Positions 1 through 54,002 of a stretch of DNA of 54,002 nucleotides are shown piece after piece. The translations under genes and the position numbers were made by a program. Below the pieces are notes generated by a model. That model saw nothing but the letters and a program-made list of their open reading frames with translations. It made no database searches and was not told where the DNA came from. The stretch comes from Thiotrichales bacterium. GTDB taxonomy: Bacteria > Pseudomonadota > Gammaproteobacteria > UWMA-0217. How positions within the stretch are numbered: position 1 is the first letter of the stretch; every line of letters starts with the position of its first letter. Location: assembly GCA_024763135.1 (NCBI GenBank), contig JANTGD010000001.1, positions 1-54,002 of the forward strand, written 5' to 3'.

Positions 1-163
1 GTTAAATAAAGATCGCTGGCACTTGTAAACTCATATTTTTCGCCCTGATCTAATGTATTTCCGGGGCAATCTGAGTAGTGACTGCATCGTTTGACAACTC
101 GCCGAGTAGTTACGCCACGAATGCAAAGCGCAGCCCGCGGCGAATGGCTATTCCCCTCCCAAA

Positions 164-233
164 GCCTGCAATAGCACCAGGCGTTCAGACAGGACAGCTT
201 CGTCCGTGATTTTAAGCTGAACGATGTAGTAGG
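164..233. repeat. Diverged partial copy of repeat family A, inverted relative to the copy at 4301-4570
   Basis: CCAGGCGTTCAGACAGGACAGCTTCGTCCGTGATTTTAAGCTGAACGATGTAGTAGG aligns by eye with the reverse complement of 4301-4357 (CCAGGCATGCAGACAGGACAACTGCGCCCGTCATTTTAAGCTAGACGAGGTACTAGT). The other end of the element could not be identified. Confidence 0.45.
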
Positions 234-388
234 AGCTTGCCCGAAAATAGGAACCGAAGTGAAGGCGAGTGGTTTTGAGTCCGATCTCGAGTTAATGAGG
301 CGAATAGCACGGCTATTGAATGAATTTAGCCGGAAAAATGGCCCAAATCCAACTGTCCACAGTAAGTGCTTTATTCTCGGAAAGGCTC

Positions 389-841
389 CTAAGAAGCCGT
401 ATAGGGATCAGGGACACCCAGGTGTTGCAAAAGCGCAATTTCTTTCTGTTCCATAATGTCTGCCTGTGCCGGTTCCTCGTGGTCATAACCCTGCAGATGC
501 AATAATCCATGCACCAAAATGTGCGCCCAATGATGGTGCAAATGCTTGCCCTGCTGTTCAGCTTCTTTCGCAACGACCTCGGCGCATACGACGAGGTCGC
601 CCAAATGCTCATTGGGTACAGAAGCAGGCACCTCGAAGGGAAATGAGAGCACATTGGTGGGCCCCGACTTCTGCCGATAAGTGGCATTGAGCGAGGCGCT
701 TTCCTGGGTATCCACAATCCGCACCATAACCGTCGCGGTACCCAGATCCGCGAACAAGCTTTCAATCTCACGCTGCAATAGAGGGAAATCCGGCAAGGGG
801 CGAAAGCGGGTGACCACTTGCAGCGTCAAACTGAGCCCCAT
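389..841 (-). CDS. ybeY: rRNA maturation endoribonuclease YbeY
   Basis: 150 aa with the metal-binding motif HGLLHLQGYDHE. Lies immediately downstream of phoH, the conserved ybeZ-ybeY arrangement, with a 1-nt overlap. Confidence 0.93.
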   Translation of the reverse strand: MGLSLTLQVVTRFRPLPDFPLLQREIESLFADLGTATVMVRIVDTQESASLNATYRQKSGPTNVLSFPFEVPASVPNEHLGDLVVCAEVVAKEAEQQGKHLHHHWAHILVHGLLHLQGYDHEEPAQADIMEQKEIALLQHLGVPDPYTAS

Positions 842-1806
842 CAGTCTCCCGCTCCCTGACGTTCATAGGCTTGCACGATACGGCGGACCAGAGGGTGGCG
901 CACTACATCACGGGCACTAAAGAAGTTGAAAGCAACCCCCTCTACCTCTTTGAGCACTTTAATCACATGGCGCAATCCCGACTCACTCCCCCGCGGCAAA
1001 TCGGTCTGCGTGACATCCCCGGTCACCACTGCCTGTGAGCCATACCCGATACGCGTCAGTAGCATCTTCATCTGCTCGACGCTTGTGTTCTGAGCCTCAT
1101 CCAAAATAATGAAGGCTTCATTGAGGGTACGGCCCCGCATATAGGCTAAGGGCGCTATTTCTATGACACCGCGCTCGATGAGTTTTTCCACTCGCTCGAA
1201 GCCCAACATTTCATACAGGGCGTCATACATTGGTCGTAAATAGGGATCGATCTTCTGTGCGAGATCTCCCGGTAAAAAACCCAAGCGCTCCCCTGCCTCA
1301 ACGGCCGGCCGCACCAGGATTACGCGCCGCACACGATCGCTCTCCAATGCTGCCACTGCCGTGGCTACCGCAAGATAAGTTTTACCCGTGCCTGCCGGGC
1401 CAATGCCAAAAGTCAGGTCAAGGCGCTGCATATCTTGCATATAGCGCGATTGAGTTGCACCGCGCGCTCTGATCTTTCCACGTCGTGTTGCGATCGCTGC
1501 CGGCTCTGCATCCGTCTCACCCAGCAACGCCTCAATACCCGACTCCTGCAGATATAGATGCACCTTTGCAGGCACCAAAGTTTCCTCAGCAGTCAGTGCA
1601 TAGAGGGAGCGTAAGACTTCGACTGTAGCCTGCGTCGCGCGGGCGCTGCCAATGACTTCGAAATTGGAACCCCGATTATTGATTTCTACACCCAGCCGGC
1701 GTTCGAGCTGGCGCAGATGTTCATCGAACTGACCCGATAGGTTAGCCAGCCGTTCATTACTCTCGGGCTCGAGCTGAATCGCGATAGAATGCACAGCTTC
1801 GGTCAC
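841..1806 (-). CDS. phoH: PhoH-like ATPase (YbeZ)
   Basis: 321 aa with Walker A GPAGTGKTYLA and a PhoH-type C-terminal region (IILDEAQNT...VVTGDVTQTDLP). Confidence 0.93.
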   Translation of the reverse strand: MTEAVHSIAIQLEPESNERLANLSGQFDEHLRQLERRLGVEINNRGSNFEVIGSARATQATVEVLRSLYALTAEETLVPAKVHLYLQESGIEALLGETDAEPAAIATRRGKIRARGATQSRYMQDMQRLDLTFGIGPAGTGKTYLAVATAVAALESDRVRRVILVRPAVEAGERLGFLPGDLAQKIDPYLRPMYDALYEMLGFERVEKLIERGVIEIAPLAYMRGRTLNEAFIILDEAQNTSVEQMKMLLTRIGYGSQAVVTGDVTQTDLPRGSESGLRHVIKVLKEVEGVAFNFFSARDVVRHPLVRRIVQAYERQGAGD

Positions 1807-1809
1807 AGA

Positions 1810-3165
1810 TTAACAGGCCTTGGGAAGCGTCTGAGAGGTAAGGTCAATGAATTCCCCCCGTAAGGAATTGGGCAGGGCTTCAGTAATGCGTACCTCCACA
1901 AATTGGCCGATGAGGCGTTCATTGGCTGTAAAATTAACCACCCGATTATTCTCCGTGCGCCCTGCCATCATCTGCTTGTCTTTGCGTGATGTCCGCTCCA
2001 CAAGTACCGTTTGCACCGATCCCACCATGTGCTTTGAAATTGCTGAAGCCTGCGTGGTAATCAAGGCTTGCAGACGCTGTAGTCGTGCCTTTTTTACCGA
2101 CAGCGGCACATCATCTGGCAAGTTCGCCGCCGGGGTGCCCGGCCGCGGACTGTAGATAAAACTATACGATGTATCAAAGCCAATATCTTCAATAAGCGCT
2201 AACGTCGCCTCAAAATCCGCCTCGGTCTCCCCCGGAAAGCCGACGATAAAATCCGAGGACAGGCTGATTTCCGGCCGAATTTTTTTAAGCCTGCGCAGCT
2301 TGGATTTGTATTCAACCGATGTGTGCCCGCGTTTCATAAGCGCCAGTATACGGTCCGAACCGCTTTGCACCGGCAAATGCAAATGGCTTACGAGTTCAGG
2401 CACCTCAGCATAGACTTCGATCAGGCGATCGGTGAATTCAACGGGGTGCGAAGTCGTATAGCGGATACGCTCGATACCATCGATGGCGGCAAGATAATGA
2501 ATCAGTAATGCAAGATCGGCAGAGTCCCCATCGACCATCCGTCCACGATAGGCATTCACGTTTTGGCCAAGCAGAGTGACCTCTCGAACGCCCTGTTGGG
2601 CCAAATGGACGACCTCGGCAATCACGTCATCGAAAGGTCGGCTGATTTCTTCTCCCCGGGTATAAGGAACGACGCAAAAACTGCAGTATTTACTACAGCC
2701 CTCCATGATCGAGACGAAGGCTGTGGGACCATCGGCGCGTGCTTCAGGGAGGTTGTCGAACTTTTCGATTTCCGGAAAGGAAATATCCACGACGGGTTGT
2801 CGTGCACCCTGCGCGACGCGCACAAATTCAGGTAAGCGATGTAATGTTTGCGGCCCGAAGACGATATCTACAAACGGAGCACGTTCGCGTAGCGCCTCGC
2901 CCTCTTGGCTTGCGACGCAACCTCCCACGGCAATCAGCAGATTGGGGCGATCTTTTTTGAGCGGACGCCAACGGCCCAATTGGGAAAAGACCTTTTCCTG
3001 AGCTTTTTCACGAATCGAACAGGTATTGAGAATCAGAAGATCTGCAACTTCAGGCTGTTGCGCGAGTTTGTATCCCATTTGCGCTTCGAGTACATCCCGC
3101 ATGCGCGCGGAATCGTACTCATTCATCTGGCAACCATGGGTTTGGATGTAAACGCTTTTGCTCAT
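1810..3165 (-). CDS. miaB: tRNA-2-methylthio-N6-dimethylallyladenosine synthase MiaB (radical SAM)
   Basis: 451 aa. N-terminal MTTase domain ([14 protein letters not shown]), radical-SAM [15 protein letters not shown] motif and a C-terminal TRAM-like region. Confidence 0.95.
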
Positions 3166-3235
3166 ACCACCATGCGGTCAATCAAACTTACATTGTCGCA
3201 TAGAATCGATACGCTGCGTAGCACCTGAACCAGCG

Positions 3236-4267
3236 TTACTCGGTACCGCTGTTTTTATACCCATTGGGATTGTGCGATTGCCAGCGCCACGTATCTGCAC
3301 ACATTGCTTCGATCCCAAGTTCTGCCTGCCAGCCGATCGCTTCTTTAGCATAATCGGGATCCGCGTAACATGCAGCGATATCGCCAGGCCGCCGGTCGAC
3401 AATTTCATAAGGGATATCAACGCCCGATGCCTTGGCAAAGGCACGCACCATATCGAGTACCGAATACCCTTGCCCTGTCCCGAGGTTTACGGTCAACAGC
3501 GCCCCATTTGGTTTGCGCTGCAAGGCTTCCAGCGCTTTGACATGCCCTTTTGCCAGATCGACCACATGAATATAATCACGTACGCCAGTGCCATCATGGG
3601 TTTCATAGTCATCGCCAAATACCCGCAACTGAGCGAGTTTTCCCACCGCGACCTGCGCTATAAACGGCATTAGATTGTTGGGAATGTCATTCGGGTCCTC
3701 ACCAATACGGCCACTGGCGTGCGCGCCCACTGGGTTGAAGTAACGCAACAGGCCGATCTTCCAGCGTTCGTCAGACCGATATAAATCGCGCAGAATATCT
3801 TCGATCATCAGTTTGGAGCGCCCATAAGGATTCGTCGCAGAAAGCGGGAAATGCTCCTGAATAGGCAAGGAAGCTGGGTCGCCATATACCGTGGCGGAGG
3901 AGCTGAAAACCAATGTTTTGACCGCGTAGCGCGACATTACCTGGCTCAGCGTAATCGCACCTGCGACATTGTTCTCATAGTACGCCAGGGGTTTGGCTAC
4001 GGACTCGCCCACCGCTTTGAGCCCAGCAAAATTAATAACCGCATCGATATCATGCCCCGAAAATACGGTATTCAAGGCCACAGCATCACGAATATCCGCC
4101 TGATAGAACTGTAGCGTCTGTCCGGTAATCTCGCTGACACGCTCCAGTGCGACCGGAGAGCTGTTATCGAAATTGTCGACAACCACTACTTCATGCCCCG
4201 CCTCGAGCAGCTCGATACAGGTATGTGATCCAATATAACCGGCCCCACCGGCTACCAATATTTTCAT
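3236..4267 (-). CDS. galE: UDP-glucose 4-epimerase
   Basis: 343 aa. [15 protein letters not shown] Rossmann motif, SSSATVYG and YGRSK (YxxxK) SDR catalytic motifs. GalE-like along the full length. Confidence 0.9.
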
Positions 4268-4300
4268 TACGCCCCCTAACTAACTATGTGATTGCCCCCT

Positions 4301-4570
4301 ACTAGTACCTCGTCTAGCTTAAAATGACGGGCGCAGTTGTCCTGTCTGCATGCCTGGGTAGGCGCACTTCGCAGGGAATGGTTGCTCCCTTACCAAGGAG
4401 TGCAACAGAATCAGGGATGCAGACAGGCAACCTTTCTGGCGCTTCTGTGATGCCGCGCCAGGGTGCTACAGTGCTTGCCAAGGACACTGCTATTGCCTGC
4501 GCACTGCGCCTTGATGCGCAGCATCACAAAAGCGCTGTGTCCGTCATTTTACGCTGGACGATGGACTAGT
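4301..4570. repeat. Repeat family A, full copy (A1): about 270-bp MITE-like element with about 30-bp terminal inverted repeats
   Basis: Left end is ACTAGTACCTCGTCTAGCTTAAAATGACGG. The reverse complement of the right end is ACTAGTCCATCGTCCAGCGTAAAATGACGG. The ends and the right internal part recur at 28378-28682 and partially at 164-233. The ORFs called here (4324-4569, 4463-4666) have no recognisable protein features. Confidence 0.7.
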
Positions 4571-4582
4571 GGCGTCGAGCAA

Positions 4583-6577
4583 TCAACCGACTTGCTCATC
4601 GAGTGCTTCGACTGCCTTGAGCTGGGGTTTAGACTTGCGCAACGGCACGGGTTTGTAGGCATCTAGGCTTACGTTCGCGGCATTGAGCACTAGCTTCCTT
4701 AACGCCTCTCTATCCCGCGCGTCGCAGTGTACCCTTATATCATCTAGAAGTTTCTGCAACTGCGGCCAAGGTAGCATTTCTTCTTCGGCACGCATGATTT
4801 TGGGATGCAGGGTCCCAATCGGATTATTGCCGATCAATAGCTCTTCGTAGAGCTTTTCTCCCGGACGCAATCCTGTAAACTCGATGCGGACATCCCCATC
4901 CGGATGCTCCTCATCCAAAACTTCAAGCCCACTCAAACGTATCATCTGGCGCGCCAGATCCAAGATTCGCACCGATTCCCCCATATCGAGCACGAACACA
5001 TCCCCGCCTTGCGCCAATGCACCCGCCTGTAGCACCAATTGTGCCGCCTCAGAAATCGACATGAAGTAGCGTGTCACCCGAGGATGCGTAACCGTTACTG
5101 GCCCCCCCTGGCGAATTTGCTCACGGAACAAGGGGATCACCGAACCGGAGGACCCCAATACATTCCCAAAACGCACCATGCAAAACACGGGACAGACTGC
5201 GCCTGATTGATTAGCCTGCCGTGAAAGTCGCTCGTGCATTGCTTGCAAAATAAGCTCAGCGACCCGTTTACTTCCCCCCATCATATTGGTTGGCCTGACT
5301 GCTTTATCTGTGGAGATGAGCACAAACGTCTCTACCCCATGAGCCATCGATGCCTGCGCGACTCTTTGTGTACCAAAGACATTGTTTTTAACGCCTTCAA
5401 ATTCATTACTTTCCATCAATGGCACATGCTTATAAGCAGCGGCGTGATAGACCGTGTGGACGGTATGGAGAGAAAACACATACTCAAGAAACGCTTGGCT
5501 CATGACCGAACCGAGGAGCGGCTGGATTTTTACATGAGCGGCGAAGCCGCTGTCGCGTAGCTGGCGATTGACCTGATAGAGCGCATGCTCACAACTATCC
5601 ACCAGCAGTAAACGCTGCGGTTTCAAGCGCATAATCTGGCGACACAGCTCCGATCCAATGGACCCCCCGGCCCCCGTGACCAGCACGGTTTTACCCTTGA
5701 TATTACGTTGCAGCAAATCGACATTGGGGGGCACAAGATCCCGGCCCAGCAGATCTTCGGCATCCACCTCGCGCAGATCATTGACACTGACTTTGCCGCT
5801 CGCAATTTCGCTGACTGTGGGCAAAACCCGGGCGTGTACACGAAAATCCTGGAGTCTTTGGATGATTTCGTTGCGCCTGGCACGCGTCGCCGATGGAATG
5901 GCCACAAGCACTTCTTTAATTCCGTAACGGTCTACGATACGTCCAAGATCGCGCAGCGGAAACACCTTAAGCCCGGCTACTTCCCGGTCATACATGCGCG
6001 TATCGTCATCGAGAAAACCCACAGGATAAAGATCGCGAGACTGATACAGCGCCTGCACCAGCTGCACACCTGCATCCCCCGCGCCGTAAACCAGTACATT
6101 GTCGCCCGAAAAACTGTTTCTAACCGGGCGCCACATAAACTCACGCATGATCAAACGGCTACCCACAATCAATACCGTCGCAAACATCCAATACAGCAAG
6201 ATCACTGTATAAGGCACGCCCTGGTAGTTTGCCAAACCAAACAACGAAACCGCAACCGCCCATAGCAAGGTTGCAATCGCGACGGCCTTGACCGTAGTCC
6301 AGAGCGCCTGCTCTCCCATATATCGGATGACTGCACGATACAATCCAGTATAAAGGAATACGGGCACAGCAATAACCACTGCAAGGATCGCGAGCGCGGT
6401 CTGAGTGTGACTAGGAAGCAGCGGCTCCCCAAAACGAATCGATAATGCTGACCAAAATGAGAAAAGTAAAAGTGAAAGATCGAGTATTGATACCAAAAAG
6501 CGCTTGTGAAGGCTTGGCAACGTCCTGAGTGAATCTACCGGTTTATCCATTTCCATGAGCAGTGTAATGATTAACAA
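4583..6577 (-). CDS. Membrane-anchored polysaccharide biosynthesis protein, CapD/WbpM/PglF-type nucleotide-sugar 4,6-dehydratase
   Basis: 664 aa. N-terminal transmembrane helices, two Rossmann motifs (VYGAGDAGVQL and VLVTGAGGSIGSEL) and a CapD-like C-terminal half. The start may be at the internal MEMDKP. Confidence 0.85.
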   Translation of the reverse strand: MLIITLLMEMDKPVDSLRTLPSLHKRFLVSILDLSLLLFSFWSALSIRFGEPLLPSHTQTALAILAVVIAVPVFLYTGLYRAVIRYMGEQALWTTVKAVAIATLLWAVAVSLFGLANYQGVPYTVILLYWMFATVLIVGSRLIMREFMWRPVRNSFSGDNVLVYGAGDAGVQLVQALYQSRDLYPVGFLDDDTRMYDREVAGLKVFPLRDLGRIVDRYGIKEVLVAIPSATRARRNEIIQRLQDFRVHARVLPTVSEIASGKVSVNDLREVDAEDLLGRDLVPPNVDLLQRNIKGKTVLVTGAGGSIGSELCRQIMRLKPQRLLLVDSCEHALYQVNRQLRDSGFAAHVKIQPLLGSVMSQAFLEYVFSLHTVHTVYHAAAYKHVPLMESNEFEGVKNNVFGTQRVAQASMAHGVETFVLISTDKAVRPTNMMGGSKRVAELILQAMHERLSRQANQSGAVCPVFCMVRFGNVLGSSGSVIPLFREQIRQGGPVTVTHPRVTRYFMSISEAAQLVLQAGALAQGGDVFVLDMGESVRILDLARQMIRLSGLEVLDEEHPDGDVRIEFTGLRPGEKLYEELLIGNNPIGTLHPKIMRAEEEMLPWPQLQKLLDDIRVHCDARDREALRKLVLNAANVSLDAYKPVPLRKSKPQLKAVEALDEQVG

Positions 6578-6705
6578 CCATGCTTTGGCGCCACGCAGTT
6601 TAATGAATTTCCGATAGAAAGTAAGTGAATGTTAGCATTCTTTCTTAAAGTAGAAACTTAATATTAGCGCTATTTCTCTTTTTTTACGCGTTTGCTCTAC
6701 TTGGT

Positions 6706-7647
6706 TTACTTATATCCACCAACCTTTACCAAAAGAATTGCAAGCAAGCTACATGCCACCATCCAAAGAAGCTCCCAAAGCAAAACTCTCGACACTGGAT
6801 AACCTGCCAGAACCAAGCGTTGGTACCAATGCTCGCGATGTGCCTCCCAAACTTTTTGCCTACGGAAAAGTCGTGATAGCAAGGTGTAAGTTGCATCCAA
6901 CCAAAATGGCATAAAGATTAGTACGGGCACCCACCAATGGAATAGACTGCGCTCAATTCCTAGTAGTGAAGCCGAAATCATCATGTACCCGAGAAATGTG
7001 GAACCACTGTCCCCCATAAAGATCTTTGCAGGTGGCAGATTCCAAACTAAAAAGCCAAGAGTAGCAGCGGCAATCGAGGCGACACCCAAGGCATAGACGG
7101 AGTCGCCCAGCTGCCAACCGATCACCGCTAGCGCACCAAAACCGACCACCCCCATCGTGCCGGCCAGCCCATCCATACCATCCATGAAGTTGTACAGATT
7201 GATTGACCATATGCCGAGGAATACTAATCCCATAGTTAATGCTATCCCTAACAGAGTATCCATGGATGCATATCCCATCCGCATAGCACCCAACAACAGG
7301 ATCGTTACAACACAATGCATCAACAATCGTATTCTTGCAGGCACATGTCCAAGGTAATCGTCGAGTATCGATACACCAAACAACAGCAGAACACCTGCTA
7401 AGATAAGAAAGTCATATTCTGCAAATATTGGAGTTGGATAAATGAGCTTTGAGCTAAGCACCCATCCTAAAATTGTCCATAAAACAATGGATACCCCGCC
7501 CGTCCTTGGCACCGCCTCGGTATGTAAAGAACGATCATTGGGTATATCAAGGGCGGTATTTACTCCAGAGTGTCTTACTAAGAAAAATACACTTACAAGA
7601 CTACCTGAAAAAATACCCATGAGTATCGCTAATAATTTAGTACTCAT
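6706..7647 (-). CDS. Polyprenyl-phosphate sugar-1-phosphate transferase, glycosyltransferase family 4 (WecA/WbpL/MraY-like initiating enzyme)
   Basis: 313 aa, polytopic membrane protein with the family motif NLYNFMDGMDGLAG and the conserved FMGDSGS block. Confidence 0.85.
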   Translation of the reverse strand: MSTKLLAILMGIFSGSLVSVFFLVRHSGVNTALDIPNDRSLHTEAVPRTGGVSIVLWTILGWVLSSKLIYPTPIFAEYDFLILAGVLLLFGVSILDDYLGHVPARIRLLMHCVVTILLLGAMRMGYASMDTLLGIALTMGLVFLGIWSINLYNFMDGMDGLAGTMGVVGFGALAVIGWQLGDSVYALGVASIAAATLGFLVWNLPPAKIFMGDSGSTFLGYMMISASLLGIERSLFHWWVPVLIFMPFWLDATYTLLSRLFRRQKVWEAHREHWYQRLVLAGYPVSRVLLWELLWMVACSLLAILLVKVGGYK

Positions 7648-8531
7648 CCGAACCCCCCGATGACTATTATCCCTCGCAACTCATAAGACAACATCAATAC
7701 TACGCCCTGCGAATTGCTTTACATCATCCATTTCATTCTAACTTATCAATAAGTTACTGAGCATTATTTGCCAGATTCTTCAGCCAGTAAAGCTGCTGCC
7801 TCGTGAATTATTCTAATTCAAGCAACTTCCAAATGACTTTTTGGAGACAGGCAGCGTTGAATTGTAACTTCTTTATTATTCTTTCTTGTTGATACAAACA
7901 ACATTTCACACACATTGATATCCGATTATACTTAATAGCTATTTAGATTCAGACACTTAGAAACCTCAACCAAGGATAATAAGTACCTATACAATCTATC
8001 CAAATTGTATCCTCGAGTTATATGGCATCGTTTAGAATGCGAACTCACTTCACCTTTAGGTTTACACTAATCTTCGGATTTTGCTACGTTGATAGCATAT
8101 TGAGAAAGTAACGGCATGGATTTTGATTTCCGAAACTGTTACTCTACCAGTTGGTCTTCATTTTCAACTGAAGGAATATACAACATGAAAGAACATGGAT
8201 TGCTTGCTATCGATCAGTACTACTGTTGCTAACGATACACGATTAAAGCTAATACGCTTGTTTTTAATTACTCGTTGCCTTTTAAGAGTACAAGTATAAA
8301 GTTTTATGTTGTAATTACCCGCTATGCGTAACAATGATTACCTTTCGTCCAAAAAACTTCTTAAAACACTCTTTAGTTCATCCAACAATATTGGCTGTCC
8401 TCGTTCCATGTCGCATTTCTTCGATTTTCCATTGCGACCGTTCCAGCATATCGTGCCTCTTGATTAGACATCAATATTATTTTTAAGCACAAGACCGATA
8501 ACAATCTTGTCAATAAAACAGTTATCAAGAA

Positions 8532-9410
8532 TTGCACGCACCCTTTAATATACCCATACACTATGAGAAGAGAGCCGTGAGACATCAAATCTATCGCGAA
8601 CTCACGCCGCAAGCGATAATCAATACATTCATAATCAATATATCATTGATTAAACAGCTCGCCTGGCGAGATATCATAGGAAGATATCAAGGCTCCATTC
8701 TTGGGCTCATATGGTCATTCATAAACCCTCTAATCATGTTAATGGTTTACACTTTTGTTTTTTCTGTGGTATTTAAAGCACGTTGGGGCAGCAGTCAATC
8801 AAGTGATAGTAAAGCCGAATTTGCATTAATTTTATTTTCTGGACTAATTATACACACCTTTTTTGCTGAGGTACTTAATCGCTCCCCTTCCCTTATTGTT
8901 AGCAATTCTAATTACGTTAAAAAGGTCGTTTTCCCTCTTGAAACACTACCTTACGTAAATATTACCTCTGCTTTGTTCCATGCATGTGTAAGCATCGCAG
9001 TTCTTTTACTCGGTTTAGTACTAATTAACGGAACAATACATTGGACAATAGCGTTTCTTCCAATTATATTTACACCACTCATTTTATTGTCTCTAGGCAT
9101 CTCATGGATTTTAGCATCTCTCGGCGTTTACCTTAGAGACATGAACCAAATTACCAGCATAATAACCACCATCCTTTTATTTATATCTCCGGTATTTTTT
9201 CCACTTTCTTCTATACCAGAGCAATATCAAGCAATTGTTATAGCTAACCCACTTACTTTTATAATTGAACAGACGAGAGAAGTTATCATCTGGGGTAACC
9301 TTCCGAATTTCACTGGTTTACTTACATACTTTATATTTGCATTTATTTTTGCTCAACTCGGAATTATATTTTTTCAAAAAACGAGAAATGGTTTCGCCGA
9401 TGTGTTATAA
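8532..9410 (+). CDS. wzm: ABC-2 type polysaccharide export permease (Wzm)
   Basis: Multi-pass membrane protein with the N-terminal LAWRDIIGRYQGSILGLIWSF block typical of Wzm/TagG permeases, directly upstream of the ATPase. The track start at 8532 is TTG. The in-frame GTG at 8577 is an equally plausible start. Confidence 0.85.
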   Translation: MHAPFNIPIHYEKRAVRHQIYRELTPQAIINTFIINISLIKQLAWRDIIGRYQGSILGLIWSFINPLIMLMVYTFVFSVVFKARWGSSQSSDSKAEFALILFSGLIIHTFFAEVLNRSPSLIVSNSNYVKKVVFPLETLPYVNITSALFHACVSIAVLLLGLVLINGTIHWTIAFLPIIFTPLILLSLGISWILASLGVYLRDMNQITSIITTILLFISPVFFPLSSIPEQYQAIVIANPLTFIIEQTREVIIWGNLPNFTGLLTYFIFAFIFAQLGIIFFQKTRNGFADVL

Positions 9411-9446
9411 AGCCCTCTTATTTATTTGAGTAATGTTTAAATAATA

Positions 9447-10745
9447 ATGACTGCGATATCCGTAAATAAAGTCGCCAAATGTTATCCCATATATGATCGT
9501 CCGAGTGACCGACTGAAACAGATGCTTTTCAAAAACAAAAAGCGGTTTTTCAGAGAGTTTTGGGCATTAAATAATGTAAATTTCTCAGTATCGAAAGGTG
9601 AGACAGTAGGGATAATTGGTAAAAATGGTTCTGGTAAATCCACTCTACTACAAATTATCTGCAAAATACTTACCCCCACCAAGGGAGATGTCAAAGTCGA
9701 TGGCAAAGTGGCCGCTCTTCTAGAACTCGGCGCTGGCTTTAATCCTGAATTTTCTGGGATAGAAAATATTTTTATGGCGGCCTCAATATACGGCCTCACT
9801 AAAGAAGAAACATCCAGACGCATGGATTCAATAATCTCTTTTGCTGACATCGGGGAACACCTAGACCAGCCAGTCAAAACCTATTCAAGCGGCATGTATG
9901 TACGGCTCGCATTCGCGGTGATTGCTCATGTAGATGCCGACATTCTGGTAATTGACGAAGCGCTAGCCGTAGGTGATGCTATATTCACGCAAAAATGTAT
10001 GCGGTTTATTAGGGAATTCAAAAAAACGGGCACTTTATTATTTGTCAGTCACGATATGAACTCAGTATTAAGTTTATGTGATAAAGCAATTTGGCTGGAT
10101 AATGGTACTATTGTTCAACAAGGCTCCTCCAAACAGGTAGCTGAAGACTATCTTCAGTCTACCCTACAATCCGTATACGGAAACGATGCTCAACTTGAGC
10201 GAGTAAATAATAAAGAAGTCCCTGAACCATCCAGTGCTGACGTTAAACTCGATTATGATTCTCAACTCGAATTCCAAGAAAACCTCGTCGATGCGAAGGG
10301 TTGGTCATCAGGTGCAGGAAAAATAATATCAATTGAGATGAAATCTTTATCTAATGAGGTTAATAACCTATACAAAGGTGGTGAGAAGGTAAACCTGATC
10401 ATTCGCGCAGAAATTTACCAAGACTTCGACAGACCCATTATAGGTTTCCTCGTGCGTGATAGGCTAGGGCAAGACCTTTTCGGAGAAAACACACTTGGTT
10501 TTACAAAGCTTAGTCCAACACCTGCTAAAGCAGGTGATACTTTAGAGTCTTGCTTTACATTCACTTTACCCATGTTGCCTAATGGCGAATACGTTGTAAT
10601 GGCCTCTCTAGCAAATGGTGATCTGTATAATAACATCCAACATCATTGGTTGCATGACGCATTTGTATTGACAGTTTCGTCCTCTAAAGTCCGTTGGGGG
10701 CTTGTCGGCATTCCTTTTGAACAAGTTTCGCTAAATAAAATCTAA
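9447..10745 (+). CDS. wzt: Polysaccharide export ABC ATPase (Wzt) with extended C-terminal domain
   Basis: 432 aa. Walker A GKNGSGKST, signature YSSGMYVRLAFA, Walker B ILVIDEALAVGD. About 180 further residues follow the NBD, at the position of the Wzt carbohydrate-binding domain. Confidence 0.88.
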   Translation: MTAISVNKVAKCYPIYDRPSDRLKQMLFKNKKRFFREFWALNNVNFSVSKGETVGIIGKNGSGKSTLLQIICKILTPTKGDVKVDGKVAALLELGAGFNPEFSGIENIFMAASIYGLTKEETSRRMDSIISFADIGEHLDQPVKTYSSGMYVRLAFAVIAHVDADILVIDEALAVGDAIFTQKCMRFIREFKKTGTLLFVSHDMNSVLSLCDKAIWLDNGTIVQQGSSKQVAEDYLQSTLQSVYGNDAQLERVNNKEVPEPSSADVKLDYDSQLEFQENLVDAKGWSSGAGKIISIEMKSLSNEVNNLYKGGEKVNLIIRAEIYQDFDRPIIGFLVRDRLGQDLFGENTLGFTKLSPTPAKAGDTLESCFTFTLPMLPNGEYVVMASLANGDLYNNIQHHWLHDAFVLTVSSSKVRWGLVGIPFEQVSLNKI

Positions 10746-13690
10746 TGGATAATTTAAAAGATATATATAGGTCTCATACCGGAAAAGTCTCAGATAAATG
10801 GGAGCTGTATCTCGATGAGTATACACGTCTTCTCAATAAATTCCGTAACGAACCAATATCTATTTTAGAAATTGGCATTCAAAATGGAGGCTCGTTAGAG
10901 ATTTGGTCAAAATATTTTGCTGCAGCAAAATCGATACTAGGATGTGATATTGACTCAAATTGTGAGAATCTTCGTTATGACGATGAGCGTATAAATGTCA
11001 TAGTTGGAGACGTGAACGATGACTCCACAAAATCCAGAATCATCGAACTAAATAATAGATTTGACATTATAATTGATGACGGGTCGCATACTTCTGCAGA
11101 CATCATAGAAACTTTTGTAAACTACTATCCTTTTCTAAACGAAGGCGGACTTTATATTGTTGAGGACATACATTGCAGCTACTGGAAAGAATTTGGTGGC
11201 GGTCTTTACTCACCATTTACCGCTATTGAGTTTTTTAAAAAGCTTACCGATGTTATTAACCATGAACACTGGGGAATAGAAAGTAGCACAGAGCAATTTC
11301 TATCCCGGATAATTGGAGTTTACGACATACACCCAGAGCATTTCATTAAAACGTTAAATAGCATACATTCAATTAGCTTTGCAAACTCCTTAGTCACAAT
11401 AAATAAATTAACTACCCCATATCATGGATTAGGGAATAGAGTAATATCTGGTAACTCTGCCAGTGTCAACAATGAAGTCATATCTCTAGGAGGGTGCACA
11501 TCAGTAGCCCCGCCTCAAACTGAAAATAAATGGTCAACTCTTCAGTGCTCCCCTAGCGAATCTTTTGAATCTCTCCAACAAGAGCTCACAGAGCGTACAA
11601 ATCTAAATTTATCGCTACAAAATAAAATAGATGATTTACACGAGAAACTCATTTTAAGCGAGGCCAAAAACTCCGACCTCAATAAGAATTTAGCTGAACT
11701 ATCAAAGAATCTGGAGTCTTCCACCGATAAACTAGCCAAACAAAAACTGAAGGCCGCTGAATATAAAGAAAATATAGATAAATTATCATTTAATTATCAG
11801 TCAATGCTGAATTCAACATCCTGGAAAATTACTAAACCGATAAGAAATCTATCTGTCTATCTTTCAAAATTCAAACATTTAGTACACGGTATCAATCAAA
11901 AACAATTAGTAAAAAGGTTTCTCACGCTACCTAAAGTATATTCGTTATCAAACCGATTCCTGAGTGGCTTTCTCCATAAAAGCACTTCAGTAACGGAGGA
12001 TACTGACAATAAATCGTATCATTCTTGGTATGAATCGAGGTATAACTCAGACAAAGTATCGCGATGGTCTGAAGATACTAAATCGCTTGAGTTTAGCCCA
12101 CTTATTTCAATCATCATGCCGGTGCATAGGCCATGTATACAACATTTCAGTTGTGCTGTTGATTCTGTTCTCGCTCAATCATATAGTAATTGGGAGCTTT
12201 GTATCGTAGATGATGCTTCAAATCTAGCGAATCTCACCAAGATTATTGCAGATTACGCTTCCAACGACACTAGAATTAAATTCACAGAAAATCTGAACAA
12301 TCAACACATATCACTTTCTTCTAACGAAGCACTTGAGTTGGCATCAGGTGATTATTTTATTTTGCTTGATCACGATGACGTGCTCCCAAATTTTGCTCTC
12401 TCTGTTCTTGCTTTAAGTATCGCAAAACATCCTGATGCAGAGTTTTTCTATAGTGATGAAGACCGAATCACAGAAAGCAACACCCTTGTTAAGCCATTTT
12501 TTAAGCCTGATTGGTCTCCACATCTTTTATATTCTCAAAACTATATCACACATCTCACGTGTTTTAAAAAGTCTTTATATGAAAAGTGCGGAGGATTTCG
12601 GAAAGGTTTAGAGGGTGCGCAAGACTATGATTTATTTTTACGTTATTGTTATGCTGCAAATGAAATAATACATATTCCAGAGATTCTATACCATTGGCGT
12701 GAACATGGCTTATCAACTTCACTGAACTCAGATTCAAAACCATATGCACACGACGCCGGCCTATCCGCTCTAAGAGATCATCTACATAATAAATATCCCA
12801 AACAGTTCAAAGGAGACATCGAGAGTAATTTTCTTTTTACATATTCACCAAGATTTTTATTAAGCCCCTCCTCGCTTGTTTCCATCATCATTCCCACAAA
12901 AGACAAAATTGACTTATTAAAAAAGTGCATTGATAGCATACTAAGCAAATCACTATGGAAAAATTTCGAAATACTGGTTATCAATAACAACTCCACTGAA
13001 GACAAGAGCTTTGCATATTTTGAAAAAATTTCTCAACACCCTAATATTAGGGTTATCGATGCGCCTATTCCTTTCAACTGGTCTAAAGTTAATAATATAG
13101 GAGCTAGTCATGCTCAGGGCGACGTTTTTGTTTTTTTAAATAATGATATTGAAATCATTACACCTGATTGGATAAATATTCTTGCAAGCTACAGCTTACT
13201 TCCAGACGTCGGCACCGTAGGACCTCTGTTATTATATGAAAACGATACAATTCAACACGCGGGAGCAATTGTGGGAATGAATGGATGGGCAGATCATGTC
13301 TTCAAATCATTACCCCCTAAACATCACGTAGGCCCATTTGTATCTCCGCTCATATCTCGTAATGTACTCGCAGTAACCGGTGCATGTACGAGTATTGAAG
13401 CTGCAAAATTCAAAGAACTCGGCGGATATGATGAAGAATTTATTATTTGTGGGAGTGATATTGAGCTAGGCGTTAGAAGTTCTAAGAAGGGTTATTACAA
13501 CGTTTATACACCAGATGTGAGATTATATCATTTTGAATCCATGACTAGAGATAACTACGTTCCCGAAGTAGATTTCGTAAACTCAGATATAAAATATGCA
13601 CCTTACCGCACAGATCAAACTGACCCTTTCTTTAACCCTAATCTAGATATTTTCAATACAACCCCGAACATCTGCGCCAATGACAAATAG
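10745..13690 (+). CDS. Multidomain glycan polymerase/terminator candidate: SAM-methyltransferase, coiled coil and two GT2 glycosyltransferase domains (WsaE-like architecture)
   Basis: 981 aa. The N-terminus has a class I methyltransferase fold signature (ILEIGIQNGGSLEIW ... IIIDDGSH ... GGLYIVEDI). Residues about 275-350 are heptad-rich (LQQELTERTNLNLSLQNKIDDLHEKLILSEAKNSDLNKNLAELSKNLESS) followed by STSWKITKPIR. There are two GT2 cores (ISIIMPVHRP...CIVDDAS...LLDHDD and VSIIIPTKDK...LVINNNS...FLNNDIE). Confidence 0.75.
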   Translation: MDNLKDIYRSHTGKVSDKWELYLDEYTRLLNKFRNEPISILEIGIQNGGSLEIWSKYFAAAKSILGCDIDSNCENLRYDDERINVIVGDVNDDSTKSRIIELNNRFDIIIDDGSHTSADIIETFVNYYPFLNEGGLYIVEDIHCSYWKEFGGGLYSPFTAIEFFKKLTDVINHEHWGIESSTEQFLSRIIGVYDIHPEHFIKTLNSIHSISFANSLVTINKLTTPYHGLGNRVISGNSASVNNEVISLGGCTSVAPPQTENKWSTLQCSPSESFESLQQELTERTNLNLSLQNKIDDLHEKLILSEAKNSDLNKNLAELSKNLESSTDKLAKQKLKAAEYKENIDKLSFNYQSMLNSTSWKITKPIRNLSVYLSKFKHLVHGINQKQLVKRFLTLPKVYSLSNRFLSGFLHKSTSVTEDTDNKSYHSWYESRYNSDKVSRWSEDTKSLEFSPLISIIMPVHRPCIQHFSCAVDSVLAQSYSNWELCIVDDASNLANLTKIIADYASNDTRIKFTENLNNQHISLSSNEALELASGDYFILLDHDDVLPNFALSVLALSIAKHPDAEFFYSDEDRITESNTLVKPFFKPDWSPHLLYSQNYITHLTCFKKSLYEKCGGFRKGLEGAQDYDLFLRYCYAANEIIHIPEILYHWREHGLSTSLNSDSKPYAHDAGLSALRDHLHNKYPKQFKGDIESNFLFTYSPRFLLSPSSLVSIIIPTKDKIDLLKKCIDSILSKSLWKNFEILVINNNSTEDKSFAYFEKISQHPNIRVIDAPIPFNWSKVNNIGASHAQGDVFVFLNNDIEIITPDWINILASYSLLPDVGTVGPLLLYENDTIQHAGAIVGMNGWADHVFKSLPPKHHVGPFVSPLISRNVLAVTGACTSIEAAKFKELGGYDEEFIICGSDIELGVRSSKKGYYNVYTPDVRLYHFESMTRDNYVPEVDFVNSDIKYAPYRTDQTDPFFNPNLDIFNTTPNICANDK

Positions 13691-14975
13691 TAAGATTTTA
13701 AGATTTCTTTTACGATCTAGAACAATCCTCCATTTTGCCAAAGAACTCTGCAGTGCAAGCAGAAACGAAGATACAATAAGGATCTCTATTCCAGAAACCA
13801 CCCCTTTTTCTTTATCCTCATCAAACATAAAGAAAATTCGATTAAACTTAGTAGTGCCTGGCATATCAGAAAGATATATTTTTGGCGGAATCGCCACAGC
13901 TTTGAAACTGTTTGAATCGGTTGCTGATGATAACTACGATCTACGAATTATTGTCTCTGACGAACAAGTAGCAATACCCGCTGAAGGAAAATTTTATTCT
14001 AATTGGGAGCCTGCGCCTTTAAACCATCCCGATAAAACTGGAAACATAATTACCGTAGCTGGAGATAGATATAACAAATCCTTGCCTATCAGAGAAAATG
14101 ATTTTTTTATAGCGACGGCTTGGTGGACTGCATATTCTGTCTTGGATGTTATAAAATGGCAGAAAAATAACTTTAGCGTTAATGATAGAAAATTTACTTA
14201 TTTAATTCAAGATTTTGAGCCTAATTTCTATCCGTGGTCTACTCGCTATGCAAAAGCACTGTCGACGTACCAACATTCCAATTCAACTATTGCCGTATTC
14301 AACACTTCGTTGCTAAAGGAATACTTTATAGATCAAGGCTTACATTTTAAAGATAGCTTTCATTTCGAGCCTCAGTTAAATGAGCGTTTAAAGAAATACA
14401 TAAATAATATCGATTCAACGTCAAAAAAAAAGAAATTAATCATATATGGCCGACCTTCCACTGAACGTAATGCTTTTGAGCTTATCATTGAAGTATTGAT
14501 GCTTTGGTCGTCACGTTTAGAAGGATCACAACATTGGGAGCTTATTTCACTAGGAGAACATCATGAAGACATATCATTAAATAACGGCGTCATACTTCGC
14601 TCAAGGGGAAAAGTCTCTTTGGACGAATATGCACAGCATTTAGTGGAATGTTCAGTTGGACTTTCTTTGATGGTTTCTCCACACCCTAGCTATCCGCCTC
14701 TAGAAATAGCTGCGTTTGGCGGGATTTCAGTCACTAACAACTTTTCTAATAAAGACCTTTCTACCTTACATCCAAATATCCTAAGCACACCTTCATTTGA
14801 TGCTGAATCCATTTCAGATTTATTAATTAACGCATGCAGTTCTGCTTTAAAAAAATCATTTAACTTAAAAAACAATCAGCATGATGGGTTTTTCTTCCTT
14901 AAAAACGAGGATCAGTTTAATTTTTCTAGTATTTTACGAAAAAAACTTATCACGCAACGTTCAAATAATATTTAG
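13680..14975 (+). CDS. Glycosyltransferase, WsaF-like (putative rhamnosyltransferase family)
   Basis: 431 aa. The N-terminal block IRLNLVVPGISERYIFGGIATALKLFE resembles the WsaF-family signature. Overlaps the upstream gene by 11 nt. Confidence 0.6.
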   Translation: MTNSKILRFLLRSRTILHFAKELCSASRNEDTIRISIPETTPFSLSSSNIKKIRLNLVVPGISERYIFGGIATALKLFESVADDNYDLRIIVSDEQVAIPAEGKFYSNWEPAPLNHPDKTGNIITVAGDRYNKSLPIRENDFFIATAWWTAYSVLDVIKWQKNNFSVNDRKFTYLIQDFEPNFYPWSTRYAKALSTYQHSNSTIAVFNTSLLKEYFIDQGLHFKDSFHFEPQLNERLKKYINNIDSTSKKKKLIIYGRPSTERNAFELIIEVLMLWSSRLEGSQHWELISLGEHHEDISLNNGVILRSRGKVSLDEYAQHLVECSVGLSLMVSPHPSYPPLEIAAFGGISVTNNFSNKDLSTLHPNILSTPSFDAESISDLLINACSSALKKSFNLKNNQHDGFFFLKNEDQFNFSSILRKKLITQRSNNI

Positions 14976-14993
14976 ATGTTTTCTTTATAGCGC

Positions 14994-15911
14994 ATGTCCC
15001 GTAACTCAACAGCAACAAAAGTATGTGCTAGCATCGTAATTTACAAACAATGCCCAGAAACACTTAGCACGTTAATTAATTCTTTGCTGCATCAGGCAGA
15101 GCAAATTATAATTGTGGACAATAATGAATCGCCATCTTTATCTCCGACGGATGGCCGTATTGTATATTTTCCTAACAATGAAAACTTGGGGATCTCTAGG
15201 GGACATAACATATCATTTCAATGGGCAGAAAAAAACAATTTTACTCACCTTTTAACTTTCGATCAAGACAGCTCCATAGACACCACACTGATTGAGAAAC
15301 TATTACAAGCTGAACACACGTTAATCGATCAAGGGCATAATGTAGCTTGTGTAGGACCAAGTTTTATAGATCCTAGAAATCAATTTACTGCACCATTTAT
15401 CACCCTATCTGGCTGGAAAATAATTAAAAAAAGCTGCGACAATGAAAACACCAACTTCATATCGGTGGATTATCTGATAACGTCCGGATCATTATTCAAT
15501 TTAAAAGCCTCAAAGGAAATAGGTTACTTTGATGAGCTTTTATTTATTGATTACGTTGATATCGAGTGGGGTCTACGTGCAAAGTCTATGGGATACAAGC
15601 TGTTTGGAATCTGCGACGCAACCATGCAACACACGATAGGTGATCCACCACTTAAATTAAGATTCATTAATAAGAAAATTCCACTTCACAGCCCATTGAG
15701 ACATTATTATCATTTTCGTAACGCGATTTTGATTTATAAACGACCTTATATCATCACGAAGTGGATAGTCAATGATTCAATAAGACTTGCTATAAAATAT
15801 TTTGTATATTCTTTTTTTGCCCCAAAAGCTAAAGCGCACTTTACCATGATCAATAAAGGTATTCTTCATGGCGTTATTGGTATTTCAGGAAAATATACTA
15901 CTAAAAAATAG
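14994..15911 (+). CDS. Glycosyltransferase family 2 (rhamnosyltransferase-like)
   Basis: 305 aa. ASIVIYKQ...IIIVDNNES...LTFDQDS...FIDYVDIEWGLR pattern typical of WbbL/RfbQ-type GT2 enzymes. Confidence 0.7.
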   Translation: MSRNSTATKVCASIVIYKQCPETLSTLINSLLHQAEQIIIVDNNESPSLSPTDGRIVYFPNNENLGISRGHNISFQWAEKNNFTHLLTFDQDSSIDTTLIEKLLQAEHTLIDQGHNVACVGPSFIDPRNQFTAPFITLSGWKIIKKSCDNENTNFISVDYLITSGSLFNLKASKEIGYFDELLFIDYVDIEWGLRAKSMGYKLFGICDATMQHTIGDPPLKLRFINKKIPLHSPLRHYYHFRNAILIYKRPYIITKWIVNDSIRLAIKYFVYSFFAPKAKAHFTMINKGILHGVIGISGKYTTKK

Positions 15912-15925
15912 GTCAGGCACACCAA

Positions 15926-16801
15926 GTGGCTATAGAGTACAAACATCACGATGCTGGGATTACATTAGTTACTATTAATTTTAATGCTGGCCTGTTACTG
16001 AAGGATTGCATCTCTAGCGCCCTATCGTCAACTTTAGTGCGTTACGTTTATGTCATCGACAATGCCTCAACTGATAATAGTCTTTCATCACTGGAGGCTG
16101 AAATCAGCGATACTCGGCTCAAAGTATTCAGGAATACCTCGAATGTCGGTTTTGGAAGCGCAAATAATCAAGCGCTCAAACTGATAGATACAGAGTATAT
16201 ACTCCTGCTTAACCCTGACTGCATCGTATCTAAAGAAGCAATTGACCAGCTCGTGTTAGCTGCTCAAGCAGACATTAATTCTGGGCTTTTGGGCCCGCTT
16301 ATACTAAATGAAGACGGAAGCGAACAACGGGGTTGTCGTCGACGCGAACCTAAACCTGAGCTGCTTCTAAAAACGTTATTGAGCGCAAAGAGAGGCGGAA
16401 TCAACCAAGTAGGAGCGCCCCTGTCCAAGGAACCGCAAACCGTAGACGCTATTTCTGGCGCTTGTATGCTGGTTCGTCGCGATGCGCTGTTTGATGTTGG
16501 CCTTTTCGACGAAGATTACTTTTTACATTTCGAAGATTTGGACTGGTGCAAACGATTTTGGCTTAAAGGTTGGAAAGTTCTTTTCGTTCCTGCCTCAACA
16601 GTCGTACACGCCCAGGGCGCTTGCAGCCGCAGAAGCCGTTTAAGTGTTGAAAGGCATAAAATCAACGGCCTCAAGCGCTATTATAAAAAATACTATGACA
16701 AAGAATACTCGTCAATTAATCTTAATATGATCTATTTTTTAGTCTATCTTCGCTATCTTATCCTTGCTCCTGTATGGTTATGGAAAAACAGAAAACAGTA
16801 A
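15926..16801 (+). CDS. Glycosyltransferase family 2
   Basis: 291 aa with a GTG start. ITLVTINFNAG...VIDNASTDNS...LLLNPDCIV...ISGACMLVRRD...FEDLDWCKR GT2 hallmark blocks. Confidence 0.75.
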   Translation: MAIEYKHHDAGITLVTINFNAGLLLKDCISSALSSTLVRYVYVIDNASTDNSLSSLEAEISDTRLKVFRNTSNVGFGSANNQALKLIDTEYILLLNPDCIVSKEAIDQLVLAAQADINSGLLGPLILNEDGSEQRGCRRREPKPELLLKTLLSAKRGGINQVGAPLSKEPQTVDAISGACMLVRRDALFDVGLFDEDYFLHFEDLDWCKRFWLKGWKVLFVPASTVVHAQGACSRRSRLSVERHKINGLKRYYKKYYDKEYSSINLNMIYFLVYLRYLILAPVWLWKNRKQ

Positions 16802-17676
16802 CGCGCATCTCTGTTACAGGTGCAACGAGTATTGTAGGCCACTTCCTTTTACCTTTGCTCAGGAACTCCCCAACACCTATTCGTGCCATTAGCCGTTCTT
16901 CTGATCCTTTTATTACACCTAAGGAGCAGGTCTCGCTTCAAACATGGCATAGAGTCGACCTGAGCAAAGAAGTGGTTGAGTTTTTAGAACAAGAAACTCT
17001 TATTCATTTGGCTCCAATTTGGTTGTTGCCTGATCTTTTAGATCGCGCTCCTATCAAACCGATGCGTGTTATCGCCTTTAGTTCCACCAGCATGTTCACT
17101 AAAAAAGATTCACCCTCCAAGAGGGATCAACTTCTCGTAAAAAAATTGCAACATGCGGAGCATAACTCAATTCAACGATGCGAGGCACTTGGCATTCCAT
17201 GGACTATTCTCCGCCCTACAATGATTTACGGTGGTCGCCTCGATAAAAATATCAGTAGAATAGCTTCTTTTATTCAGCGTTATGGCTTCTTTTTGTTGCC
17301 TCGCCAAAGCGCTGGATTACGAATGCCTGTCCATGCGGGGGATCTTGCTACCGCGACGCTACGGATTCTGAATAATCCATGTACCGCTAACAAAGAGTAT
17401 AATTTGGGTGGAGGGGAATCCCTGCCCTACTATGAGCTGGTCACCAGAATATTCTCAACATTAGACAAAAAACCTAGAATCATCTCAGTTCCTTTTTCTT
17501 ATATAGCGACGATGCTACACATCGCGAACGCGTTTCATTTAATAGCGGATGCTGATACTGAGATACTCAGACGCATGAGCGAAGATCTGGTTTTTGATCA
17601 CACGCTGGCAGTTGTCGATTTCGACTACTCACCAAGACCCTTTCGCCCTAACAGGGATGATCTCCGGATTGACTAA
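16774..17676 (+). CDS. NAD(P)-dependent epimerase/dehydratase-family (SDR) protein, specific function unknown
   Basis: 300 aa. N-terminal glycine-rich ISVTGATSIVGHFL motif and extended-SDR-like length. Overlaps the preceding GT2 gene by 28 nt, or 22 nt from the ATG at 16780. Confidence 0.55.
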   Translation: MVMEKQKTVTRISVTGATSIVGHFLLPLLRNSPTPIRAISRSSDPFITPKEQVSLQTWHRVDLSKEVVEFLEQETLIHLAPIWLLPDLLDRAPIKPMRVIAFSSTSMFTKKDSPSKRDQLLVKKLQHAEHNSIQRCEALGIPWTILRPTMIYGGRLDKNISRIASFIQRYGFFLLPRQSAGLRMPVHAGDLATATLRILNNPCTANKEYNLGGGESLPYYELVTRIFSTLDKKPRIISVPFSYIATMLHIANAFHLIADADTEILRRMSEDLVFDHTLAVVDFDYSPRPFRPNRDDLRID

Positions 17677-17708
17677 GGGAATCTATAGCAAATGCGTTTA
17701 ACAGGCTG

Positions 17709-17876
17709 TTAAGGAAGCTCTGATCAATTCGTAACGCGGCATCTTGCGGCCCAAAATCGCCCACTGCTGCCTGGCGCATCTTCGCAATAGCCAGCAATTA
17801 CCTGCGATCCGCACCTTGAACTGGATGATTTTTCACCACAATCTGCTCGCGCCAGAATTAATCAGAGCGTCCTTAA
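17709..17876. mobile_element. Repeat family B, copy B1: 168-bp MITE-like element, inverted relative to B2 and B3
   Basis: Begins TTAAGGAAGCTCTGATCAATTC and ends GAATTAATCAGAGCGTCCTTAA. Its reverse complement aligns along the full length with 23920-24087 and 28396-28562. Confidence 0.8.
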
Positions 17877-17954
17877 ATTGATTCGCAATGCCGTGGACTA
17901 CAAGGGTAGAGAATTTTCTACCAGATTTCTGAGAACCACCGTATCGCTTGAGAG

Positions 17955-18983
17955 CTAATGGACGCGATACCTATAATAATCTAGAAACCAGTCTGCAAAT
18001 CGTTGGACCCCAATTTTCAGAGGTGTTGCGGGCTGGTATCCGAAGTCTGCGACCAGGTCATCCACGTTCGCATAGGTATTGAGCATATCCCCAGGCTGGA
18101 GTGGTAATAGATTTTTCTTTGCTTGTTTGCCAAGCGCGGACTCCAACGCCTCTATATATTTAAGCAGCTCAATGGGCTGGTTACTCCCAATATTATAGAC
18201 ACGCCAAGGCGCCATACTCGTACCAGGGTCGGGAGATTCCCCAGTCCAATCAGGATTTGGCCTGGCGGGCTGATCTACCACTCTTATGACACCTTCGACA
18301 ATGTCGTCGATATACGTGAAGTCGCGCTGGTGATGGCCGTAATTGTAAACATCAATAGGCTCTCCCTGCATAATCTTCTTTGCGAATTTAAGCATAGCCA
18401 TATCTGGACGGCTCCATGGGCCATATACGGTAAAAAACCGCAATCCAGTGGTAGGAAGCTCATAAAGATGCGAATAAGTGTGCGCCATTAACTCATTCGC
18501 TTTCTTAGACGCAGCATACAAGCTCAAAGGATGATCAACATTATCGTGCACAGAATAGGGCATTGATCGATTTGCGCCGTAGACCGAGCTTGAGGATGCG
18601 TAGACTAAATGTTTGACGCCATGGTGCCTGCAACCTTCCAATAAATGCGCAAAACCTACGATATTACTATCAACATAGGATAACGGGTTCTCTAAAGAAT
18701 AACGCACGCCGGCTTGAGCAGCTAAGTTTACGACGGTATCAAAGGCATTGTCCTTAAAAATTGCCTCTATCGCATCACGATCAGCCAAATCTGCTTTGAT
18801 GAATTGGAAGTGTTCCTGCTCCATCAGTCGTGCAAGACGGGCTTCTTTTAAAGAAACCTCGTAATAATCGTTGAGCACATCGAGGCCGACAACCGAGTCT
18901 CCCCTAGCGAGCAATGCCTCTGACAATGCAGCCCCAATGAAACCAGCAGCACCTGTGACGAGCACGTTCATAAGTCGCTTCAA
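17955..18983 (-). CDS. UDP-glucuronate 4-epimerase (NAD-dependent epimerase, CapI/LpsL-like)
   Basis: 342 aa. [35 protein letters not shown] and YAASKKANE motifs. Overlaps ugd by 4 nt. Confidence 0.8.
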
Positions 18984-20326
18984 ACCTCGGCTGAGTGAGA
19001 AACTGTCGGACGACCTACGGCATAATACGTAAAGCCGTAATGCTGCATTCGCCTGGGCTCATACAAATTCCGCCCATCGACAATCACGGGCTGCGCCAAG
19101 CGTTCGGCAATATCCTTAAAATCTGGGCTGCGAAATATTTTCCATTCGGTACAAATTGTTAAGGCATCGGCGCCATCGAGCGCTTTCTCTGGCTGGTCAA
19201 ACAAGCTCAGATCGTCACGTTGGCCGTAAATGCGATGTGTTTCTTCGCGTGCTTCAGGGTCATAAGCCTGAACTTTCGCACCAGCGTTCCAAAGGGCTTC
19301 CATCAAAATACGGCTAGGCGCTTCCCGCATATCGTCGGTACCTGGCTTGAACGCCAACCCCCAAATGGCAATCGTTTTACCAGCGAGATTACCCTCGAAA
19401 TGCTGATTCAGCTTTTCGAACAAAATTTCCTTTTGCAGATCATTGCGAGTCTCTACTGCTGATAACACCCTAGCATCAAAACCGACTTCACGGGCTGTAC
19501 GTTCCAGTGCCTTTACATCTTTTGGAAAGCAAGAGCCTCCATAGCCGCACCCAGGGTAAATAAACTGATAACCGATCCGCGGATCCGAGCCGATACCCCG
19601 ACGTACTGCTTCAATATCGGCCCCAAGTCGCTCAGCTAATTGCGACATCTCATTCATGAAACTGATTTTCGTCGCAAGCATTGCATTCGCTGCATACTTT
19701 GTAAGCTCTGCAGACCGCACATCCATTACGATCAATTTGTCGTGGTTGCGGCTAAATGGTTGATACAGTTCTTGCATCACTTCTGTTGCATATTCGGTTT
19801 CTACTCCGACTACGATACGATCCGGCTTCATGAAATCATTGATCGCCGCGCCTTCTTTCAGAAACTCCGGGTTTGAAACCACCTGAAAATCGATGTCAAG
19901 TTTTCGTTCTGCAAGTGCCTTGCGAACGGTTTCTTTCACTTTATCCGCAGTACCGACTGGGACAGTTGATTTGTCTATGACGACTTTAGGGCTCTGCATA
20001 CGATCGCCGATCGTTTTAGCGACGGACAATACATATTGAAGATCGGCAGACCCATCTTCATCAGGCGGTGTACCTACCGCAATAAACTGGACTTCAGCAT
20101 GTCTGACCGCTCGATCCATATCAGTAGTAAAGTCGATTTTGCCCTGCCCCATCGCCTTTTTGAGCAAACCTTCCAGACCGGGTTCATAAATAGGTAGTTC
20201 GCCTTGTTTTAAGCGATCGATCTTGTTGGCATCAACGTCGACACACAAGACATTATTGCCCACATCTGCGAGGCAAACGCCTGTCACTAATCCAACATAA
20301 CCTGACCCATAGATTGTAATGCGCAT
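18980..20326 (-). CDS. ugd: UDP-glucose 6-dehydrogenase
   Basis: 448 aa. N-terminal [16 protein letters not shown] Rossmann motif and the catalytic GGSCFPKD block. Confidence 0.93.
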
Positions 20327-20450
20327 AATACTAATCCACCCTTTATAAATTTAACCTAATAATTTTTCACAACAACTCTGAAATTTTAGTATTATTTTTT
20401 TCATTCAAGGACTTAAAAACAAGTTATTATTTCAATTACCCCGTGCTTGT

Positions 20451-21569
20451 CTAAGATGCTTTACGATCCTTATATTGTTGGTCGATCCAGTCCTTATAGC
20501 TGCCATCCATGACAGCACGCCACCACGCTTCATTGTCCAAATACCACTGGAGGGTTTTTTGGATTCCTGTCTCGAACGTTTCAGCTGGTTGATAGCCAAG
20601 TTCTTGCGTGGTTTTAGTGGCGTCGATGGCATAACGCTGGTCATGGCCAGGCCGGTCCTTGACATAAGTAATCAAGCTCCGGGCTTGTGCTCCATTCGCA
20701 GCAGGTGCACTGGGGAATCGCGCTTTGAGCTCGGCATCCTGGGTAAAGTGTCGATCGAGTAAATCACAAATTAAATTGACAATATCAATATTCGTCCATT
20801 CATTATGACCACCAATATTGTAAGTTTCCCCCAATTTTCCCTGCTTGATAATCAAATCGATACCACGAGCGTGATCATCAACATAGAGCCAATCGCGAAT
20901 ATTTTTTCCATCCCCATAAATGGGGAGTGAGCGGCCATGCAAAATATTGATCAGCACAAGGGGAATGAGTTTTTCCGGAAACTGATACGGCCCGTAGTTA
21001 TTCGAACAATTACTGGTCGTCACGTCCAATCCATAGGTATGGTGATAGGCACGCACTAAATGATCCGAAGCGGCTTTGCTCGCGGAATAAGGGGAGTTGG
21101 GAGCGTAGGGCGTGGTTTCTTTAAAGGCCGGATCCTCAGGACCCAGTGAACCATAGACCTCATCAGTCGAAACGTGATGAAAACGGTGGGGCACGCGCCC
21201 CTGCGGACCTTCCAACCACACCTCGCGAGCAGCCTTCAACATGCTGTGTGTACCGATGATATTGGTATCGATAAACGCATCCGGGCCGGAAATGGAACGA
21301 TCCACATGGCTTTCTGCAGCAAAATGCACCACCGTGTCGATAGACTCATCACGCAATAACTGTTCAATCAAAGATTGATCACGAATATCACCATGCACAA
21401 ACTTAAACTGCGGATTTTTTTCTGCTTCGACCAAACTATTGTGATTACCTGCGTAGGTGAGCGCATCCAATCCAAGCACTTTATCTGCTGGATGCTGATC
21501 CAGCCAGTAGTAAACGAAATTGACCCCAATAAAACCGGCCGCACCGGTCACCAATACATTAGACATCAT
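20451..21569 (-). CDS. rmlB: dTDP-glucose 4,6-dehydratase
   Basis: 372 aa. [21 protein letters not shown] and YSASKAASDHLVRAY motifs. Confidence 0.93.
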   Translation of the reverse strand: MMSNVLVTGAAGFIGVNFVYYWLDQHPADKVLGLDALTYAGNHNSLVEAEKNPQFKFVHGDIRDQSLIEQLLRDESIDTVVHFAAESHVDRSISGPDAFIDTNIIGTHSMLKAAREVWLEGPQGRVPHRFHHVSTDEVYGSLGPEDPAFKETTPYAPNSPYSASKAASDHLVRAYHHTYGLDVTTSNCSNNYGPYQFPEKLIPLVLINILHGRSLPIYGDGKNIRDWLYVDDHARGIDLIIKQGKLGETYNIGGHNEWTNIDIVNLICDLLDRHFTQDAELKARFPSAPAANGAQARSLITYVKDRPGHDQRYAIDATKTTQELGYQPAETFETGIQKTLQWYLDNEAWWRAVMDGSYKDWIDQQYKDRKAS

Positions 21570-22428
21570 TCAGCTCCTTTAGCATTTTTTGCAGCGCAAC
21601 ACGCCAGTGATCTCCCTGATAACCCAGTGCTTGCCTCAATGATTGTTTACACAGTACAGAAAAGGCAGGCCGGACTGCTGCCGTAGGATAGTCCGCAGTG
21701 GCGATGGGCTGGACAGTCACCGGTGTCGAGACTAACCCAAGTTCCTGACCTATTTCCCAGATCGCCATCGCAAAGTCGTACCAACTCGCTACCCCGGCAT
21801 CGGACCAATGATAGATACCGGATAGTTCCTGCCTGATCGACTGACAGATCACTTGCGCAAGCCCAGCCGCCCAAGTCGGACTCCCTACCTGATCTTCGAC
21901 GACCCCGATCTGCTCCCGTTCCTGCATCAGGCGCAGCATTGTTTTAACAAAATTATGTCCATGCACGGAATAGACCCAGGCAGTCCTGATGATCAATGCC
22001 TGCTCACCAAGTTCGCCCAATACGAATTGTTCACCTTCCAACTTGGTTTGCCCATAGACGCACTGAGGATGTGCCGGATCTTGTGGGTCATAGGGTCGGT
22101 TCTTCTGGCCATCGAAGATAAAATCGGTAGAAAGGTGCAACAGACGCGCACCCTGCTCGACTGCAGCTCGCGCAATATTTCCTGCACCCAATGCGTTGAT
22201 CGCGTGCGCCGCCTCGGGATGCGCTTCGGCACCATCCACGGCGGTGTACGCTGCAGAATTAACAATCCAGTGCGGCTTGAGCGTCGCTACTGCGTCGTTG
22301 ACTGCCGATGCATCTGTCACATCCAAGGCTTGCCGGGAGTAGGCATGAATCTCGAAATCAGGTGGTGCGCAGCGTTGCAGCTCCCAGCCCACTTGGCCTC
22401 CCGCCCCGGTCAATAGAATACGGGTCAT
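21559..22428 (-). CDS. rmlD: dTDP-4-dehydrorhamnose reductase
   Basis: 289 aa. ILLTGAGGQVGWEL start and RmlD-like length and blocks (STDFIFDG, YGQTKLEGE). Confidence 0.9.
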   Translation of the reverse strand: MTRILLTGAGGQVGWELQRCAPPDFEIHAYSRQALDVTDASAVNDAVATLKPHWIVNSAAYTAVDGAEAHPEAAHAINALGAGNIARAAVEQGARLLHLSTDFIFDGQKNRPYDPQDPAHPQCVYGQTKLEGEQFVLGELGEQALIIRTAWVYSVHGHNFVKTMLRLMQEREQIGVVEDQVGSPTWAAGLAQVICQSIRQELSGIYHWSDAGVASWYDFAMAIWEIGQELGLVSTPVTVQPIATADYPTAAVRPAFSVLCKQSLRQALGYQGDHWRVALQKMLKELNDV

Positions 22429-22437
22429 GAATCGTCC

Positions 22438-23313
22438 TTATTTCAGCAAATCCATTAAGTATCGACCATATCCGCTCTTCTTTAAAGGCTCAGCAATCTT
22501 CATCAATGCGGTATCATCAATAAATCCCTGGCGCCAGGCGATTTCTTCGGGGCAGGCGATCTTTAAGCCCTGACGCTGTTCGATTACGCGTATAAAATGG
22601 CCGGCATCGAGCAGTGAACCCATCGTGCCGGTATCCAGCCACGCCGTGCCACGCGTCAAACGCTCGACCTTCAGATCTCCACGCGCCAGATAGACGTTGT
22701 TTACATCGGTAATTTCCAGCTCCCCTCGATGGGAAGGCTGGATAGATTTGGCGATCTCCACCACATCATTGTCGTAAAAGTACAAGCCCGTCACGGCATA
22801 ATTCGACTTAGGCTGTGCAGGCTTTTCCTCGATACTTGTGGCACGACCGGTGGCATCGAAATCCACCACACCATAACGCTCCGGATCATTCACCCAGTAC
22901 CCAAACACGGTCGCGCCGCGAGTCTGCCCGGCAATCTCCTGAAGGCGTACAGAAAGCTGCTCTGAATAAAAAATATTGTCGCCGAGTATGAGCGTTGCAT
23001 TGTCGGAACCCACAAAGTCTTCCCCGATGATAAACGCCTGGGCCAGGCCATCGGGCGACGGTTGCACGGCGAACTGAATATTGAGGCCCCATTGACTTCC
23101 ATCATCAAGCAATGTCTGAAAAGCGTCCAGATCTCTCGGGGTGGTAATAATCAGTACATCCTGGATCCCCGCCAGCATCAATGTGGATAGCGGGTAGTAG
23201 ATCATGGGCTTATCGTAAACCGGCATCAACTGTTTACTGACCGAGATAGTCAGCGGATGGAGCCGCGTGCCGGAGCCTCCGGCGAGAATGATACCCTTGC
23301 GCTTCTTCGTCAT
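22438..23313 (-). CDS. rmlA: Glucose-1-phosphate thymidylyltransferase
   Basis: 291 aa. [16 protein letters not shown] signature and RmlA-like sequence throughout ([18 protein letters not shown]). Confidence 0.94.
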
Positions 23314-23452
23314 GGTTCTCTCAAGAATGGCTGGTTAAAGTCGCTCCCTGCGTCAAACCTGACACTTTCCATGTGCCCAATCCAATCAGACAGATGTCAA
23401 CTGCTCTGTAACCTATGCAGGGCAAGCTAGCAACTCGTGGGAAATACTATTC

Positions 23453-23884
23453 TCACCAATGCACCCTGCTTTTGCCAGCGACTCGCCGGCCTAAATGCTC
23501 AAACTGTGAAGGGAATATCGGGAACGAGTGGAGCGTTCGATACTGCACCACCATAGATTGGTAAAATACCCATGCCACTTGTAAAGCCAGCAGATCATTC
23601 TTTTCGACAATGTCGGACACAACCCAACGAGCCGGCGGGCTTGTTCCCCAATTCACTCGCCCCGCAAACACGGCGCGTCAACTTGCTCAATTGGCCAGGG
23701 ATGGCTGACCGACATAAGCGCGCGGTGTCCGTGGATGCAGGCGGGCGACCGGGCGCCCTTTCTTTTGGTTCATTTTCTTTGAGCGAGCAAAGAAAATGCA
23801 CTCGCACATGGCAACAACCATTTGAAAAGCATCTTGGCGGTAACGGCGCGAAATCACTCTCCAAGCTGCGCTTATAGCACACAT
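23453..23884 (-). pseudogene. Candidate decayed rmlC (dTDP-4-dehydrorhamnose 3,5-epimerase) relic
   Basis: One minus-strand frame is interrupted by in-frame TGA codons at 23687-23689 and 23678-23680. It reads ..ECIFFARS..KKGRPVARLHPR..RAVFAGRVNWGTSPPARWVVSDIVEKN..QYRT. This echoes RmlC blocks as I recall them (ERGFFFES; KGVLRGLHFQ; VFDVAVD..SPTFGxWVGxxLSxxN; LYKT) with nearly the same spacing. The GFAHGF block is not recognisable. Judged by eye only. Confidence 0.4.
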
Positions 23885-23919
23885 TCAAGTCGGCACTAAG
23901 CAACGGGGCTACGATTCAG

Positions 23920-24087
23920 TTAAGGAAGCTCTGATTAATTCTGGCGCGAGCAGATTGTGGTGAGAAATCGTTCAGTTCGGGGCGCGGATTGCAGGTAATA
24001 GCTGCCTATAGCGAAGATCCGCAACGCAGAAGTGGGCGATTTTGCCCAGCAAGATGCCGAGTAACGAATTGATCAAAGCTTCCTTAA
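23920..24087. mobile_element. Repeat family B, copy B2 (168 bp)
   Basis: The sequence runs TTAAGGAAGCTCTGATTAATTC ... GAATTGATCAAAGCTTCCTTAA. The terminal inverted repeats match at about 19 of 22 positions. About 85% identical by eye to B3. Confidence 0.8.
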
Positions 24088-24183
24088 AGCTCAAACGGGT
24101 ACTTAGATTGACGCCGCTATGAACTGGCCGGGCGTCAGGAAAAAACCACGCTTACACCGCCCTGGGCTGAGTCCAGCGGACTG

Positions 24184-24651
24184 CTAAAAGGGAATATCGT
24201 CATCGAAATCATCGGCAACCGGCTGTGCAGGTGAGCTTTTCTTCTCCGGCACCGGCTCACTCGTACCCGCCGAGGGCGGAGGCGCGTCATAACCCATCTC
24301 CCGTCCACCGCCGCGCGAATCCAACATTTGCATCTCATTGGCAACGATCTCGGTGGTGTAACGATCCTGCCCATCCTGTCCCTGCCACTTACGTGTCCGC
24401 AGGCTTCCTTCTACATATACTTTGGAGCCTTTGCGCAGATACTCACCTGCGATTTCCGCGAGCCGGTTGAAGAACACCACGCGATGCCATTCGGTGCGCT
24501 CCTGATCCTGCCCGGTATTCTTGTCTTTCCACGTTTCCGAGGTGGCAACCGTAATATTGGTGACCGCGCCCCCACTTGGCATGTAACGCGTCTCCGGGTC
24601 TCTGCCAAGATTACCGATTAAAATCACCTTGTTAATGCCTCTCGTGGCCAT
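24184..24651 (-). CDS. ssb: Single-stranded DNA-binding protein
   Basis: 155 aa. N-terminal OB fold ([15 protein letters not shown]), Gly/Pro-rich linker and the acidic tip DDFDDDIPF. Confidence 0.96.
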
Positions 24652-24739
24652 ATTCTCTCAACCTCTCAGTACCAATATGCTGGACGTTTTGTTCTCTCGA
24701 AAAGAGACGTATAGTAGCAGATTTTGTGACCCTCATCCG

Positions 24740-27643
24740 ATGGAAAAGATTATTATTCGCGGCGCCAGAACCCACAATCTGAAGAATATCGATTTGGAGC
24801 TGCCACGCAACAAGCTGATTGTCATCACTGGGCTTTCTGGCTCAGGCAAATCTTCACTGGCATTCGACACCATCTATGCGGAAGGGCAACGTCGTTACGT
24901 CGAGTCGCTTTCGGCCTATGCGCGTCAATTCCTTTCAATGATGGAAAAGCCCGATCTCGATCATATCGAGGGACTGTCTCCCGCCATCTCGATCGAACAA
25001 AAAACAACCTCTCACAATCCTCGCTCAACTGTGGGCACAATCACCGAAATTTACGACTATTTGCGTTTGCTCTTCGCGCGTGCAGGCATCCCACGCTGTC
25101 CGGAACACCACACCAATCTCGAAGCCCAAACCGTCAGCCAAATGGTCGACCAAGTGCTGGCGCTGCCGGAAGGCACCCGGCTCATGTTGCTTGCTCCCAT
25201 TGTGAATGACCGCAAAGGAGAGCATGTGCAGCTGCTGGAACGACTCAAGGCGCAAGGGTTTATCCGGGCACGCATCGACGGTGAGGTCTATGATCTGGAT
25301 GCCCCGCCAAAACTCGACCTGCGCCGCAAACACAGCATCGATGTCGTGGTAGACCGCTTCAAAGTGCGTGATGATCTTCAGCTGCGGCTGGCCGAATCCT
25401 TTGAAACGGCGCTGCAATTGGCGGACGGTATCGCAAAAATCGGCTTTATGGACGATCCCGCTAAGCAAGAACTTGTATTCTCCTCCAGCTTTTCCTGCCC
25501 GTACTGCGGCTACTCATTACCAGAGCTTGAACCACGGATTTTTTCCTTTAACAGCCCAGCCGGCGCCTGTCCGACTTGCGATGGACTTGGGGTCATCCAG
25601 AGATTCGACCCCGAGCGGGTGATTACACACCCCGACAAGTCCCTTTCCGAGGGCGCCATCCGAGGGTGGGACCACCGCAACAGCTACTATTTTCAAATGA
25701 TTCAGTCATTGGCCGAGCACTATGGATTTGACCTGGACAAACCCTTCAAGCGGCTGGCAAAGCGCCATCGAGAAATGATCCTCTATGGCTCAAAAGGTGA
25801 AAGAATCGAGTTTACTTACACCAATGATCGCGGCGCAAGTTATACCCGCAGCCATGCCTTCGAGGGCGTCATTCCAAACATGCAGCGCCGCTTTCGCGAT
25901 ACTGAGTCGGCCGCTGTGCGCGAGGAATTATCCAAATACATGGTCACCACCCGCTGCCCGGACTGTGAAGGCAGTCGGTTGAAGCTGTCTTCCAGAAATG
26001 TCTTCGTCGCGGAACAGTCATTGCCCGCACTGACCGCATTACCCATCAGTGAAGTCTATGCTTTTTTCGACAGCCTCGCATTGCAAGGTCAGCGTGCCAA
26101 GATCGCGGAAAAAATCGTGCGAGAAATCAGCGAGCGTTTGAAGTTTCTCGTCAATGTGGGGCTGCAGTATCTGGCCTTGGATCGGGCCTCCGATACGCTA
26201 TCGGGTGGTGAAGCGCAGCGTATCCGACTGGCAAGCCAGATTGGTGCAGGGCTTGTGGGAGTCATGTATGTGCTAGACGAACCGTCGATTGGCTTGCATC
26301 AACGAGACAACCACCGCTTGCTGGAAACACTCAAACGACTGCGGGATCTCGGCAATACAGTGATCGTCGTTGAACACGACGAGGACGCTATTCGTCACGC
26401 CGATCACGTTGTGGATATTGGACCCGGCGCCGGCGTACATGGTGGGCATATTGTCGCTCAGGGCACGCCCAAACAAATCGAAAGAAATAGTACGTCGCTG
26501 ACCGGCCAGTACCTCTCCAAACGGCGCACTATTGAAATCCCTGCACAACGCTGGGTAGCATCGGACAGTAAGACACTCAAGATTCTGGGCGCCAGCGGCA
26601 ATAACCTCAAATCCGTCGACCTGGAAATTCCAGTCGGCCTGTTCACCTGCATCACTGGCGTCTCTGGCTCCGGTAAATCTACGCTGGTCAACGACACGCT
26701 GCTGCGTGCCGTTGCGCGCCATTTGCACAATGCTGCAGAAGAACCTGCCAGTTATACCGCCATCGAGGGGCTGGATTACTTTGACAAAATCGTTGCCATC
26801 GACCAAAGCCCCATTGGTCGCACACCTCGCTCCAACCCGGCAACCTACACAGGCCTGTTCACCCCGATCAGAGAGCTCTTTGCAGGTACGCCCGAGGCGC
26901 GCTCTCGCGGATATAAACCTGGCCGTTTCAGTTTCAATGTCAAAGGAGGACGCTGTGAAGCCTGCCAGGGCGACGGTGTCATCAAAGTGGAAATGCACTT
27001 TCTACCCGACATCTACGTCCCCTGCGATGTCTGTGGCGGAAAGCGTTACAATCGAGAAACCCTTGATGTGCACTACAAGGGAAAAAACATACATGAAGTA
27101 TTAGAGATGTCCGTGGAAGAGGCACTGCAGTTTTTCGATGCTGTCCCCGTACTGGCAAGAAAGTTGCAGACCTTGATGGACGTTGGCTTGTCTTACATCA
27201 CTCTGGGGCAGGCAGCTACCACGCTCTCCGGTGGTGAAGCCCAGCGCGTGAAACTAGCCCGCGAACTTTCTAAGCGCGAAACCGGGCGTACACTTTATAT
27301 CCTTGATGAGCCAACCACCGGATTACACTTTCACGATGTGGAGCAATTGCTCAGAGTCCTGCATCGTTTGCGCGATGGTGGAAATACCGTCGTGGTCATT
27401 GAGCACAATCTTGATGTGATAAAAACCAGCGACTGGGTCGTTGATCTGGGGCCGGAGGGCGGCTCTGGCGGAGGTGAAATCATTGCCACCGGTACCCCAG
27501 AACACATTGCGCATACGCCGACGTCGCATACAGGACGCTTTCTCAAACCACTGCTGTTTGACGAGGCTCAACCTGGCCCGGCAAAAGCGAAAAAGAAAAG
27601 CACACGCAAACGGCGCAAAACGGCTCGATCAAACTCCGCCTGA
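24740..27643 (+). CDS. uvrA: Excinuclease ABC subunit A
   Basis: Two ABC modules ([14 protein letters not shown] and [11 protein letters not shown]), zinc-finger CxxC pairs and LSGGEAQR signatures. Start assigned to the internal ATG at 24740 ([17 protein letters not shown]) instead of the track start at 24629, which overlaps ssb. Confidence 0.95.
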
Positions 27644-28132
27644 ATGCACGATCTCGTAGTAGATCTTTTCCAGCTCAGCCTTATGCTTGGTCTCCTCATT
27701 CGCCAGAAAAGTGAACAAATCCTTGATCGGACCAGGTTCCGCTGATTCTGCCAGACTGGTGTACTGCTGCATCGCAATATGCTCACGCCCCAAAGCGTAT
27801 TGCAATACGGCCTGATCATCTGGATTTTCGCCTAGATCTGGCAGGTGTACCGCATCAGAAAAGCGATGATCAGAGGCCGGCGTTTCAATCGCTTTTTCAA
27901 CCTCTTTTTCGAGCTCAGGATTTTCGGCCAGCGAGCTGAACAAATCATAGTGTTCCTGCTCTTCCTCCGCTAACTCCTCAACCAGATACCGAATCCGCTT
28001 ACTGACTTTGGGCGCTAAGTCGGTATAGAAATCACGCGCAGCACGCTCAAACTCAGTTGCGACTTTGAGGATGTCCTTCAGCGTTTTTTGAGATTTGATT
28101 CTTGCATAACTTTCACTTTCACCTTCACTCAT
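27629..28132 (-). CDS. Ferritin-like / rubrerythrin-family diiron protein without a rubredoxin domain
   Basis: Four-helix pattern with E...ExxH twice ([27 protein letters not shown]). Start placed at MSEGES. The 3' end overlaps the uvrA 3' end by 15 nt, convergently. Confidence 0.65.
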
Positions 28133-28377
28133 GCGCAATCCTCCAAGCATATACGGCAGACAAAGCGGACCAGACCGGCGCTTTACACAGGGTATTTGGT
28201 AACTATTCAGCGAGCGGGCGAATCATGAAGTAAAACTGCTCATATTGCTTCTGAAATTTGTCCGATCAAGGCGAAAAATGTGAGTTTACAAATGTAAATA
28301 ACCATTTTTAAACGTGGAGCTGGCGCATTTCAGAGGATAGCTGCGTAGTTACGGTATTTTTTTTGGCTACATCCTTA

Positions 28378-28682
28378 ACTAGTACCTCGTCCAGTTTAAG
28401 GAAGCTTCGATTATTTCAGGCGCGAGCAGATTGTGGTGAAAAATCGCCCAGTTCAAGGCGCGGATCGCACGGAATAGCTGGCTATTGCGAAGATCCGCAA
28501 CGAACAAGTGGGCGATTTTGCACCGTAATCTGCCGTGTTACGAATTGATCAAAGCCTCTTAATATGACGGAGTCAGTTGCAGTGCTTGACAAGGACGCTG
28601 CCATTGCCTGCGCACTGCGTATTGATATACGGCATCAACAACAGCCCTGAGCCCGTCTTTTTAAGCTAGACGATGTACTAGT
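28378..28682. repeat. Repeat family A, copy A2: internally deleted and interrupted by a family B element
   Basis: The copy reads ACTAGTACCTCGTCCAGT, then the B element, then TATGACGGAGTCAGTTGCAGTGCTTGACAAGGACGCTGCCATTGCCTGCGCACTGCG...CCCGTCTTTTTAAGCTAGACGATGTACTAGT. The ends and right half match A1 at 4301-4570. Confidence 0.7.
28396..28562. mobile_element. Repeat family B, copy B3 (167 bp), nested inside A2
   Basis: Runs TTAAGGAAGCTTCGATTATTTC ... GAATTGATCAAAGCCTCTTAA. It sits at the position where intact A1 reads AGCTTAAAATGACGG, and TTAA is present on both sides of the insert. Confidence 0.8.
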
Positions 28683-28854
28683 GTAGTGTTTCGACGGATT
28701 ATGGCTAAGCCCTGGCCTGTACGATTCGAAGTATAACCAGAAACTTTATGTTTCTCGGACAACCTCAAATAGTTTCATAAAGATTCGAGTGGATGGCGCG
28801 CCTCAATTTCACGAGAGTTGCATCCGAATCTATTTCGACGAGGTATCAGAAGAT

Positions 28855-30690
28855 TCAGACTTCATGCAGATCCTGAGTTGCCAAACAAGCGTCGATACTC
28901 GCTGCCACGCGATGCCCATCAGCCACGGCGTGCACCACATCGGGACCATTAACACAATCTCCCGCGGACCACAGCCAAGGTTCAGAAGTCCGACCTGCTT
29001 CATCGACCTTCAAGCGTCCACGATTCCACTCCAACGCTTCGGTCAGATCTTCGCCGAGTAGAGACACATCCGCCATTTGACCGATGGCCTCAACCACCAT
29101 TTCACCCTCATGAAACTGTTCATCTGAACTATCGTACTGAGGTGCAAACCGATGCTGCTCATCGAAAATAGACAGAACACGCCACGTACACAATCCGTTG
29201 AGCCGCCCCTGATCATCAATGCGACACGCTTGGGGGCCCCGACTATCAAGTATCGTCACGCCTTCCTCCAGAGCCTCTTTCACTTCGACTGGATCCGCCA
29301 AAAACTGATCCCTGGGTTCCAGCGCTGTCAGCGTAATCTGAACCTCGCCATAGGTTTGCTTCTGTAAGCGTGCCAGAGACCGAGCAATATCCATGGCGAC
29401 GTTTCCACCGCCAATGACAACTGCACTCTTCGGAATGTCAAAGGGTTCTCGCAGCGTAATCATGCGCAGCAAATCTACTGCGGCCTTGACCTGGATATGC
29501 TCAGACCCAGGAATCCGAGTCGATCGCCCCAACTGCAGCCCAATGGCAAGTACGACGGCATCGAATTCATCGCGCAACGAACTCATGCTGCGATCTTTCC
29601 CAATCTCACATTGGTAATGAATTTTCACGCCAAGCGAGGTTATCACATCAATGTCCTGATCCAATTTGTCATAGGGCAAACGGTATTCAGGAATTCCAAA
29701 CCGAGGCATGCCGCCAGCTTTTTCCAAGCGTTCGAATACTTCCACTTCATGCCCTTTCTTGACAAGGTCGAAGGCCGCAGTCAAACCCGCAGGACCCGAG
29801 CCAATCACTGCGATCCGTTTCCCCGTCGGGACCTGGACCCGGCCTTCCGCAGCAATCTGCTTCACCCGCTCATGATCCACCGCATCCATGGCATACCGTT
29901 TTAACCAGCGAATCGCAATGGGTTCCCCACGGTGCCCAATTGAACATGCCGTCTCGCAGCGATGTGTACATACGCGCCCGCAAACATGAGAAAACGGGTT
30001 GCTTTGATACATCCATCGGACGGCATCTTCCGGGCGGCCTTCCCATATCGAACGAATATACTCCGGTGCATCCATATGGGTGGGGCAGGCATCATGACAC
30101 ATACCACATTGCACGCAGCGAGAAGCTTCCAACAAGGCGTGCTGCGCATCATAGCCCGCAACGATTTCATCGAAATTGTCACTGCGACTTTGTGGCTCCA
30201 ACTCTGGCATTTCCTCACGCTCCAAATCCACCAGATCGGTGGTTGGCGTCTTGGTCCAACCTTCGGGATACGGGGTGCCATGCATACCATCGGCGCTTGG
30301 CAGCATGAAATAACTGTCGAGCTGATCCTCCGTACAGACATGCACATATTCGCGAGACAGACTAATCGCAGCAGTAGGACAGACATCCACACACAAAGCA
30401 CACCAACAACAGCGACCATAATCAATTGCCGGACGCAGTGGGCGAATGCCCTTGATGGGGTCCTCTTTGGCCTCCGGGACATGCACCATCGTAATGGCTG
30501 CATTATCACAAACTTTCTGACAAGTCCCGCAACCGATACAGGACTCCCAATCGTTCAAATGAAACCCGCGATAAGTCTCCGTAGCCGGTCGCGGCCCAAG
30601 CGGTTCAGTAACCGGTTTGCGTGCAAAGAACTGCAGCGTCTTGAGGGGATTTAAAATACTCCCCTTGTCTTTGTATTTGATATCTGACAT
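28855..30690 (-). CDS. Fusion protein: NuoI/MbhN-type 2x[4Fe-4S] ferredoxin domain plus GltD/SudA-like NAD(P)H-dependent FAD oxidoreductase
   Basis: N-terminus has CIGCGTCQKVCD and CCWCALCVDVCP. It is followed by the GltD N-terminal Fe-S region (CVQCGMCHDACP, NPFSHVCGRVCTHRCETAC), the FAD motif VIGSGPAGLTAA and the NAD(P)H motif VIGGGNVAMDIA. Start placed at the ATG at 30690 (MSDIKYK), sharing 1 nt with the upstream stop (TGATG). Confidence 0.8.
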   Translation of the reverse strand: MSDIKYKDKGSILNPLKTLQFFARKPVTEPLGPRPATETYRGFHLNDWESCIGCGTCQKVCDNAAITMVHVPEAKEDPIKGIRPLRPAIDYGRCCWCALCVDVCPTAAISLSREYVHVCTEDQLDSYFMLPSADGMHGTPYPEGWTKTPTTDLVDLEREEMPELEPQSRSDNFDEIVAGYDAQHALLEASRCVQCGMCHDACPTHMDAPEYIRSIWEGRPEDAVRWMYQSNPFSHVCGRVCTHRCETACSIGHRGEPIAIRWLKRYAMDAVDHERVKQIAAEGRVQVPTGKRIAVIGSGPAGLTAAFDLVKKGHEVEVFERLEKAGGMPRFGIPEYRLPYDKLDQDIDVITSLGVKIHYQCEIGKDRSMSSLRDEFDAVVLAIGLQLGRSTRIPGSEHIQVKAAVDLLRMITLREPFDIPKSAVVIGGGNVAMDIARSLARLQKQTYGEVQITLTALEPRDQFLADPVEVKEALEEGVTILDSRGPQACRIDDQGRLNGLCTWRVLSIFDEQHRFAPQYDSSDEQFHEGEMVVEAIGQMADVSLLGEDLTEALEWNRGRLKVDEAGRTSEPWLWSAGDCVNGPDVVHAVADGHRVAASIDACLATQDLHEV

Positions 30691-31832
30691 CAGCGATCCA
30701 CCTCTGGCGGGCACGCATCCAGTGAAAACATAATTTGCGCCACATCTTCGAGCCGCGCACCCTCAGCAAGCCATTCCAAAACCTGGACCGCATGCATGGA
30801 CGACGGCCCGCGGACATGCACTCGATAGGGTTTGTCCCCTCCATTTGAAACAGCATAATAGGCGAGCTCACCCTTGGAGGATTCAACTCGCGCATAGGTT
30901 TCACCTGCCGGTACATTCCAGGCCAGAGGGTTGGGGATCGGCGCCCGGACCGGCCCACCAATCGATGGCAGACGCTCAATAACCTGCCTCAAAATACGAA
31001 AACTTTGCTTCAATTCGGCACGCCGCACCATGGCGCGCGCCCACGCGTCACCTGCCGCTTCGGTAGGCACATCAAATTCGAGCTGTTCATACACCAAATA
31101 AGGATCATCCCGACGTACATCGAACGCCAGCCCGGTAGCCCGAAGATTCGGACCGGTAACACCCCACTCCAGCGCTTGCTCCTGAGTCATTGCGCCCACA
31201 TCCTTAGCACGCGTAATGAACACCTGGTTGGTAAACAAAAGATTGTCATAATCTGGCAGCCGAGATTCGAGGTAATCCAACGTCTGGCTGACCTGCTCCA
31301 AGAATCCTGGTGGAACATCCCGCCGCGTACCCCCTGGGATGTTGAAAATATGATAGACGCGGCCGCCCGTGAGGGCCTCGAATAAATCGAGTATCAGATC
31401 TCGGTCGGCAATTCCCCAATAGCTGGTCGTATACATGCCAGTGGTCGCAGCATGCCCGCCAAAGGTGAACAAATGCGCTGCAATTCGCGAAAGTTCGAGC
31501 TGCAGCACCCGCAGCCACTGAGCGCGTTCTGGCACTTCCAAGCCACACAAGTCCTCTACCGCCATAGAATAGGTGACTTCCATGGGCACGGGATCCGGTA
31601 CACAGATGCGCGGAACCAGGGCAATATTCTGGATCCACAAACGACCCTCCATCAGCTTTTCGAAACCCCGATGGAGATAGCCGCCATCGGCTTTTCCAGC
31701 GAGCACGACATCTCCATGCAATTTGAGTTTGAAGGCATAATTACCTTCGATCCCGGGATGATTGGGTCCGATAAAAAGTTCGTATTCGTTGCTCGGTGGA
31801 TGGCTCTGCGCCTGATAGTTTTCGGGCCTCAT
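30690..31832 (-). CDS. NuoD / group-4 [NiFe]-hydrogenase large-subunit homolog with incomplete metal ligands (MbxL/Ehr-like)
   Basis: Contains GPNHPGIEG, GYLHRGFEKL and NIPGG blocks. The L1 position reads PRICVPDP where hydrogenases have RxCGxC. The C-terminus reads SLDACPPEVDR where hydrogenases have DPCxxCxxR. Start at the ATG at 31832 gives an ATGA overlap with the upstream stop. Confidence 0.8.
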   Translation of the reverse strand: MRPENYQAQSHPPSNEYELFIGPNHPGIEGNYAFKLKLHGDVVLAGKADGGYLHRGFEKLMEGRLWIQNIALVPRICVPDPVPMEVTYSMAVEDLCGLEVPERAQWLRVLQLELSRIAAHLFTFGGHAATTGMYTTSYWGIADRDLILDLFEALTGGRVYHIFNIPGGTRRDVPPGFLEQVSQTLDYLESRLPDYDNLLFTNQVFITRAKDVGAMTQEQALEWGVTGPNLRATGLAFDVRRDDPYLVYEQLEFDVPTEAAGDAWARAMVRRAELKQSFRILRQVIERLPSIGGPVRAPIPNPLAWNVPAGETYARVESSKGELAYYAVSNGGDKPYRVHVRGPSSMHAVQVLEWLAEGARLEDVAQIMFSLDACPPEVDR

Positions 31833-32392
31833 CGACGCACCTCCTCGGGCCGGATCGCCACGCCACCCCCCTCTTCCTCCAGCTCCTTGAGCCAATCCGG
31901 GTGATAAGACTGCCAGTTGAAGGTTTCCTGTACGTAGGCTTCCGCATCAAAATCCTTACGCATGGGGGGTGGGCCATCCCACTCAGTGAGAATGAATTTT
32001 TCCATATGCGGACTGCCCTCGAAATAGACGCCGAACATTTCAAAAATGTCCCGTTCAAAAAAAGCCGCAGGCTTATACAGATCGTACACCGAAATATATC
32101 GAGCTGTTTCACGAGGAATACGGGTATGCGCCGAAACTAAATGATTAGATTCGTAAGACCATAGGTGGTAAACCAGCTCAAACTCGTTGTCTTCAATCCA
32201 ATCGACACAGCTGATGGCCGAAAGATGCACGTAGGAAGCCCGGCCTTTCAAAAGCTCCAATAAACCAGGCAGTGCCTCACGCGTCACATCGATGCGTACC
32301 CGGCGCGGGCTGGTCTGCCGATACTCGAGGGACTCGAGTTCGCGTAAAATGGTAACCAGGTGCGTGTCTAATTCGCGCTCAGTCATGCTCAA
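31829..32392 (-). CDS. NuoC / hydrogenase 30-kDa subunit homolog (MbhK/MbxK-like)
   Basis: 187 aa. Complex I 30-kDa-like core (LSAISCVDW..FELVYHLWS..ERDIFEMFGVYFEG). Confidence 0.8.
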   Translation of the reverse strand: MSMTERELDTHLVTILRELESLEYRQTSPRRVRIDVTREALPGLLELLKGRASYVHLSAISCVDWIEDNEFELVYHLWSYESNHLVSAHTRIPRETARYISVYDLYKPAAFFERDIFEMFGVYFEGSPHMEKFILTEWDGPPPMRKDFDAEAYVQETFNWQSYHPDWLKELEEEGGGVAIRPEEVRR

Positions 32393-32395
32393 AAC

Positions 32396-33103
32396 TCACT
32401 TTAAGCGCAGTTTATGCGCGACAAGGGGCTGCTGATACTGCTGCAGAATACGCGTATGTTCACCTTCTGTCTCCGGACCGGCCAAACCGTAATGTTGCGC
32501 CTGACCGATGACATCAGTGGGTGTTTGCCAGTTGTCACCAAACAGATGCTGCTGGTTACCCAGGTAATAGTCATAGCGTTGATAGTAATCCTTCCACGGC
32601 TCCGTCTCGCCCGACTGGATATTGGCCATCAACGCGCGCATCCCTTCGATGACGGCCTCTGGTCTCGGCATGCAGCCCGCGATGTATAAATCCACCGGCA
32701 GATATTCACTAAGCTTTTTGGCCGTGGCGTAGCTTTGCCAGTACATCCCGCCATTGACCGTACAAGAGCAAATGCCAATCACATACTTAGGGGAGGGCAT
32801 CTGTTCATAAGTCAAAATAATGCGCTTCAGCGTCTTTACCGAAACATAGCCCGTTACCAATAGAATATCCGCCTGACGCGGCGTCACCATCGGTTGAATC
32901 CCCAAGCGCTCCATGTCAAAGCGTGAGGTCATGGCCGGAGGCAGCTCAATAGCGCCACAACCCGTACAATAGTGCAGCATGTACATAGAACGCGACTGCG
33001 CGAAGCGCACCAGCTCGTCGAAGACACCTGCCAAAGGATTGGTGCGCGCCTCCTCCGGTGCGTGTTTTTCGGTATGAATAGGAATTTTGCTCAGATCGCT
33101 CAT
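32396..33103 (-). CDS. NuoB / hydrogenase small-subunit homolog (MbhJ/MbxJ-like), [4Fe-4S]
   Basis: 235 aa. Cys motifs YCTGCGAIE, GICSCTVNGG and GCMPRPEA occupy the positions of the NuoB N2-cluster ligands. About 40 aa of N-terminal extension. Confidence 0.8.
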   Translation of the reverse strand: MSDLSKIPIHTEKHAPEEARTNPLAGVFDELVRFAQSRSMYMLHYCTGCGAIELPPAMTSRFDMERLGIQPMVTPRQADILLVTGYVSVKTLKRIILTYEQMPSPKYVIGICSCTVNGGMYWQSYATAKKLSEYLPVDLYIAGCMPRPEAVIEGMRALMANIQSGETEPWKDYYQRYDYYLGNQQHLFGDNWQTPTDVIGQAQHYGLAGPETEGEHTRILQQYQQPLVAHKLRLK

Positions 33104-33115
33104 CGGCTTACCTCT

Positions 33116-34006
33116 TTAATACATAACGAATGCGATGCCCAGCAATCCAGCCAATACTGGCCACTTCCACATTAGGCGTAGCATATCTTCAGTGCGATAG
33201 CGGGGGAATGTAAAAGCAATCATCATGGGAATAGCAACAACCGCAAAAATCTTGATTAGAAAATCTAACCAATGGGTGCCCCCACCTAGAAACAAGGTCG
33301 TATACAGCACACCCGCGGTATACAGTTGGAAACACTGCATGACAAAAAGCCCGCCCATGTACTTACCGCCCATTTCCACCATTGGGCCGGTGGCAATTTC
33401 AGCGGGCGCCACATAGATCTCGAACGGCTGTTTACCCATCATGCCTTGGAGTGCAAACAGTCCAGCCAATGCCAACAGTGGCATTTCAAAGGCCCCCCAG
33501 CCTTGGGCCTGTTGCAGGCTGATCATCTCTGACAAATCCGTGGTGCCGTAATGCCAGGCCACACCAAAAATCACGATGACAAAAGGGATGTCATAGGCGA
33601 GCATGGCAGTCAAAGCACGAGAAATTCCGATCGATCCATTGGGATTAGCGCATTGCCCCACACCCAATGCCAACCCCAGCGAAGGAATCATAAGAAAATA
33701 AGTCAGCGTAATAATACCACCCTTGTCGCTCAGACCATCCATGCCCGGCACGGGTAGTAAGCTTTCCGCCGCCAAGTACCCACCCACGGCCATAATAATA
33801 CCGATGTCGTGAAGCAACCCATGCGAAACTTGCGTAGTCTTGCTGTAGAATTTGATAATGTCGATTAGAGGTTGAAAAAACGGCGGACCAACACGCCGTT
33901 GTAATTTCGCCGCAATTTTGCGCAGCATCAACACCATAAAAAGTCCGATCACAAAAGCCACAATCGGCATTAAGATAATATCCGCGATCCGCTTTCCAAT
34001 CTCCAT
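33116..34006 (-). CDS. NuoH / MbhM-like membrane subunit
   Basis: Polytopic, with a NuoH-like RRVGPPFFQPLIDIIKF block. Start placed at the internal ATG at 34006 (MEIGKR), sharing 1 nt with the upstream stop (TAATG). Confidence 0.78.
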   Translation of the reverse strand: MEIGKRIADIILMPIVAFVIGLFMVLMLRKIAAKLQRRVGPPFFQPLIDIIKFYSKTTQVSHGLLHDIGIIMAVGGYLAAESLLPVPGMDGLSDKGGIITLTYFLMIPSLGLALGVGQCANPNGSIGISRALTAMLAYDIPFVIVIFGVAWHYGTTDLSEMISLQQAQGWGAFEMPLLALAGLFALQGMMGKQPFEIYVAPAEIATGPMVEMGGKYMGGLFVMQCFQLYTAGVLYTTLFLGGGTHWLDFLIKIFAVVAIPMMIAFTFPRYRTEDMLRLMWKWPVLAGLLGIAFVMY

Positions 34007-35874
34007 TAGCTCACCATCCAAAGCACAATCACGGCCATCGCCAGCATGGGTAAGGCGGGTTGCATTAAACGATAGAAGGTCGCTGACCACTGCGCCAAAA
34101 AGCTCGCCAGTGACGCCACTACGGATTCAAACCACAGAAAACTGCCTCGATACCAGTGCCCGATTCTATGCATCAAGCCCGCGTAGAAATGGTCGGAATA
34201 GTGGTAACGCACATCGGCACTGAGGAAATGTCCACCGGCATAATTATCAAGTTGATGGACCGGCTCTGAACGTCCCGTTGCATAGAACAGCAAAGCACTG
34301 ACCCCGAAACCGGCAAATAACACCAGGACAAGCATTATCATGTCCAACCCCCCATGTGCATCAGCCACACCACCGAGTGTGTGTGGTAGCACCGGCAAGC
34401 CTACTGCTGCCTGCACTGCAGCTACCCAATCCAACACGATCCCAGGCATAAACCCAGTAAGAAAAATGATCAATGCAAGTACCATCATGGGAATGACCAT
34501 ACTCCAGGGGGCCTCTTGCACGGGTTCATGCTCCAGACGCAGCTGCCCAAGAAACGTATTATGAATGAGCTTGTATACCGATAGAATCGTTCCAAGTGTA
34601 CCGATGACCGAGGCCACAAATAATAACGGCATGCCCTCGCTCAGCAACGAACGATACACCATCCATTTAGATACAAAACCATTCATCGGGGGGATACCCG
34701 CTAAACCAATAATGCCCACAAGCATCGCCACAAAAGTCAGGGGCATGCGGGTAAACAAGCCACCAAGTTTATTGAGATCGGCAGTCCCGGTGCGATACAC
34801 CACAGCAAATACCGCCAATAGCAGTACTGCTTGGTTGGTGGCGTAATTAAAGATATGCAGAATACCGCCCGCAGAACCCAATGCGCTTGCCGATAGAATC
34901 CCCATCAGCATGTAGCCACCTTGACCAATGCCGTGCCACGCCAACAACCTGCGCGCATCATTCTGCTTCAGTGCCGTATAGGTGGGCAAGATAATGGTAA
35001 AAGCCGCTATCCACATCAATACATCGCGCAGACTCAGGAATGTTAAAGGGATGTGAACTTCAATCAGCCTGATCAAACCAATCAACTGAACCCAGACCAG
35101 CATCATTCCATAGAGTCCCATTCGGGAAGAAATAGCGCCTAGAAAAGCCATACCTGGCCCGGGCGTTTCTGCATATGCGCCCGCCTGCCAAAGGTGAAAG
35201 GGTAAAATCCCCATTTTTACGGCGAAACCCGCCCCAAAGAGCACGGTAAGCAGAGTAATCAGTCCTACCGACCACTGATCGACCGCGGCCATAAAATCCG
35301 CATAATTCAATGATCCAGTCAAATGGAACACGATACCCAAGGCCGCCAGCATTGACATAGCACCGGCCGTGGCATAGGTGATATAGCGCAAAGACCATTT
35401 CAGAGCGGGACCAGCTGCTAACGCCATAAGTAGAAAGCTGGCCCAACTCACCAGTTCCCAGGCGATAAATAAGGATAAAAAGTCACCGCTAGCCAGCAAC
35501 AACAACATCGTAAACACGTTGAGCGCAAGTGCAAATTGAAGCCAACCAGGTGAGCGACCCGCTGCCCGATAGTGATCACTCCAGGCCCCAGTAGCATAGA
35601 CGCTGCTGACCAATCCAGCTCCTAGCGTAATTAAAGCGAAGTACCAGGACATTGCATCATAGCGCAAGACCAATGGTTGCCCGAACAAATCCCAGGCCAG
35701 CCCGGAAGTAACCGCCGGTGCACCGTAACCCAAAGGCGCCAACAAAAAGAGTACCAGAAGTTGTAGACCTAAACCCAACGAAGCAACATAACCTACCCAA
35801 CGCGTTCTGACTGTCGCCAAAGTAGCGATCAAGGTTCCTAATGCCGTTAACAATAGCGCGTCCAGTAGACTCAT
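34006..35874 (-). CDS. Antiporter-like subunit, MrpD/NuoL-family (second copy, MbxH-prime-like)
   Basis: 622 aa, about 16 or more predicted TM helices, proton-antiporter-M type blocks (FIAWELVSWASFLLM, WHGIGQGGYMLMG). Confidence 0.8.
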   Translation of the reverse strand: MSLLDALLLTALGTLIATLATVRTRWVGYVASLGLGLQLLVLFLLAPLGYGAPAVTSGLAWDLFGQPLVLRYDAMSWYFALITLGAGLVSSVYATGAWSDHYRAAGRSPGWLQFALALNVFTMLLLLASGDFLSLFIAWELVSWASFLLMALAAGPALKWSLRYITYATAGAMSMLAALGIVFHLTGSLNYADFMAAVDQWSVGLITLLTVLFGAGFAVKMGILPFHLWQAGAYAETPGPGMAFLGAISSRMGLYGMMLVWVQLIGLIRLIEVHIPLTFLSLRDVLMWIAAFTIILPTYTALKQNDARRLLAWHGIGQGGYMLMGILSASALGSAGGILHIFNYATNQAVLLLAVFAVVYRTGTADLNKLGGLFTRMPLTFVAMLVGIIGLAGIPPMNGFVSKWMVYRSLLSEGMPLLFVASVIGTLGTILSVYKLIHNTFLGQLRLEHEPVQEAPWSMVIPMMVLALIIFLTGFMPGIVLDWVAAVQAAVGLPVLPHTLGGVADAHGGLDMIMLVLVLFAGFGVSALLFYATGRSEPVHQLDNYAGGHFLSADVRYHYSDHFYAGLMHRIGHWYRGSFLWFESVVASLASFLAQWSATFYRLMQPALPMLAMAVIVLWMVS

Positions 35875-37334
35875 GGCAGCTCCCTCCCGGCACCAAGCAC
35901 CGTGGTGACATACAATTCTCGATCCGCCAGCTGGTCCGCTACTCCCGCCAGCCAGTTACCCACAGGTGTAATCATGACAGTAGCGATCAATAAAACAGCG
36001 CCGAGAATCAGTGACGGCCCCAGACTGCCGGCATCATGCACAGGCACTTTAGCGGACCGTGACTCTGAACCCGCTTTGAATAAGCCAAGTCCAAACCGAA
36101 ACAGATAGTTGGCTTCGAAAACCGTTGCCAGCAAAATAATGCCCGCGCCCGTCCAATATATCCAATTGTCCTGTCCGAGCAGACCGAGTAGCGTCATTAG
36201 TTTCGCCCAAAATCCAGGCAAAGGAGGGACACCAATCAAAGACAATGCAAACAAAATGAACAAGCCGGCAGCCCATGGTGATTTCCACCCCGCGCCGGCC
36301 AATCCGGCAAAGCCCCCAGACCATCGCTCGGCCAATACAAACAATGCGGGTTTGACAATAAGGTGATGCATGGCCACTGCGAGACCAGCGAAGAGTCCTG
36401 CTTGCCCAGGAATGGAAAACGCCATGAGCACCAACCCCAGCTGACCAATGGAAGAGAATGCCAGCATGCGTTCAAAGTCTTTTGCATGCCAGGCAGCCAG
36501 TTCGCCGAGTAATACGCCTAACGCTCCGATAACTAGCAGTAGCGTAAGGGCTTCAGGCTGAGGGAATAATAAGACCAGCAAGCGGATTATCACTATGATT
36601 GCGAGCTTCGAGATCAAGCCTGCCAGCAACGCAGATACTCTTTGCGAAGCCGTCGCGTACACTTCAGGAACCCAGATGTTAACGGGAAACAATTCCGCCT
36701 TCACACCAATCCCCAGCAGTATCAGCACAAACGCTGTGAGGCCCAAAGTATTATCCAGTGTGGTTGCCGAGAGCAGCGTTAAATGTGCGAGGTTGAGCGT
36801 TCCGGTTTGAGTATAGATGAGCGCGATTCCCGTGAGCGCCATCACGGTACCCATGCCACTGATGATGACGTAGCGCAATGTGGCTGCCAGTGCCGCACCT
36901 GTTTTTGGAGCGGCAACCAGTCCAAAGGAGGCCACCGAAACGAGTTCATAGAAAACGTAAAGATTAAACAGATCGCCCGAGAGCGCCATACCGGACGCGG
37001 CGGACACCATTAACAACATCAACGCAGCAACGCGGGCATCGCGCCAGGCTGCATGCGGCCACAATAACAATGCCAGCAAAGAGGTCGCCAACGCAAAAAC
37101 GAGTGCGAGTTGATCCAAATAGAAGGTGATGCCCAACGGAGGCTGAAAGCCACCCAGTTCGATATGACTGGGAACGCCCCCTGAATCTCGCCACAGTACA
37201 ATGACTACCAAACTCGTCAGTAGGAGTAATGCAGGCCCCAATAGCCTCCCTACCCACCCAACACTCCGTGCACCGACCGGCAAAAGAAAAGCCCCCAACA
37301 AGGGCAGCGCGACCACCAATGCGATAAGATTCAC
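35871..37334 (-). CDS. Antiporter-like subunit, MrpD/NuoM-family (MbxH-like)
   Basis: 487 aa polytopic protein with YVFYELVSVASFGLVA and FSSIGQLGLVLMAF blocks typical of MrpD/NuoM/NuoN. Confidence 0.8.
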   Translation of the reverse strand: MNLIALVVALPLLGAFLLPVGARSVGWVGRLLGPALLLLTSLVVIVLWRDSGGVPSHIELGGFQPPLGITFYLDQLALVFALATSLLALLLWPHAAWRDARVAALMLLMVSAASGMALSGDLFNLYVFYELVSVASFGLVAAPKTGAALAATLRYVIISGMGTVMALTGIALIYTQTGTLNLAHLTLLSATTLDNTLGLTAFVLILLGIGVKAELFPVNIWVPEVYATASQRVSALLAGLISKLAIIVIIRLLVLLFPQPEALTLLLVIGALGVLLGELAAWHAKDFERMLAFSSIGQLGLVLMAFSIPGQAGLFAGLAVAMHHLIVKPALFVLAERWSGGFAGLAGAGWKSPWAAGLFILFALSLIGVPPLPGFWAKLMTLLGLLGQDNWIYWTGAGIILLATVFEANYLFRFGLGLFKAGSESRSAKVPVHDAGSLGPSLILGAVLLIATVMITPVGNWLAGVADQLADRELYVTTVLGAGRELP

Positions 37335-37798
37335 GAGCGCCCCTCCTCTGCCGCAACCGTCGGCCCGATCACCTCTCTGCCCGAAGGCTCTTCTTGGCTT
37401 AGGTCTCCGGTCACACCAGCTTGAGCATCAATGTCCGCCTGCATGGCAGCACGAATCTCGTCGATATCCAGACTGTGGTAGGCCTCCTTGACTCGAATCG
37501 CCAAGCTGAGCGCCAAGGCCTGAATACCTACTCCGATGACGATCGCTGTCAACACCATCGCCTGAGGGACAGGATCCACCATCTGCTCTGGCCAGACACC
37601 CGCCACCATAATCGGGGCATGCCCATGCAACCGATATCCAGCGATGACCAGCATTAAGTTTGCACCTGCCTCTGCAATTGCTAAAGACAGAATGATGCGA
37701 AAGAGGTGCCGGCTCCAGATAATACCGACTAAACCAATTGCAATCAGACCAATCGCACCGGTATAGAGAATCCATTGAAGGTCGAACACCATACTCAT
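37331..37798 (-). CDS. MrpC / NuoK-like subunit (MbhG-like) with hydrophilic C-terminal tail
   Basis: 155 aa. Three TM helices with an AIAEAGANLMLV core, then an acidic tail of about 50 aa. Confidence 0.72.
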   Translation of the reverse strand: MSMVFDLQWILYTGAIGLIAIGLVGIIWSRHLFRIILSLAIAEAGANLMLVIAGYRLHGHAPIMVAGVWPEQMVDPVPQAMVLTAIVIGVGIQALALSLAIRVKEAYHSLDIDEIRAAMQADIDAQAGVTGDLSQEEPSGREVIGPTVAAEEGRS

Positions 37799-38481
37799 GT
37801 TTCACTACCCTCGTACACAAGATGCGCTAAAAGTCCCGCTAATTCCGCTCCCACTTTAAGCCCCAAAACGAGATACAAAATCGGTAATGAGCCGGCGGAG
37901 AGTAATTGCCCCGGGCTTCCCGTCCCAAACAGGGGTTGAAGAAACGCCCCGCCTTGAAACAGTGCGATCAGGCCAATTACAATAAATGCACTACCGGCCA
38001 AACCTTCTGTCACGGCCAAACCAAAGTGCCTGACCTGAATGCCCGGACGCGCCAGAAGGGGCAGAAAAAAAGCAGCCGCCAAAATGACGCCACCTTGAAA
38101 ACCACCCCCTGGCGTAAGGTGGCCATGCAGGATAATGTAAAATCCAATCACGAGCATGAGCGGAAAAAGTAGCTGTGTACTGATTCGTAACACGTTGCCC
38201 GCCGGCGCTTGGGCTTGACGCTTTCCACCGCGACGTTCCAATACGAGTCCCGCGACCAGCGAAGCAGTAAAGAGAATCGCAATTTCTCCCAAGGTATCAA
38301 TACCGCGATACCCTAAGACGACAGCCGTTACGATATTCGCCGTCCCTGTCGTTTCAGGCGCTTCCTGTAAAATGGCCTGACCCACTACCATAGGCGCTGC
38401 GCCTGGTTCGAATTCCGCAACGACCACCAGTAAGAAGAATGCCAATCCCGCAGCGAACAGTGGGCTCGTCAGATTTCTCAT
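37795..38481 (-). CDS. MbhE-plus-MnhB (MrpB)-like fused membrane subunit
   Basis: 228 aa. IVTAVVLGYRGIDTLGEIAILF (MbhE-type) followed by GHLTPGGGFQGGVILAAAF (MnhB-type). Confidence 0.72.
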   Translation of the reverse strand: MRNLTSPLFAAGLAFFLLVVVAEFEPGAAPMVVGQAILQEAPETTGTANIVTAVVLGYRGIDTLGEIAILFTASLVAGLVLERRGGKRQAQAPAGNVLRISTQLLFPLMLVIGFYIILHGHLTPGGGFQGGVILAAAFFLPLLARPGIQVRHFGLAVTEGLAGSAFIVIGLIALFQGGAFLQPLFGTGSPGQLLSAGSLPILYLVLGLKVGAELAGLLAHLVYEGSET

Positions 38482-38756
38482 CGATTTTTCTCACGTTCAT
38501 CTGTCGCGGACGCTGCGCCCGTCTGCGTTAAACCAAGGCGTCTTAGCGCCAAAGCCAAAATCAAACTCGACAAGCCGGCTCCAACTGCCGCTTCGGTCAT
38601 TGCAACATCCGGTGCTTTAAGGAGCAAAAACAGAACAGACAAAGCCAGCGAGACGACCGATGCTGCGGCAACCGCTGCCACGTGGTTATTAAAAAAGATT
38701 ACCGCCAACGCAGCCAGCAACATGACCACTACCAATAGACCGGTTATCCAAATCAT
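38478..38756 (-). CDS. MbhD-like small membrane subunit (MrpA C-terminal-domain homolog)
   Basis: 92 aa, three TM segments, APDVAMTEAAVGAGLSS block. Confidence 0.65.
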   Translation of the reverse strand: MIWITGLLVVVMLLAALAVIFFNNHVAAVAAASVVSLALSVLFLLLKAPDVAMTEAAVGAGLSSLILALALRRLGLTQTGAASATDEREKNR

Positions 38757-39061
38757 GGCGCTTTACCCTCGGATCGATCCGCTTGCCAGGGTGCCACACC
38801 GGTGACATGCAAGGCACGCGCCAGCGTCGAAGACCCCACAGGACTTGTGAATAACACGAAACCCGCGATGCAGACCAGCTTGGCCCACCAATGTGGATAG
38901 AGCATACCAACCCCGATCAACATGGCGATCACACCCAAAGTGGCTGCTTTTGTCCCGGCCTGAATGCGATTGTAAGTATCTGGCATGCGGACCAAACCTA
39001 AGGCAGCCAAAAATGCAAACAATGCACCTGCAAGCAAAAATAAATCAGCGAAAATTCTCAA
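38753..39061 (-). CDS. MrpG/MnhG-like subunit
   Basis: 102 aa. LGLVRMPDTYNRIQAGTKAATLG signature of PhaG/MnhG. Confidence 0.8.
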   Translation of the reverse strand: MRIFADLFLLAGALFAFLAALGLVRMPDTYNRIQAGTKAATLGVIAMLIGVGMLYPHWWAKLVCIAGFVLFTSPVGSSTLARALHVTGVAPWQADRSEGKAP

Positions 39062-39324
39062 GAATGTTCTCCTTCAATCGCACGTGCTATCGCCACCACC
39101 CCGACAAATGCCAATGCTCCGTACACCAAAGCCACATCCAGATAGACAGGATTCGAGAACCATGCAGCAACGGCCACCAATCCGGCAGTAATTATGACGG
39201 ATAACGTATCGGCGCCGACCACTCGGTCCAATGCGCTCGGCCCCCTGATGAAACGGAAGAATGCCAATGCAATGGCCATCCCTAAAATAATGGCAGCGAG
39301 TACTTCAAGTAGATTCAAACTCAT
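39058..39324 (-). CDS. MrpF/MnhF-like subunit
   Basis: 88 aa. FRFIRGPSALDRVVGADTLS signature. Confidence 0.8.
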   Translation of the reverse strand: MSLNLLEVLAAIILGMAIALAFFRFIRGPSALDRVVGADTLSVIITAGLVAVAAWFSNPVYLDVALVYGALAFVGVVAIARAIEGEHS

Positions 39325-39830
39325 TTCAAAAAGCCCGATATCCAGCGCTCGAATCCCCCTGCGACAGCCTCGGTGACTGCCTGGCGATCCGCTTCTTCTG
39401 GTACATTGATCCAGTGAACTAAGAGGCGCTCCTCTTGCAGCTCGACGGTGAGTGTGCCGGGGGTGAGCGTAATACTGTTTGCCAACAACATGCGCCCCAG
39501 CGACGAGGTCAAGCCCGTGCGCACTTCGACGAAGCCAGGACGAATGGGCAAAGATGGGCTGAGCACCCTCCCCGCAAGATCAAAATTGGCTCGAAGCAGC
39601 GCGTAGAAAAAGTAAACGAGATAAGCGATAAGAAACAGAAAGGCGCGGGGACTGAGAATCAAACCATTGAATACCCCCAATTGCTGACGCGAGACCGCAC
39701 TGACCACAAGCGCCACGAGCAGGCCGGCGAGCAGTTCTTCAGTCGCCAAAGAACCAGTGAGAAGGACCCAGAGCAATAAGCTCGAAAGGAATACAATTGA
39801 GTAGCTGCGTAGGCTTACACGCTGTTCCAT
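39321..39830 (-). CDS. MrpE/MnhE-like subunit (first gene of the operon)
   Basis: 169 aa. ANFDLAGRVLSP...LANSITLTPGTLTV MnhE blocks. Confidence 0.78.
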   Translation of the reverse strand: MEQRVSLRSYSIVFLSSLLLWVLLTGSLATEELLAGLLVALVVSAVSRQQLGVFNGLILSPRAFLFLIAYLVYFFYALLRANFDLAGRVLSPSLPIRPGFVEVRTGLTSSLGRMLLANSITLTPGTLTVELQEERLLVHWINVPEEADRQAVTEAVAGGFERWISGFLK

Positions 39831-39862
39831 AGCCAGGAACCCTTCGTCGATCTAGAGTCCCC

Positions 39863-39891
39863 AGAATAGGGAAACCTTACAACGATTGCAA
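39863..39891 (-). promoter_or_regulatory. Candidate sigma70-type promoter for the 13-gene operon
   Basis: On the minus strand, TTGCAA (39891-39886), a 17-nt spacer, then TATTCT (39868-39863). This lies about 30-60 nt upstream of the ATG at 39830, and a GAAGG Shine-Dalgarno candidate lies between. Pattern match only. Confidence 0.3.
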
Positions 39892-40319
39892 TAAATCGAG
39901 CGACCGCCACACGCGACTACACGTGCACAAGGATTGCGCAAAAACGCCCGCTCTCGGTGCAAAAGAAAAGCTGTATAGCTAGGTTCACGCCGCGGTAGAG
40001 AATCCTTTAAGATCCGCCGTTGACGCACCCCCTACCGCGGACACCGATGCCACCCTAAATCTTGAGCCTGCCGGGAATGTACCTGAACGAGCATCTATAA
40101 TGAATAAGACAGCCCATAGTAAAGCCGAATACAGAACGCCTCAGATTTTTCATGTTAAAGCAATAATTCCGGGGATAGCTCTGGAGTTGCTAAGCAATCC
40201 TAACACCGGGCCGTAACATCTAGAGTGCTCTCCACAGTCAGGATGCTGGGTGCGATTCCCGGTGCTACGTCCCCTTTGCGTTAAAAAATAGTCATTGTTT
40301 GATAAACTTGCGTTCTTTG

Positions 40320-40466
40320 TTTAGCAGGCTGTTGAAAAACTCTCAGGTGAGTGCGAGACAAGGCAAAATCTGTAGAAAAAGCGCAGTTTACACGCAGTAA
40401 ATGAGCATTTTGAGCCAAAATTAACGCTGGATCGTGCCAGCTGAGAGTTTTTCAACAACCTGTTAG
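40320..40466. repeat. Repeat family C: about 147-bp palindromic MITE-like element, single copy in this window
   Basis: The left arm TAGCAGGCTGTTGAAAAACTCTCAG pairs with the right arm CTGAGAGTTTTTCAACAACCTGTTAG. The arms of about 24-26 nt are nearly perfectly complementary. The arm core resembles the family B end (CTGTTAAGGAAGCTCTGAT). Confidence 0.6.
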
Positions 40467-40575
40467 ATCTGTCGCATGTCAGAGATACCCAAAGCGGTTA
40501 CGACACATTGACCACCTACTGAATAGAACGACTAGCCTGTATTATTTTGGTGCAAGTCGTTTTGAATAAAATCTG

Positions 40576-41364
40576 TTAATTTTGTATTTTCTCGCCATCC
40601 CTAAAAGATTTTAGCGGCATTTCTCTGCCGTTCTCGTCAATGATCTGCACTAAATCCCCAACGCTTGCCCCCGTGAGTATCGCTGCACTGCTTCGATTCG
40701 CTGCTATCTCGACTAATCCCTGGCTATTGATATACCAAAACAAGGCGCCCTGTTTGACTGCAGAAAATGTGCGCGCTTTTCCTATTACCTTCCCCCTGGT
40801 TCGAACGGCGGCAATATCTGCAGGTAGTACCGCTTCGCGTATCCCCGTCATTAGATTGCCGTAATGATCGATGTAGAGGACTTCTGACACGTCGAGTGGC
40901 CAATCAGGACTAACAAGCTGGGCCTTATCCATTGGCTCTTCATCCACTGAGCCACCACAATCCAGTTTGGAGGCAACAGGCGCAAATAGATCGCGTGCGT
41001 GAAAGCTGACAGACAGCTGTACTGGCTCCCATCGGATGCGGCTTACCTCGGCATCTTTATTTTCCTTGAGTAATTGATTGAACAGACCATTGTCTGGGCC
41101 AACGTAAACTCGTGAGCCAATTCGCACTATCAGCGCCCCCCGATCAGATCCGACTCCAGGATCGACAATCGCCATACACACAAAAGGGGGGGCAACAGCG
41201 CGAGTGAATGCGGGTAACAAATATGCAGCAACTCTTGCAGAAAATTGAGGAGACCCGTGAAAGAGGTCAATGATGCGTGCATCTGGGTTAACGCTGAGAA
41301 TTGCGGCGTGAACCTGCCCTAGATAGGGGTCTTTAAGCCCAAAATCTGTGTATAGCAGTATCAT
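40576..41364 (-). CDS. S-adenosyl-L-methionine hydroxide adenosyltransferase family protein (DUF62, chlorinase/fluorinase-like fold)
   Basis: 262 aa. N-terminal ILLYTDFGLKDPYLGQVHAAI and IVDPGVGSDR blocks characteristic of the family. Confidence 0.75.
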   Translation of the reverse strand: MILLYTDFGLKDPYLGQVHAAILSVNPDARIIDLFHGSPQFSARVAAYLLPAFTRAVAPPFVCMAIVDPGVGSDRGALIVRIGSRVYVGPDNGLFNQLLKENKDAEVSRIRWEPVQLSVSFHARDLFAPVASKLDCGGSVDEEPMDKAQLVSPDWPLDVSEVLYIDHYGNLMTGIREAVLPADIAAVRTRGKVIGKARTFSAVKQGALFWYINSQGLVEIAANRSSAAILTGASVGDLVQIIDENGREMPLKSFRDGEKIQN

Positions 41365-41927
41365 TTTGCCAGTATTTGCATTGGCTCTTTAACATTAGGA
41401 GATAGCAGACGATCTAGTAACCCATTGAACCCGGGCGGGAGAAGCCAGATGGGTACATCGACACTTTTAAAGACTCAATCAGTACAGCCCGAACTGCAGA
41501 ACCCCAGGATTGGGCATTTGAAACATTGGACGTAAGCCATCCAATACCACCTCGAGAGTGACGGTGAGCAATGAATTTACTCAACGCCCAAGAGCCGCTA
41601 TTTAACGTACCTAAAGCTAAACTCCGGGAAGTGCGGCGACGCGGATTTGCCGATACGAGGACTGACTAGCGTGATCGGCAGGAAGATTGATTTAAGCAAG
41701 CCAGGGCCCCCTCACCCAAGAACTTTGGAGCGATTGAGCCAGCCGTAATAGCGATGCGGCGCTGCCGCGCAATTGATAAGAAACCGTGACTCACTCAGGT
41801 TTCAGTGGCATCAACTCAACAGGACGAAAGTTGAATTAAACCCTTGTCAATGCCTCCTATTTCTAGTGTCGCTTTGCGCTCGGCGTTTTTATAGAAACCC
41901 TGCTAAGCTGCAGTTGCTGTCTCCGCC

Positions 41928-42296
41928 TTAATCCTCAACAGGCCGGTCAACCAGTTCCACATAGGCCATTGGGGCATTATCGCCAGGGCGATGCCCGCAT
42001 TTCAAAATTCGTAGATATCCACCGGGGCGGTTTTGATACCGGGGCGCCAATTCTGAAAACAGCTTGCCCACCATTTCCTTGTCACGCATTCTAGCAAACG
42101 CAACACGGCGACGATGCACGCTATCTTCCTTCGCTAAAGTGATCAAGGGTTCCGCCATTCGCCGTAACTCTTTGGCTTTCGGAAGCGTAGTTTTAATCAG
42201 CTCGTGACGAAACAGGCTATTGGTCAGATTTTGGAACATAGCCTTACGATGGCTACTGGTTCTGTTTAAGTGTCTACCGGCTTTACGATGGCGCAT
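41928..42296 (-). CDS. rplQ: 50S ribosomal protein L17
   Basis: [24 protein letters not shown] start; 122 aa. Confidence 0.97.
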
Positions 42297-42466
42297 TTGT
42301 ATACTCTCTCAGCGATTCTACTTAAGGGATCCAAAATACCATTGGCTAGGCACAGATCCGATAGCGTAAAAACGCACTAAAATTTAACTCAATCAGTAGG
42401 GAAGGAGGGGGATGTTTTTAACCTCATCTTCCTATTTACAGTGGAAGAATCTCGAGCAACCGTTTC

Positions 42467-43465
42467 TTATGAGGCTTTCTTATCCCCTTCACCCAAACCT
42501 GGTGGGGGCCAGTTCTCTAACCGCATCCCCATAGATAACCCATGCGACGCCAGAACGTCTTTAATTTCGGTAAGAGACTTTTTCCCGAGATTGGGAGTCT
42601 TAAGTAGTTCTACTTCAGTCCTTTGTATCAGGTCACCGATATAGTAAATGTTTTCCGCTTTAAGACAGTTTGCTGACCGTACTGTGAGTTCAAGATCATC
42701 AACCGGGCGCAACAGGATGGGATCAATATCGCTCTCTTTCTTCTCTGGCTGTGGCGCTTCCTGTTTCTCGAAATCAACGAATACCGCCAATTGCTGCTGT
42801 AAGATACCTGCGGAAATGCGGATCGCTTCTTCTGGATCGATACTCCCATCGGTTTCCAGATCAATGATTAATTTGTCAAGGTTTGTCCGCTGATCAACCC
42901 GGGCACTCTCTACAGTATAGGCAACACGCTTGATCGGAGAGAAACTCGCATCGATCAACATATGCCCGATTTCACGGGTCTCATCACCATTATATCGAGT
43001 ATTCGCAGGTTGATAACCCCGACCTTTTTCAATCTTAATAGTCATGTCGAGCGATCCACCACTGGTGAGATTGGCGATGATGTGATCAGGGTTTACAATT
43101 TCTACATCATGGTCGACCTGGATATCTGATGCCCTAACGGCACCGACACCTTTTTTACTGACTTTTAGTACCGCCTCCTCACGCGAGTGCATGCGGATCG
43201 ATACGCCCTTAAGGTTGAGTAGAATCTCAACGACATCTTCCTGAACACCTTCAATACTTGTGTATTCGTGTAACACACCCTCGATCTGCGCCTCTGTTAC
43301 CGCACAACCTGGAATGGAAGACAGGAGGATACGCCTCAACGCATTACCTAAGGTGTGCCCGAAACCTCTTTCGAGCGGTTCAAGTATCACTTTTGCCTGG
43401 TTGTTACCTTGCTCCTGAACGACAATCTGACTAGGCCGTAACAGGTCTTGCACTTTAGATGACAT
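42467..43465 (-). CDS. rpoA: DNA-directed RNA polymerase subunit alpha
   Basis: 332 aa. [18 protein letters not shown] and the C-terminal domain [19 protein letters not shown]. Confidence 0.98.
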
Positions 43466-43498
43466 ATATCGCCAATCCTCAAAAATTATTACGCCGTA

Positions 43499-44119
43499 TT
43501 ACTTGGAATACAATTCCACCACGAGGGACTCGTTAATATCCGGTGGTAAGTCACTGCGTTCGGGCACGTTCTTAAACGTGCCTTTCATGGCTTTTGGATC
43601 GACATCGACCCACTCGGGAAAGCCAAACTGCTCTGCTATGTTCAAAGCATCTTTGATTCTTAATTGCTTCTGCGCTCTTTCCCTAATTTCTACAACATCT
43701 TCAGGCTGGACCTGATAAGAAGGAATATTCACCACAGTACCATTGACCACCACGGCTTTATGGCTCACCAGCTGGCGACATTCGCCCCTGGTCACACCAA
43801 AGCCCATACGATAAACGACATTATCAAGACGGCACTCAAGCAGCTGCAGCAGGTTTTCACCCGTAGACCCTTTTCTCGACGCAGCTTTTTTAAAATAGTT
43901 ACGAAATTGTTTTTCCAATACTCCATACATACGACGCAACTTTTGTTTCTCTCTAAGCTGCAGCCCATAATCTGACAAACGACCGCGCCTTTCGCCATGC
44001 TGGCCCGGCGCTTTGTCGATCTTGCACTTGGTATCCAAAGATCGCGCACGACTTTTTAGCAGCAGATCAGTCCCTTCTCTACGGCTTAATTTACACTTGG
44101 GTCCAATATATCTAGCCAT
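43499..44119 (-). CDS. rpsD: 30S ribosomal protein S4
   Basis: [19 protein letters not shown] start; 206 aa. Confidence 0.98.
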
Positions 44120-44139
44120 AATATCTCTGTTGCTCCGTT

Positions 44140-44529
44140 TTACACTCGACGTTTCTTAGGAGGCCGACATCCATTATGAGGAATAGGCGTAACGTCAGTG
44201 ATATTGGTAATGCGATAACCAACATTGTTCAATGATCTAACGGCTGACTCTCTGCCAGGCCCAGGCCCTTTTACTCGAACTTCGAGATTCTTAAGCCCGT
44301 ATTCTTTTGCAGCCTCTCCAGCGCGCTCTGCCGCAACCTGTGCCGCAAAGGGCGTACTTTTTCGTGAGCCACGAAACCCCGAGCCCCCGGAGGTCGCCCA
44401 AGATAACGCGTTACCTTGACGATCGGTTATTGTAATAATAGTGTTATTGAAGGATGCATACACGTGCGCGATGCCGTCAGTTACAACTTTTTTTACCTTC
44501 TTTTTTGAGCGAGCGGGTGCCTTAGCCAT
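44140..44529 (-). CDS. rpsK: 30S ribosomal protein S11
   Basis: 129 aa. [18 protein letters not shown] and the C-terminal [13 protein letters not shown]. Confidence 0.98.
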
Positions 44530-44549
44530 ACTGGATTCCTAACCTTACT

Positions 44550-44906
44550 TTACTTTCGAATCGGACGACGCGGGCCCTTGCGTGTCCTTGCGTTGGTTCG
44601 AGTTCTCTGCCCCCGAAGTGGAAGTCCACGCCGGTGGCGAATACCACGATATGATCCCAAATCCATGAGTCTTTTGATGTTCATAGAAACTTCGCGTCGG
44701 AGATCACCTTCCACGGTGTACTTTGCAACTTCGGTACGCACCTGTTCTATCTGAGACTCGTCGAGATCCCTGATTTTTTTACTAGGATCAACACCGACTG
44801 CTTCACAGATCTTTTTCGCGCGTGTTGGGCCAATGCCATAAATTGATGTCAACGCAATTACTGCGTGTTTATTTTCTGGTATATTGATACCTGCGATACG
44901 TGCCAT
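44550..44906 (-). CDS. rpsM: 30S ribosomal protein S13
   Basis: [10 protein letters not shown] start; 118 aa. Confidence 0.98.
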
Positions 44907-45139
44907 CTAAACCTCACTGCAAGCGCGAGCCGGAAAAGGCGCGCAATTCTAGTGGCTCAAGATCAAAAGATCAAGCCTGTGCGTATAGTTGAACAGCTTA
45001 CGGTTAAGGAAACGCTTGTGAGAAGAACATCAGCAACCAGAGAATTGTATTTAGGTTTACAAAATCCCAAATACAGTGTTTCATGGCAACCGAATGAGTT
45101 CTTCTCGTATTAACTCCTTAATCCGTGTCTCTCCTTAGT

Positions 45140-45253
45140 CTATCCTTGTCTCTGTTTATGGCGGGGATCTTTACAAATCACCCTGACCGTGCCGTGGCGG
45201 CGGATAATTTTACAGTCCCGACACATTTTTTTTACTGAAGCGCGTACTTTCAT
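45140..45253 (-). CDS. rpmJ: 50S ribosomal protein L36 (zinc-ribbon form)
   Basis: Not in the ORF track because it is under 60 aa. Minus-strand translation by hand gives [37 protein letters not shown] followed by TAG. Located between secY and rpsM, as expected. Confidence 0.92.
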
Positions 45254-45290
45254 CTTACAATTTACCTAAATTCATATGTTGCAAACTTGA

Positions 45291-46649
45291 TTAACGAAGT
45301 TCTCCAGAACGCCCGTAACCCTTAAGATTCGCTTTTTTCATGAGGCCTTCATATTGATGAGACATCAGATGCGCCTGGGTTTGAGCGATGAAGTCCATCA
45401 CCACCACCACAATAATCAACAGCGACGTACCACCAAAATAGAAAGGGACATTCCATTCTAGTATTAGGAATTCCGGTAACAAACAAACCGCTGTAATATA
45501 CAAAGCGCCGACAGCGGTTAAACGTGTCATCACCTTGTCAATATAGTGAGCAGTTTGCTCTCCCGGGCGTATACCGGGTATAAATGCACCTGCGCGTTTT
45601 AGATTTTCAGCCGTTTCACGTGAATTGAAGACCAACGCGGTATAAAAAAAGCAGAAAAATACGATGGCTAACGCATAGAAGATGATATATAGCGGCTGCC
45701 CTGGCGACAGCGCTGAAGAAATCTCTTGCAGCCAACCCATACCTTCCGACCGCCCGAACCATTGGCCCAGCGTCGCCGGAAACAAAATAATACTGGAAGC
45801 AAATATGGGCGGAATCACGCCCGCAATATTCAGTTTCAAAGGCAAATGGCTCGACTGCGCGGCGTACACTTTTCTGCCTTGTTGTCGTTTTGCATAGTTT
45901 ACCGTTATACGCCGTTGCCCCCTCTCGACGAAGACCACGAAGTAGGTTACCGCCGTTGCTAGAAACAAAAGCAATAACACAAGCGCGGGTGACAGCTCTC
46001 CTGTGCGTGCTAGTTCAAGTGTACCTCCAACTGCGGTGGGGAGGCCCGCAACAATACCCGCAAATATGATCAGGGAGATACCGTTACCTAAACCTCTTTC
46101 TGTAATCTGTTCACCCAGCCACATCAAGAACATGGTGCCCGTAACCAACGATACGGTCGTCGTAAAAACAAACGCTAACCCAGGATTAATCGCCACAGAC
46201 ATACTACCCACAGTCTGGGTTTGTAGACTGATCGCGACACCGATTGATTGAAACGTCGCCAAAGCAACCGTAAAATATCGGGTATACTGAGTTATTTTCC
46301 TTCTTCCTGCCTCTCCTTCTTTCTTCAACTGCTCCAGAGACGGAACCGCAACGGAAAGTAGTTGCATGATAATTGACGCGGAAATATACGGCATGATACC
46401 CAGCGCAAAGACGCTCAGGCGTTGTAACGCTCCTCCGGAAAACATATTCACCATATCGAGGATGGTGCCACTCTGTTGGTCGAAAAACTGGCTCAATGCA
46501 ACAGGATTGATGCCAGGTACAGGAATAAAAGTACCAATCCGATAGACAATGAGTGCCATCACTACAAAGCCAAGCCGCTGCCGAAGTTCAGCTACCTTAC
46601 CCAAATCACCAATGGATGCTCCGCCTTGACCTCTTGATTGAGCGTTCAC
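45291..46649 (-). CDS. secY: Preprotein translocase subunit SecY
   Basis: 452 aa, 10-TM protein with [15 protein letters not shown] and [15 protein letters not shown] blocks. Confidence 0.97.
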
Positions 46650-46651
46650 GC

Positions 46652-47086
46652 TTAGTCCTCGATCTTACCTTGCGCAGACTCGATCGCTTCCCTAGCTCCT
46701 TTGGACACTTGAATCCCTTTGAGAGTTAGCGGTCTTGTAACTTCTCCGGACAGAAACACCTTTACAGCCCGCGTACGAGCCGGAACCGCGCCTAACTTTA
46801 TCAATGCCTCGACATCAACAACATCTATATCGAGAGAGTTTAGCTCGCCCGTACGCACTGATGCTTTAAAGCGGGCGCTGAAGGTATTGAATCCGACCTT
46901 TGGCAGCCGACGTTGCAGTGGCATCTGACCGCCTTCGAAACCAACTTTGTGAAAACCACCCGAACGAGACTTTTGACCCTTATGGCCACGCCCGCACGTC
47001 TTACCCAAACCGGAGCCGATACCTCGGCCCACACGTTTCTTTTGGTTACGTGCGCCTGGAGTGCTACTAATTTCGTTTAATCTCAC
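46652..47086 (-). CDS. rplO: 50S ribosomal protein L15
   Basis: 144 aa. [27 protein letters not shown]. Confidence 0.97.
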
Positions 47087-47088
47087 GG

Positions 47089-47277
47089 TTAAACTTCCTC
47101 TACAGTCAACATATAGGAGATCTTTTGAATCATCCCTCTATTTTCCGGCGTATCTGGAACAAAGACTGGATTATGCATCCGTCTTATTCCGAGCCCATGC
47201 GCACAGGCTTTGTGTTTATTTAAACGACCATTCAGGCTTTTAATTAATGTAAGTTTAAGCTGTTTATCATTCGCCAT
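47089..47277 (-). CDS. rpmD: 50S ribosomal protein L30
   Basis: 62 aa; position and sequence ([18 protein letters not shown]) fit L30. Confidence 0.95.
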
Positions 47278-47282
47278 GGTGC

Positions 47283-47795
47283 TTACCCCAGCAACTCTTC
47301 AACCGATTTTCCACGCTTAGCCGCCACATCTTCAGGAGACGTTATAGCTTGCAAACCATTTAAAGTTGCCCGCACTACATTAATAGGATTTCTTGATCCG
47401 ATGCACTTCGCGAGCACGTTTCTAACGCCGAGAACTTCGAACACAGCGCGCATAGGGCCCCCGGCAATAATCCCGGTACCGTCTGATGCTGGCTGCATAA
47501 AGACTTTGGCGGCTCCATGTCTCGCCGTAATCGGGTAATGCAACGTCCCGTCTTTGAGGCTCACCGTCACCATGTCCCTTCGCGCTTTTTCCATTGCTTT
47601 TTGAATGGCTACAGGTACTTCACGCGCTTTACCATACCCAATTCCTACACGCCCTTCTCCGTCGCCGACCACCGTCAACGCAGTAAAACCAAACTGGCGG
47701 CCACCTTTCACGACTTTTGCTACTCGATTAACTGAGACTAATTTTTCCTGCAAGCCATCGCTATTTGCGCCTTGCGTATCATGCTGTGCTGCCAT
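47283..47795 (-). CDS. rpsE: 30S ribosomal protein S5
   Basis: 170 aa. [27 protein letters not shown]. Confidence 0.97.
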
Positions 47796-47804
47796 AAATC
47801 CGCC

Positions 47805-48167
47805 TTAAAACTTTAAACCTGCTTCACGCGCCGCATCGGCGAGTGCTTGAATTCGGCCATGATATTTATACCCGGACCGATCGAACGCGACCTCTTCTAT
47901 ACCCTTTTCTCTGGCTCTTTGCGCGATTAACGCGCCAACTGCTTTAGCCGCCTCAATATTGCCACCATTAGCAACTTCCACCTTCACACCCTTATCCAGG
48001 GTCGACGCGGTCGCAAGGGTTTCTTCGCCATTGGGCGCTATGATTTGCGCATAAATATGCCGCGGAGTTCTAAACACGCAAAGTCGATTATTCCTTAATT
48101 GCTTAATTTTGGATCTGGTACGTTTCGCCCGGCGTAACCGAGAAGATTTCTTTTCATTCATCTTCAT
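47805..48167 (-). CDS. rplR: 50S ribosomal protein L18
   Basis: 120 aa. [12 protein letters not shown]...[27 protein letters not shown]. The start may be at the third codon (MNEKK, 48161). Confidence 0.96.
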
Positions 48168-48172
48168 ATCAC

Positions 48173-48706
48173 CTATTTCTTCTTGGCCTCTTTACGAATT
48201 ATTCGTTCATCGGCGTACTTAACACCCTTGCCTTTATACGGCTCTGGGGGACGATAAGCGCGGATTTCCGCAGCCACCTGACCCACTTTTTGTTTGTCAG
48301 AGCCTTTCACGACTATCTCGGTCTGACTTGGCGTTTCTATACTGATGCCTTCAGGAACTGGATATTCAACAGGATGAGAGAATCCTAACGTCAAATTGAG
48401 AGTTTTACCCTTGGCCTGCGCGCGATAGCCCACTCCGACTAGCTCTAACTTCTTTTCAAAGCCACTACTAACGCCAACGACCATATTATTGAGCAACGAC
48501 CTCATGGTACCCGCCATCGCGTAATCATTAGCCGCTGGATTAGCAGGGGCCAATTTGATTTCTGAGCCTTCTAAGGCTACTGATACGTTATCAACGACCT
48601 GATAGTCTAAACTACCTTTCGGCCCATTGATCTTTACCAGCTGCCCTTCGACTTCGACCTTTACGCCGGATGGCACTGTGATCGGATTTTTCGCAATTCG
48701 TGACAT
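48173..48706 (-). CDS. rplF: 50S ribosomal protein L6
   Basis: [17 protein letters not shown] start; 177 aa. Confidence 0.97.
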
Positions 48707-48717
48707 GTTATTATCTC

Positions 48718-49110
48718 TTAACTAACTACACAGATCACTTCACCGCCCTGTCCGGACGCGCGCGCAGATTTGTCTGTCATCACTCCCTTAGAAGTAGATA
48801 TGACAGCAATCCCCAAGCCACCGTTAACCCGCGGAAGATCGTCTTTTCCACGAAAAATCCTTAGTCCGGGACGGCTGACTCTTTTCAAGTGATCAATAAC
48901 GCCTTTGCCTTGAAAATATTTCAACGTTACGATGAGCTCCGGCTTAGCACTCTCTTTTACTTCTACACCCGAAATATATCCTTCTTCTTCAAGCACTTTC
49001 GCAATGGCCAGCTTTTGCTTAGAAGCAGGCATTGAAACAGTTTCTTTTTGTGCTTGCTGACCATTTCTAATTCTGGTCAACATATCTGCGATTGGATCCG
49101 ACATACTCAT
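48718..49110 (-). CDS. rpsH: 30S ribosomal protein S8
   Basis: 130 aa. [16 protein letters not shown]. Confidence 0.97.
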
Positions 49111-49127
49111 TCTAATAAACCCTCGAC

Positions 49128-49433
49128 TTACCAGCTTGCCTTTACCAAACCCGGAATATCGCCTTTCATTGCAAGCTCTCTAAGCTTGTTACGTGACAGC
49201 GCAAATTTTCTATAATATCCATGTGGCCGACCGGTCAGGCTACAACGGTTTCTTTTTCGGGCGGCGCTACTATCACGAGGAAGCCTCTGAAGCTGCTCAA
49301 CCGCAGCCATTTTTTCCTCGTACTCCGTTTCCTCATTGGCGATAAGTTTCTTTAACTCCGCTCTTTTGTCAGCGTACTTTGCGACTGCCGCCTTACGTTT
49401 AAGTTCGCGTTGAATCATCGATTTTTTAGCCAT
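49128..49433 (-). CDS. rpsN: 30S ribosomal protein S14 (long, non-zinc form)
   Basis: 101 aa. [13 protein letters not shown] start, ends LVKASW. Confidence 0.97.
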
Positions 49434-49450
49434 GGGATACTCCTAATCTG

Positions 49451-49990
49451 TTAATGCCTAAAAGGAAACGAAAAACCGGCAAGTAATGCCCTGGCTTCAT
49501 TATCGTTACTTGCACTAGTGGTGATCGTGATATCCATCCCTCGTAGCGCATCGATCTTATCGTAATCAATTTCAGGAAAAATAATTTGCTCTTTAACACC
49601 CATACTAAAGTTACCGCGCCCGTCGAAACTTTTGGGATTCAGTCCCCGGAAATCTCTGATCCTTGGAATCGCAATTGACACCAAACGATCAAGAAATTCA
49701 TACATACGCTCCCGACGCAAAGTCACCTTACAACCGATAGGCCAACCTTCGCGGATTTTAAAACCCGCCTCAGACTTTCGTGCCAGAGTTACAACAGGCC
49801 TTTGTCCTGCTATTTTTTCCATATCGCCAATAGCATTCTGAATAATTTTTTTATCGCCTACCGCCTCACCAAGCCCCATATTCAGGGTAATTTTTTCAAG
49901 ATGGGGAACTTTCATGGGATTGTCATAGTTAAACTGCTCAGTCAGCTGTTTGACAATCTGATCTTTATATAATGATTTCAGTCTAGCCAT
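49451..49990 (-). CDS. rplE: 50S ribosomal protein L5
   Basis: 179 aa. [13 protein letters not shown] start; [18 protein letters not shown]. Confidence 0.97.
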
Positions 49991-49999
49991 CTTCAGGAC

Positions 50000-50317
50000 C
50001 TATTGATCAAGGACTTCATTGTTCGATTTGAAGTATCGAACCTTGCGCCCATCTTCAAGTGTTTTAAACCCAACCCGATCACCTTTACCCGTATCAGGGT
50101 TGAATAACATGACATTAGATTGGTCTATAGGCATTTCTTTATCAATAATGCCACCCGCCACACCGGCATTTGGGTTACCTTTCTGATGTTTTTTGACGAC
50201 ATTGACGCCTTGTAATAGAACTTTTCCATTATTTAGCACCTGAGTGACGGTACTCCGCCGACCCTTGTCTTTTCCTGCGACTACAATCACGTCATCGCCT
50301 TTTTTTAACCTTTTCAT
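50000..50317 (-). CDS. rplX: 50S ribosomal protein L24
   Basis: 105 aa. [18 protein letters not shown] motif. Confidence 0.97.
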
Positions 50318-50330
50318 GCGCCTAACCTTT

Positions 50331-50699
50331 TTACAAAACCTCTGGAGCGAGAGAGATTATCTTCATAAATTTCTCGGACCTAAGCTCTCGAGTAACGGGG
50401 CCGAAGATACGTGTCCCAATCGGTTGATGCTGGTTGTTCAAAAGCACTGCTGCGTTATTATCAAATCGAATCAATGAGCCATCTGGTCGACGGACACCCT
50501 TTGCTGTTCTAACCACCACCGCATTGAACACATCCCCTTTTTTAACTTTACCTCGGGGTATCGCGTCTTTAACGCTAACTTTAATGATATCGCCAATGCC
50601 GGCATAACGACGGTGAGAACCGCCTAACACCTTGATACACTGAACCCGTTTGGCTCCGCTATTATCTGCCACGTCCAACACTGTCTGCATCTGTATCAT
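50331..50699 (-). CDS. rplN: 50S ribosomal protein L14
   Basis: [28 protein letters not shown] start; 122 aa. Confidence 0.98.
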
Positions 50700-50720
50700 T
50701 GTCTTGCCATTATCCAGTAT

Positions 50721-50981
50721 TTACTTAACAATTCTGACCAGAGACCAAGTCTTGGTCTTCGAGTAGGGACGCGACTCTTTAATCGTCACTGTATCACCCA
50801 TCTTCGCTTCGTTGCCTTCGTCGTGCACATGCAGCTTTGTTGACTTCCTCACGAACTTGCCATAAACAGGATGCCTCACCATGCGCTCGACATAAACGGT
50901 AATGGTTTTATCCATTTTGTCACTGACCACCCGGCCAGACAGAGTCCGCTCAACTTTTTGATTCTCAGCAGTCATCAACAT
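50721..50981 (-). CDS. rpsQ: 30S ribosomal protein S17
   Basis: 86 aa. [17 protein letters not shown]. An alternative ATG lies at 50975. Confidence 0.96.
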
Positions 50982-51172
50982 TACGCCCCAGCTTTCTCGT
51001 TTAAAATCGTCTTAATCCTTGCAATGTCTTTTTTTACCCGCCCAAATTGGTGCGGGCGTGGCGCTTGTCCGGTCCCATGCTGCATACGCAAGTTAAATTG
51101 CTCTCGATACAGCTCGGTCAGTTCCTGCTGTAATTCTTGCGTTGATTTATTTCGAAGTTCTGCGGCTTTCAT
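50981..51172 (-). CDS. rpmC: 50S ribosomal protein L29
   Basis: 63 aa. [18 protein letters not shown]. Confidence 0.96.
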
Positions 51173-51585
51173 TACATTACCTGCCTTGTAACAAAGACTG
51201 TTTTAACAGGAAGCTTGGCTGCTGCGAGACGAAATGCTTCTCTTGCAGTCTCCTCATCCACCCCGTCCATTTCATAGAGCACTTTGCCGGGCTGAATGTT
51301 ACATACCCAATATTCTACGTTACCTTTACCTTTACCCATCCTCACCTCAAGCGGCTTTTTGGTAACAGGCACGTCGGGAAACATCCTGATCCAAATCTTC
51401 CCCACGCGTTTAACGTGCCGCGTCATGGCTCGGCGCGCAGCCTCAATCTGCCTGGCAGTAATCTTTCCACGACCAACTGCTTTCAATCCAAATTCACCAA
51501 AACTCACTTTGTTACCGGATTGAGCAAGTCCGCGATTACGACCTTTTTGCTGCTTGCGAAATTTTGTTCGTTTAGGCTGTAACAT
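51172..51585 (-). CDS. rplP: 50S ribosomal protein L16
   Basis: [19 protein letters not shown] start; 137 aa. Confidence 0.98.
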
Positions 51586-51597
51586 GGTTAGACTCCG

Positions 51598-52296
51598 TTA
51601 GTTGGCGCTTTTGCCTTTCTTTTTAGACGAGTTGGCTTCGCTTTGACGCTTTGCCTCGAGGTCGAATACTTCGCCTTTAAATATCCACACTTTTACGCCC
51701 AAAATGCCATACGTAGTCAAAGCTTCAGCAAAACCATAATCTATGTCTGCTCGCAAAGTATGCAAAGGCACACGCCCCTCTCTGTACCATTCACTTCTCG
51801 CTATTTCTGCGCCATTCAATCGACCACCAACATTGACCTTAACGCCGAGAGCTCCCAGTCTCATGGCATTTCCAACCGCGCGCTTCATTGCCCGACGGAA
51901 CATGATACGACGCTCAAGTTGCTGGGCGATACTTTCTGCGACCAATTGCGCTTCAATTTCGGGCTTACGAACCTCTTCGATATTGACTTTAATGTTATTT
52001 ACTGAAAACCCAAGACGACGCGAAAGGTCATTACGCAACCGTTCGATATCTTCACCTTTTTTTCCGATCACAATCCCTGGTCGAGCGGTATGGATGGTAA
52101 TCAATGCCGAGTTCGTCGATCTAGCGATTTGTATCGAGCTAACCGATGCGGAATAGAGCTTCTTTTTCAAATAGTCGCGAACTTCGACATCTTTGATCAA
52201 TAAATCCGAGTACGCACCTCGTTCTGCGTACCACTTTGAATTCCAATCGGTCGCAATACCCAGTCTAAAGCCTGTTGGATGTACCTTTTGTCCCAT
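51598..52296 (-). CDS. rpsC: 30S ribosomal protein S3
   Basis: [14 protein letters not shown] start; 232 aa. Confidence 0.98.
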
Positions 52297-52308
52297 CTTA
52301 AGTTTCCT

Positions 52309-52641
52309 CTAGCTGTCGCTAACACATACTGTTATATGTGCTGTTCGTTTCAGGATGCGATTCGCACGTCCCTTAGCTCGCGCCTGAATACGTTTATATA
52401 CGGGCCCTTGGTCAACATACGCTGTTGATACCTTTAGTTCGTCAACATCAGCACCCTCGTTATGCTCAGCATTGGCAATAGCTGATTCCAGTACTTTCTT
52501 AACGATCACAGCCCCCTTTTTTGGGCTGAAACTCAATAATTCCAGCGCCTGTTCAACCGGCATACCTCGGATTTGATCAATAACGAGACGGCACTTTTGG
52601 GGTGATATTCTCGCAGATTTTAATTTTGCTGATACTTCCAT
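52309..52641 (-). CDS. rplV: 50S ribosomal protein L22
   Basis: [20 protein letters not shown]. Start placed at the internal ATG at 52641 instead of the track start at 52653, which abuts the rpsS stop. Confidence 0.95.
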
Positions 52642-52652
52642 CGTTGCCACCA

Positions 52653-52925
52653 TTATCTCGCCTTTTTATCAGCCACATGCCCTTTGTAAGTACGCGTTTG
52701 AGCAAACTCACCAAGTTTATGACCGACCATATTCTCATTGACCAGAACGGGAACATGCTGTCGCCCGTTATGTACTGCGATTGTCAAGCCAACCATTTCA
52801 GGGGTGATCATCGAACGCCTAGACCAAGTTTTAATGGGCCGCTTGTCATTCGCTTCCACAGCCTTTAAAACCTTCGCCATCAGATGATGATCAACAAATG
52901 GGCCTTTTTTGAGTGAACGTGGCAC
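52653..52925 (-). CDS. rpsS: 30S ribosomal protein S19
   Basis: [15 protein letters not shown] start; 90 aa. Confidence 0.98.
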
Positions 52926-52936
52926 TGCGCTACCTC

Positions 52937-53764
52937 TTACTTACGGTTTCTATGACGCACGATTAAGTTATCAGTACGTTTATTTTTACGAGTCTTAAAG
53001 CCCTTAGTTGGCACCCCCCAAGGACTGACTGGATGCCGCCCTCCGGATGTCCGACCTTCACCGCCACCATGAGGGTGATCAACAGGGTTCATTGCGACAC
53101 CTCTTACAGTGGGCCTGACACCTCGCCAGCGCTTGGCACCAGCCTTACCCAGTTTCTGAAGATTATGCTCACCATTGGATACTTCACCGATAGTGGCGCG
53201 GCAGTCAGCTCTCACTTTACGCATTTCGCCTGAGCGCAATCTCAGCGTCGCGTAACCACCTTCTCTTGCAACTACCTGTACCGACGCACCAGCACTTCGC
53301 GCCAGCTGAGCACCTTTGCCAGGCTTGAGTTCGACTGCATGCACAACTGTACCTACTGGGATGCTGGTTAACGGCAGCGTATTCCCCGGCTTAATCGGAA
53401 CAGATACACCTGACACGACTTGGTCCCCAGCCTTGACTTTATTTGGCGCGAGGATATATCGGCGCTCTCCATCCGCGTATAGAATTAACGCGATATGCGC
53501 ACTCCTATTCGGGTCATATTCAATTCTTTCTACGCGCGCAGGCACCGAATCCTTGTTTCGTTTGAAATCGATCACGCGGTAACGCTGTTTATGCCCACCA
53601 CCGACGTGCCGGGTGGTAATGCGCCCATCCGTATTGCGCCCGCCGGTTTTCGACTTTTTCTCGACCAGCGCAGGGTGAGGCGCCCCCTTATAAAGGCCTT
53701 TCCTTTCGACGCTTACCTGGAACCGCCTCCCGGGAGAAGTTGGTCTTGCTTTTACTGTCGACAT
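52937..53764 (-). CDS. rplB: 50S ribosomal protein L2
   Basis: 275 aa. KPTSPGRR and [15 protein letters not shown]. Confidence 0.98.
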
Positions 53765-53775
53765 ATATTGATACC

Positions 53776-54002
53776 CTACTCAACTCCACCAAACTCAATT
53801 TCCTGACCAGCGGCAACTCTCACGTAAGCCTTTCGCCAATCGCTCCGTTTCCCCTGGCGCATCCCAAAACGCTTTTGCTTTCCCTTGACATTAACAACCC
53901 GAACAGAATCAACCTGAACATCGAACAGATTCTCGACGGCTTTTTTTACTTCCGACTTACTGGCGTCAGCAGCCACCTTGAACACATACTGATTACTGTT
54001 CT
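53776..54002 (-). CDS. rplW: 50S ribosomal protein L23 (5' end truncated by the window edge)
   Basis: C-terminal L23 sequence ([24 protein letters not shown]...SDWRKAYV). The reading frame stays open to the window end, so the M at 53985 is internal. Confidence 0.9.

Follow-up and report, generated by a model that had tools for sequence, protein, structure and literature searches.

In Geobacillus stearothermophilus NRS 2004/3a one polypeptide, WsaE, combines an O-methyltransferase at its N-terminus with two rhamnosyltransferase domains; its gene comes after wzm-wzt, the codons overlapping, and is itself followed by wsaF (PMC2943079, PMC9415975). The passages on WsaE in the two reviews searched do not discuss a ruler coil. 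Polymerization, termination and coiled-coil length control are combined in WbbB of K. pneumoniae O12 and Raoultella terrigena, in which a GT99 beta-Kdo transferase terminator is N-terminal and the GT102 and GT103 polymerase modules lie near the C-terminus (PMC11231755, where WbbB is cited). In K. pneumoniae O7 ORF6 (1414 residues) a terminator at the N-terminus is followed by a coiled coil and, at the C-terminus, by two dTDP-Rha-dependent GT2 modules, which carry DXDD (module 1) and NXD (module 2) and add alpha-1,2 and alpha-1,3 rhamnose; the terminator comprises a CgnL-like methyltransferase, a kinase and a CBM and forms a methyl-phosphate cap, and one more polymerase component resides on another polypeptide (PMC11231755). 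In WbdD (E. coli O9a/O8, K. pneumoniae O3/O5) the terminator is a methyltransferase at the N-terminus, a coiled coil acts as the ruler, and an amphipathic region at the C-terminus binds the membrane (PMC3482155, PMC11231755).

Comparison of the 981-residue protein with described systems

The window is the whole 54,002-nucleotide stretch of a Thiotrichales bacterium contig that was analysed. Its open reading frame at 10745-13690 (forward strand, as are all of its features given below) encodes a 981-residue protein with the order methyltransferase, coiled coil, GT2, GT2, which AlphaFold2 models with a mean pLDDT of 87.1. The ORF call and translation bear out the frame given in the initial annotation, and also its overlap with wzt: the ATG (10745-10747) uses the last A of the wzt stop codon TAA (10743-10745), so that one A at 10745 is shared. 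At the 3' end the ATG of a wsaF-like gene at 13680 creates an 11-nt overlap.

WsaE is the biochemical precedent for this protein (PMC2943079, PMC9415975), which has the same three kinds of catalytic domain and the same gene order; likened to WsaE by description, it differs in belonging to a Gram-negative host and in having a product that is likely an LPS O antigen instead of an S-layer glycan. A Firmicutes WsaE-like protein (1161 residues) is 41% identical in its GT2-GT2 part, but its methyltransferase is of the Methyltransf_11 type as opposed to the MycE/SpnK type found here. Compared by description, K. pneumoniae O7 ORF6 shares the domain order and the DXDD/NXD pair of motifs; in place of its composite terminator the 981-residue protein has a single MycE/SpnK-type methyltransferase and no kinase, which predicts a direct O-methyl cap, and the partner enzyme is WsaF-like instead of a ribofuranosyltransferase (PMC11231755). 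WbbB, again by description, has the same order of terminator and polymerase but no domain family in common. The layout of WbdD is reproduced exactly by standalone methyltransferase-coil relatives of the 981-residue protein (about 320-480 residues). The polymerase that WbdD recruits, WbdA, is a protein of its own; here the polymerase is part of the same chain. The two methyltransferases also belong to different fold families, and O9a WbdD has an extra kinase.

The N-terminal 220 or so residues had been noted to carry SAM-methyltransferase motifs, and residues 1-222 (10745-11410) indeed correspond to a metal-dependent sugar O-methyltransferase of the MycE/SpnK (TylF-like) type. Pfam matches to Methyltransf_24 (PF13578; 28.3 bits, cut-off 26.3) and the CmcI-like family (PF04989) cover residues 36-144, the domain matches MycE (PDB 3ssm) with E 6e-24, and its Foldseek neighbours are MycE and SpnK, both deoxysugar O-methyltransferases. 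The SAM-binding site is present and intact: the SAM motif (E42-G44-Q46-N47-G48-G49-S50) and the catalytic/metal residues D112, H115, E140 and D141 are invariant columns in an alignment of 59 homologues. D112, H115 and D141 align with MycE Asp275, His278 and Asp304, which are named as active-site residues of MycE/ThnM1 (PMC9275233), and E140 aligns with the Glu just before Asp304. MycE, SpnK and ThnM1 (PDB 3ssm, 8ia9; PMC9275233), metal-dependent natural-product enzymes that act on 6-deoxyhexoses including rhamnose, share the SAM-binding core, the Asp/His/Asp catalytic-metal set and the fold. The N-terminal auxiliary domain of MycE is missing, the match beginning at about MycE residue 183, and the presumed acceptor is a polysaccharide terminus, unlike that of the natural-product enzymes. 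By the alignment to 3ssm the domain also lacks the loop with MycE Tyr208, which counts against the explanation preferred below.

Two GT2 cores had been placed from about nt 12100 and 12880, positions that correspond to residues 452 and 712. Domain HMMs agree with methyltransferase plus two GT2 as the content of the protein: Pfam finds two Glycos_transf_2 stretches (E 9e-39) and NCBIfam gives GT2 matches at residues 451-640 and 711-931. Module 1 (12092-12844, residues ~450-700) contains DDAS (489-492), DHDD (542-545, the DXDD motif) and Q626-D627; module 2 (12866-13624, residues ~708-960) contains DNxS (747-750) and NND (799-801, the NXD motif). Both modules are modelled at high confidence by AlphaFold2, and by Foldseek the tandem GT-A arrangement resembles that of the bifunctional two-domain polymerases K4CP and PmHS2.

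The coiled coil and its spacer length

A heptad-rich segment of about 75 residues (nt 11567-11795, residues 275-351) falls inside an unbroken 86-residue alpha-helix in the AlphaFold2 model (11552-11809, residues 270-355; pLDDT 72-88). The coiled coil is genuine: the helix keeps a single continuous register of about 12 heptads, and 72% of its a/d positions are hydrophobic (34% overall), a level reached by none of 20,000 shuffles (p < 5e-5). At about 1.5 Å per residue its estimated length is ~12.8 nm, and it is proposed to be a spacer or ruler.

The STSWKITKPIR motif that had been seen after the heptad segment lies directly past the helix (11813-11845, residues 357-367) and would form the membrane-proximal end of the coil. 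It is an instance of a conserved SxSWxxTxPxR motif, in which S357, P365 and R367 never vary among 59 homologues, while conservation of S359, W360 and T363 is at least 90%. The motif opens a basic amphipathic, partly disordered segment (11810-12001, residues 356-419; pLDDT < 50 for residues 374-419), a proposed membrane-association element with a hydrophobic moment of 0.51, among the highest amphipathic moments in the protein. Its net charge is +9, although the protein is otherwise acidic; in the homologues the segment has a median net charge of +11, against -24 for the entire proteins. The standalone methyltransferase-coil proteins terminate 4-19 residues past SxSWxxTxPxR, and in the five intact examples read their short tail is both basic and hydrophobic. 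The basic segment after the coil and the standalone tails agree with the WbdD layout described in PMC11231755.

Across homologues the spacer, defined as the stretch between the methyltransferase and the SxSW motif, changes in length almost only by whole heptads. It ranges from 38 to 390 residues, and dividing its length by 7 leaves a remainder of 3 in 61 of 72 homologues (P ~1e-39), or in 15 of 25 when each distinct length is counted once (P ~1e-6). Among 59 independent cluster representatives at 50% identity (spacers of 38 to 405 residues), 40 show the pattern again (P ~9e-20). A ruler effect is nevertheless not automatic, because WsaE methylated acceptors in vitro whatever their chain length (PMC2943079). 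Membrane binding, oligomeric state and ruler function of the 981-residue protein are putative.

Gene neighbourhood and dTDP-L-rhamnose supply

The gene order is wzm, wzt with a carbohydrate-binding domain, the fusion gene and the wsaF-like gene, with overlapping codons; this WsaE/WsaF-like cassette is also present in Thiothrix, Pseudomonas, a Methylophagaceae genome bin and others, while Eubacterium has the same cassette but with a GT2-GT2 protein that lacks the methyltransferase. On the forward strand, wzm (8532-9410) encodes an ABC-2 permease (PF01061) with 51-60% identity to wzm of related cassettes, and wzt (9447-10745; PF00005, PF14524) encodes a nucleotide-binding domain and, at the C-terminus, a carbohydrate-binding domain (nt 10296-10709); the genome has no other Wzt_C. 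Its product aligns with PDB 8dku (E 1e-82), carbohydrate-binding domain included, and most resembles Wzt of A. aeolicus, in which that domain binds a 3-O-methyl cap (PMC9445017) and the methyl-stacking Trp362 aligns with W401. The WsaF-like gene reported directly downstream (13680-14975, forward) is confirmed as encoding a WsaF-like GT-B rhamnosyltransferase with WsaF_N and WsaF_C (PF21374, PF22772), matching PDB 2x0d over residues 31-422 (E 4.9e-106). Two candidate adaptor glycosyltransferases follow on the same strand: a rhamnosyltransferase-like GT2 (14994-15911; PF00535; TIGR01556 at 199.8 bits, cut-off 200.55) and a second single-module GT2 (15926-16801; PF00535, PF13641; TIGR01556 E 6e-16). 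An SDR gene lies at 16774-17676. The candidate initiating enzyme is a WecA-like polyprenyl-phosphate HexNAc-1-phosphate transferase on the reverse strand (6706-7647; PF00953; TIGR02380 E 1e-23, under the cut-off).

The dTDP-sugar precursor genes rmlB (20451-21569), rmlD (21559-22428) and rmlA (22438-23313) lie on the reverse strand (20451-23313) and score as full equivalogs (TIGR01181, TIGR01214 and TIGR01207, all over their cut-offs), with no rmlC next in the row. Supply of dTDP-L-rhamnose, the presumed donor, is unproven because rmlC (PF00908) was not detected anywhere in the genome assembly (432 contigs, 94% complete); the cell may be unable to make this donor, or the locus may be in decay. 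For this pathway we infer the donor sugar, the linkages and the position of methylation.

Proposed mechanism and alternative readings

On the sequence evidence, polymerase, methyl-cap terminator and ruler in one chain is the best reading of the protein. The two C-terminal GT2 modules and the WsaF-like enzyme would lengthen a chain attached to undecaprenyl diphosphate on the cytoplasmic side of the inner membrane, while the basic amphipathic segment starting at SxSWxxTxPxR would keep the base of the protein on the membrane. The coiled coil would space the N-terminal Mg-dependent sugar O-methyltransferase from the polymerase, so that the non-reducing rhamnose would be methylated only when the chain is long enough to meet the methyltransferase. 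The methyl cap would end elongation, and the carbohydrate-binding domain of Wzt would read it and license export. The initial annotation proposed that a single enzyme builds the repeat, caps it and measures its length. Polymerase, terminator and ruler fit the intact SAM/metal site, the quantised coil, the cap-binding domain of Wzt and the WsaE/WsaF-like cassette. The part that does not hold up as well is the building: by analogy, the enzyme alone probably does not make the whole repeat, because in the WsaE/WsaF precedent of G. stearothermophilus the beta-1,2 linkage comes from WsaF, a beta-1,2-rhamnosyltransferase (PMC2943079).

Methylation of internal repeat residues by a decorating methyltransferase, with the coil serving oligomerization or as a scaffold and measuring no length, is unlikely. 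MycE/SpnK-type enzymes are ordinary tailoring enzymes (PMC9275233) and nothing in the sequence fixes the acceptor, but the carbohydrate-binding domain of Wzt is of the kind that reads caps and retains the methyl-stacking Trp, and the spacer varies ten-fold yet by whole heptads between two conserved anchors, which is expected of an adjustable spacer but is a constraint that a mere oligomerization domain would not need. Capping, instead of internal methylation, would be the role of the methyltransferase.

Low odds also attach to the cassette being a recently acquired, inactive or decaying island, in which the ORFs are intact but the donor is missing through loss of rmlC and the protein is idle. 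Each of the 13 relatives from the same family has PF00908, the sole trace from RmlC queries is a weak match that recurs at 23376-23474, the place expected for rmlC (E 0.4-2), the GC content of the cassette is 0.36-0.37 against 0.53 in the flanks, and none of the sampled relatives has the full-length fusion. Against decay, however, the genes from wzm through the SDR gene are all uninterrupted and tightly coupled, rmlA, rmlB and rmlD score as full equivalogs, and in an assembly of this fragmentation and completeness rmlC may simply be unassembled. It is very improbable that the polymer resembles a capsule or is attached to protein in the manner of the Gram-positive S-layer glycan: the characterised WsaE/WsaF pair glycosylates S-layer protein (PMC2943079) and the cluster has no ligase gene, but the WecA-like initiating enzyme adjoins the cluster, five Wzy_C-family (WaaL-type) genes lie elsewhere in the genome, and no WsaB-type oligosaccharyltransferase was noticed in the window, where none was specifically searched for.

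The domain identities, intact catalytic motifs, heptad coil, conserved gene context and whole-heptad length variation in the family are observed, and the observed features of the ORF greatly exceed chance expectation. We consider it quite probable that the protein resembles WsaE and unites three activities for assembling a rhamnan, probably an LPS O antigen, in an ABC-transporter-dependent pathway. The combination had been thought unusual for a proteobacterial locus, a view contradicted by numerous full-length homologues (37-47% identity) in Thiothrix, Pseudomonas, Sideroxydans, Acidithiobacillus, Paraburkholderia, Marinobacter and others, by the wide recurrence of the cassette, and by 906 representatives of the methyltransferase-coil module at 50% identity (E<=1e-30). 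The all-in-one design has already been published for WbbB and K. pneumoniae O7 ORF6 (PMC11231755), and WsaE too is a published example of the concept; the design of methyltransferase, coil and two GT2 modules is real, but it was known before and many bacteria have it.

Architecture of the fusion protein

The open reading frame at 10745-13690 (+) encodes the 981 residues proposed for it in the initial annotation. Its ATG at 10745 shares the A of the wzt stop codon TAA (10743-10745), an overlap also described there, and the ATG of the following gene, at 13680, overlaps its last 11 nt. The heptad-rich segment, the motif STSWKITKPIR (residues 357-367) and the starts of both GT2 modules likewise lie where that annotation placed them. 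Profile searches recover the expected methyltransferase and both GT2 stretches: Pfam gives a Methyltransf_24 match of 28.3 bits (cut-off 26.3), a CmcI/rhamnosyl-O-methyltransferase match at residues 36-144 and two GT2 stretches (PF00535, E 9e-39), and NCBIfam gives GT2-type matches at residues 451-640 and 711-931. The AlphaFold2 model, for which 59 homologues served as input (mean pLDDT 87.1), begins with a methyltransferase fold (residues 1-222), a poorly ordered linker, and a single unbroken helix (residues 270-355); there follow a short stretch of helix, a basic, disordered linker (residues 374-419, pLDDT <50), and two GT-A domains (residues ~450-700 and 708-960, both pLDDT >90). The methyltransferase occupies the position of a terminator, at the end of the coil distal to the GT2 modules. 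No kinase family matches the fusion protein in Pfam or NCBIfam, and the model has no folded domain between the methyltransferase and the coil; together these points argue for a methyl-only subtype rather than a methyl-phosphate cap.

The solved proteins closest to the methyltransferase domain by sequence are MycE (3ssm, E 6e-24) and 8ia9, and a Foldseek search with the model returns the same two. The 8ia9 entry is titled SpnK of spinosyn biosynthesis; SpnK is the rhamnose 3'-O-methyltransferase. The nearest characterized relatives of the domain methylate 6-deoxyhexoses. Residues D112, H115, and D141 align with MycE Asp275, His278, and Asp304, the conserved active site of a family of Mg-dependent sugar O-methyltransferases that also includes a rhamnose 2'-O-methyltransferase (PMC9275233); E140 aligns with the Glu just before Asp304. 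The SAM-methyltransferase motifs first read at the N-terminus are intact: the SAM motif (E42-x-G44-x-Q46-N47-G48-G49-S50) and D112, H115, E140, and D141 are invariant in 59 full-length homologues. With a conserved SAM motif and aligned active-site residues, the methyltransferase site looks active. The domain differs from MycE in the absence of the N-terminal auxiliary domain (the alignment begins at MycE chain residue 203) and of a 7-residue loop that contains MycE Tyr208.

The motifs DHDD (542-545) of GT2 module 1 and NND (799-801) of module 2 are both conserved in 59 homologues. The domain identities of the protein and the integrity of its motifs are established. The text of a paper on ORF6(O7), the Klebsiella pneumoniae O7 enzyme, gives the same DXDD in module 1 and NXD in module 2; Kelly et al. 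mutated these motifs in ORF6(O7)-C, whose modules add alpha-1,2 and alpha-1,3 rhamnose (PMC11231755). A Foldseek search also relates the two tandem GT-A domains to K4CP and PmHS2, both bifunctional polymerases (E about 1e-20). Elsewhere in the genome, at 7398-8771 on the minus strand of contig C50, a GT2 module distantly related to the fusion protein (24% identity) is part of a second, very large open frame of 2738 aa.

Coiled-coil spacer and basic segment

The helix at residues 270-355 follows one heptad register from end to end, and 72% of its a/d positions are L/I/V/M/A/F/Y, versus 34% for the whole segment, a value reached by 0 of 20,000 shuffles. The coiled coil foreseen from the heptad-rich sequence is borne out by this continuous register in a single modeled helix; at about 1.5 Å per residue, the 86 residues would span about 12.8 nm. 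With the NxW that closes the methyltransferase and the leading Ser of SxSW taken as conserved anchors, the spacer between them is 94 residues in this protein and 38-390 residues in 72 proteins from a first homology search. Its length is congruent to 3 modulo 7 in 61 of these 72 (P about 1e-39) and, when each distinct length is counted once, in 15 of 25 (P about 1e-6). Among cluster representatives at 50% identity, sampled independently and with lengths of 38-405, the same holds for 40 of 59 (P about 9e-20). From the heptad register and the quantization of the spacer, the coiled coil is real; its length varies about ten-fold while the register to both flanks is kept, which is the behavior that would be expected of an adjustable spacer. 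Near-exclusive whole-heptad changes in two independent samples thus provide comparative support for the ruler idea.

Tandem repeats of 7, 14, or 21 residues occur within the coil of several homologues, and these heptad multiples suggest that coils may lengthen by repeat expansion. The coil of homologue P0073 repeats a 7-residue unit (ERDAQIT/ERDAQLA), that of P0130 has about five copies of a 14-residue unit, and that of P0104 has a 21-residue unit; the unit repeated in the coil of P0113 has 18 residues and is thus not a multiple of the heptad.

Directly after the helix, the motif SxSWxxTxPxR has S357, P365, and R367 invariant and S359, W360, and T363 nearly so (59 homologues). Residues 356-419 carry a net charge of +9, all other segments of the protein being neutral or acidic, and the amphipathic moment of residues 361-379 is among its highest. 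For the equivalent 64 residues in 48 homologues the median charge is +11, versus -24 for the whole proteins.

Gene neighborhood, donor supply, and origin

Next to the cassette, a minus-strand gene encodes a WecA-like protein, the candidate initiating enzyme. Within it, wzm and then wzt, encoding a Wzt_C carbohydrate-binding domain (PF14524, E 1e-28), precede the fusion gene, and the next gene encodes a WsaF homologue (PDB 2x0d, E 4.9e-106), in agreement with the initial annotation. Two single GT2s follow, one of which scores 199.8 with the TIGR01556 rhamnosyltransferase model (cut-off 200.55). The last gene of this AT-rich island encodes an atypical SDR of 300 aa (16774-17676, +), beyond which lie genes for an epimerase, ugd, rmlB, rmlD, and rmlA on the minus strand. 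In another part of the window, at 34000-40000, a strong positive AT skew (0.24-0.28, + strand) extends across an operon.

The Wzt is closest to that of A. aeolicus (E 1e-82), and the carbohydrate-binding domains of the two align; W401 is matched with the Trp that in A. aeolicus Wzt stacks on the 3-O-methyl cap (PMC9445017). The Wzt_C domain is present as a single copy in the whole genome, that of the cassette, and five Wzy_C-family (WaaL-type) genes are found elsewhere in the genome. The order wzm-wzt-[fusion]-wsaF, usually with rml genes alongside, is shared by Thiothrix caldifontis, Pseudomonas atagonensis, and two genome bins, one beta-proteobacterial and one of the Methylophagaceae; in a Eubacterium cassette a GT2-GT2 protein without the methyltransferase takes the place of the fusion.

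In the genome of the window rmlA, rmlB, and rmlD are intact, and rmlC was not detected with the Pfam model (PF00908; 432 contigs, 94% complete), so the donor pathway is incomplete here; 13 of 13 same-family relatives have rmlC, in one to three copies each. At the site expected for rmlC, upstream of rmlA (23314-24183), there is at most a weak relic: a 33-residue match of 33-36% identity at 23376-23474 recurs with five RmlC queries at E values of 0.4-2, which are not significant alone, and the Pfam model finds nothing. The SDR at 16774-17676 was considered as a replacement for RmlC, a bifunctional epimerase-reductase of NRS/ER type, and rejected: it matches no NCBIfam model, and its similarity is greatest to NDUFA9 of complex I and to NmrA-like proteins (E 1e-8), which makes it an atypical SDR of that kind. 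With rmlC missing, synthesis of the rhamnan by this organism should not be taken for granted.

The GC content is 0.36-0.37 over 8000-16000 (wzm-wzt-fusion-wsaF-GT2-GT2) versus about 0.53 in the flanks, with intermediate values (0.45-0.48) for the precursor genes ugd and rml. None of the 13 sampled genomes of the same family encodes the full fusion; in them the GT2-GT2 part occurs by itself, as proteins of 780-798 aa. Low GC and absence from these relatives identify the cassette as a laterally acquired island, whose dTDP-L-Rha donor supply is here putative. In one of these relatives, G008, a frame of 275 aa (contig C14, 13031-13558) encodes the MycE-type methyltransferase as a separate protein, with 37% identity to residues 3-181.

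Relation to known systems and proposed mechanism

Glycan proteins that polymerize, terminate, and measure are already known. WsaE, which has WsaF as partner, combines in one chain an N-terminal methyltransferase and two rhamnosyltransferase domains, and the window's protein shares both this arrangement and the gene order, after wzm-wzt and before wsaF; the WsaE type is further defined by 2-O-methylation and by alpha-1,2 and alpha-1,3 transfer of rhamnose from dTDP-L-Rha, activities that are putative in the window's protein. An Oscillospiraceae protein of 1161 aa (Firmicutes locus L013, 6441-9926), used as a proxy for WsaE, has the same GT2-GT2 part at 41% identity and wsaF as the next gene, but its methyltransferase is of another class (Methyltransf_11-type), so that only the GT2-GT2 part is shared. 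WbdD, WbbB, and ORF6(O7) have an extended coil between the terminator and the polymerase or membrane-proximal part, as does the window's protein; a cap-recognizing domain on the partner Wzt, here the PF14524 domain; and, where the coil ends proximally, an amphipathic region that associates with the membrane, for which the basic amphipathic residues 356-419 are a candidate. In this class the length of the coil is expected to set the modal length of the glycan, a role that is putative for the coil of the window's protein. WbbB has everything in one chain, whereas ORF6(O7) has the terminator, coil, and two GT2 modules together with a separate third glycosyltransferase. In O9a WbdD and ORF6(O7) a kinase leads to a methyl-phosphate cap; the window's protein has none and is set apart from ORF6(O7), WbbB, and WsaE by its MycE/SpnK-like terminator and the lack of kinase and CBM.

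The best-supported model, drawn with published precedents, is a GT2/WsaF rhamnan polymerase with a coil-spaced methyl-cap terminator. The two GT2 modules and the WsaF-like enzyme would polymerize a rhamnan on undecaprenyl diphosphate, with a repeat that by analogy could be ->2)-alpha-Rha-(1->3)-beta-Rha-(1->2)-alpha-Rha-(1->; the coil would keep methyltransferase and polymerase about 13 nm apart; and methylation of the terminal sugar would end chain growth and mark the chain for Wzm/Wzt. The precedents are WsaE with WsaF (PMC2943079, PMC9415975), WbdD, WbbB, and ORF6(O7) (PMC11231755), and cap reading by Wzt (PMC9445017); for the fusion protein itself we infer the chemistry, the capping, the binding to the membrane, and the control of length.

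The combination of domains had been thought unusual for a proteobacterial locus. The family to which the protein belongs is large and mostly proteobacterial, so rarity in Proteobacteria is not supported; no characterized member was found in the literature searched. With the N-terminal 372 residues as query, 906 representatives are obtained at E<=1e-30, and the methyltransferase-coil module is almost always N-terminal, in proteins of 315-2183 aa. Many carriers are standalone, the chain ending 4-19 residues past the motif, with a short, basic-hydrophobic tail in the five intact examples read. Their layout is that of WbdD, with a catalytic head, a coiled-coil ruler, and a membrane-associated amphipathic C-terminus (PMC11231755), and by this analogy motif and tail may be the base of the module, the part nearest the membrane. 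Some members carry an N-terminal sulfotransferase (PF13469) before the methyltransferase, others a further methyltransferase, of class I and at the C-terminus (PF08241 or PF13489), and still others a DUF4214 (PF13946) region between coil and GT2 modules (P0051, P0060, P0066, P0067, from Mesorhizobium and metagenomes; P0083, P0099, P0120; P0057, P0093, P0098). Judged from domain content, these extra modules hint at combined or alternative chain-end chemistries.

The window's protein adds a Gram-negative, methyl-only example of MycE/SpnK type to the known polymerizing, terminating, and measuring proteins, and the points of most value at the level of the family are the heptad quantization and the conserved SxSWxxTxPxR base. 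Cultured carriers in which spacer and O-chain length could be compared are Thiothrix caldifontis DSM 21228 and Pseudomonas atagonensis. A bolder proposal, which we consider improbable, is that methyltransferase, heptad-quantized coil, and motif/basic tail make up one portable terminator-ruler cassette that exists by itself or joined to any of many polymerases; the motif would then be an undescribed element, for docking or at the membrane, from which the ruler takes its zero point. If this were true, the spacer series from 38 to about 405, in steps of 7, would predict the modal length of the glycan in hundreds of uncultured and cultured bacteria.

What the first reader, a model, noticed from the sequence alone, without database searches (positions are those of the whole stretch)
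28855..39830. 13-gene Mbx/MBS-type (Mrp-coupled, hydrogenase-derived) respiratory complex operon in a gammaproteobacterial genome context
Seen in the sequence: thirteen co-directional minus-strand ORFs run from 39830 to 28855. Eight junctions are 4-nt ATGA-type overlaps, two are 1-nt overlaps (TAATG at 34006, TGATG at 30690), and the remaining gaps are only 3 and 12 nt. This points to one translationally coupled unit. By motif reading, the order is MrpE, MrpF, MrpG, MbhD-like, MbhE/MnhB fusion, MrpC/NuoK, MrpD-like, a second larger MrpD/NuoL-like, NuoH-like, NuoB-like, NuoC-like, NuoD-like and a NuoI-like fusion. Established knowledge, as I recall it: this is gene for gene the archaeal Mbx/MBS order A-B-C-D-(E/F)-G-H-H'-M-J-K-L-N, with two antiporter-like H subunits and M placed before J. 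It is not the Mbh hydrogenase order (one H, M after L). It is not a nuo operon either, because NuoA/E/F/G/J equivalents are absent. Inference: this is an ion-translocating membrane oxidoreductase of the uncharacterised bacterial Ehr/Mbx-like class. Its electron acceptor is unknown; polysulfide, quinone or another substrate are all possible. It is neither a plain Mrp antiporter nor a true hydrogenase.
Basis: partly seen in the sequence, partly recalled or inferred. Interest (0 to 1): 0.85.

Follow-up and report, generated by a model that had tools for sequence, protein, structure and literature searches.

The report
Bacterial Mbx respiratory complex operon
This is an intact operon for a membrane-bound, ion-pumping "Mbx/MBS-type" redox complex whose electron-input subunit is fused to an NAD(P)H-binding flavoprotein; this gene set has already been described, is widespread in sulfur-oxidizing bacteria, and has never been studied biochemically in bacteria.

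Summary

The "NuoI-like fusion" is MbxN joined to an NfnB/GltD-type module (FAD, NAD(P)H site, two [4Fe-4S] clusters). A fourteenth gene for a rubrerythrin-like diiron protein (27629-28150) follows N in 74 of 75 related loci, and one homolog has it fused to N.

The same 14-gene unit occurs from Thermosipho to tubeworm and lucinid symbionts, Chromatiaceae, Thiothrix and Magnetococcales. It was described bioinformatically in 2015, and the Riftia symbiont version was called a "putative Mrp-Mbx complex" in 2024. I found no paper reporting biochemistry on a bacterial enzyme.

Most likely it is a reversible, H+/Na+-translocating NAD(P)H:sulfane-sulfur oxidoreductase. The nucleotide is probably NADH. 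Direction and substrate are inferred, not shown.

Verdict: a real, new member of a known kind, of moderate interest.

The parts
39831..40575 (.). 745-nt non-coding region upstream of mbxA, the presumed promoter/regulatory region. It contains a 28-nt inverted repeat (40322-40349 / 40438-40465).
   Evidence: Sequence read; inverted repeat. The consensus promoter scan was uninformative.
39321..39830 (-). MbxA (MrpE-like), 169 aa
   Evidence: Pfam MNHE 4.7e-40; NCBIfam PRK08383.
39058..39324 (-). MbxB (MrpF-like), 88 aa
   Evidence: Pfam MrpF_PhaF 2.6e-16.
38753..39061 (-). MbxC (MrpG-like), 102 aa, TTG start
   Evidence: Pfam PhaG_MnhG_YufB 1.7e-23.
38478..38756 (-). MbxD (MbhD; counterpart of the MrpA C-terminal part and of NuoJ), 92 aa
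   Evidence: Pfam MbhD 2.7e-18.
37795..38481 (-). MbxE/F (MbhE + MnhB domains), 228 aa
   Evidence: Pfam MnhB 3.1e-21 and MbhE 2.5e-6.
37331..37798 (-). MbxG (MrpC/NuoK-like), 155 aa
   Evidence: Pfam Oxidored_q2 6.5e-22.
35871..37334 (-). MbxH, antiporter-like pump subunit, 487 aa, GTG start
   Evidence: Pfam Proton_antipo_M 8.8e-47. Best PDB match 6u8y_H, 211 bits. E130, K212 and K243 of the charged axis are kept.
34006..35874 (-). MbxH', second and larger antiporter-like subunit with a C-terminal extension (helix HL region), 622 aa
   Evidence: Best PDB match 6u8y_X (MbsH'), 179 bits over residues 12-580. E140, K220, H340 and K403 are kept. The TM8 Lys is Arg (R251) throughout clade 1.
33116..34006 (-). 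MbxM (NuoH-like membrane anchor of the peripheral arm), 296 aa
   Evidence: Pfam NADHdh 5.3e-48. Best PDB match 6u8y_M at 199 bits, against 61 for MbhM.
32396..33103 (-). MbxJ (NuoB-like), carries the proximal [4Fe-4S] cluster, 235 aa
   Evidence: 6u8y_J at 221 bits, aligned without gaps. 'YCTGCGAIE' matches MbsJ 'FCTGCGGIE'. Cysteines C46, C49, C114 and C144, plus an extra C112.
31829..32392 (-). MbxK (NuoC-like), 187 aa (185 aa if the ATG at 32386 is the start)
   Evidence: Pfam Complex1_30kDa 6.6e-29; gene call of 185 aa.
30690..31832 (-). MbxL (NuoD / NiFe large-subunit-like, without a NiFe site), 380 aa
   Evidence: 6u8y_L at 403 bits. 'RICVPDP' (C77) and 'DACPPEVDR' (C374) are the two cysteines kept in MbsL. 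Nqo4 H38 is Glu and Y87 is Val here.
28855..30690 (-). MbxN fusion, 611 aa. Residues about 40-115 form the NuoI/MbsN-like 2x[4Fe-4S] domain. Residues about 170-274 form the Fer4_20 domain with 2x[4Fe-4S]. Residues 292-588 form the FAD/NAD(P)H domain (NfnB/SudA/GltD type).
   Evidence: Pfam. NCBIfam PRK13984 matched end to end at 796 bits, below the curated cut-off of 946. PDB sequence matches: 6u8y_N 77 bits, 4ylf_B 219 bits, 5jca_L 207 bits. Sixteen invariant Cys. AlphaFold2 model pLDDT 86.5, pTM 0.82. Foldseek best match 5jca_L, TM 0.88.
28151..28854 (.). Unusually long N-to-Rbr spacer filled with intergenic repeat elements
   Evidence: Copies at 23920-24087, 17709-17880, 4301-4571 and 20-113. 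In related loci this gap is mostly under 100 nt.
27629..28150 (-). Rubrerythrin/ferritin-like diiron protein, 173 aa, no Cys and no rubredoxin domain: the conserved fourteenth gene
   Evidence: Pfam Rubrerythrin 2.1e-12. It follows N on the same strand in 74 of 75 loci and in Thermosipho. E35, E64xxH67, E123 and E153xxH156 are conserved in at least 95% of 73 homologs. It is fused to N in P0124.

Best explanation
This is a 14-gene bacterial Mbx operon encoding a complex-I-like membrane enzyme built on the archaeal MBS (membrane-bound sulfane reductase) chassis.

SHOWN FROM SEQUENCE
- The membrane arm is a complete Mrp-type module (A, B, C, D, E, G) plus two antiporter-like pump subunits (H, H') and the anchor M.
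- The peripheral arm is J-K-L-N.
- N is fused to an NfnB/GltD-type flavoprotein.
- The cofactor chain therefore reads: NAD(P)H site, FAD, two [4Fe-4S] (Fer4_20 domain), two [4Fe-4S] (MbxN domain), then the proximal [4Fe-4S] in J, next to a NiFe-less L.

INFERRED
- The enzyme exchanges electrons between NAD(P)H and sulfane sulfur (polysulfide or an organic persulfide) at the MBS-type proximal cluster.
- The nucleotide is probably NADH, because a Glu replaces the 'YRR' 2'-phosphate motif.
- The redox reaction is coupled to H+ pumping through H and H' and to Na+/H+ exchange through the Mrp module.
- The NAD(P)H and polysulfide couples lie only about 50 mV apart. The reaction should therefore be readily reversible, with direction set by the ion gradient and the redox state of the cell.
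- Forward, it would respire stored sulfur when oxygen or nitrate is short. Backward, it would draw on the ion-motive force to make NAD(P)H from sulfide or polysulfide.
- The rubrerythrin-like diiron protein is a bound accessory of the flavoprotein. It most likely scavenges O2 or H2O2 at an oxygen-sensitive flavin/FeS module.
For: Family placement:
- Pfam families and the gene order A-B-C-D-E-G-H-H'-M-J-K-L-N.
- MBS (6U8Y) is the best solved match, by large margins, for L, J, M, H, H' and the N-terminal part of N.

Catalytic site:
- L keeps exactly the two cysteines that MbsL keeps (C85 and C385 equivalents).
- It lacks the complex I quinone ligands: H38 is Glu and Y87 is Val.
- J has the MbsJ CxxC spacing that leaves the cluster with three Cys ligands in MBS (PMC7684303).

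Input module:
- N carries 16 invariant Cys plus FAD and NAD(P)H glycine motifs across homologs down to 33% identity.
- The model is confident (pTM 0.82). Its flavoprotein half superposes on NfnI-L, NfnB and GltD at TM 0.85-0.88.
- E458 sits at the end of beta2 where NfnB has YRR, in the window and in every locus where the motif could be read (about 70 of the 80 proteobacterial loci); Thermosipho has a Glu at the same place.

Pumping residues are mostly kept.

Conservation:
- The 14-gene synteny is kept in about 80 proteobacterial species genomes and in Thermosipho.
- The carriers are predominantly sulfur oxidizers.

The Rbr-like protein:
- N and Rbr are fused in P0124.
- NCBIfam PRK12775, which covers an NfnA-like, an NfnB-like and a ferritin domain in one protein, matches Rbr weakly (22.5 bits, E 2e-5) over its ferritin domain.

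Physiology from the literature:
- T. maritima mbxA rises 4.4-fold on S0 addition (PMC9431562).
- The Endoriftia Mrp-Mbx is co-expressed with sulfur-globule proteins, Hyd1e/3b, a V-type ATPase and the rTCA cycle (PMC11636981).
Against: - No activity has been measured for any bacterial Mbx. The sulfane substrate is extrapolated from a 50-60% identical archaeal enzyme that uses ferredoxin, not NAD(P)H.
- With NAD(P)H as donor, the standard free energy (about -10 kJ per 2 e-) is too small to drive two pumps plus an Mrp module in the forward direction.
- J in this clade has an extra Cys (C112, 'CSC'). It could restore four-Cys ligation and remove the catalytic open iron site.
- The closest structural relatives of the flavoprotein are electron-bifurcating enzymes, so the electron path may be more complex than a linear wire.
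- Sulfur globules of many thiotrophs are periplasmic, whereas the MBS site opens to the cytoplasmic/membrane side.
- In the window, a 704-nt repeat-filled spacer separates Rbr from N.
Confidence: 0.5

Rival explanations
1. It is a ferredoxin:NAD(P)+ oxidoreductase with an Rnf-like role. Forward, reduced ferredoxin reduces NAD(P)+ and ions are exported. Backward, the ion gradient drives NAD(P)H-dependent ferredoxin reduction for the rTCA cycle or nitrogenase.
For: - This is the function assigned in the literature to Mbx and to the bacterial gltD-type version (PMC4758237; bioRxiv 10.1101/322537; PMC6349859).
- The Endoriftia ortholog is co-expressed with the ferredoxin-dependent rTCA cycle (PMC11636981).
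- The flavoprotein half is closest to NfnB/NfnI-L, which exchange electrons with ferredoxin.
Against: - P. furiosus Mbx was re-assigned from a ferredoxin:NADP+ role to polysulfide reduction (MBS; PMC7684303, PMC8165549).
- In this enzyme family, ion pumping is driven by chemistry at the L/J/M pocket. A ferredoxin-to-FAD path through N alone would bypass J and L.
- J and L are nevertheless the best-conserved subunits: L 69-86% and J 63-81% identity within clade 1.
- The MbxN surface that docks ferredoxin in MBS is where the flavoprotein is fused.
Confidence: 0.2
2. It is an alternative NAD(P)H:quinone oxidoreductase: a complex-I analogue in which an NfnB/GltD-type flavoprotein replaces NuoEFG.
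For: - The overall logic matches complex I: nucleotide, flavin, FeS chain, NuoB/D/H-like pocket, antiporter-like pumps.
- The large NADH-to-quinone energy span would justify two pumps plus an Mrp module.
- The hosts are quinone-containing Pseudomonadota.
Against: - L lacks both canonical quinone head-group ligands. Nqo4 H38 is Glu and Y87 is Val.
- J has the MBS CxxC spacing rather than the tandem Cys-Cys of NuoB.
- L, J and M score about 1.5- to 5-fold higher against MBS than against any complex I or NDH-1 chain.
- Thermotogota with the same operon are fermenters whose mbx responds to S0 (PMC9431562).
Confidence: 0.12
3. The diiron protein is the real terminal site. On this reading the complex is an NAD(P)H-dependent O2/H2O2-reducing (detoxifying or respiratory) system, or a flavin-based bifurcating enzyme in which the diiron centre takes the high-potential electron and the FeS chain takes the low-potential one.
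For: - The Rbr-like gene follows N in 74 of 75 loci and is fused to N in P0124.
- The diiron ligands are conserved in at least 95% of 73 homologs.
- The nearest structural relatives of the flavoprotein hold a bifurcating FAD.
- NCBIfam PRK12775, a model joining NfnA-like, NfnB-like and ferritin domains, matches Rbr weakly (22.5 bits) over its ferritin domain.
Against: - GltD has the same fold and does not bifurcate.
- No rubredoxin or other relay domain is present in Rbr.
- The window itself has Rbr displaced by 704 nt of repeats.
- This model gives no role to the conserved J/L pocket.
Confidence: 0.06
4. It is a genuine group 4 [NiFe] hydrogenase (Mbh/Hyf/Ech-like), or merely an Mrp cation/proton antiporter.
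For: There is weak Pfam NiFeSe_Hases similarity in L (E 0.0035, below the cut-off). Seven Mrp-type membrane proteins are present.
Against: - Only two of the four NiFe cysteines remain.
- MbhL scores 139 bits against 403 for MbsL.
- A full J-K-L-M-N peripheral arm is translationally coupled to the Mrp genes.
Confidence: 0.02

Closest known systems
Pyrococcus furiosus MBS (formerly Mbx), membrane-bound sulfane reductase, PDB 6U8Y
   Same: - Same 13-subunit composition and gene order.
- Two antiporter-like subunits (H, H') plus a full Mrp module.
- L keeps the same two vestigial NiFe cysteines.
- J has the same shortened CxxC motif.
- It is the best solved match for L, J, M, H, H' and the N-terminal part of N.
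   Different: - Here N is fused to an NfnB/GltD-type FAD/NAD(P)H/2x[4Fe-4S] module. The input is therefore a pyridine nucleotide rather than free ferredoxin.
- There is an extra conserved diiron (rubrerythrin-like) protein.
- J carries an extra Cys (C112).
- The H' TM8 Lys is Arg.
- The host is a mesophilic gammaproteobacterium, not a hyperthermophilic archaeon.
Bacterial 'mbx-like' operons: Thermotoga/Thermosipho/Mesotoga MBX, Magnetococcus, and the Endoriftia 'putative Mrp-Mbx complex'
   Same: - Same 14-gene unit, including the gltD-type N and the terminal rubrerythrin (PMC4758237).
- Identity to Thermosipho: N 48%, L 50%, J 61%.
- The N fusions of tubeworm and lucinid symbionts are 70-73% identical.
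   Different: None in architecture; the window is an orthologous member from an unnamed gammaproteobacterial lineage. It differs only in the repeat-filled 704-nt N-to-Rbr spacer.
Respiratory complex I (Nuo) and photosynthetic NDH-1
   Same: Homologous B, C, D, H, I and K subunits and antiporter-like subunits. The logic is also the same: nucleotide or ferredoxin, FeS chain, then redox-driven pumping.
   Different: - No NuoE/F/G. The flavoprotein is of a different, non-homologous type.
- The peripheral arm sits at the other end of the membrane arm in MBS-type enzymes (PMC7684303).
- No tandem-Cys N2 motif and no H38/Y87 quinone ligands.
- An Mrp Na+ module is present.
NfnB / SudA / GltD family (NfnAB 4YLF, NfnI 5JCA, glutamate synthase beta subunit 6S6S)
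   Same: Fer4_20 plus Pyr_redox_2 fold, eight cluster-ligand positions, and FAD and NAD(P)H motifs. TM 0.85-0.88 to the solved structures.
   Different: - No NfnA/SudB or GltB partner.
- It is fused N-terminally to a 2x[4Fe-4S] MbxN domain.
- The 'YRR' NADPH motif is replaced by 'ALE'.
P. furiosus MBH and other group 4 [NiFe] hydrogenases
   Same: Mrp-derived membrane arm and a homologous J/K/L/M/N peripheral arm.
   Different: - MBH has one antiporter-like subunit, with M placed after L.
- MBH has four NiFe cysteines and a four-Cys proximal cluster.
- Scores are much lower (MbhL 139, MbhJ 106, MbhM 61 bits).

Membership tests
Mbx/MBS-type membrane-bound oxidoreductase | Thirteen genes in the order A-B-C-D-E(F)-G-H-H'-M-J-K-L-N | tested here: met
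   ORFs and Pfam families. The order is identical in Thermosipho and in about 80 proteobacterial loci.
Mbx/MBS-type membrane-bound oxidoreductase | Two antiporter-like subunits (H and the larger H' with an HL extension), each orthologous to MbsH or MbsH' | tested here: met
   H matches 6u8y_H at 211 bits. H' matches 6u8y_X at 179 bits over residues 12-580.
Mbx/MBS-type membrane-bound oxidoreductase | The L subunit retains only two of the four NiFe-ligand cysteines (MbsL C85 and C385) | tested here: met
   'RICVPDP' (C77) and 'DACPPEVDR' (C374) align with MbsL 'RICVPEP' and 'DNCPPDIDR'. These motifs are conserved in all clade 1 loci.
Mbx/MBS-type membrane-bound oxidoreductase | The proximal [4Fe-4S] of J has a shortened CxxC motif, giving three-Cys ligation and an open catalytic iron | tested here: inconclusive
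   The spacing is identical to MbsJ in a gapless alignment ('YCTGCGAIE' against 'FCTGCGGIE'). However, this clade has an extra Cys (C112) two residues before the C93-equivalent ligand. Actual ligation needs a structure or EPR.
Mbx/MBS-type membrane-bound oxidoreductase | Ferredoxin as electron donor via a free-standing MbsN | tested here: not met
   N is fused to an NfnB/GltD-type NAD(P)H flavoprotein. Whether ferredoxin can still dock cannot be tested here.
Mbx/MBS-type membrane-bound oxidoreductase | Polysulfide/sulfane reductase activity coupled to Na+/H+ translocation | not testable with these tools
   Indirect evidence only: S0 induction of T. maritima mbxA (PMC9431562) and the bias of carriers toward sulfur oxidizers.
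Respiratory complex I (Nuo) | NuoE/F/G NADH-FMN input module in the operon | tested here: not met
   No such genes lie between 27629 and 40575. The rest of the genome was not seen.
Respiratory complex I (Nuo) | Tandem Cys-Cys ligation of cluster N2 in NuoB, and the quinone ligands His38 and Tyr87 (T. thermophilus Nqo4 numbering) in NuoD | tested here: not met
   J has C-T-G-C. L has Glu at the H38 position and Val at the Y87 position (alignment).
Group 4 [NiFe] hydrogenase (Mbh/Ech/Hyf) | Four cysteine ligands (two CxxC motifs) in the large subunit | tested here: not met
   Only C77 and C374 remain. The Pfam NiFeSe_Hases match is below the cut-off.
NfnB/SudA/GltD iron-sulfur flavoprotein family (the C-terminal 450 residues of N) | Fer4_20 domain with two [4Fe-4S] motifs plus a two-dinucleotide-binding-domain FAD/NAD(P)H fold | tested here: met
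   Pfam Fer4_20 4.6e-30 and Pyr_redox_2 8.7e-27. Invariant C192/195/198/202 and C237/241/245/249, plus the GxGxxG motifs. Foldseek TM 0.85-0.88.
NfnB/SudA/GltD iron-sulfur flavoprotein family (the C-terminal 450 residues of N) | NADPH specificity motif (Arg pair after beta2) and a partner subunit (NfnA/SudB or GltB) | tested here: not met
   'YRR' is 'ALE' in the window and in every proteobacterial N fusion where the motif could be read; Thermosipho has 'SLE'. No NfnA- or GltB-like gene is in the operon.
Rubrerythrin/ferritin-like diiron proteins (gene 14) | Four-helix bundle with E, ExxH, E, ExxH diiron ligands; classical rubrerythrin also has a rubredoxin domain | tested here: met
   Pfam Rubrerythrin 2.1e-12. 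E35, E64xxH67, E123 and E153xxH156 are conserved in at least 95% of 73 homologs. The rubredoxin domain is absent and there are no Cys, so this is an 'erythrin-like' protein rather than a classical rubrerythrin.

The most novel reading that the evidence does not exclude
In thiotrophic autotrophs the complex may run backwards. On this reading it is an ion-motive-force-driven sulfide/polysulfide:NAD(P)+ oxidoreductase, which oxidises sulfide or sulfane sulfur at the open iron of the J cluster and delivers the electrons to NAD+ through the fused flavoprotein.

That would be a short cut for 'reverse electron transport'. It would bypass the quinone pool and complex I and make reducing power for CO2 fixation at a fraction of the usual energetic cost. 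The diiron protein would guard the flavin/FeS module against oxygen, or act as a redox switch.

My evidence is compatible with this: near-equilibrium energetics, enrichment in sulfur oxidizers, and a possible switch from NADPH to NADH specificity. None of it shows the direction.
Probability: 0.2. Interest if true: 0.8.

Novelty: new member of a known kind. Interest (0 to 1): 0.4.

Why it matters
Bacterial Mbx complexes are common in ecologically important sulfur oxidizers, including tubeworm and lucinid symbionts, Chromatiaceae, Thiothrix, Thiomargarita and Magnetococcales. Their substrate, nucleotide specificity, coupling ion and physiological direction are nevertheless unknown.

Three findings turn a vague annotation ("NADH dehydrogenase / glutamate synthase small chain") into a concrete enzyme model that can be tested:
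- the input module is an NfnB-type flavoprotein, probably NADH-specific;
- the catalytic pocket is MBS-like rather than quinone-like;
- a diiron protein is a conserved fourteenth component.

If the enzyme links NAD(P)H directly to sulfane sulfur with ion coupling, energy budgets for chemosynthetic symbioses would change. It would also give a second, independent example of a nucleotide-input module being grafted onto the ancestral complex-I chassis.

The window itself adds only one more member from an unnamed gammaproteobacterium.

Tried and rejected
- **Promoter and terminator consensus scans over 27000-41500.** Promoter-like hits were fewer than in shuffled sequence and terminator-like hits only about 1.8 sd above it, and none lay in the two long non-coding stretches that could hold the operon's signals. 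Uninformative about transcription units.
- **Rfam over the whole window.** No family reached its gathering score.
- **Naming the organism by exact-sequence cluster look-up.** All window proteins are singletons without names. The only other contig carrying N is a 6-kb Logan assembly of SRR19843167. Taxonomy therefore had to come from SecY homologs.
- **Conserved neighbours beyond gene 14.** I clustered flanking ORFs from 80 loci. Nothing recurs apart from the Rbr-like gene, so the flanks give no functional hint.
- **Canonical NuoD, Mbh/Hyf hydrogenase or plain Mrp.** Considered and rejected on PDB score margins and on active-site residues.
- **Recent horizontal island.** Considered and rejected. 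The operon's G+C (0.50-0.54) matches the flanking core genes uvrA, ssb, rpoA and secY, unlike the 0.36-0.37 G+C O-antigen cluster at 8.5-17.7 kb.
- **Biochemistry on a bacterial Mbx in the literature.** Searched for and not found.

Full report
**1. Observation**

The window carries thirteen co-directional minus-strand ORFs from 39830 to 28855.

I recomputed the junctions:
- Eight are 4-nt overlaps.
- Two are 1-nt overlaps, at 34006 and 30690.
- The other two are gaps of 12 nt and 3 nt.

Three starts are TTG or GTG rather than ATG (C, H and K). K more likely begins at the ATG two codons downstream, as in an independent gene call of 185 aa. Most starts are preceded by GGAG/GAGG-like sequence.

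Each predicted Pfam family was found above its curated threshold. The G+C of the operon (0.50-0.54) equals that of the surrounding core genes. The flanks are housekeeping genes:
- Upstream: an (R)-SAM hydrolase-type gene, rpoA, rpsD and secY.
- Downstream: uvrA and ssb.

The named SecY relatives are a Thiotrichales MAG (91%) and Thioalkalivibrio (81%). The gammaproteobacterial context is therefore confirmed. No close genome was found in the species-representative collection; the best N-fusion identity there is 73%.

**2. What the thirteen genes are**

I compared the subunits with every solved structure. In each case P. furiosus MBS (6U8Y) is the top hit, well ahead of complex I, NDH-1, Mrp, MBH and FHL.

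| Subunit | MBS (6U8Y), bits | Next best matches, bits |
|---|---|---|
| L | 403 | Nqo4 256; MbhL 139 |
| J | 221 | NdhK 117; MbhJ 106 |
| M | 199 | MbhM 61; ND1/NuoH about 40 |
| H | 211 (MbsH) | MrpD 166 |
| H' | 179 (MbsH', residues 12-580) | MrpD / MbhH 118 |
| N, residues 4-126 | 77 (MbsN) | MbhN 45 |

The MBS structure paper (PMC7684303) gives the features that separate MBS from MBH and complex I. I checked each against the window.

- **L cysteines.** L keeps only two of the four NiFe cysteines. The window has 'RICVPDP' (C77) and 'DACPPEVDR' (C374), aligned with MbsL C85 and C385.
[quoted passage not shown] The window's 'YCTGCGAIE' aligns without gaps to MbsJ 'FCTGCGGIE'.
- **Two pumps.** Two antiporter-like pump subunits are present.
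- **Quinone ligands.** From the alignment to T. thermophilus Nqo4, His38 is Glu and Tyr87 is Val. A complex-I-type quinone site is absent.

Charged-axis residues of the pumps are largely kept:
- H: E130, K212, K243.
- H': E140, K220, H340, K403, with the TM8 Lys replaced by Arg.
- M: equivalents of D196, E203 and E211 are kept. E104 and E193 are not.

**3.

The 611-aa last protein has three parts:
- residues about 40-115: an MbxN/NuoI-type 2x[4Fe-4S] domain;
- residues 170-274: a Fer4_20 domain;
- residues 292-588: a Pyr_redox_2 domain.

It matches the NCBIfam model PRK13984 end to end, at 796 bits against a curated cut-off of 946. Its C-terminal 450 residues match NfnB (4YLF_B, 219 bits), NfnI-L (5JCA_L, 207 bits) and GltD (160 bits).

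I aligned 17 full-length fusions, which go down to 33% identity. Sixteen cysteines are invariant, forming four cluster motifs. The FAD and NAD(P)H glycine motifs are invariant too.

The AlphaFold2 model is confident (pLDDT 86.5, pTM 0.82). Its flavoprotein half superposes on NfnI-L, Xfn, NfnB and GltD at TM 0.85-0.88.

One redox partner is therefore a pyridine nucleotide. The cofactor wire runs from the NAD(P)H site to FAD, then through four [4Fe-4S] clusters in N, to the proximal cluster of J.

One detail bears on specificity:
- NfnB and the more distant N fusions carry 'YRR(R)' after strand beta2 of the nucleotide domain.
- The window has 'ALE' there (E458), as does every proteobacterial locus where the motif could be read (about 70 of 80); Thermosipho has 'SLE'.
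- The model places beta2 at residues 452-455.
- By the general Rossmann-fold rule, an acidic residue there favours NAD(H) and an Arg pair favours NADP(H).
- I therefore infer a shift toward NADH. This is an inference only.

**4.

The ORF at 27629-28150 is a rubrerythrin/ferritin-like protein. It has no cysteines and no rubredoxin domain.

Evidence that it belongs to the unit:
- Among 80 related loci from species-representative genomes, it follows N on the same strand in 74 of 75 cases where both genes are on the contig. The gap is usually under 100 nt.
- The Thermosipho melanesiensis locus has the identical 14-gene arrangement.
- The diiron ligands E35, E64xxH67, E123 and E153xxH156 are conserved in at least 95% of 73 homologs.
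- One representative (P0124, 764 aa) has the rubrerythrin domain fused to the C-terminus of N.
- NCBIfam PRK12775 describes an NfnA-like, an NfnB-like and a ferritin domain in one protein. It matches this ORF weakly (22.5 bits) over its ferritin domain.

The protein is therefore very probably a physical partner of the flavoprotein. No other neighbouring gene is conserved.

In the window the N-to-Rbr spacer is 704 nt. It is filled with repeat elements that recur in four other intergenic spots of the window. This looks like a lineage-specific insertion.

**5. Distribution and prior knowledge**

- Close homologs of the N fusion (69-84% identity) come from Riftia, Lamellibrachia and Escarpia endosymbionts, Ca. 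Thiodiazotropha, Sedimenticola and many metagenomes.
- The 80 best species genomes are all Pseudomonadota and mostly sulfur oxidizers. They include Sedimenticolaceae, Chromatiaceae, Thiothrix, Thiomargarita, Thiobacillaceae, Parasulfuritortus, Hydrogenophilales, Gallionellaceae, Rhodobacteraceae and Magnetococcales.
- At 50% clustering there are about 13 clusters of full-length fusions. They reach Thermotogota, WOR-3 and Spirochaetota.

The architecture is already in the literature:
- Mesotoga Mbx (Theba_1796-1808) was annotated as an NADP:ferredoxin oxidoreductase (bioRxiv 10.1101/322537).
- T. maritima mbxA rises 4.4-fold after S0 addition (PMC9431562).
- The Riftia symbiont's 'putative Mrp-Mbx complex' is co-expressed with the rTCA cycle, Hyd1e/3b, a V-type ATPase and sulfur-globule proteins. 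Its direction in vivo is stated to be unknown (PMC11636981).

I found no paper reporting purification or activity of any bacterial Mbx.

**6. Mechanism**

The following are shown from sequence: the subunit set, the cofactor-binding motifs, the MBS-like J/L pocket, the absence of NiFe and quinone ligands, and conservation of most pump residues.

The following are inferred:
- The enzyme couples NAD(P)H (probably NADH) to sulfane-sulfur chemistry at the J cluster.
- It translocates H+ through H and H', and Na+ through the Mrp module, as proposed for MBS.

Using textbook potentials (NAD(P)+/NAD(P)H about -320 mV; polysulfide/sulfide about -260 to -270 mV), the span is only about 50 mV, or about 10 kJ per 2 e-. 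MBS with ferredoxin has about 42 kJ (PMC8165549). The bacterial enzyme should therefore work close to equilibrium, and the ion gradient can set its direction:
- Forward, it would be anaerobic respiration on stored sulfur.
- Backward, it would be gradient-driven NAD(P)+ reduction by sulfide or polysulfide.

The backward case is the most novel reading that my data do not exclude. I give it a probability of about 0.2.

Rival readings, with my estimates:
- Ferredoxin:NAD(P)+ oxidoreductase, about 0.2. This is the older literature assignment. It fits the rTCA co-expression, but it leaves the best-conserved J/L pocket without a role.
- NAD(P)H:quinone oxidoreductase, about 0.12. It is energetically attractive, but the quinone ligands and the N2-type motif are missing.
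- A scheme centred on the diiron protein as terminal or bifurcation acceptor, about 0.06.

One caveat for the sulfane model: J of this clade has an extra Cys (C112, 'CSC') next to a cluster ligand. It might complete four-Cys ligation.

**7. Verdict**

It is an intact member of a known, widespread and already described bacterial Mbx family. It is not a new architecture.

The remaining interest lies in the family's unknown biochemistry. The window adds little that is unique beyond a displaced fourteenth gene. Novelty: new member of a known kind. Interest: about 0.4.

Noticed in passing
window 28151-28854; copies at 23920-24087, 17709-17880, 4301-4571 and 20-113: The N-to-Rbr spacer is built from at least three short repeat elements (about 95-170 nt, 72-85% identical). 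They recur in other intergenic gaps of the window, and one is partly palindromic. They look like REP/MITE-like elements. Related loci have a gap mostly under 100 nt at this position.
   Followed up: partly
window 40322-40349 / 40438-40465: A 28-nt inverted repeat (89% complementary) encloses 88 nt within the 745-nt non-coding region upstream of mbxA. It could be a terminator of the upstream gene, a regulatory hairpin or a small mobile element.
   Followed up: no
related loci L056-L081 (e.g. L056 Thiothrix caldifontis, L069 Sedimenticola sp., L079 Tropicimonas, L081 Magnetococcales): There is a second, paralogous 14-gene clade. N and Rbr are 54-60% and about 50-75% identical to the window, but L is only 43-51% and M, H and H' about 30%. 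Its L has 'RICVPEPDFNE' and 'SLHTYPPEIER', so the second vestigial Cys is Tyr. Its J has 'FGTGC', leaving three Cys at the MbsJ cluster-motif positions. Some genomes carry both clades: the Thiodiazotropha Spart_193 MAG has L015 and L062.
   Followed up: partly
L047, L048, L053 (Thiotrichaceae / Thiomargarita / a gammaproteobacterial MAG): Here the N fusion and the Rbr-like gene sit together but away from any Mbx membrane genes. In L047 and L053 the neighbours are unrelated genes (polyprenyl synthetase, MIF, HypA, shikimate dehydrogenase); L048's neighbours were not examined. The N-Rbr pair may be a separable module, or the operon is split in these genomes.
   Followed up: partly
protein P0124 (764 aa, unnamed NCBI contig) and NCBIfam PRK12775: P0124 is a natural fusion of MbxN, an NfnB-like module and a rubrerythrin domain in one polypeptide. 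Separately, the NCBIfam model PRK12775 joins NfnA-like, NfnB-like and ferritin domains. The pairing of this flavoprotein type with a diiron domain therefore recurs outside Mbx.
   Followed up: partly
window 32396-33103 (MbxJ), residue C112: Clade 1 J subunits have 'CSCTVNGG' where MbsJ, Thermosipho and clade 2 have 'GSC'. This is an extra cysteine two residues before a cluster ligand, of unknown role.
   Followed up: partly
window 34006-35874 (MbxH'), residue R251: The central TM8 lysine of the second pump subunit (MbsH' K248) is arginine in the window and in about 38 of the 46 H' sequences compared (all of the Arg-type motifs, which track clade 1). This is unusual for a residue thought to shuttle protons.
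   Followed up: no
window about 8500-17700 (G+C 0.36-0.37 against 0.53 in the flanks): This low-G+C block encodes a Wzm/Wzt ABC-transporter-dependent O-antigen/polysaccharide cluster: ABC-2 permease, Wzt with its C-terminal domain, several GT2 glycosyltransferases and a WsaF-type rhamnosyltransferase. It is flanked by rmlABD-type and UDP-glucose dehydrogenase genes. It is probably a horizontally exchanged serotype locus.
   Followed up: partly
window 40576-41364 (-): A SAM hydroxide adenosyltransferase / (R)-S-adenosyl-L-methionine hydrolase family gene lies between the ribosomal-protein/rpoA cluster and the mbx operon. It is not conserved next to mbx in other genomes.
   Followed up: no

Follow-up and report, generated by a model that had tools for sequence, protein, structure and literature searches.

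The L subunit of a probable bacterial Mrp-Mbx/MBS-type membrane complex carries the two-cysteine, two-acid signature of the MbsL/MbxL family

The product of the gene at positions 30690-31832 is very probably the hydrogenase-derived L subunit of an ion-pumping bacterial membrane complex of the Mrp-Mbx/MBS type. Two cysteines and two acidic residues at the positions of the four NiFe ligands are the known signature of the MbsL/MbxL family; the observation thus holds but is nothing unusual. As a published hallmark, the two-cysteine vestige sets MbxL/MbsL apart from true hydrogenases and from NuoD, its dispensability has already been tested in the archaeal enzyme, and the specific finding changes nothing here. 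Small additions of this study are the invariance of the acids over 76 species-level homologs together with repeated loss of the cysteines, and an NADH-type motif in the fused flavoprotein of the clade. The public name of the L homologs, 'NADH-quinone oxidoreductase subunit D' (NCBI, JGI), given to L and hundreds of relatives, hides a second complex I-like enzyme that is widespread in sulfur-oxidising symbionts and many anaerobic phyla. The question of interest is the role and direction of its NAD(P)H-linked bacterial version.

Operon organization and identity of the subunits

The L gene belongs to an operon in the window (the whole 54-kb stretch of DNA that was analysed). All 13 Mrp-Mbx operon genes are present on one strand, with stops overlapping starts, and the Mrp-type gene order is common to this operon and to that of Pyrococcus furiosus MBS (formerly MBX, membrane-bound sulfane sulfur reductase, PDB 6U8Y). 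By similarity to symbiont and Sedimenticolaceae genomes, the DNA comes from an uncultured gammaproteobacterium, a sulfur oxidiser akin to Sedimenticola and to the symbionts of tubeworms and lucinids. This host is bacterial and mesophilic, in contrast to the archaeal host of P. furiosus MBS. The features are as follows.

27629..28150, minus strand: rubrerythrin/ferritin-like di-iron protein (PF02915, E=2.1e-12), downstream of the operon
28855..30690, minus strand: N subunit fused to a GltD/NfnB-like flavoprotein, 611 aa (Pfam Fer4, Fer4_20, Pyr_redox_2)
30690..31832, minus strand: L subunit gene, MbsL/MbxL orthologue, 380 aa plus stop, NuoD / NiFe large-subunit fold
30693..30719, minus strand: C-terminal NiFe ligand vestige of L, D372-A-C374-P-P-E377-V-D-R380 (MAFFT alignment)
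31590..31610, minus strand: N-terminal NiFe ligand vestige of L, R75-I-C77-V78-P-D80-P81 (MAFFT alignment; invariant in 120 close homologs)
31740..31760, minus strand: beta1-beta2 loop of L, H25-P-G-I-E29-G30-N31 (MAFFT alignment and homolog conservation)
31829..32392, minus strand: K subunit, NuoC-like (PF00329, E=6.6e-29)
32396..33103, minus strand: J subunit, NuoB / hydrogenase small-subunit-like (top PDB match 6U8Y_J, E=1.3e-64, gapless)
33116..34006, minus strand: M subunit, NuoH-like membrane anchor (PF00146; top PDB match 6U8Y_M, E=1.6e-57; start adopted from a 296-aa gene call on an identical contig)
34006..35874, minus strand: H' antiporter-like subunit, MrpA/NuoL-like, 622 aa (PF00361; top PDB match 6U8Y_X, E=2.2e-51)
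35871..37334, minus strand: H antiporter-like subunit, MrpD-like, 487 aa (PF00361; NCBIfam PRK08377 and MrpD models)
37331..39830, minus strand: remaining Mrp module as a whole (Pfam PF00420, PF04039/PF20501, PF13244, PF03334, PF04066, PF01899), made up of the next six genes
37331-37798, minus strand: MnhC-like
37795-38481, minus strand: MnhB/MbhE-like
38478-38756, minus strand: MbhD-like
38753-39061, minus strand: MnhG
39058-39324, minus strand: MrpF
39321-39830, minus strand: MnhE

The coding part of L without the stop occupies 30693-31832 on the minus strand; at both ends it shares bases with its neighbours, through its ATG at 31832 with the stop of the NuoC-like gene upstream (ATGA) and through its TGA stop (30692-30690) with the ATG start codon of the gene that follows. 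The protein matches PF00346 (E=1.1e-79), and its top PDB match is P. furiosus MbsL (6U8Y_L, E=1e-119, residues 14-380), with 52% identity over the full length; identity to the tubeworm symbiont counterparts is 84-85%. Foldseek with a structural model of L also ranks 6u8y_L first, with a TM-score of only 0.67. The AlphaFold2 model, built from a 34-sequence alignment (79-100% identity), has a mean pLDDT of 65 and falls below 50 in residues 50-79 and 366-380, that is in both motif regions, and thus was unusable as evidence on the pocket.

Each subunit tested (L, J, M, H' and the N-terminal part of N) has an MBS chain as its best PDB match, and by sequence these five subunits (L, J, M, H' and N) are orthologues of chains in the P. 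furiosus MBS structure. The operon that encodes M-J-K-L-N also specifies a full membrane arm of the Mrp type, including H and H', and the order M-J-K-L-N(-GltD) is kept in all related loci covering those genes, taken from at least 597 species-level matches.

Operons of this kind have been described before. In Thermotoga and proteobacteria, operons of the mbx-like kind combine an Mrp module with a gltD-type flavoprotein at the place of NuoI, their NuoD homolog keeps a vestigial first and third Cys, and rubrerythrin often closes them (Degli Esposti 2015, PMC4758237); a 'putative Mrp-Mbx complex' has been noted in the Riftia symbiont (PMC11636981), and mbxA of T. maritima is induced 4.4-fold by S0 (PMC9431562). 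The window operon belongs to this bacterial subgroup and has exactly its architecture, nothing of substance differs, and functions are inferred in all cases. To our knowledge, no bacterial GltD-fused Mbx complex has been purified or characterised biochemically, and hence substrate, coenzyme and direction are inferences.

Fused flavoprotein and the electron partner

The N protein differs from its archaeal counterpart. Residues ~1-150 form a NuoI/MbsN-like part with two [4Fe-4S] clusters (top PDB match 6U8Y_N), followed by a ~450-aa GltD/NfnB-like flavoprotein that, by homology, would hold two further [4Fe-4S] clusters and FAD and NAD(P)H sites. PDB matches of this second part are 9BOV_A, 9N5U_A, 4YLF_B and 5JCA_L, and NCBIfam PRK13984 scores 795.6 bits on the fusion, below its cut-off of 946. 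The N-GltD fusion is found in 58 related loci, while archaeal loci have N alone; the free-standing ferredoxin-dependent N subunit of the archaeal MBS type is absent from the window operon.

The fused domain is related to the NfnB/SudA/GltD family (T. maritima NfnB 4YLF_B, P. furiosus NfnI-L 5JCA_L, glutamate synthase small subunit 6S6S_G; E from 1e-46 to 1e-72), sharing two [4Fe-4S] motifs, the FAD site and the NAD(P)H site. Unlike this family, it is joined to a NuoI/MbsN-type dicluster domain, and it has no evident electron bifurcation partner. At the nucleotide site, where NADPH-type homologs have Tyr-Arg-Arg, the fused domain has Ala-Leu-Glu-Pro-Arg and an insert of six residues; the motif is T-A-L-E-[DEP] in the window clade, compared to Y-R-R-R in other clades and in NfnB-like PDB homologs. 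According to the Leu-Glu motif, the coenzyme of the fused flavoprotein in this clade is probably NADH.

The presence of the NAD(P)H module in the operon could also mean that the complex is a ferredoxin:NAD(P)+ oxidoreductase, in which GltD would reduce NAD(P)+ at the exit and the L/J pocket would carry out no sulfur chemistry; this function has been proposed for mbx-like complexes (PMC4758237) and for Mesotoga Mbx. We consider this unlikely. GltD sits on N and takes up the far end of the cluster chain, the docking place of ferredoxin in MBS. One end of the chain would thus be NAD(P)H and the other the proximal cluster of J, and a second point of entry is not obvious. [quoted passage not shown] Moreover, later work identified the Mbx of P. 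furiosus as a sulfane reductase (PMC7684303).

Proximal cluster site of the J subunit

Cysteines C46-T-G-C49, C114 and C144 of J form the predicted site of the proximal [4Fe-4S] cluster. J aligns with 6U8Y_J without gaps, and its CxxC loop is three residues shorter than that of HycG (1+2 gaps), exactly as in MbsJ, where the shortening has been tied to three-Cys coordination of the cluster (PMC7684303). Over 80 related loci, equivalents of C49, C114 and C144 are invariant, while the equivalent of C46 (MbsJ C25) is Gly in ~25. Catalysis by P. furiosus MBS has been assigned to this three-Cys proximal [4Fe-4S] cluster of MbsJ (PMC7684303).

Residual NiFe-ligand motifs

The ligand columns were set by a six-way MAFFT alignment of the window L, MbsL, MbhL, HycE, Nqo4 and E. 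coli NuoCD. In L, ligand columns 1 and 3 are occupied by Cys77 (31604-31602) and Cys374 (30713-30711), and columns 2 and 4 by Asp80 (31595-31593) and Glu377 (30704-30702). The N-terminal motif, within PRICVPDP (nt 31613-31590), is RICVPD in the window, RICVPE in MbsL, RMCGIC in MbhL, RVCGIC in HycE, RMDYLH in Nqo4 and RIEYLG in NuoCD. The C-terminal one, within SLDACPPEVDR and the stop (nt 30725-30690), is DACPPEVDR in the window, DNCPPDIDR in MbsL, DPCLSCTDR in MbhL, DPCYSCTDR in HycE and DPVMGDVDR in Nqo4. Cys77 and Cys374 align with C85 and C385 of MbsL and with ligands 1 and 3 of MbhL and HycE, which identifies them, at the level of the alignment, as the first and third NiFe-ligand cysteines inherited from the hydrogenase ancestor. 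L has three cysteines in total, the third one (C96) being variable among close homologs; by our arithmetic, the chance for two of three random residues to fall on two of the four named columns is ~2.5e-4.

The two-Cys, two-acid pattern is shared with MbsL (RICVPEP / LDNCPPDIDR, compared to RICVPDP / LDACPPEVDR in the window), with Asp and Glu swapped at the two acidic positions. Outside the ligand columns, Gly30 occupies the column of the catalytic Glu21 of MbhL, and Glu29 and Val78 occupy those of Nqo4 His38 and Tyr87, respectively; MbsL also lacks the quinone residues His38/Tyr87 and the Glu21 equivalent (PMC7684303). Given two missing ligands and Gly30 at the Glu21 column, the alignment makes a NiFe centre of the canonical type impossible in L.

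The initial annotation had read the first Cys of each CxxC pair as kept and the second as replaced by Asp or Glu, and the MAFFT columns confirm both this and the placement of the retained cysteines in NiFe-ligand columns. Its arguments against a canonical NiFe centre and against the quinone pocket of complex I are borne out by the substitutions above, and its statement that MbxL/MbsL keeps two cysteines was correct. Since the L protein is an MbsL orthologue, the retention of two cysteines is wholly explained. The suggested novelty of an Asp/Glu pocket does not stand, as P. furiosus MbsL already shows the C..[DE] / C..[DE] arrangement.

Conservation of the cysteines and acids

The four ligand columns read C-D-C-E in all 120 closest database homologs (79-100% identity), and the C-terminal motif FSLDACPPEVDR is identical in each of them; the invariance of Cys77 and Cys374 in this alignment shows purifying selection within the window clade. 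Among related species-level loci, an acid is found at column 80 in 76/76 and at column 377 in 75/76, while two lineages nested in the family have lost the cysteines with the operon unchanged (N-E-V/T-E, and C-E-Y-E changed to A-E-Y-E). As these alignments stand, the cysteines have been lost at least twice inside the MbsL/MbxL family, and both acidic positions are essentially invariant. In group 4 [NiFe] large subunits the four Cys ligands lie in RxCGxCxxxH and DPCxxCxx(H/R), and all 16 cluster representatives of true hydrogenases have C-C-C-C at these columns. The fourth-ligand column of complex I NuoD also holds Asp or Glu, and the acid there is thus not special to the L protein, judging by the compared sequences. 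Some structural or functional role of Asp80 and Glu377 is possible.

The invariance of C77, D80, C374 and E377 in close homologs and the retention of the acids in more distant loci, where the MBS literature does not discuss the acids of L (PMC7684303), would fit two cysteines and two carboxylates forming a new essential metal or substrate site beside the proximal cluster. This is decidedly improbable. In P. furiosus MbsL, C85 and C385 are likewise conserved, but the C85A/C385A double mutant has wild-type activity with a model sulfane substrate (PMC7684303), and both the nested losses of the cysteines under an unchanged operon and the standard fourth-column acid of NuoD argue against such a site. 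The mutant test used a soluble P. furiosus subcomplex and dimethyltrisulfide (PMC7684303), which leaves some room for the cysteines to act in the complete membrane-bound assembly or on natural polysulfide.

Relation to complex I and to group 4 hydrogenases

The curated NuoD family models disagree on L. The NCBIfam NuoD equivalog NF004739 scores 438.5 bits, above its cut-off of 360, and therefore databases label the protein NuoD, whereas NF008974 (326.8 vs 522) and TIGR01962 stay below theirs. L shares the fold of complex I NuoD/Nqo4/49-kDa subunits (36-41% identity), as well as the fourth-column acid and the ...DR end. Still, L is very unlikely to be what the NF004739 score and the public names suggest, a true NuoD in a complex I-like enzyme that reduces quinone. 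The TIGR01962 (NuoD) score is 339.6 against a cut-off of 459.35. Asp86 and Val403 of Nqo4 correspond to Cys in L, the quinone-site His38 and Tyr87 are replaced by Glu and Val, the partner J has C-T-G-C instead of the tandem Cys-Cys of complex I NuoB, the membrane arm is of the Mrp type, and all subunits tested match MBS chains best.

With group 4 [NiFe] hydrogenases (MbhL 6CFW_L, E. coli HycE 7Z0S_E) the window complex shares the fold, the ancestry and the L/J/K/M/N and antiporter-like module, and L shares the Cys at columns 1 and 3. It differs from MbhL and HycE by Asp and Glu as ligands 2 and 4 and by the absence of the catalytic Glu; identity is 27-31%, and matches to NCBIfam hydrogenase models are weak. 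An active hydrogenase, its missing ligands due to a sequencing or frameshift error or to a non-canonical ligand set, has only the homology to NiFe large subunits in its favour and can practically be dismissed: the ORF is intact with start and stop codons overlapping its neighbours and 120 independent homologs carry identical motifs, which excludes the error that the initial annotation had named as a possible objection, the MbhL Glu21 equivalent is missing, L ends at Arg380 with no endopeptidase-cleavable C-terminal extension, unlike group 4 hydrogenases, and, as had been noted earlier, no hyp maturation or endopeptidase gene is found among the scanned ORFs of at least 110 aa in the 54-kb window.

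Proposed mechanism and direction

L would thus be part of a 13-gene Mrp-Mbx/MBS-type membrane oxidoreductase with neither a NiFe centre nor a quinone site. By homology, redox chemistry would take place at the proximal [4Fe-4S] cluster of J, held by three invariant cysteines, while the Cys pair in L would be a dispensable vestige lining the chamber. From the domain content, ferredoxin would not be the electron source that it is for the archaeal enzyme; instead, the GltD/NfnB-like FAD and 2x[4Fe-4S] domain on N would transfer electrons between NAD(P)H and the chain of clusters, and the Mrp-like membrane arm would couple this reaction to the movement of H+/Na+.

For ferredoxin-driven MBS, 41 kJ per two electrons is quoted in the literature. 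With NAD(P)H as the partner the driving force would be far smaller, only ~10 kJ per two electrons, and thus the direction may differ from that of MBS; the reaction of the window complex would probably be reversible. Tentatively, and with low confidence, the carboxylates Asp80 and Glu377, rather than the cysteines, may be the evolutionarily constrained remnant of the NiFe site in L, with a role in the chamber (for instance tuning of the three-Cys proximal cluster, or handling of the sulfide or polysulfide product), combined with a near-equilibrium, possibly reverse reaction in the NADH-type GltD-fused gammaproteobacterial subgroup. If so, the reverse reaction would be that of an ion-gradient-driven sulfane-sulfur (sulfide/polysulfide):NAD+ oxidoreductase in sulfur-storing autotrophs, providing CO2 fixation with reductant at a much lower cost than complex I run in reverse would.

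Flanks of the operon

The Rfam scan of the whole window gave no match at gathering thresholds. In the promoter and terminator scan of positions 27400-40700, promoter-like sites were fewer than in shuffles, and nothing defined the operon ends. A non-coding gap of ~700 bp separates the operon from the rubrerythrin-like gene; small ORFs in this gap (28151-28854) are not convincing, and one terminator-like hairpin is located in it, at 28460-28445. The rubrerythrin-like gene after the operon is a difference from P. furiosus MBS, and among related loci it is found downstream in gammaproteobacterial relatives only.

NiFe-ligand positions of the L subunit

The L subunit, the MbsL/MbxL orthologue of the window, is encoded in a tightly packed operon: the start ATG of its gene shares bases with the stop of the NuoC-like gene upstream, as does its TGA with the ATG of the gene that follows. 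According to the ORF translation, the initial annotation had located and read both cysteine motifs correctly:

30693-31832, minus strand: L subunit gene, 380-aa ORF (from 30690 with the stop included)
31613-31590, minus strand: PRICVPDP motif of L
30725-30690, minus strand: SLDACPPEVDR motif of L and stop

A six-way MAFFT alignment was built from the window L, P. furiosus MbsL and MbhL (PDB alignments), E. coli HycE and NuoCD (annotated K-12 genome) and T. thermophilus Nqo4, the complex I counterpart of NuoD.

Table. Motifs at the NiFe-ligand columns in the six-way alignment (protein; first motif; C-terminal motif)
Window L; R75-I-C77-V-P-D80; D372-A-C374-P-P-E377-V-D-R380
MbsL; RICVPE; DNCPPDIDR
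MbhL; RMCGIC; DPCLSCTDR
HycE; RVCGIC; DPCYSCTDR
Nqo4; RMDYLH; DPVMGDVDR
NuoCD; RIEYLG; DFVMSDVDR

The retained cysteines do fall in NiFe-ligand columns, Cys77 being ligand 1 and Cys374 ligand 3, while Asp80 stands in place of ligand 2 and Glu377 of ligand 4. This bears out the earlier claim that the first Cys of each pair is kept and the second replaced by Asp or Glu. Since an acid in the fourth ligand column is also found in complex I, only the column-80 acid is distinctive. As to the quinone site, Glu29 occupies the column of Nqo4 His38 and Val78 that of Tyr87; moreover, Gly30 is aligned with MbhL Glu21. The earlier reading of the pocket thus stands in that it holds neither a NiFe centre nor a quinone site, but not in its novelty or in the proposal of an essential new site.

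The C-D-C-E pattern at the four ligand columns is present in all 120 nearest database homologs of L (79-100% identity), which rules out sequencing error or chance as its source, and the C-terminal dodecapeptide FSLDACPPEVDR is identical in all of them. L has three cysteines in all, the third one, C96, being variable among homologs.

Orthology of the operon to MBS

The operon consists of 13 tightly packed genes, all in one direction, from 39830 down to 28855, an order that corresponds to the Mrp-Mbx layout. The Pfam assignments comprise MnhE, MrpF, MnhG, MbhD-like, MnhB/MbhE-like and MnhC-like genes, followed by two Proton_antipo_M genes. [quoted passage not shown] The NuoB-like J matches 6U8Y_J without any gap (1.3e-64), the NuoH-like M matches 6U8Y_M, the 622-aa antiporter-like subunit 6U8Y_X, and the first ~130 residues of the N gene downstream of L match 6U8Y_N. 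These matches show the window operon to be orthologous to MBS, subunit by subunit, at the level of sequence.

These findings have precedents. MbsL retains two of the four NiFe cysteines (C85 and C385), which adjoin the proximal cluster, and can no longer bind NiFe; catalysis has been assigned to the unique iron of a three-Cys [4Fe-4S] cluster, and enzymes with C85A/C385A or MbsJ C25A have wild-type activity on dimethyltrisulfide (PMC7684303, PMC8165549). The "mbx-like" operons of Thermotoga and proteobacteria have a gltD-related flavoprotein instead of NuoI, a NuoD homolog with vestigial Cys and often a rubrerythrin at the end; in related ancestral Nuo complexes the vestigial Cys are given as ligands 1 and 3, at positions 86 and 403 in Thermus (PMC4758237). 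In our alignment C77 and C374 fall in precisely these columns. Cysteine pairs have also been used to tell hydrogenases from the paralogs MbxL, FuoD and NuoD (PMC6085437). As the window, too, has a rubrerythrin-like gene (27629-28150), every element of the finding has already been described, and the L gene is one more member of the known Mrp-Mbx/MBS family, from its bacterial GltD-fused subgroup.

Both NCBI and JGI name L and its close homologs "NADH-quinone oxidoreductase subunit D". Although they lack the quinone-site residues, these proteins score above the cut-off of the NCBIfam equivalog model NF004739; MbxL-type proteins are thus likely to be mislabelled systematically.

Distribution and conservation of related loci

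With one genome scanned per species, at least 597 loci were recovered, and the best 80 were kept. Among these 80, Gammaproteobacteria are represented by Sedimenticola, Candidatus Thiodiazotropha, tubeworm symbionts and Thiomargarita, and Betaproteobacteria-type MAGs by Thiobacillaceae and Hydrogenophilales; other bacteria are Spirochaetes, Bacteroidales, Melioribacter, Thermotogae, WOR-3, Hydrothermota, Planctomycetota, Sulfurovum and Caloramator, and archaea are Thermococci, DHVE2 and Thermoplasmata. The gene order M-J-K-L-N is kept in all of the 80 that cover those genes. N is fused in frame to a GltD-like domain in 58 loci and stands alone in ten (archaea, one Synergistota MAG, two Clostridia, three Sulfurovum-type genomes and one Bacteroidetes contig, the last ending inside the N gene).

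Table. Residues kept in the ligand columns, counted over the 76 L proteins that cover all four (from the best 80 of at least 597 loci)
Column 77: Cys, 62/76
Column 80: Asp/Glu, 76/76
Column 374: Cys, 60/76
Column 377: Asp/Glu, 75/76 (exception, locus L022, at a contig end with garbled C-terminus)

Conservation across these loci indicates that the carboxylates in columns 80 and 377, which are E88 and D388 in P. furiosus MbsL, are the constrained part of the site; as far as can be told, the papers searched do not discuss this constraint. The Cys-less forms fall into two separate groups (N-E-V/T-E and N-D-A-E; C-E-Y-E leading to A-E-Y-E) nested in the Mbx/MBS clade of a neighbour-joining tree (HycE root, no bootstrap), and their loci keep the same operon with the GltD domain fused. 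Hence the cysteines are dispensable on the evolutionary scale, in agreement with the P. furiosus mutants.

In the J subunit (window gene 32396-33103), the first Cys of CxxC, non-ligating in the MBS structure (PMC7684303), is replaced by Gly in approximately 25 of the 80 loci (Bacteroidales, Melioribacter, Sulfurovum, some Spirochaetes), with no variation at the remaining three cluster cysteines. The proximal cluster therefore seems to be held by three Cys throughout the family. For MBS, the structure paper ascribes this coordination to a shortened CxxC loop (PMC7684303); J, like MbsJ, has three residues fewer around CxxC than E. coli HycG.

The J gene of Caloramator australicus RC3 (locus L067, NZ_CAKP01000082.1) is intact except for an in-frame TGA at 7932-7934 ("LHY*TGCGAVELPP"). 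This codon corresponds precisely to MbsJ Cys25 and window J Cys46, where the related locus L056 has Cys. A hairpin begins 10 nt 3' of it (-19.8 kcal/mol; z = -1.6, alone not significant). This TGA is either a candidate selenocysteine codon or a sequencing error.

Proposed electron-input module

The gene following L encodes a fusion:

28855-30690, minus strand: N-GltD fusion gene, downstream of L, 611 aa

Its first part is a NuoI/MbsN-type dicluster domain. The second part has sites for FAD and NAD(P)H as well as two more [4Fe-4S] motifs, and among known structures it comes closest to NfnB-like modules and to the small subunits of glutamate synthases (E-values 1e-46 to 1e-72). By sequence, the window operon has this fused NAD(P)H module along with the ligand pattern described above for L and J.

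Where the second strand of the nucleotide-binding fold ends (residues ~441-467 of the window N-GltD), the NfnB-like homologs have Y-R-R-R, as do many Mbx-like clades; among the related loci this NADPH-type group includes Bacteroidales, Thermotogae, WOR-3 and others. The window clade instead has a six-residue insert and then T-A-L-E-[D/E/P]. Similar Leu-Glu motifs occur in Spirochaetes and the Cys-less N-E-V-E clade, which together with the window clade make up the NADH-type group (x-L-E-x with the insert). In Rossmann folds an acid in this position usually accompanies NADH, not NADPH. Because of this acidic residue, the window N-GltD may prefer NADH.

Electrons would pass from NAD(P)H through FAD and two clusters of the GltD domain, then two clusters of the N domain, to the proximal cluster in J, where sulfane sulfur would be reduced in the L/J/M chamber, driving the Mrp-type arm. 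The potential of NAD(P)H is about -320 mV and that of S0 or polysulfide/H2S about -260 to -270 mV. Per two electrons the bacterial NAD(P)H version would have only about 10 kJ, compared with 41 kJ quoted by a review for the ferredoxin-driven MBS (PMC8165549), so its reaction is expected to reverse readily. The putative enzyme of sulfur-storing autotrophs could use the stored sulfur as a sink for reductant under anoxia; alternatively, an ion gradient could drive NADH formation from sulfide or polysulfide. The Riftia symbiont has a putative Mrp-Mbx complex co-expressed with the rTCA cycle, its in vivo direction being listed as unknown (PMC11636981); the window L is 84-85% identical to tubeworm symbiont counterparts. 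In T. maritima, elemental sulfur induces mbxA 4.4-fold (PMC9431562).

Other features

The N-GltD and rubrerythrin-like genes are separated by a non-coding gap of ~700 bp (28151-28854; 20-250 bp in relatives), where an ORF search found nothing convincing and one terminator-like hairpin is present (28460-28445). Some relatives have L-N intergenic inserts of 170-690 bp (L006:10141-10763, L009:10144-10547, also L023, L027 and L063). The insert of L009, the locus of the Ctena orbiculata symbiont, codes for a 120-aa ORF (10182-10544); inspection of its sequence by eye alone points to a four-helix-bundle fold.

A low-GC island at ~8000-16000 of the window (GC 0.36-0.37 vs ~0.53 elsewhere) encodes several glycosyltransferases of family 2, a WsaF-like rhamnosyltransferase and an O-antigen exporter of the ABC-2/Wzt type, and dTDP-rhamnose and UDP-sugar genes lie on its flanks. 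This island is probably an O-antigen cluster gained horizontally.

Follow-up and report, generated by a model that had tools for sequence, protein, structure and literature searches.

An MbsN/NuoI-type domain fused to an NfnB/GltD-like flavoprotein as a candidate NAD(H) module of a bacterial MBS-type, Mrp-linked membrane complex

The sulfane-sulfur reductase MBS of the hyperthermophilic archaeon P. furiosus is defined by a large subunit that keeps two of the four NiFe cysteines, C85 and C385 (PMC7684303, PMC8165549). Its MbsJ CxxC loop, shortened relative to that of MBH, gives the enzyme a 3-Cys proximal [4Fe-4S] catalytic cluster (PMC7684303), and its MbsN is a stand-alone, ferredoxin-accepting subunit of 208 aa. 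In bacteria, “mbx-like” operons with a gltD-like subunit and a rubrerythrin behind it have already been described by Degli Esposti in 2015 (PMC4758237), with NuoI regarded as “substituted” and the subunit assigned as the site of NAD(P)+ reduction. The mbx operon of T. maritima is induced 4.4-fold by S0 (PMC9431562), and the complex of Endoriftia is co-expressed with the ferredoxin-dependent rTCA cycle (PMC11636981). As for the flavoprotein, a YRR motif binds the 2'-phosphate of NADPH in NfnB, while DsrL enzymes without YRR use NAD(H), as shown kinetically (PMC7596348).

Here we analyzed a stretch of 54,002 nucleotides (the window) from a mesophilic proteobacterium, in which 13 co-directional genes at positions 28855-39830 form a contiguous operon with the MBS/Mbx subunit set, ending in a gene that fuses the N subunit to a flavoprotein and followed by a rubrerythrin-like gene. 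The features, from the start of the operon to its end and with the parts of the fusion protein indicated, are as follows.

37331..39830, minus strand: six genes for Mrp-type small membrane subunits, MnhE first in transcription order and MnhC last
39321-39830, minus strand: MnhE
39058-39324, minus strand: MrpF
38753-39061, minus strand: MnhG
38478-38756, minus strand: MbhD/DUF4040
37795-38481, minus strand: MnhB
37331-37798, minus strand: MnhC
35871..37334, minus strand: MbsH-like, MrpD-type antiporter subunit
34006..35874, minus strand: MbsH'-like antiporter-type subunit, 622 aa (NF006419, 6.7e-114)
33116..34009, minus strand: MbsM-like (NuoH-like) membrane anchor
32396..33103, minus strand: MbsJ-like (NuoB-like) subunit with the proximal cluster, motif YCTGCGAIELPP
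31829..32392, minus strand: MbsK-like (NuoC-like) subunit
30690..31832, minus strand: MbsL-like (NuoD-like) catalytic subunit, 380 aa from ATG, vestigial NiFe cysteines in RICVPDP and DACPPEVDR
28855..30690, minus strand: fusion protein gene, 611 aa (MbsN/NuoI-like domain, linker, NfnB/GltD-like flavoprotein)
30355..30690, minus strand: MbsN/NuoI-type 2x[4Fe-4S] domain, residues 1-112, ligands C51, C54, C57, C104 and C61, C94, C97, C100
30235..30354, minus strand: inter-domain linker, residues 113-152, conserved
29869..30234, minus strand: GltD/DPD-type N-terminal Fe-S domain (Fer4_20), residues 153-274, ligands C192, C195, C198, C202 and C237, C241, C245, C249
28858..29868, minus strand: FAD and NAD(H) Rossmann domains, residues 275-611, FAD motif G297-x-G299-x-x-G302 and NAD(H) motif G427-G-G-N-V-A432
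27629..28150, minus strand: rubrerythrin-like diiron four-helix-bundle protein, 173 aa (PF02915, 2.1e-12), last operon gene

Scans of the operon for promoters and terminators returned matches no commoner than in shuffled sequence, and Rfam gave no match in the whole window, nor in a 704-bp spacer searched with permissive settings.

Translation of the fusion gene (minus strand) gives 611 codons with zero internal stops before the stop codon at 28855-28857, and it bears out the intact frame and all six motifs that an earlier note on this DNA had quoted: CIGCGTCQKVCD (residues 51-62), CCWCALCVDVCP (93-104), CVQCGMCHDACP (192-203), CGRVCTHRCETAC (237-249), VIGSGPAGLTAA (295-306), and VIGGGNVAMDIA (425-436). 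As that note had also stated, the start overlaps the stop of the large-subunit gene by one base: at the junction (...CGC TGATG TCA...), base 30690 is common to the ATG of the fusion and the TGA of the NuoD/MbsL-like gene. The same spacing is found in many related loci, where MbsL tblastn matches stop at 9998 and the fusion begins at 10001. The note had asked whether a frameshift or a split gene in the linker could have produced the fusion; such an artifact is ruled out by the continuous ORF together with full-length homologues, of which more than 100, 604-624 aa long, align across 98-100% of the query, and by 80 loci with a continuous tblastn match from about residue 1 to 607.

The reading of the protein as a NuoI/MbxN-type domain followed by a GltD-like flavoprotein agrees with Pfam, PDB matches and the predicted fold. 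Pfam places Fer4/Fer4_7 at residues 47-110, Fer4_20 (PF14691) at residues 170-274 (4.6e-30), and Pyr_redox_2 (PF07992) at residues 292-588 (8.7e-27). The top PDB match of the N-terminal domain is 6u8y_N, the MbsN of P. furiosus MBS (76.7 bits, 1e-20; MbhN, 44.6 bits; NuoI, about 43 or less), and its cluster ligand pattern agrees with C61/64/67/106 and C71/96/99/102 of MbsN. The remainder is closest by sequence to NfnB/NfnI-L/GltD, with 29-33% identity, and has the eight-Cys Fer4_20, the FAD and NAD(P)H motifs and the fold of the GltD/NfnB/DPD type; it shares with NfnB, NfnI-L, Xfn and GltD (4YLF_B, 5JCA_L, 5VJ7_A, 6S6S_E) the arrangement of a Fer4_20 domain with two [4Fe-4S] clusters and Rossmann domains for FAD and NAD(P)H. 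In the AF2 model of the fusion protein (pLDDT 89, pTM 0.84), the C-terminal module reaches a TM score of 0.88 to 5jca_L (NfnI-L), 0.86 to NfnB, and 0.84 to 6s6s_E (GltD). The fusion differs from all of these in carrying ALE in place of YRR, in its N-terminal MbsN-type domain, and in having a membrane complex as partner and not NfnA or GltB. In 14 representatives with 32-49% identity to the window protein, neither the 16 cluster cysteines nor the two dinucleotide motifs vary, and the cysteines, together with the FAD glycines and the residues of the NAD site, are likewise invariant in 68 homologues (G297, G299, G302, G427, G429, and D434 in the alignment). Across residues 9-606, the protein matches positions 8-609 of the 611-position profile NF010590 (PRK13984) with an E value of 2.4e-239; its 795.6 bits fall below the curated equivalog cut-off of 946, with the same architecture. 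A PDB sequence search and a fold search found no solved structure carrying the same fusion.

The linker between the two halves is about 40 aa long (residues 113-152), not about 60 aa as first estimated, with homology to the GltD-family profiles (TIGR01317/01318) beginning at about residue 153. Because it is conserved (motifs SYFxLP..GxH and SDLLDLER in 68 sequences) and modeled with a pLDDT of about 74-86, which falls to 63-69 just past it at residues 161-180, the linker is no floppy tether, and the model presents the fusion as a single confident body.

The complex encoded upstream matches the P. furiosus MBS in the order of its 13 subunits (small Mrp-type subunits first, a pair of antiporter-like subunits next, and the M, J, K, L, and N homologues last), and the MbsL, MbsJ, and MbsN proteins of that enzyme are the top PDB matches of their counterparts in the window. 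The MbsL-like subunit aligns with 6u8y_L over its full length (1e-119, 403 bits; Nqo4, 256 bits; MbhL, 139 bits), and its RICVPDP and DACPPEVDR motifs align with RICVPEP and DNCPPDIDR, so that two of the four NiFe cysteines are kept, at the equivalents of MbsL C85 and C385. That two of the four cysteines remain, together with the poor MbhL match, rules out a [NiFe] hydrogenase. The MbsJ-like subunit aligns with 6u8y_J (1.3e-64) free of gaps over 167 residues, with YCTGCGAIELPP against FCTGCGGIEMPP; the loop fits the short CxxC of MBS, and a 3-Cys cluster is predicted. The residues equivalent to the Nqo4 quinone ligands H38 and Y87 (T. thermophilus numbering) are Glu and Val, as in MbsL, which rules out a quinone site. 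To judge from these alignments, the 13-gene cluster is orthologous to the P. furiosus sulfane-sulfur reductase, with the same activity predicted. The vestigial cysteines are weak evidence of the substrate, since both are dispensable for catalysis in P. furiosus (PMC7684303). Unlike the P. furiosus enzyme with its separate MbsN, the complex examined here has an N subunit extended at its C-terminus by an FAD/NAD(H) flavoprotein of about 460 aa, and a diiron rubrerythrin-like gene is added to the operon. The predicted MBS-type sulfane-sulfur site at the far end of the chain and this conserved diiron partner had not been considered in the earlier note.

A search for the same fusion in related gene clusters, as the note had proposed, found it in at least 80 species-representative genomes, also in Thermotogota (including T. 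maritima), WOR-3, and Spirochaetota. Near-full-length fusions were verified in the 80 loci returned, except for a few truncated at contig ends; a figure of 471 genomes from a pattern scan is not used as a fusion count, because the patterns scanned belong to the NuoI domain, and ordinary NuoI or MbsN may be caught as well. The order MnhE-F-G-MbhD-MnhB-C-MbsH-H'-M-J-K-L-fusion-Rbr is colinear in about 70 of the 80 loci, and the subunit order is likewise kept in Thermotoga and one uncultured lineage. The hosts are overwhelmingly sulfur oxidizers or sulfur storers. No accessory gene sought in the flanks of the 80 loci (ferredoxin, sulfurtransferases) was common to more than six of them. The architecture is thus widespread and previously noted in print, the window protein adding one member to a known family. 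The note's remark that it knew of no characterized example stands insofar as a literature search under several names found no biochemically characterized fusion (subscription-only papers that may discuss it, e.g., Schut 2013 and Marreiros 2013, lay outside its scope), but the fusion had not gone unnoticed, given NF010590, the T. maritima protein, and the 2015 description (PMC4758237). Against the wording of the latter, in which NuoI was “substituted,” the NuoI/MbsN domain is kept within the fusion.

The rubrerythrin-like gene lies directly 3' of the fusion in nearly all loci that reach past it, adjoining or overlapping the fusion gene in relatives, and in at least 20 clusters a NuoI-GltD-Rbr triple fusion carries a C-terminal extension homologous to the rubrerythrin-like protein. 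The ligands E35, E64, H67, E123, E152/153, and H156, arranged in the diiron pattern E...ExxH...E...ExxH, are shared by 78-81 of 82 sequences, and the 173 aa contain no Cys and hence no C-terminal rubredoxin-type Fe(Cys)4 site, by which the product of 27629-28150 is classed as an erythrin-like, diiron-only protein. The mbx operon of Thermotoga has an identical gene order and a NuoI-GltD fusion with 47% identity and the xLE motif but, unlike the operon in the window, contains no rubrerythrin gene. Conversely, in three loci from large sulfur bacteria (Thiotrichaceae, Thiomargarita, and an unclassified gammaproteobacterium) the fusion and Rbr occur together while mbs genes are absent from the surrounding 10 kb; these loci come from fragmented MAGs, and the mbs genes may sit elsewhere. 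Judged by this conservation as an operon neighbor, the rubrerythrin-like protein is a dedicated partner of the fusion outside Thermotoga.

The earlier note had left the cofactor as NAD(P)H. The pyridine-nucleotide site is present, and the choice can be narrowed: A456-L457-E458 aligns with the YRR of the NADP-type relatives 9bov_A and 9n5u_A, and xLE, with E458, is invariant in 68 sequences from Proteobacteria, Thermotogota, and several uncultured lineages. As YRR is replaced by xLE, NADH rather than NADPH is predicted, and the cofactor of the fusion is probably NADH. YRR is present in 5 of 14 representatives of the wider family, within which cofactor use varies. A parallel is offered by DsrL, likewise an NfnB/GltD-like flavoprotein with a ferredoxin domain that links NAD(P)(H) to a sulfur-metabolizing Fe-S enzyme in sulfur oxidizers, a link predicted here, and whose cofactor choice follows the presence or absence of YRR (PMC7596348), as predicted for the fusion. 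The two differ in that the ferredoxin domain of DsrL is C-terminal and its partner the soluble DsrAB, whereas the extra domain here is N-terminal, of the MbsN/NuoI type, and goes with an ion-translocating membrane complex.

The sequences themselves show the domains with their conserved ligands, the MBS-type catalytic features, the synteny and the missing YRR; the electron path, its direction and the role of the rubrerythrin-like protein are inferred, as are, by homology, the substrate, the cofactor preference and the ion. A reading to which we give about even weight for and against is that the fusion forms the tip of the peripheral arm in an Mrp-linked bacterial complex of the MBS/Mbx type acting as an ion-coupled, near-equilibrium NADH:sulfane-sulfur oxidoreductase. 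A ferredoxin-accepting MbsN subunit would have become fused to an NfnB/GltD-type iron-sulfur flavoprotein; a hydride from NADH would reach FAD, from which electrons would travel along four [4Fe-4S] clusters, first the pair in the GltD-type domain and then the pair in the MbsN-type domain, to the proximal cluster, of MBS type, that the MbsJ-like subunit carries, and finish in the MbsL/J/M chamber on the sulfane sulfur of polysulfide or persulfide, with the redox reaction coupled to H+ or Na+ translocation by the Mrp-like arm. A link to sulfur has indirect support from the S0 induction of the T. maritima operon and from the predominance of sulfur oxidizers and storers among the hosts. The potential of NADH is -320 mV, and that of polysulfide/sulfide is about -260 to -270 mV. 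The gap of about 50-60 mV corresponds to about 10-12 kJ per 2 e-, a span comparable to that of MBH, and since it is small the machine should be readily reversible; in sulfur-storing oxidizers it may run in either direction. The rubrerythrin-like partner probably draws electrons from the flavoprotein, removing O2 or H2O2 near the exposed cluster. The NADH:sulfane-sulfur reading has to accommodate two antiporter-like pumps and an Mrp module, which look over-built for about 10 kJ per 2 e-, published proposals that give ferredoxin and NAD(P)+ as substrates, the co-expression in Endoriftia, the three loci with no neighboring mbs genes, and the YRR-bearing minority of the family. The wiring of NAD(P)H into an Mrp-type complex, as the note had put it, thus remains the natural reading via four [4Fe-4S] clusters, but the term “input module” presumes a direction that is in doubt, because the published proposal is NAD(P)+ reduction and the DsrL precedent is biased toward NAD+ reduction.

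It is therefore worth considering that the complex works in the opposite direction, with the ion-motive force pushing electrons to FAD from the MbsJ/L site, where sulfide, persulfide, or polysulfide would donate them, and the module serving as an NAD+ reductase in sulfur-oxidizing autotrophs, at about 10 kJ per 2 e- for NADH. We regard this as unlikely, though it has points in its favor: textbook potentials put the reaction near equilibrium, most hosts are sulfur-oxidizing autotrophs that need NADH for CO2 fixation, the related DsrL-1A of sulfur oxidizers, which has no YRR, works with NAD(H) and kinetically favors NAD+ reduction (PMC7596348), and NAD(P)+ reduction was the assignment of Degli Esposti (PMC4758237). 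On the other hand, Thermotogota are S0-reducing fermenters with the same architecture, the xLE motif, and an S0-induced operon, so that NADH oxidation is most plausible there, and sulfide oxidation is known for no MBS. A distinctly less probable view dispenses with a sulfur substrate and takes the complex as an Rnf-like ion-translocating ferredoxin:NAD(P)+ oxidoreductase, reducing NAD(P)+ at the GltD-like module or running in reverse to supply reduced ferredoxin for rTCA or nitrogenase. This is the function the literature assumes for the Mbx-like complexes of Thermotogota and Proteobacteria, and the Endoriftia co-expression (PMC11636981) is in its favor, yet the idea is older than the proof that Mbx is a sulfane reductase, and in none of the flank comparisons of the 80 loci is a ferredoxin gene conserved near the operon. 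Moreover, ferredoxin docks in MBS and MBH at the N subunit's distal cluster, and the fused flavoprotein sits at this very end of the wire; electrons from ferredoxin to NAD+ would therefore bypass the MbsJ/L/M junction where redox and ion translocation are coupled; the MBS-type features of the catalytic site are nevertheless conserved.

The linkage of the flavoprotein to the rubrerythrin-like protein is the tightest of all, the two genes adjoining or overlapping each other in almost every proteobacterial locus and being fused in at least 20 clusters, and it is tempting to see in them a self-sufficient NADH:peroxide (or O2) oxidoreductase with a protective or secondary tie to the membrane complex. 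The conserved diiron ligands, the three loci with no neighboring mbs genes, and the GltD and ferritin-domain fusions that also occur in the separate NCBIfam family PRK12775 would suit such a pair; we nonetheless consider it improbable, because Thermotoga has the fusion with no rubrerythrin, the MbsN-type N-terminal domain is retained everywhere with a start translationally coupled to mbsL, and the stand-alone loci come from fragmented MAGs. Hardly credible, in turn, is flavin-based bifurcation, in which FAD would split the NADH pair between the high-potential diiron protein and the low-potential Fe-S chain: the top structural matches are the bifurcating NfnI-L and NfnB, and a second redox partner adjoins or is fused in most lineages, but the non-bifurcating GltD fits nearly as well, an NfnA-like partner is lacking, Thermotoga has no diiron protein, and the reading is wholly speculative. 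Very improbable, too, is a simplified complex I that would act as an NADH:quinone oxidoreductase with an alternative N-module. The large subunit scores as NuoD in NCBIfam (NF004739, 438 bits against a cut-off of 360) and its neighbors as NuoB, NuoC, and NuoH; this is countered by the replaced head-group ligands, by a NuoB-like CTGC motif in the MBS CxxC loop and not the tandem CC of cluster N2, by MbsL and MbsJ scores far above those of complex I subunits, and by a membrane arm of the Mrp/MBS type with MnhE, F, G, and B. The note's analogy with the N-module (NuoE, NuoF, NuoG) accordingly holds for function, as a pyridine-nucleotide dehydrogenase predicted to feed an Fe-S chain to a NuoB-type cluster by way of an unrelated flavoprotein, but not for identity: profile models found zero matches to NuoE, NuoF, or NuoG among the cluster proteins, the FAD-binding GltD fold is unrelated to the FMN-binding NuoF fold, and the acceptor site is of the MBS type and not a quinone site.

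If the NADH:sulfane-sulfur reading is true, a complex-I relative would have wired NADH to sulfur, in either direction, by a non-NuoF flavoprotein, an instance of natural module swapping in the evolution of respiratory complexes. More tentatively, one may picture in sulfur-storing, sulfur-oxidizing Proteobacteria a reversible NADH-wired MBS homologue that would respire stored S0 with NADH under anaerobic conditions and, reversed by the ion-motive force, make NADH directly from sulfide or persulfide, with the diiron protein as an O2/H2O2 guard or a second exit for flavin electrons; the homologue would thereby account for two activities to which no enzyme is assigned, and the reversed route would cost about 10 kJ per 2 e-, against about 80 kJ by way of quinone and a complex I run in reverse. 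The hosts include ecologically dominant sulfur oxidizers (tubeworm and lucinid symbionts, Sedimenticola, Thiomargarita, and Thiothrix), in which both the source of NADH and the identity of the anoxic reductase for stored sulfur would be at issue. Metabolic models of T. maritima (PMC9431562) and Endoriftia (PMC11636981) name ferredoxin as the donor and overlook the fused NAD(H) module, and correcting the donor alters the predicted energy yields. The value of the finding rests in the family as a whole and not in the window protein alone; the name under which NF010590 lists that family, “putative oxidoreductase,” is functionally uninformative.

The gene at window positions 28855-30690 (minus strand) translates without internal stops into 611 residues. 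Its 5' end reads CGC-TGATG-TCA, so that the start codon overlaps the stop codon of the upstream NuoD-like gene by the single base 30690, as the earlier note had described; in many relatives, the upstream tblastn match stops 3 bases short of the fusion start, implying the same one-base overlap there. More than 100 clusters of 604- to 624-residue proteins cover 98 to 100% of the fusion query, and 80 genomic loci give uninterrupted tblastn matches over approximately residues 1 to 607, which excludes a frameshift in the ORF, its linker included. All motifs listed in the earlier note were found in the translation; the fusion is real and was correctly parsed, and the anticipated Fer4-type, Fer4_20, and Pyr_redox_2 profiles all match.

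Profile matches along the fusion protein
Residues 5-127: NuoI-type models (NCBIfam)
Residues 47-110: two Fer4-type motifs (Pfam)
About residue 153 to the end: GltD/NfnB-type models (NCBIfam)
Residues 170-274: Fer4_20 (Pfam)
Residues 292-588: Pyr_redox_2 (Pfam)

The N-terminal domain is closest to MbsN of the Pyrococcus furiosus sulfane-sulfur reductase MBS (6u8y_N, 76.7 bits, versus 44.6 for MbhN and about 43 or less for any NuoI), and its eight cysteines are spaced as CxxCxxCxxxC ... CxxCxxCxxxC, like those ligating the distal and medial clusters in MbsN. By sequence, the C-terminal 460 residues match NfnABC, NfnB, NfnI-L, Xfn, GltD, and DPD, and superposition of the predicted fold gives TM 0.88 (rmsd 2.5 Angstrom) with NfnI-L, 0.86 with NfnB, and 0.84 with GltD. 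The linker is there as expected, but it spans about 40 residues (113-152) rather than about 60; its sequence is conserved and it is modeled at intermediate confidence within a model of pLDDT 89 and pTM 0.84, so that a single body made up of both halves is predicted. Across 14 representatives (32-49% identity to the window protein), and likewise across 68 homologues drawn from Proteobacteria, Thermotogota, and further phyla, none of the 16 cluster cysteines, the FAD glycines, or the NAD-site residues varies.

The nucleotide site points to a particular cofactor. In NfnB, Y310-R311-R312 holds the 2'-phosphate of NADPH, and kinetics show that DsrL enzymes carrying this YRR motif use NADP(H) and those lacking it NAD(H) (PMC7596348). 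In alignments to the NADP-type chains 9bov_A and 9n5u_A, A456-L457-E458 of the fusion takes the YRR position; Leu-Glu is conserved in all 68 aligned homologues, Thermotoga included, with the Glu invariant, and YRR is kept in 5 of the 14 more distant representatives. Because the motif is replaced and cofactor choice in DsrL follows it, we predict from sequence that the window fusion and its clade use NADH and not NADPH.

Upstream of the fusion gene lie twelve genes on the same strand, encoding, in order of transcription, MnhE, MrpF, MnhG, MbhD/DUF4040, MnhB, and MnhC homologues, two antiporter-like subunits, and NuoH-, NuoB-, NuoC-, and NuoD-like subunits. The NuoD-like protein aligns over its full length with MbsL (6u8y_L, 403 bits, versus 256 for Thermus Nqo4 and 139 for MbhL) and retains, of the NiFe cysteines, just the vestigial pair that MbsL has (RICVPDP and DACPPEVDR). 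At the positions of His38 and Tyr87, the quinone head-group ligands of Nqo4, it has Glu and Val, as MbsL does. The NuoB-like protein aligns with MbsJ over 167 residues with zero gaps, including the CTGCG loop; the short MbsJ loop gives MBS a proximal cluster with three cysteine ligands and a catalytic iron (PMC7684303). On these sequence criteria, the window complex is an orthologue of MBS. A hydrogenase was rejected on the MbsL and MbhL scores and the two vestigial cysteines, and a complex-I-type quinone reductase on the replaced ligands and the lower Nqo4 score.

Two gene models deserve comment. The MbsJ-like subunit (32396-33103) has 235 residues compared with 192 in P. furiosus, the extra approximately 25 N-terminal and 40 C-terminal residues lying outside the region aligned to 6u8y_J. 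The mechanically called MbsL-like ORF (30690-31895) comprises 401 residues from a TTG and overlaps the MbsK-like gene; its homologues start at the ATG at 31832 (MRPENYQ..., 380 residues), directly abutting the MbsK stop, and this is likely the true start.

Downstream of the fusion gene, the ORF at 27629-28150 (minus strand) encodes a rubrerythrin-like four-helix bundle, hereafter Rbr, with E...ExxH...E...ExxH ligands conserved across 82 sequences and no cysteines, so that a rubredoxin domain is absent. Its gene directly follows the fusion gene in almost every proteobacterial locus that reaches far enough. In at least 20 clusters of 746- to 774-residue proteins, the Rbr domain is joined to the C terminus of the flavoprotein; such triple MbsN-like, GltD-like, and rubrerythrin-like fusions (proteins P0121, P0371-P0374, P0384, P0402, and others; locus L082, 10001-12250) occur in Spirochaetales and uncultured lineages and close the same 13-gene operon, although some (P0374, P0384) have degenerate diiron ligands.

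The same fusion recurs widely. With one genome per species scanned, we found at least 80 loci at 54-73% identity, nearly all matching the whole fusion, the few exceptions being ended by contig ends. Hosts include tubeworm and lucinid endosymbionts, Sedimenticola, Thiocapsa, Thiohalocapsa, Thiogranum, Thiomargarita, Thiothrix, Parasulfuritortus, Thiobacillaceae, Gallionellaceae, and some Rhodobacteraceae and Magnetococcales. Searched by tblastn with the window proteins, about 70 of the 80 loci are colinear from MnhE through MbsL and the fusion to Rbr. In a library of 50%-identity representatives, 13 clusters have the full architecture, and named members are Thermosipho, candidate division WOR-3, Hydrothermae, and Spirochaetaceae; a Thermosipho-seeded search retrieved T. 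maritima MSB8, Fervidobacterium, Petrotoga, Mesotoga, Haliovirga, and others. The Thermotoga locus matches the window operon in all 13 genes and in their order. When all flanking ORFs of the operon loci were clustered, nothing further was conserved around the operon, a self-contained unit.

Proteobacteria hold two clades of the complex. In clade B (loci L055-L080, e.g., L055 from Thiothrix caldifontis and L078 from Tropicimonas isoalkanivorans), the membrane subunits have diverged: identity to the window is 54-60% for the fusion, about 47% for MbsL, and about 31% for MbsM, and a tyrosine replaces the C-terminal vestigial cysteine of the MbsL-like subunit (SLHTYPPEIER). At least one genome, a Thiodiazotropha MAG, holds both clades (L014 and L061), suggesting two functionally distinct paralogous complexes.

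From the observed domains, ligands, catalytic-site signatures, synteny, and lost YRR motif we infer an electron path, substrate, cofactor, and ions. Hydride would pass from NADH to the FAD of the fusion, and electrons would then run through the two GltD-type clusters, the two MbsN-type clusters, and the MBS-type proximal cluster of the MbsJ-like subunit to sulfane sulfur in the MbsL/J/M chamber as the final acceptor, with H+ or Na+ translocation coupled through the Mrp-like arm. This is the best-supported model, and we put its chances at about even. With NAD+/NADH at -320 mV and polysulfide or S0/HS- at about -260 to -270 mV, the span is about 10-12 kJ per two electrons. Published values are 12 kJ for MBH and 42 kJ for ferredoxin-driven MBS (review, PMC8165549). 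The reaction would thus lie near equilibrium, yet can support some ion translocation, and which way it runs in the cell should depend on the NADH/NAD+ ratio, on the available sulfur species, and on the ion-motive force. Fermentative Thermotogota would sensibly oxidize NADH and reduce S0; in sulfur oxidizers both anaerobic reduction of stored sulfur and gradient-driven NAD+ reduction are plausible. The redox module that the earlier note wired into the Mrp-coupled arm is therefore predicted here too, with NADH, but its fixed input direction is not, the reverse also being plausible in sulfur oxidizers.

Among other readings, the older proposal of a ferredoxin:NAD(P)+ oxidoreductase appears unlikely. 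Co-expression of a "putative Mrp-Mbx complex" with the rTCA cycle in Endoriftia, its direction given as unknown (Mitchell et al. 2024, PMC11636981), would fit it, but the structures hardly do: ferredoxin binds at the distal MbsN cluster, and the flavoprotein sits at that very tip, so that electrons between them would bypass the coupling site. Somewhat less probable still is that the flavoprotein and the diiron protein together make up a stand-alone NADH peroxidase. At three loci of large sulfur bacteria (L046, L047 from Thiomargarita, and L052, about 10001-12300 each), the 10 kb upstream of the pair contain no Mbs or Mrp genes, reflecting either a split operon or a pair able to act alone; however, the diiron gene is missing from Thermotoga, and the MbsN domain is kept everywhere. 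At L047, the pair is preceded by an ORF whose N terminus, by eye, resembles a transcriptional activator. Quinone reduction as in complex I is very improbable given the missing head-group ligands, and flavin-based bifurcation at the flavoprotein, which the fold permits but nothing else supports, is the least probable of all. The NADH-to-sulfane-sulfur route remains our preferred model.

The architecture itself is not new, contrary to what the earlier note had implied. Alignment of the fusion with the NCBIfam model NF010590/PRK13984 ("putative oxidoreductase") runs from end to end, scoring 796 bits where the curated cutoff is 946. Degli Esposti (2015, PMC4758237) described the gltD-like subunit of "mbx-like" operons, assigned this flavoprotein as the site of NAD(P)+ reduction, and observed that rubrerythrin is often the last gene of the operon. 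In T. maritima, mbxA is up 4.4-fold with S0, the donor being modeled as ferredoxin (PMC9431562). The statement that no example had been characterized held up: we found no biochemistry of the fusion and, by sequence and fold searches, no solved structure. The window fusion adds a member to a widespread, already noted, experimentally uncharacterized family, and the interest lies in that family, an apparently NADH-wired MBS with a diiron companion in major sulfur oxidizers, whose electron donor current metabolic models would mis-assign.

The window also has features of its own. Between the fusion and Rbr genes lie 704 bp (28151-28854), compared with usually 0-150 bp in relatives and an overlap of Rbr with the fusion stop in the closest one (L083, 83% identity). 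This spacer has no ORF longer than 61 residues, no Rfam match, and one imperfect 28-nt inverted repeat (28426-28453/28506-28533), and may be an insertion remnant. The operon is flanked by housekeeping genes, a ribosomal protein/SecY/RpoA cluster on one side (42467-53764) and UvrA and SSB on the other (24184-27643), and no sulfur-oxidation genes occur within the 54,002 nt. An island at about 8000-16000 has 36-37% GC, compared with about 53% in the remainder; its genes specify an O-antigen-type ABC exporter (ABC-2 permease and Wzt-like ATPase), glycosyltransferases, and WsaF-like proteins. It adjoins rml genes and is a polysaccharide cluster that was probably acquired horizontally.
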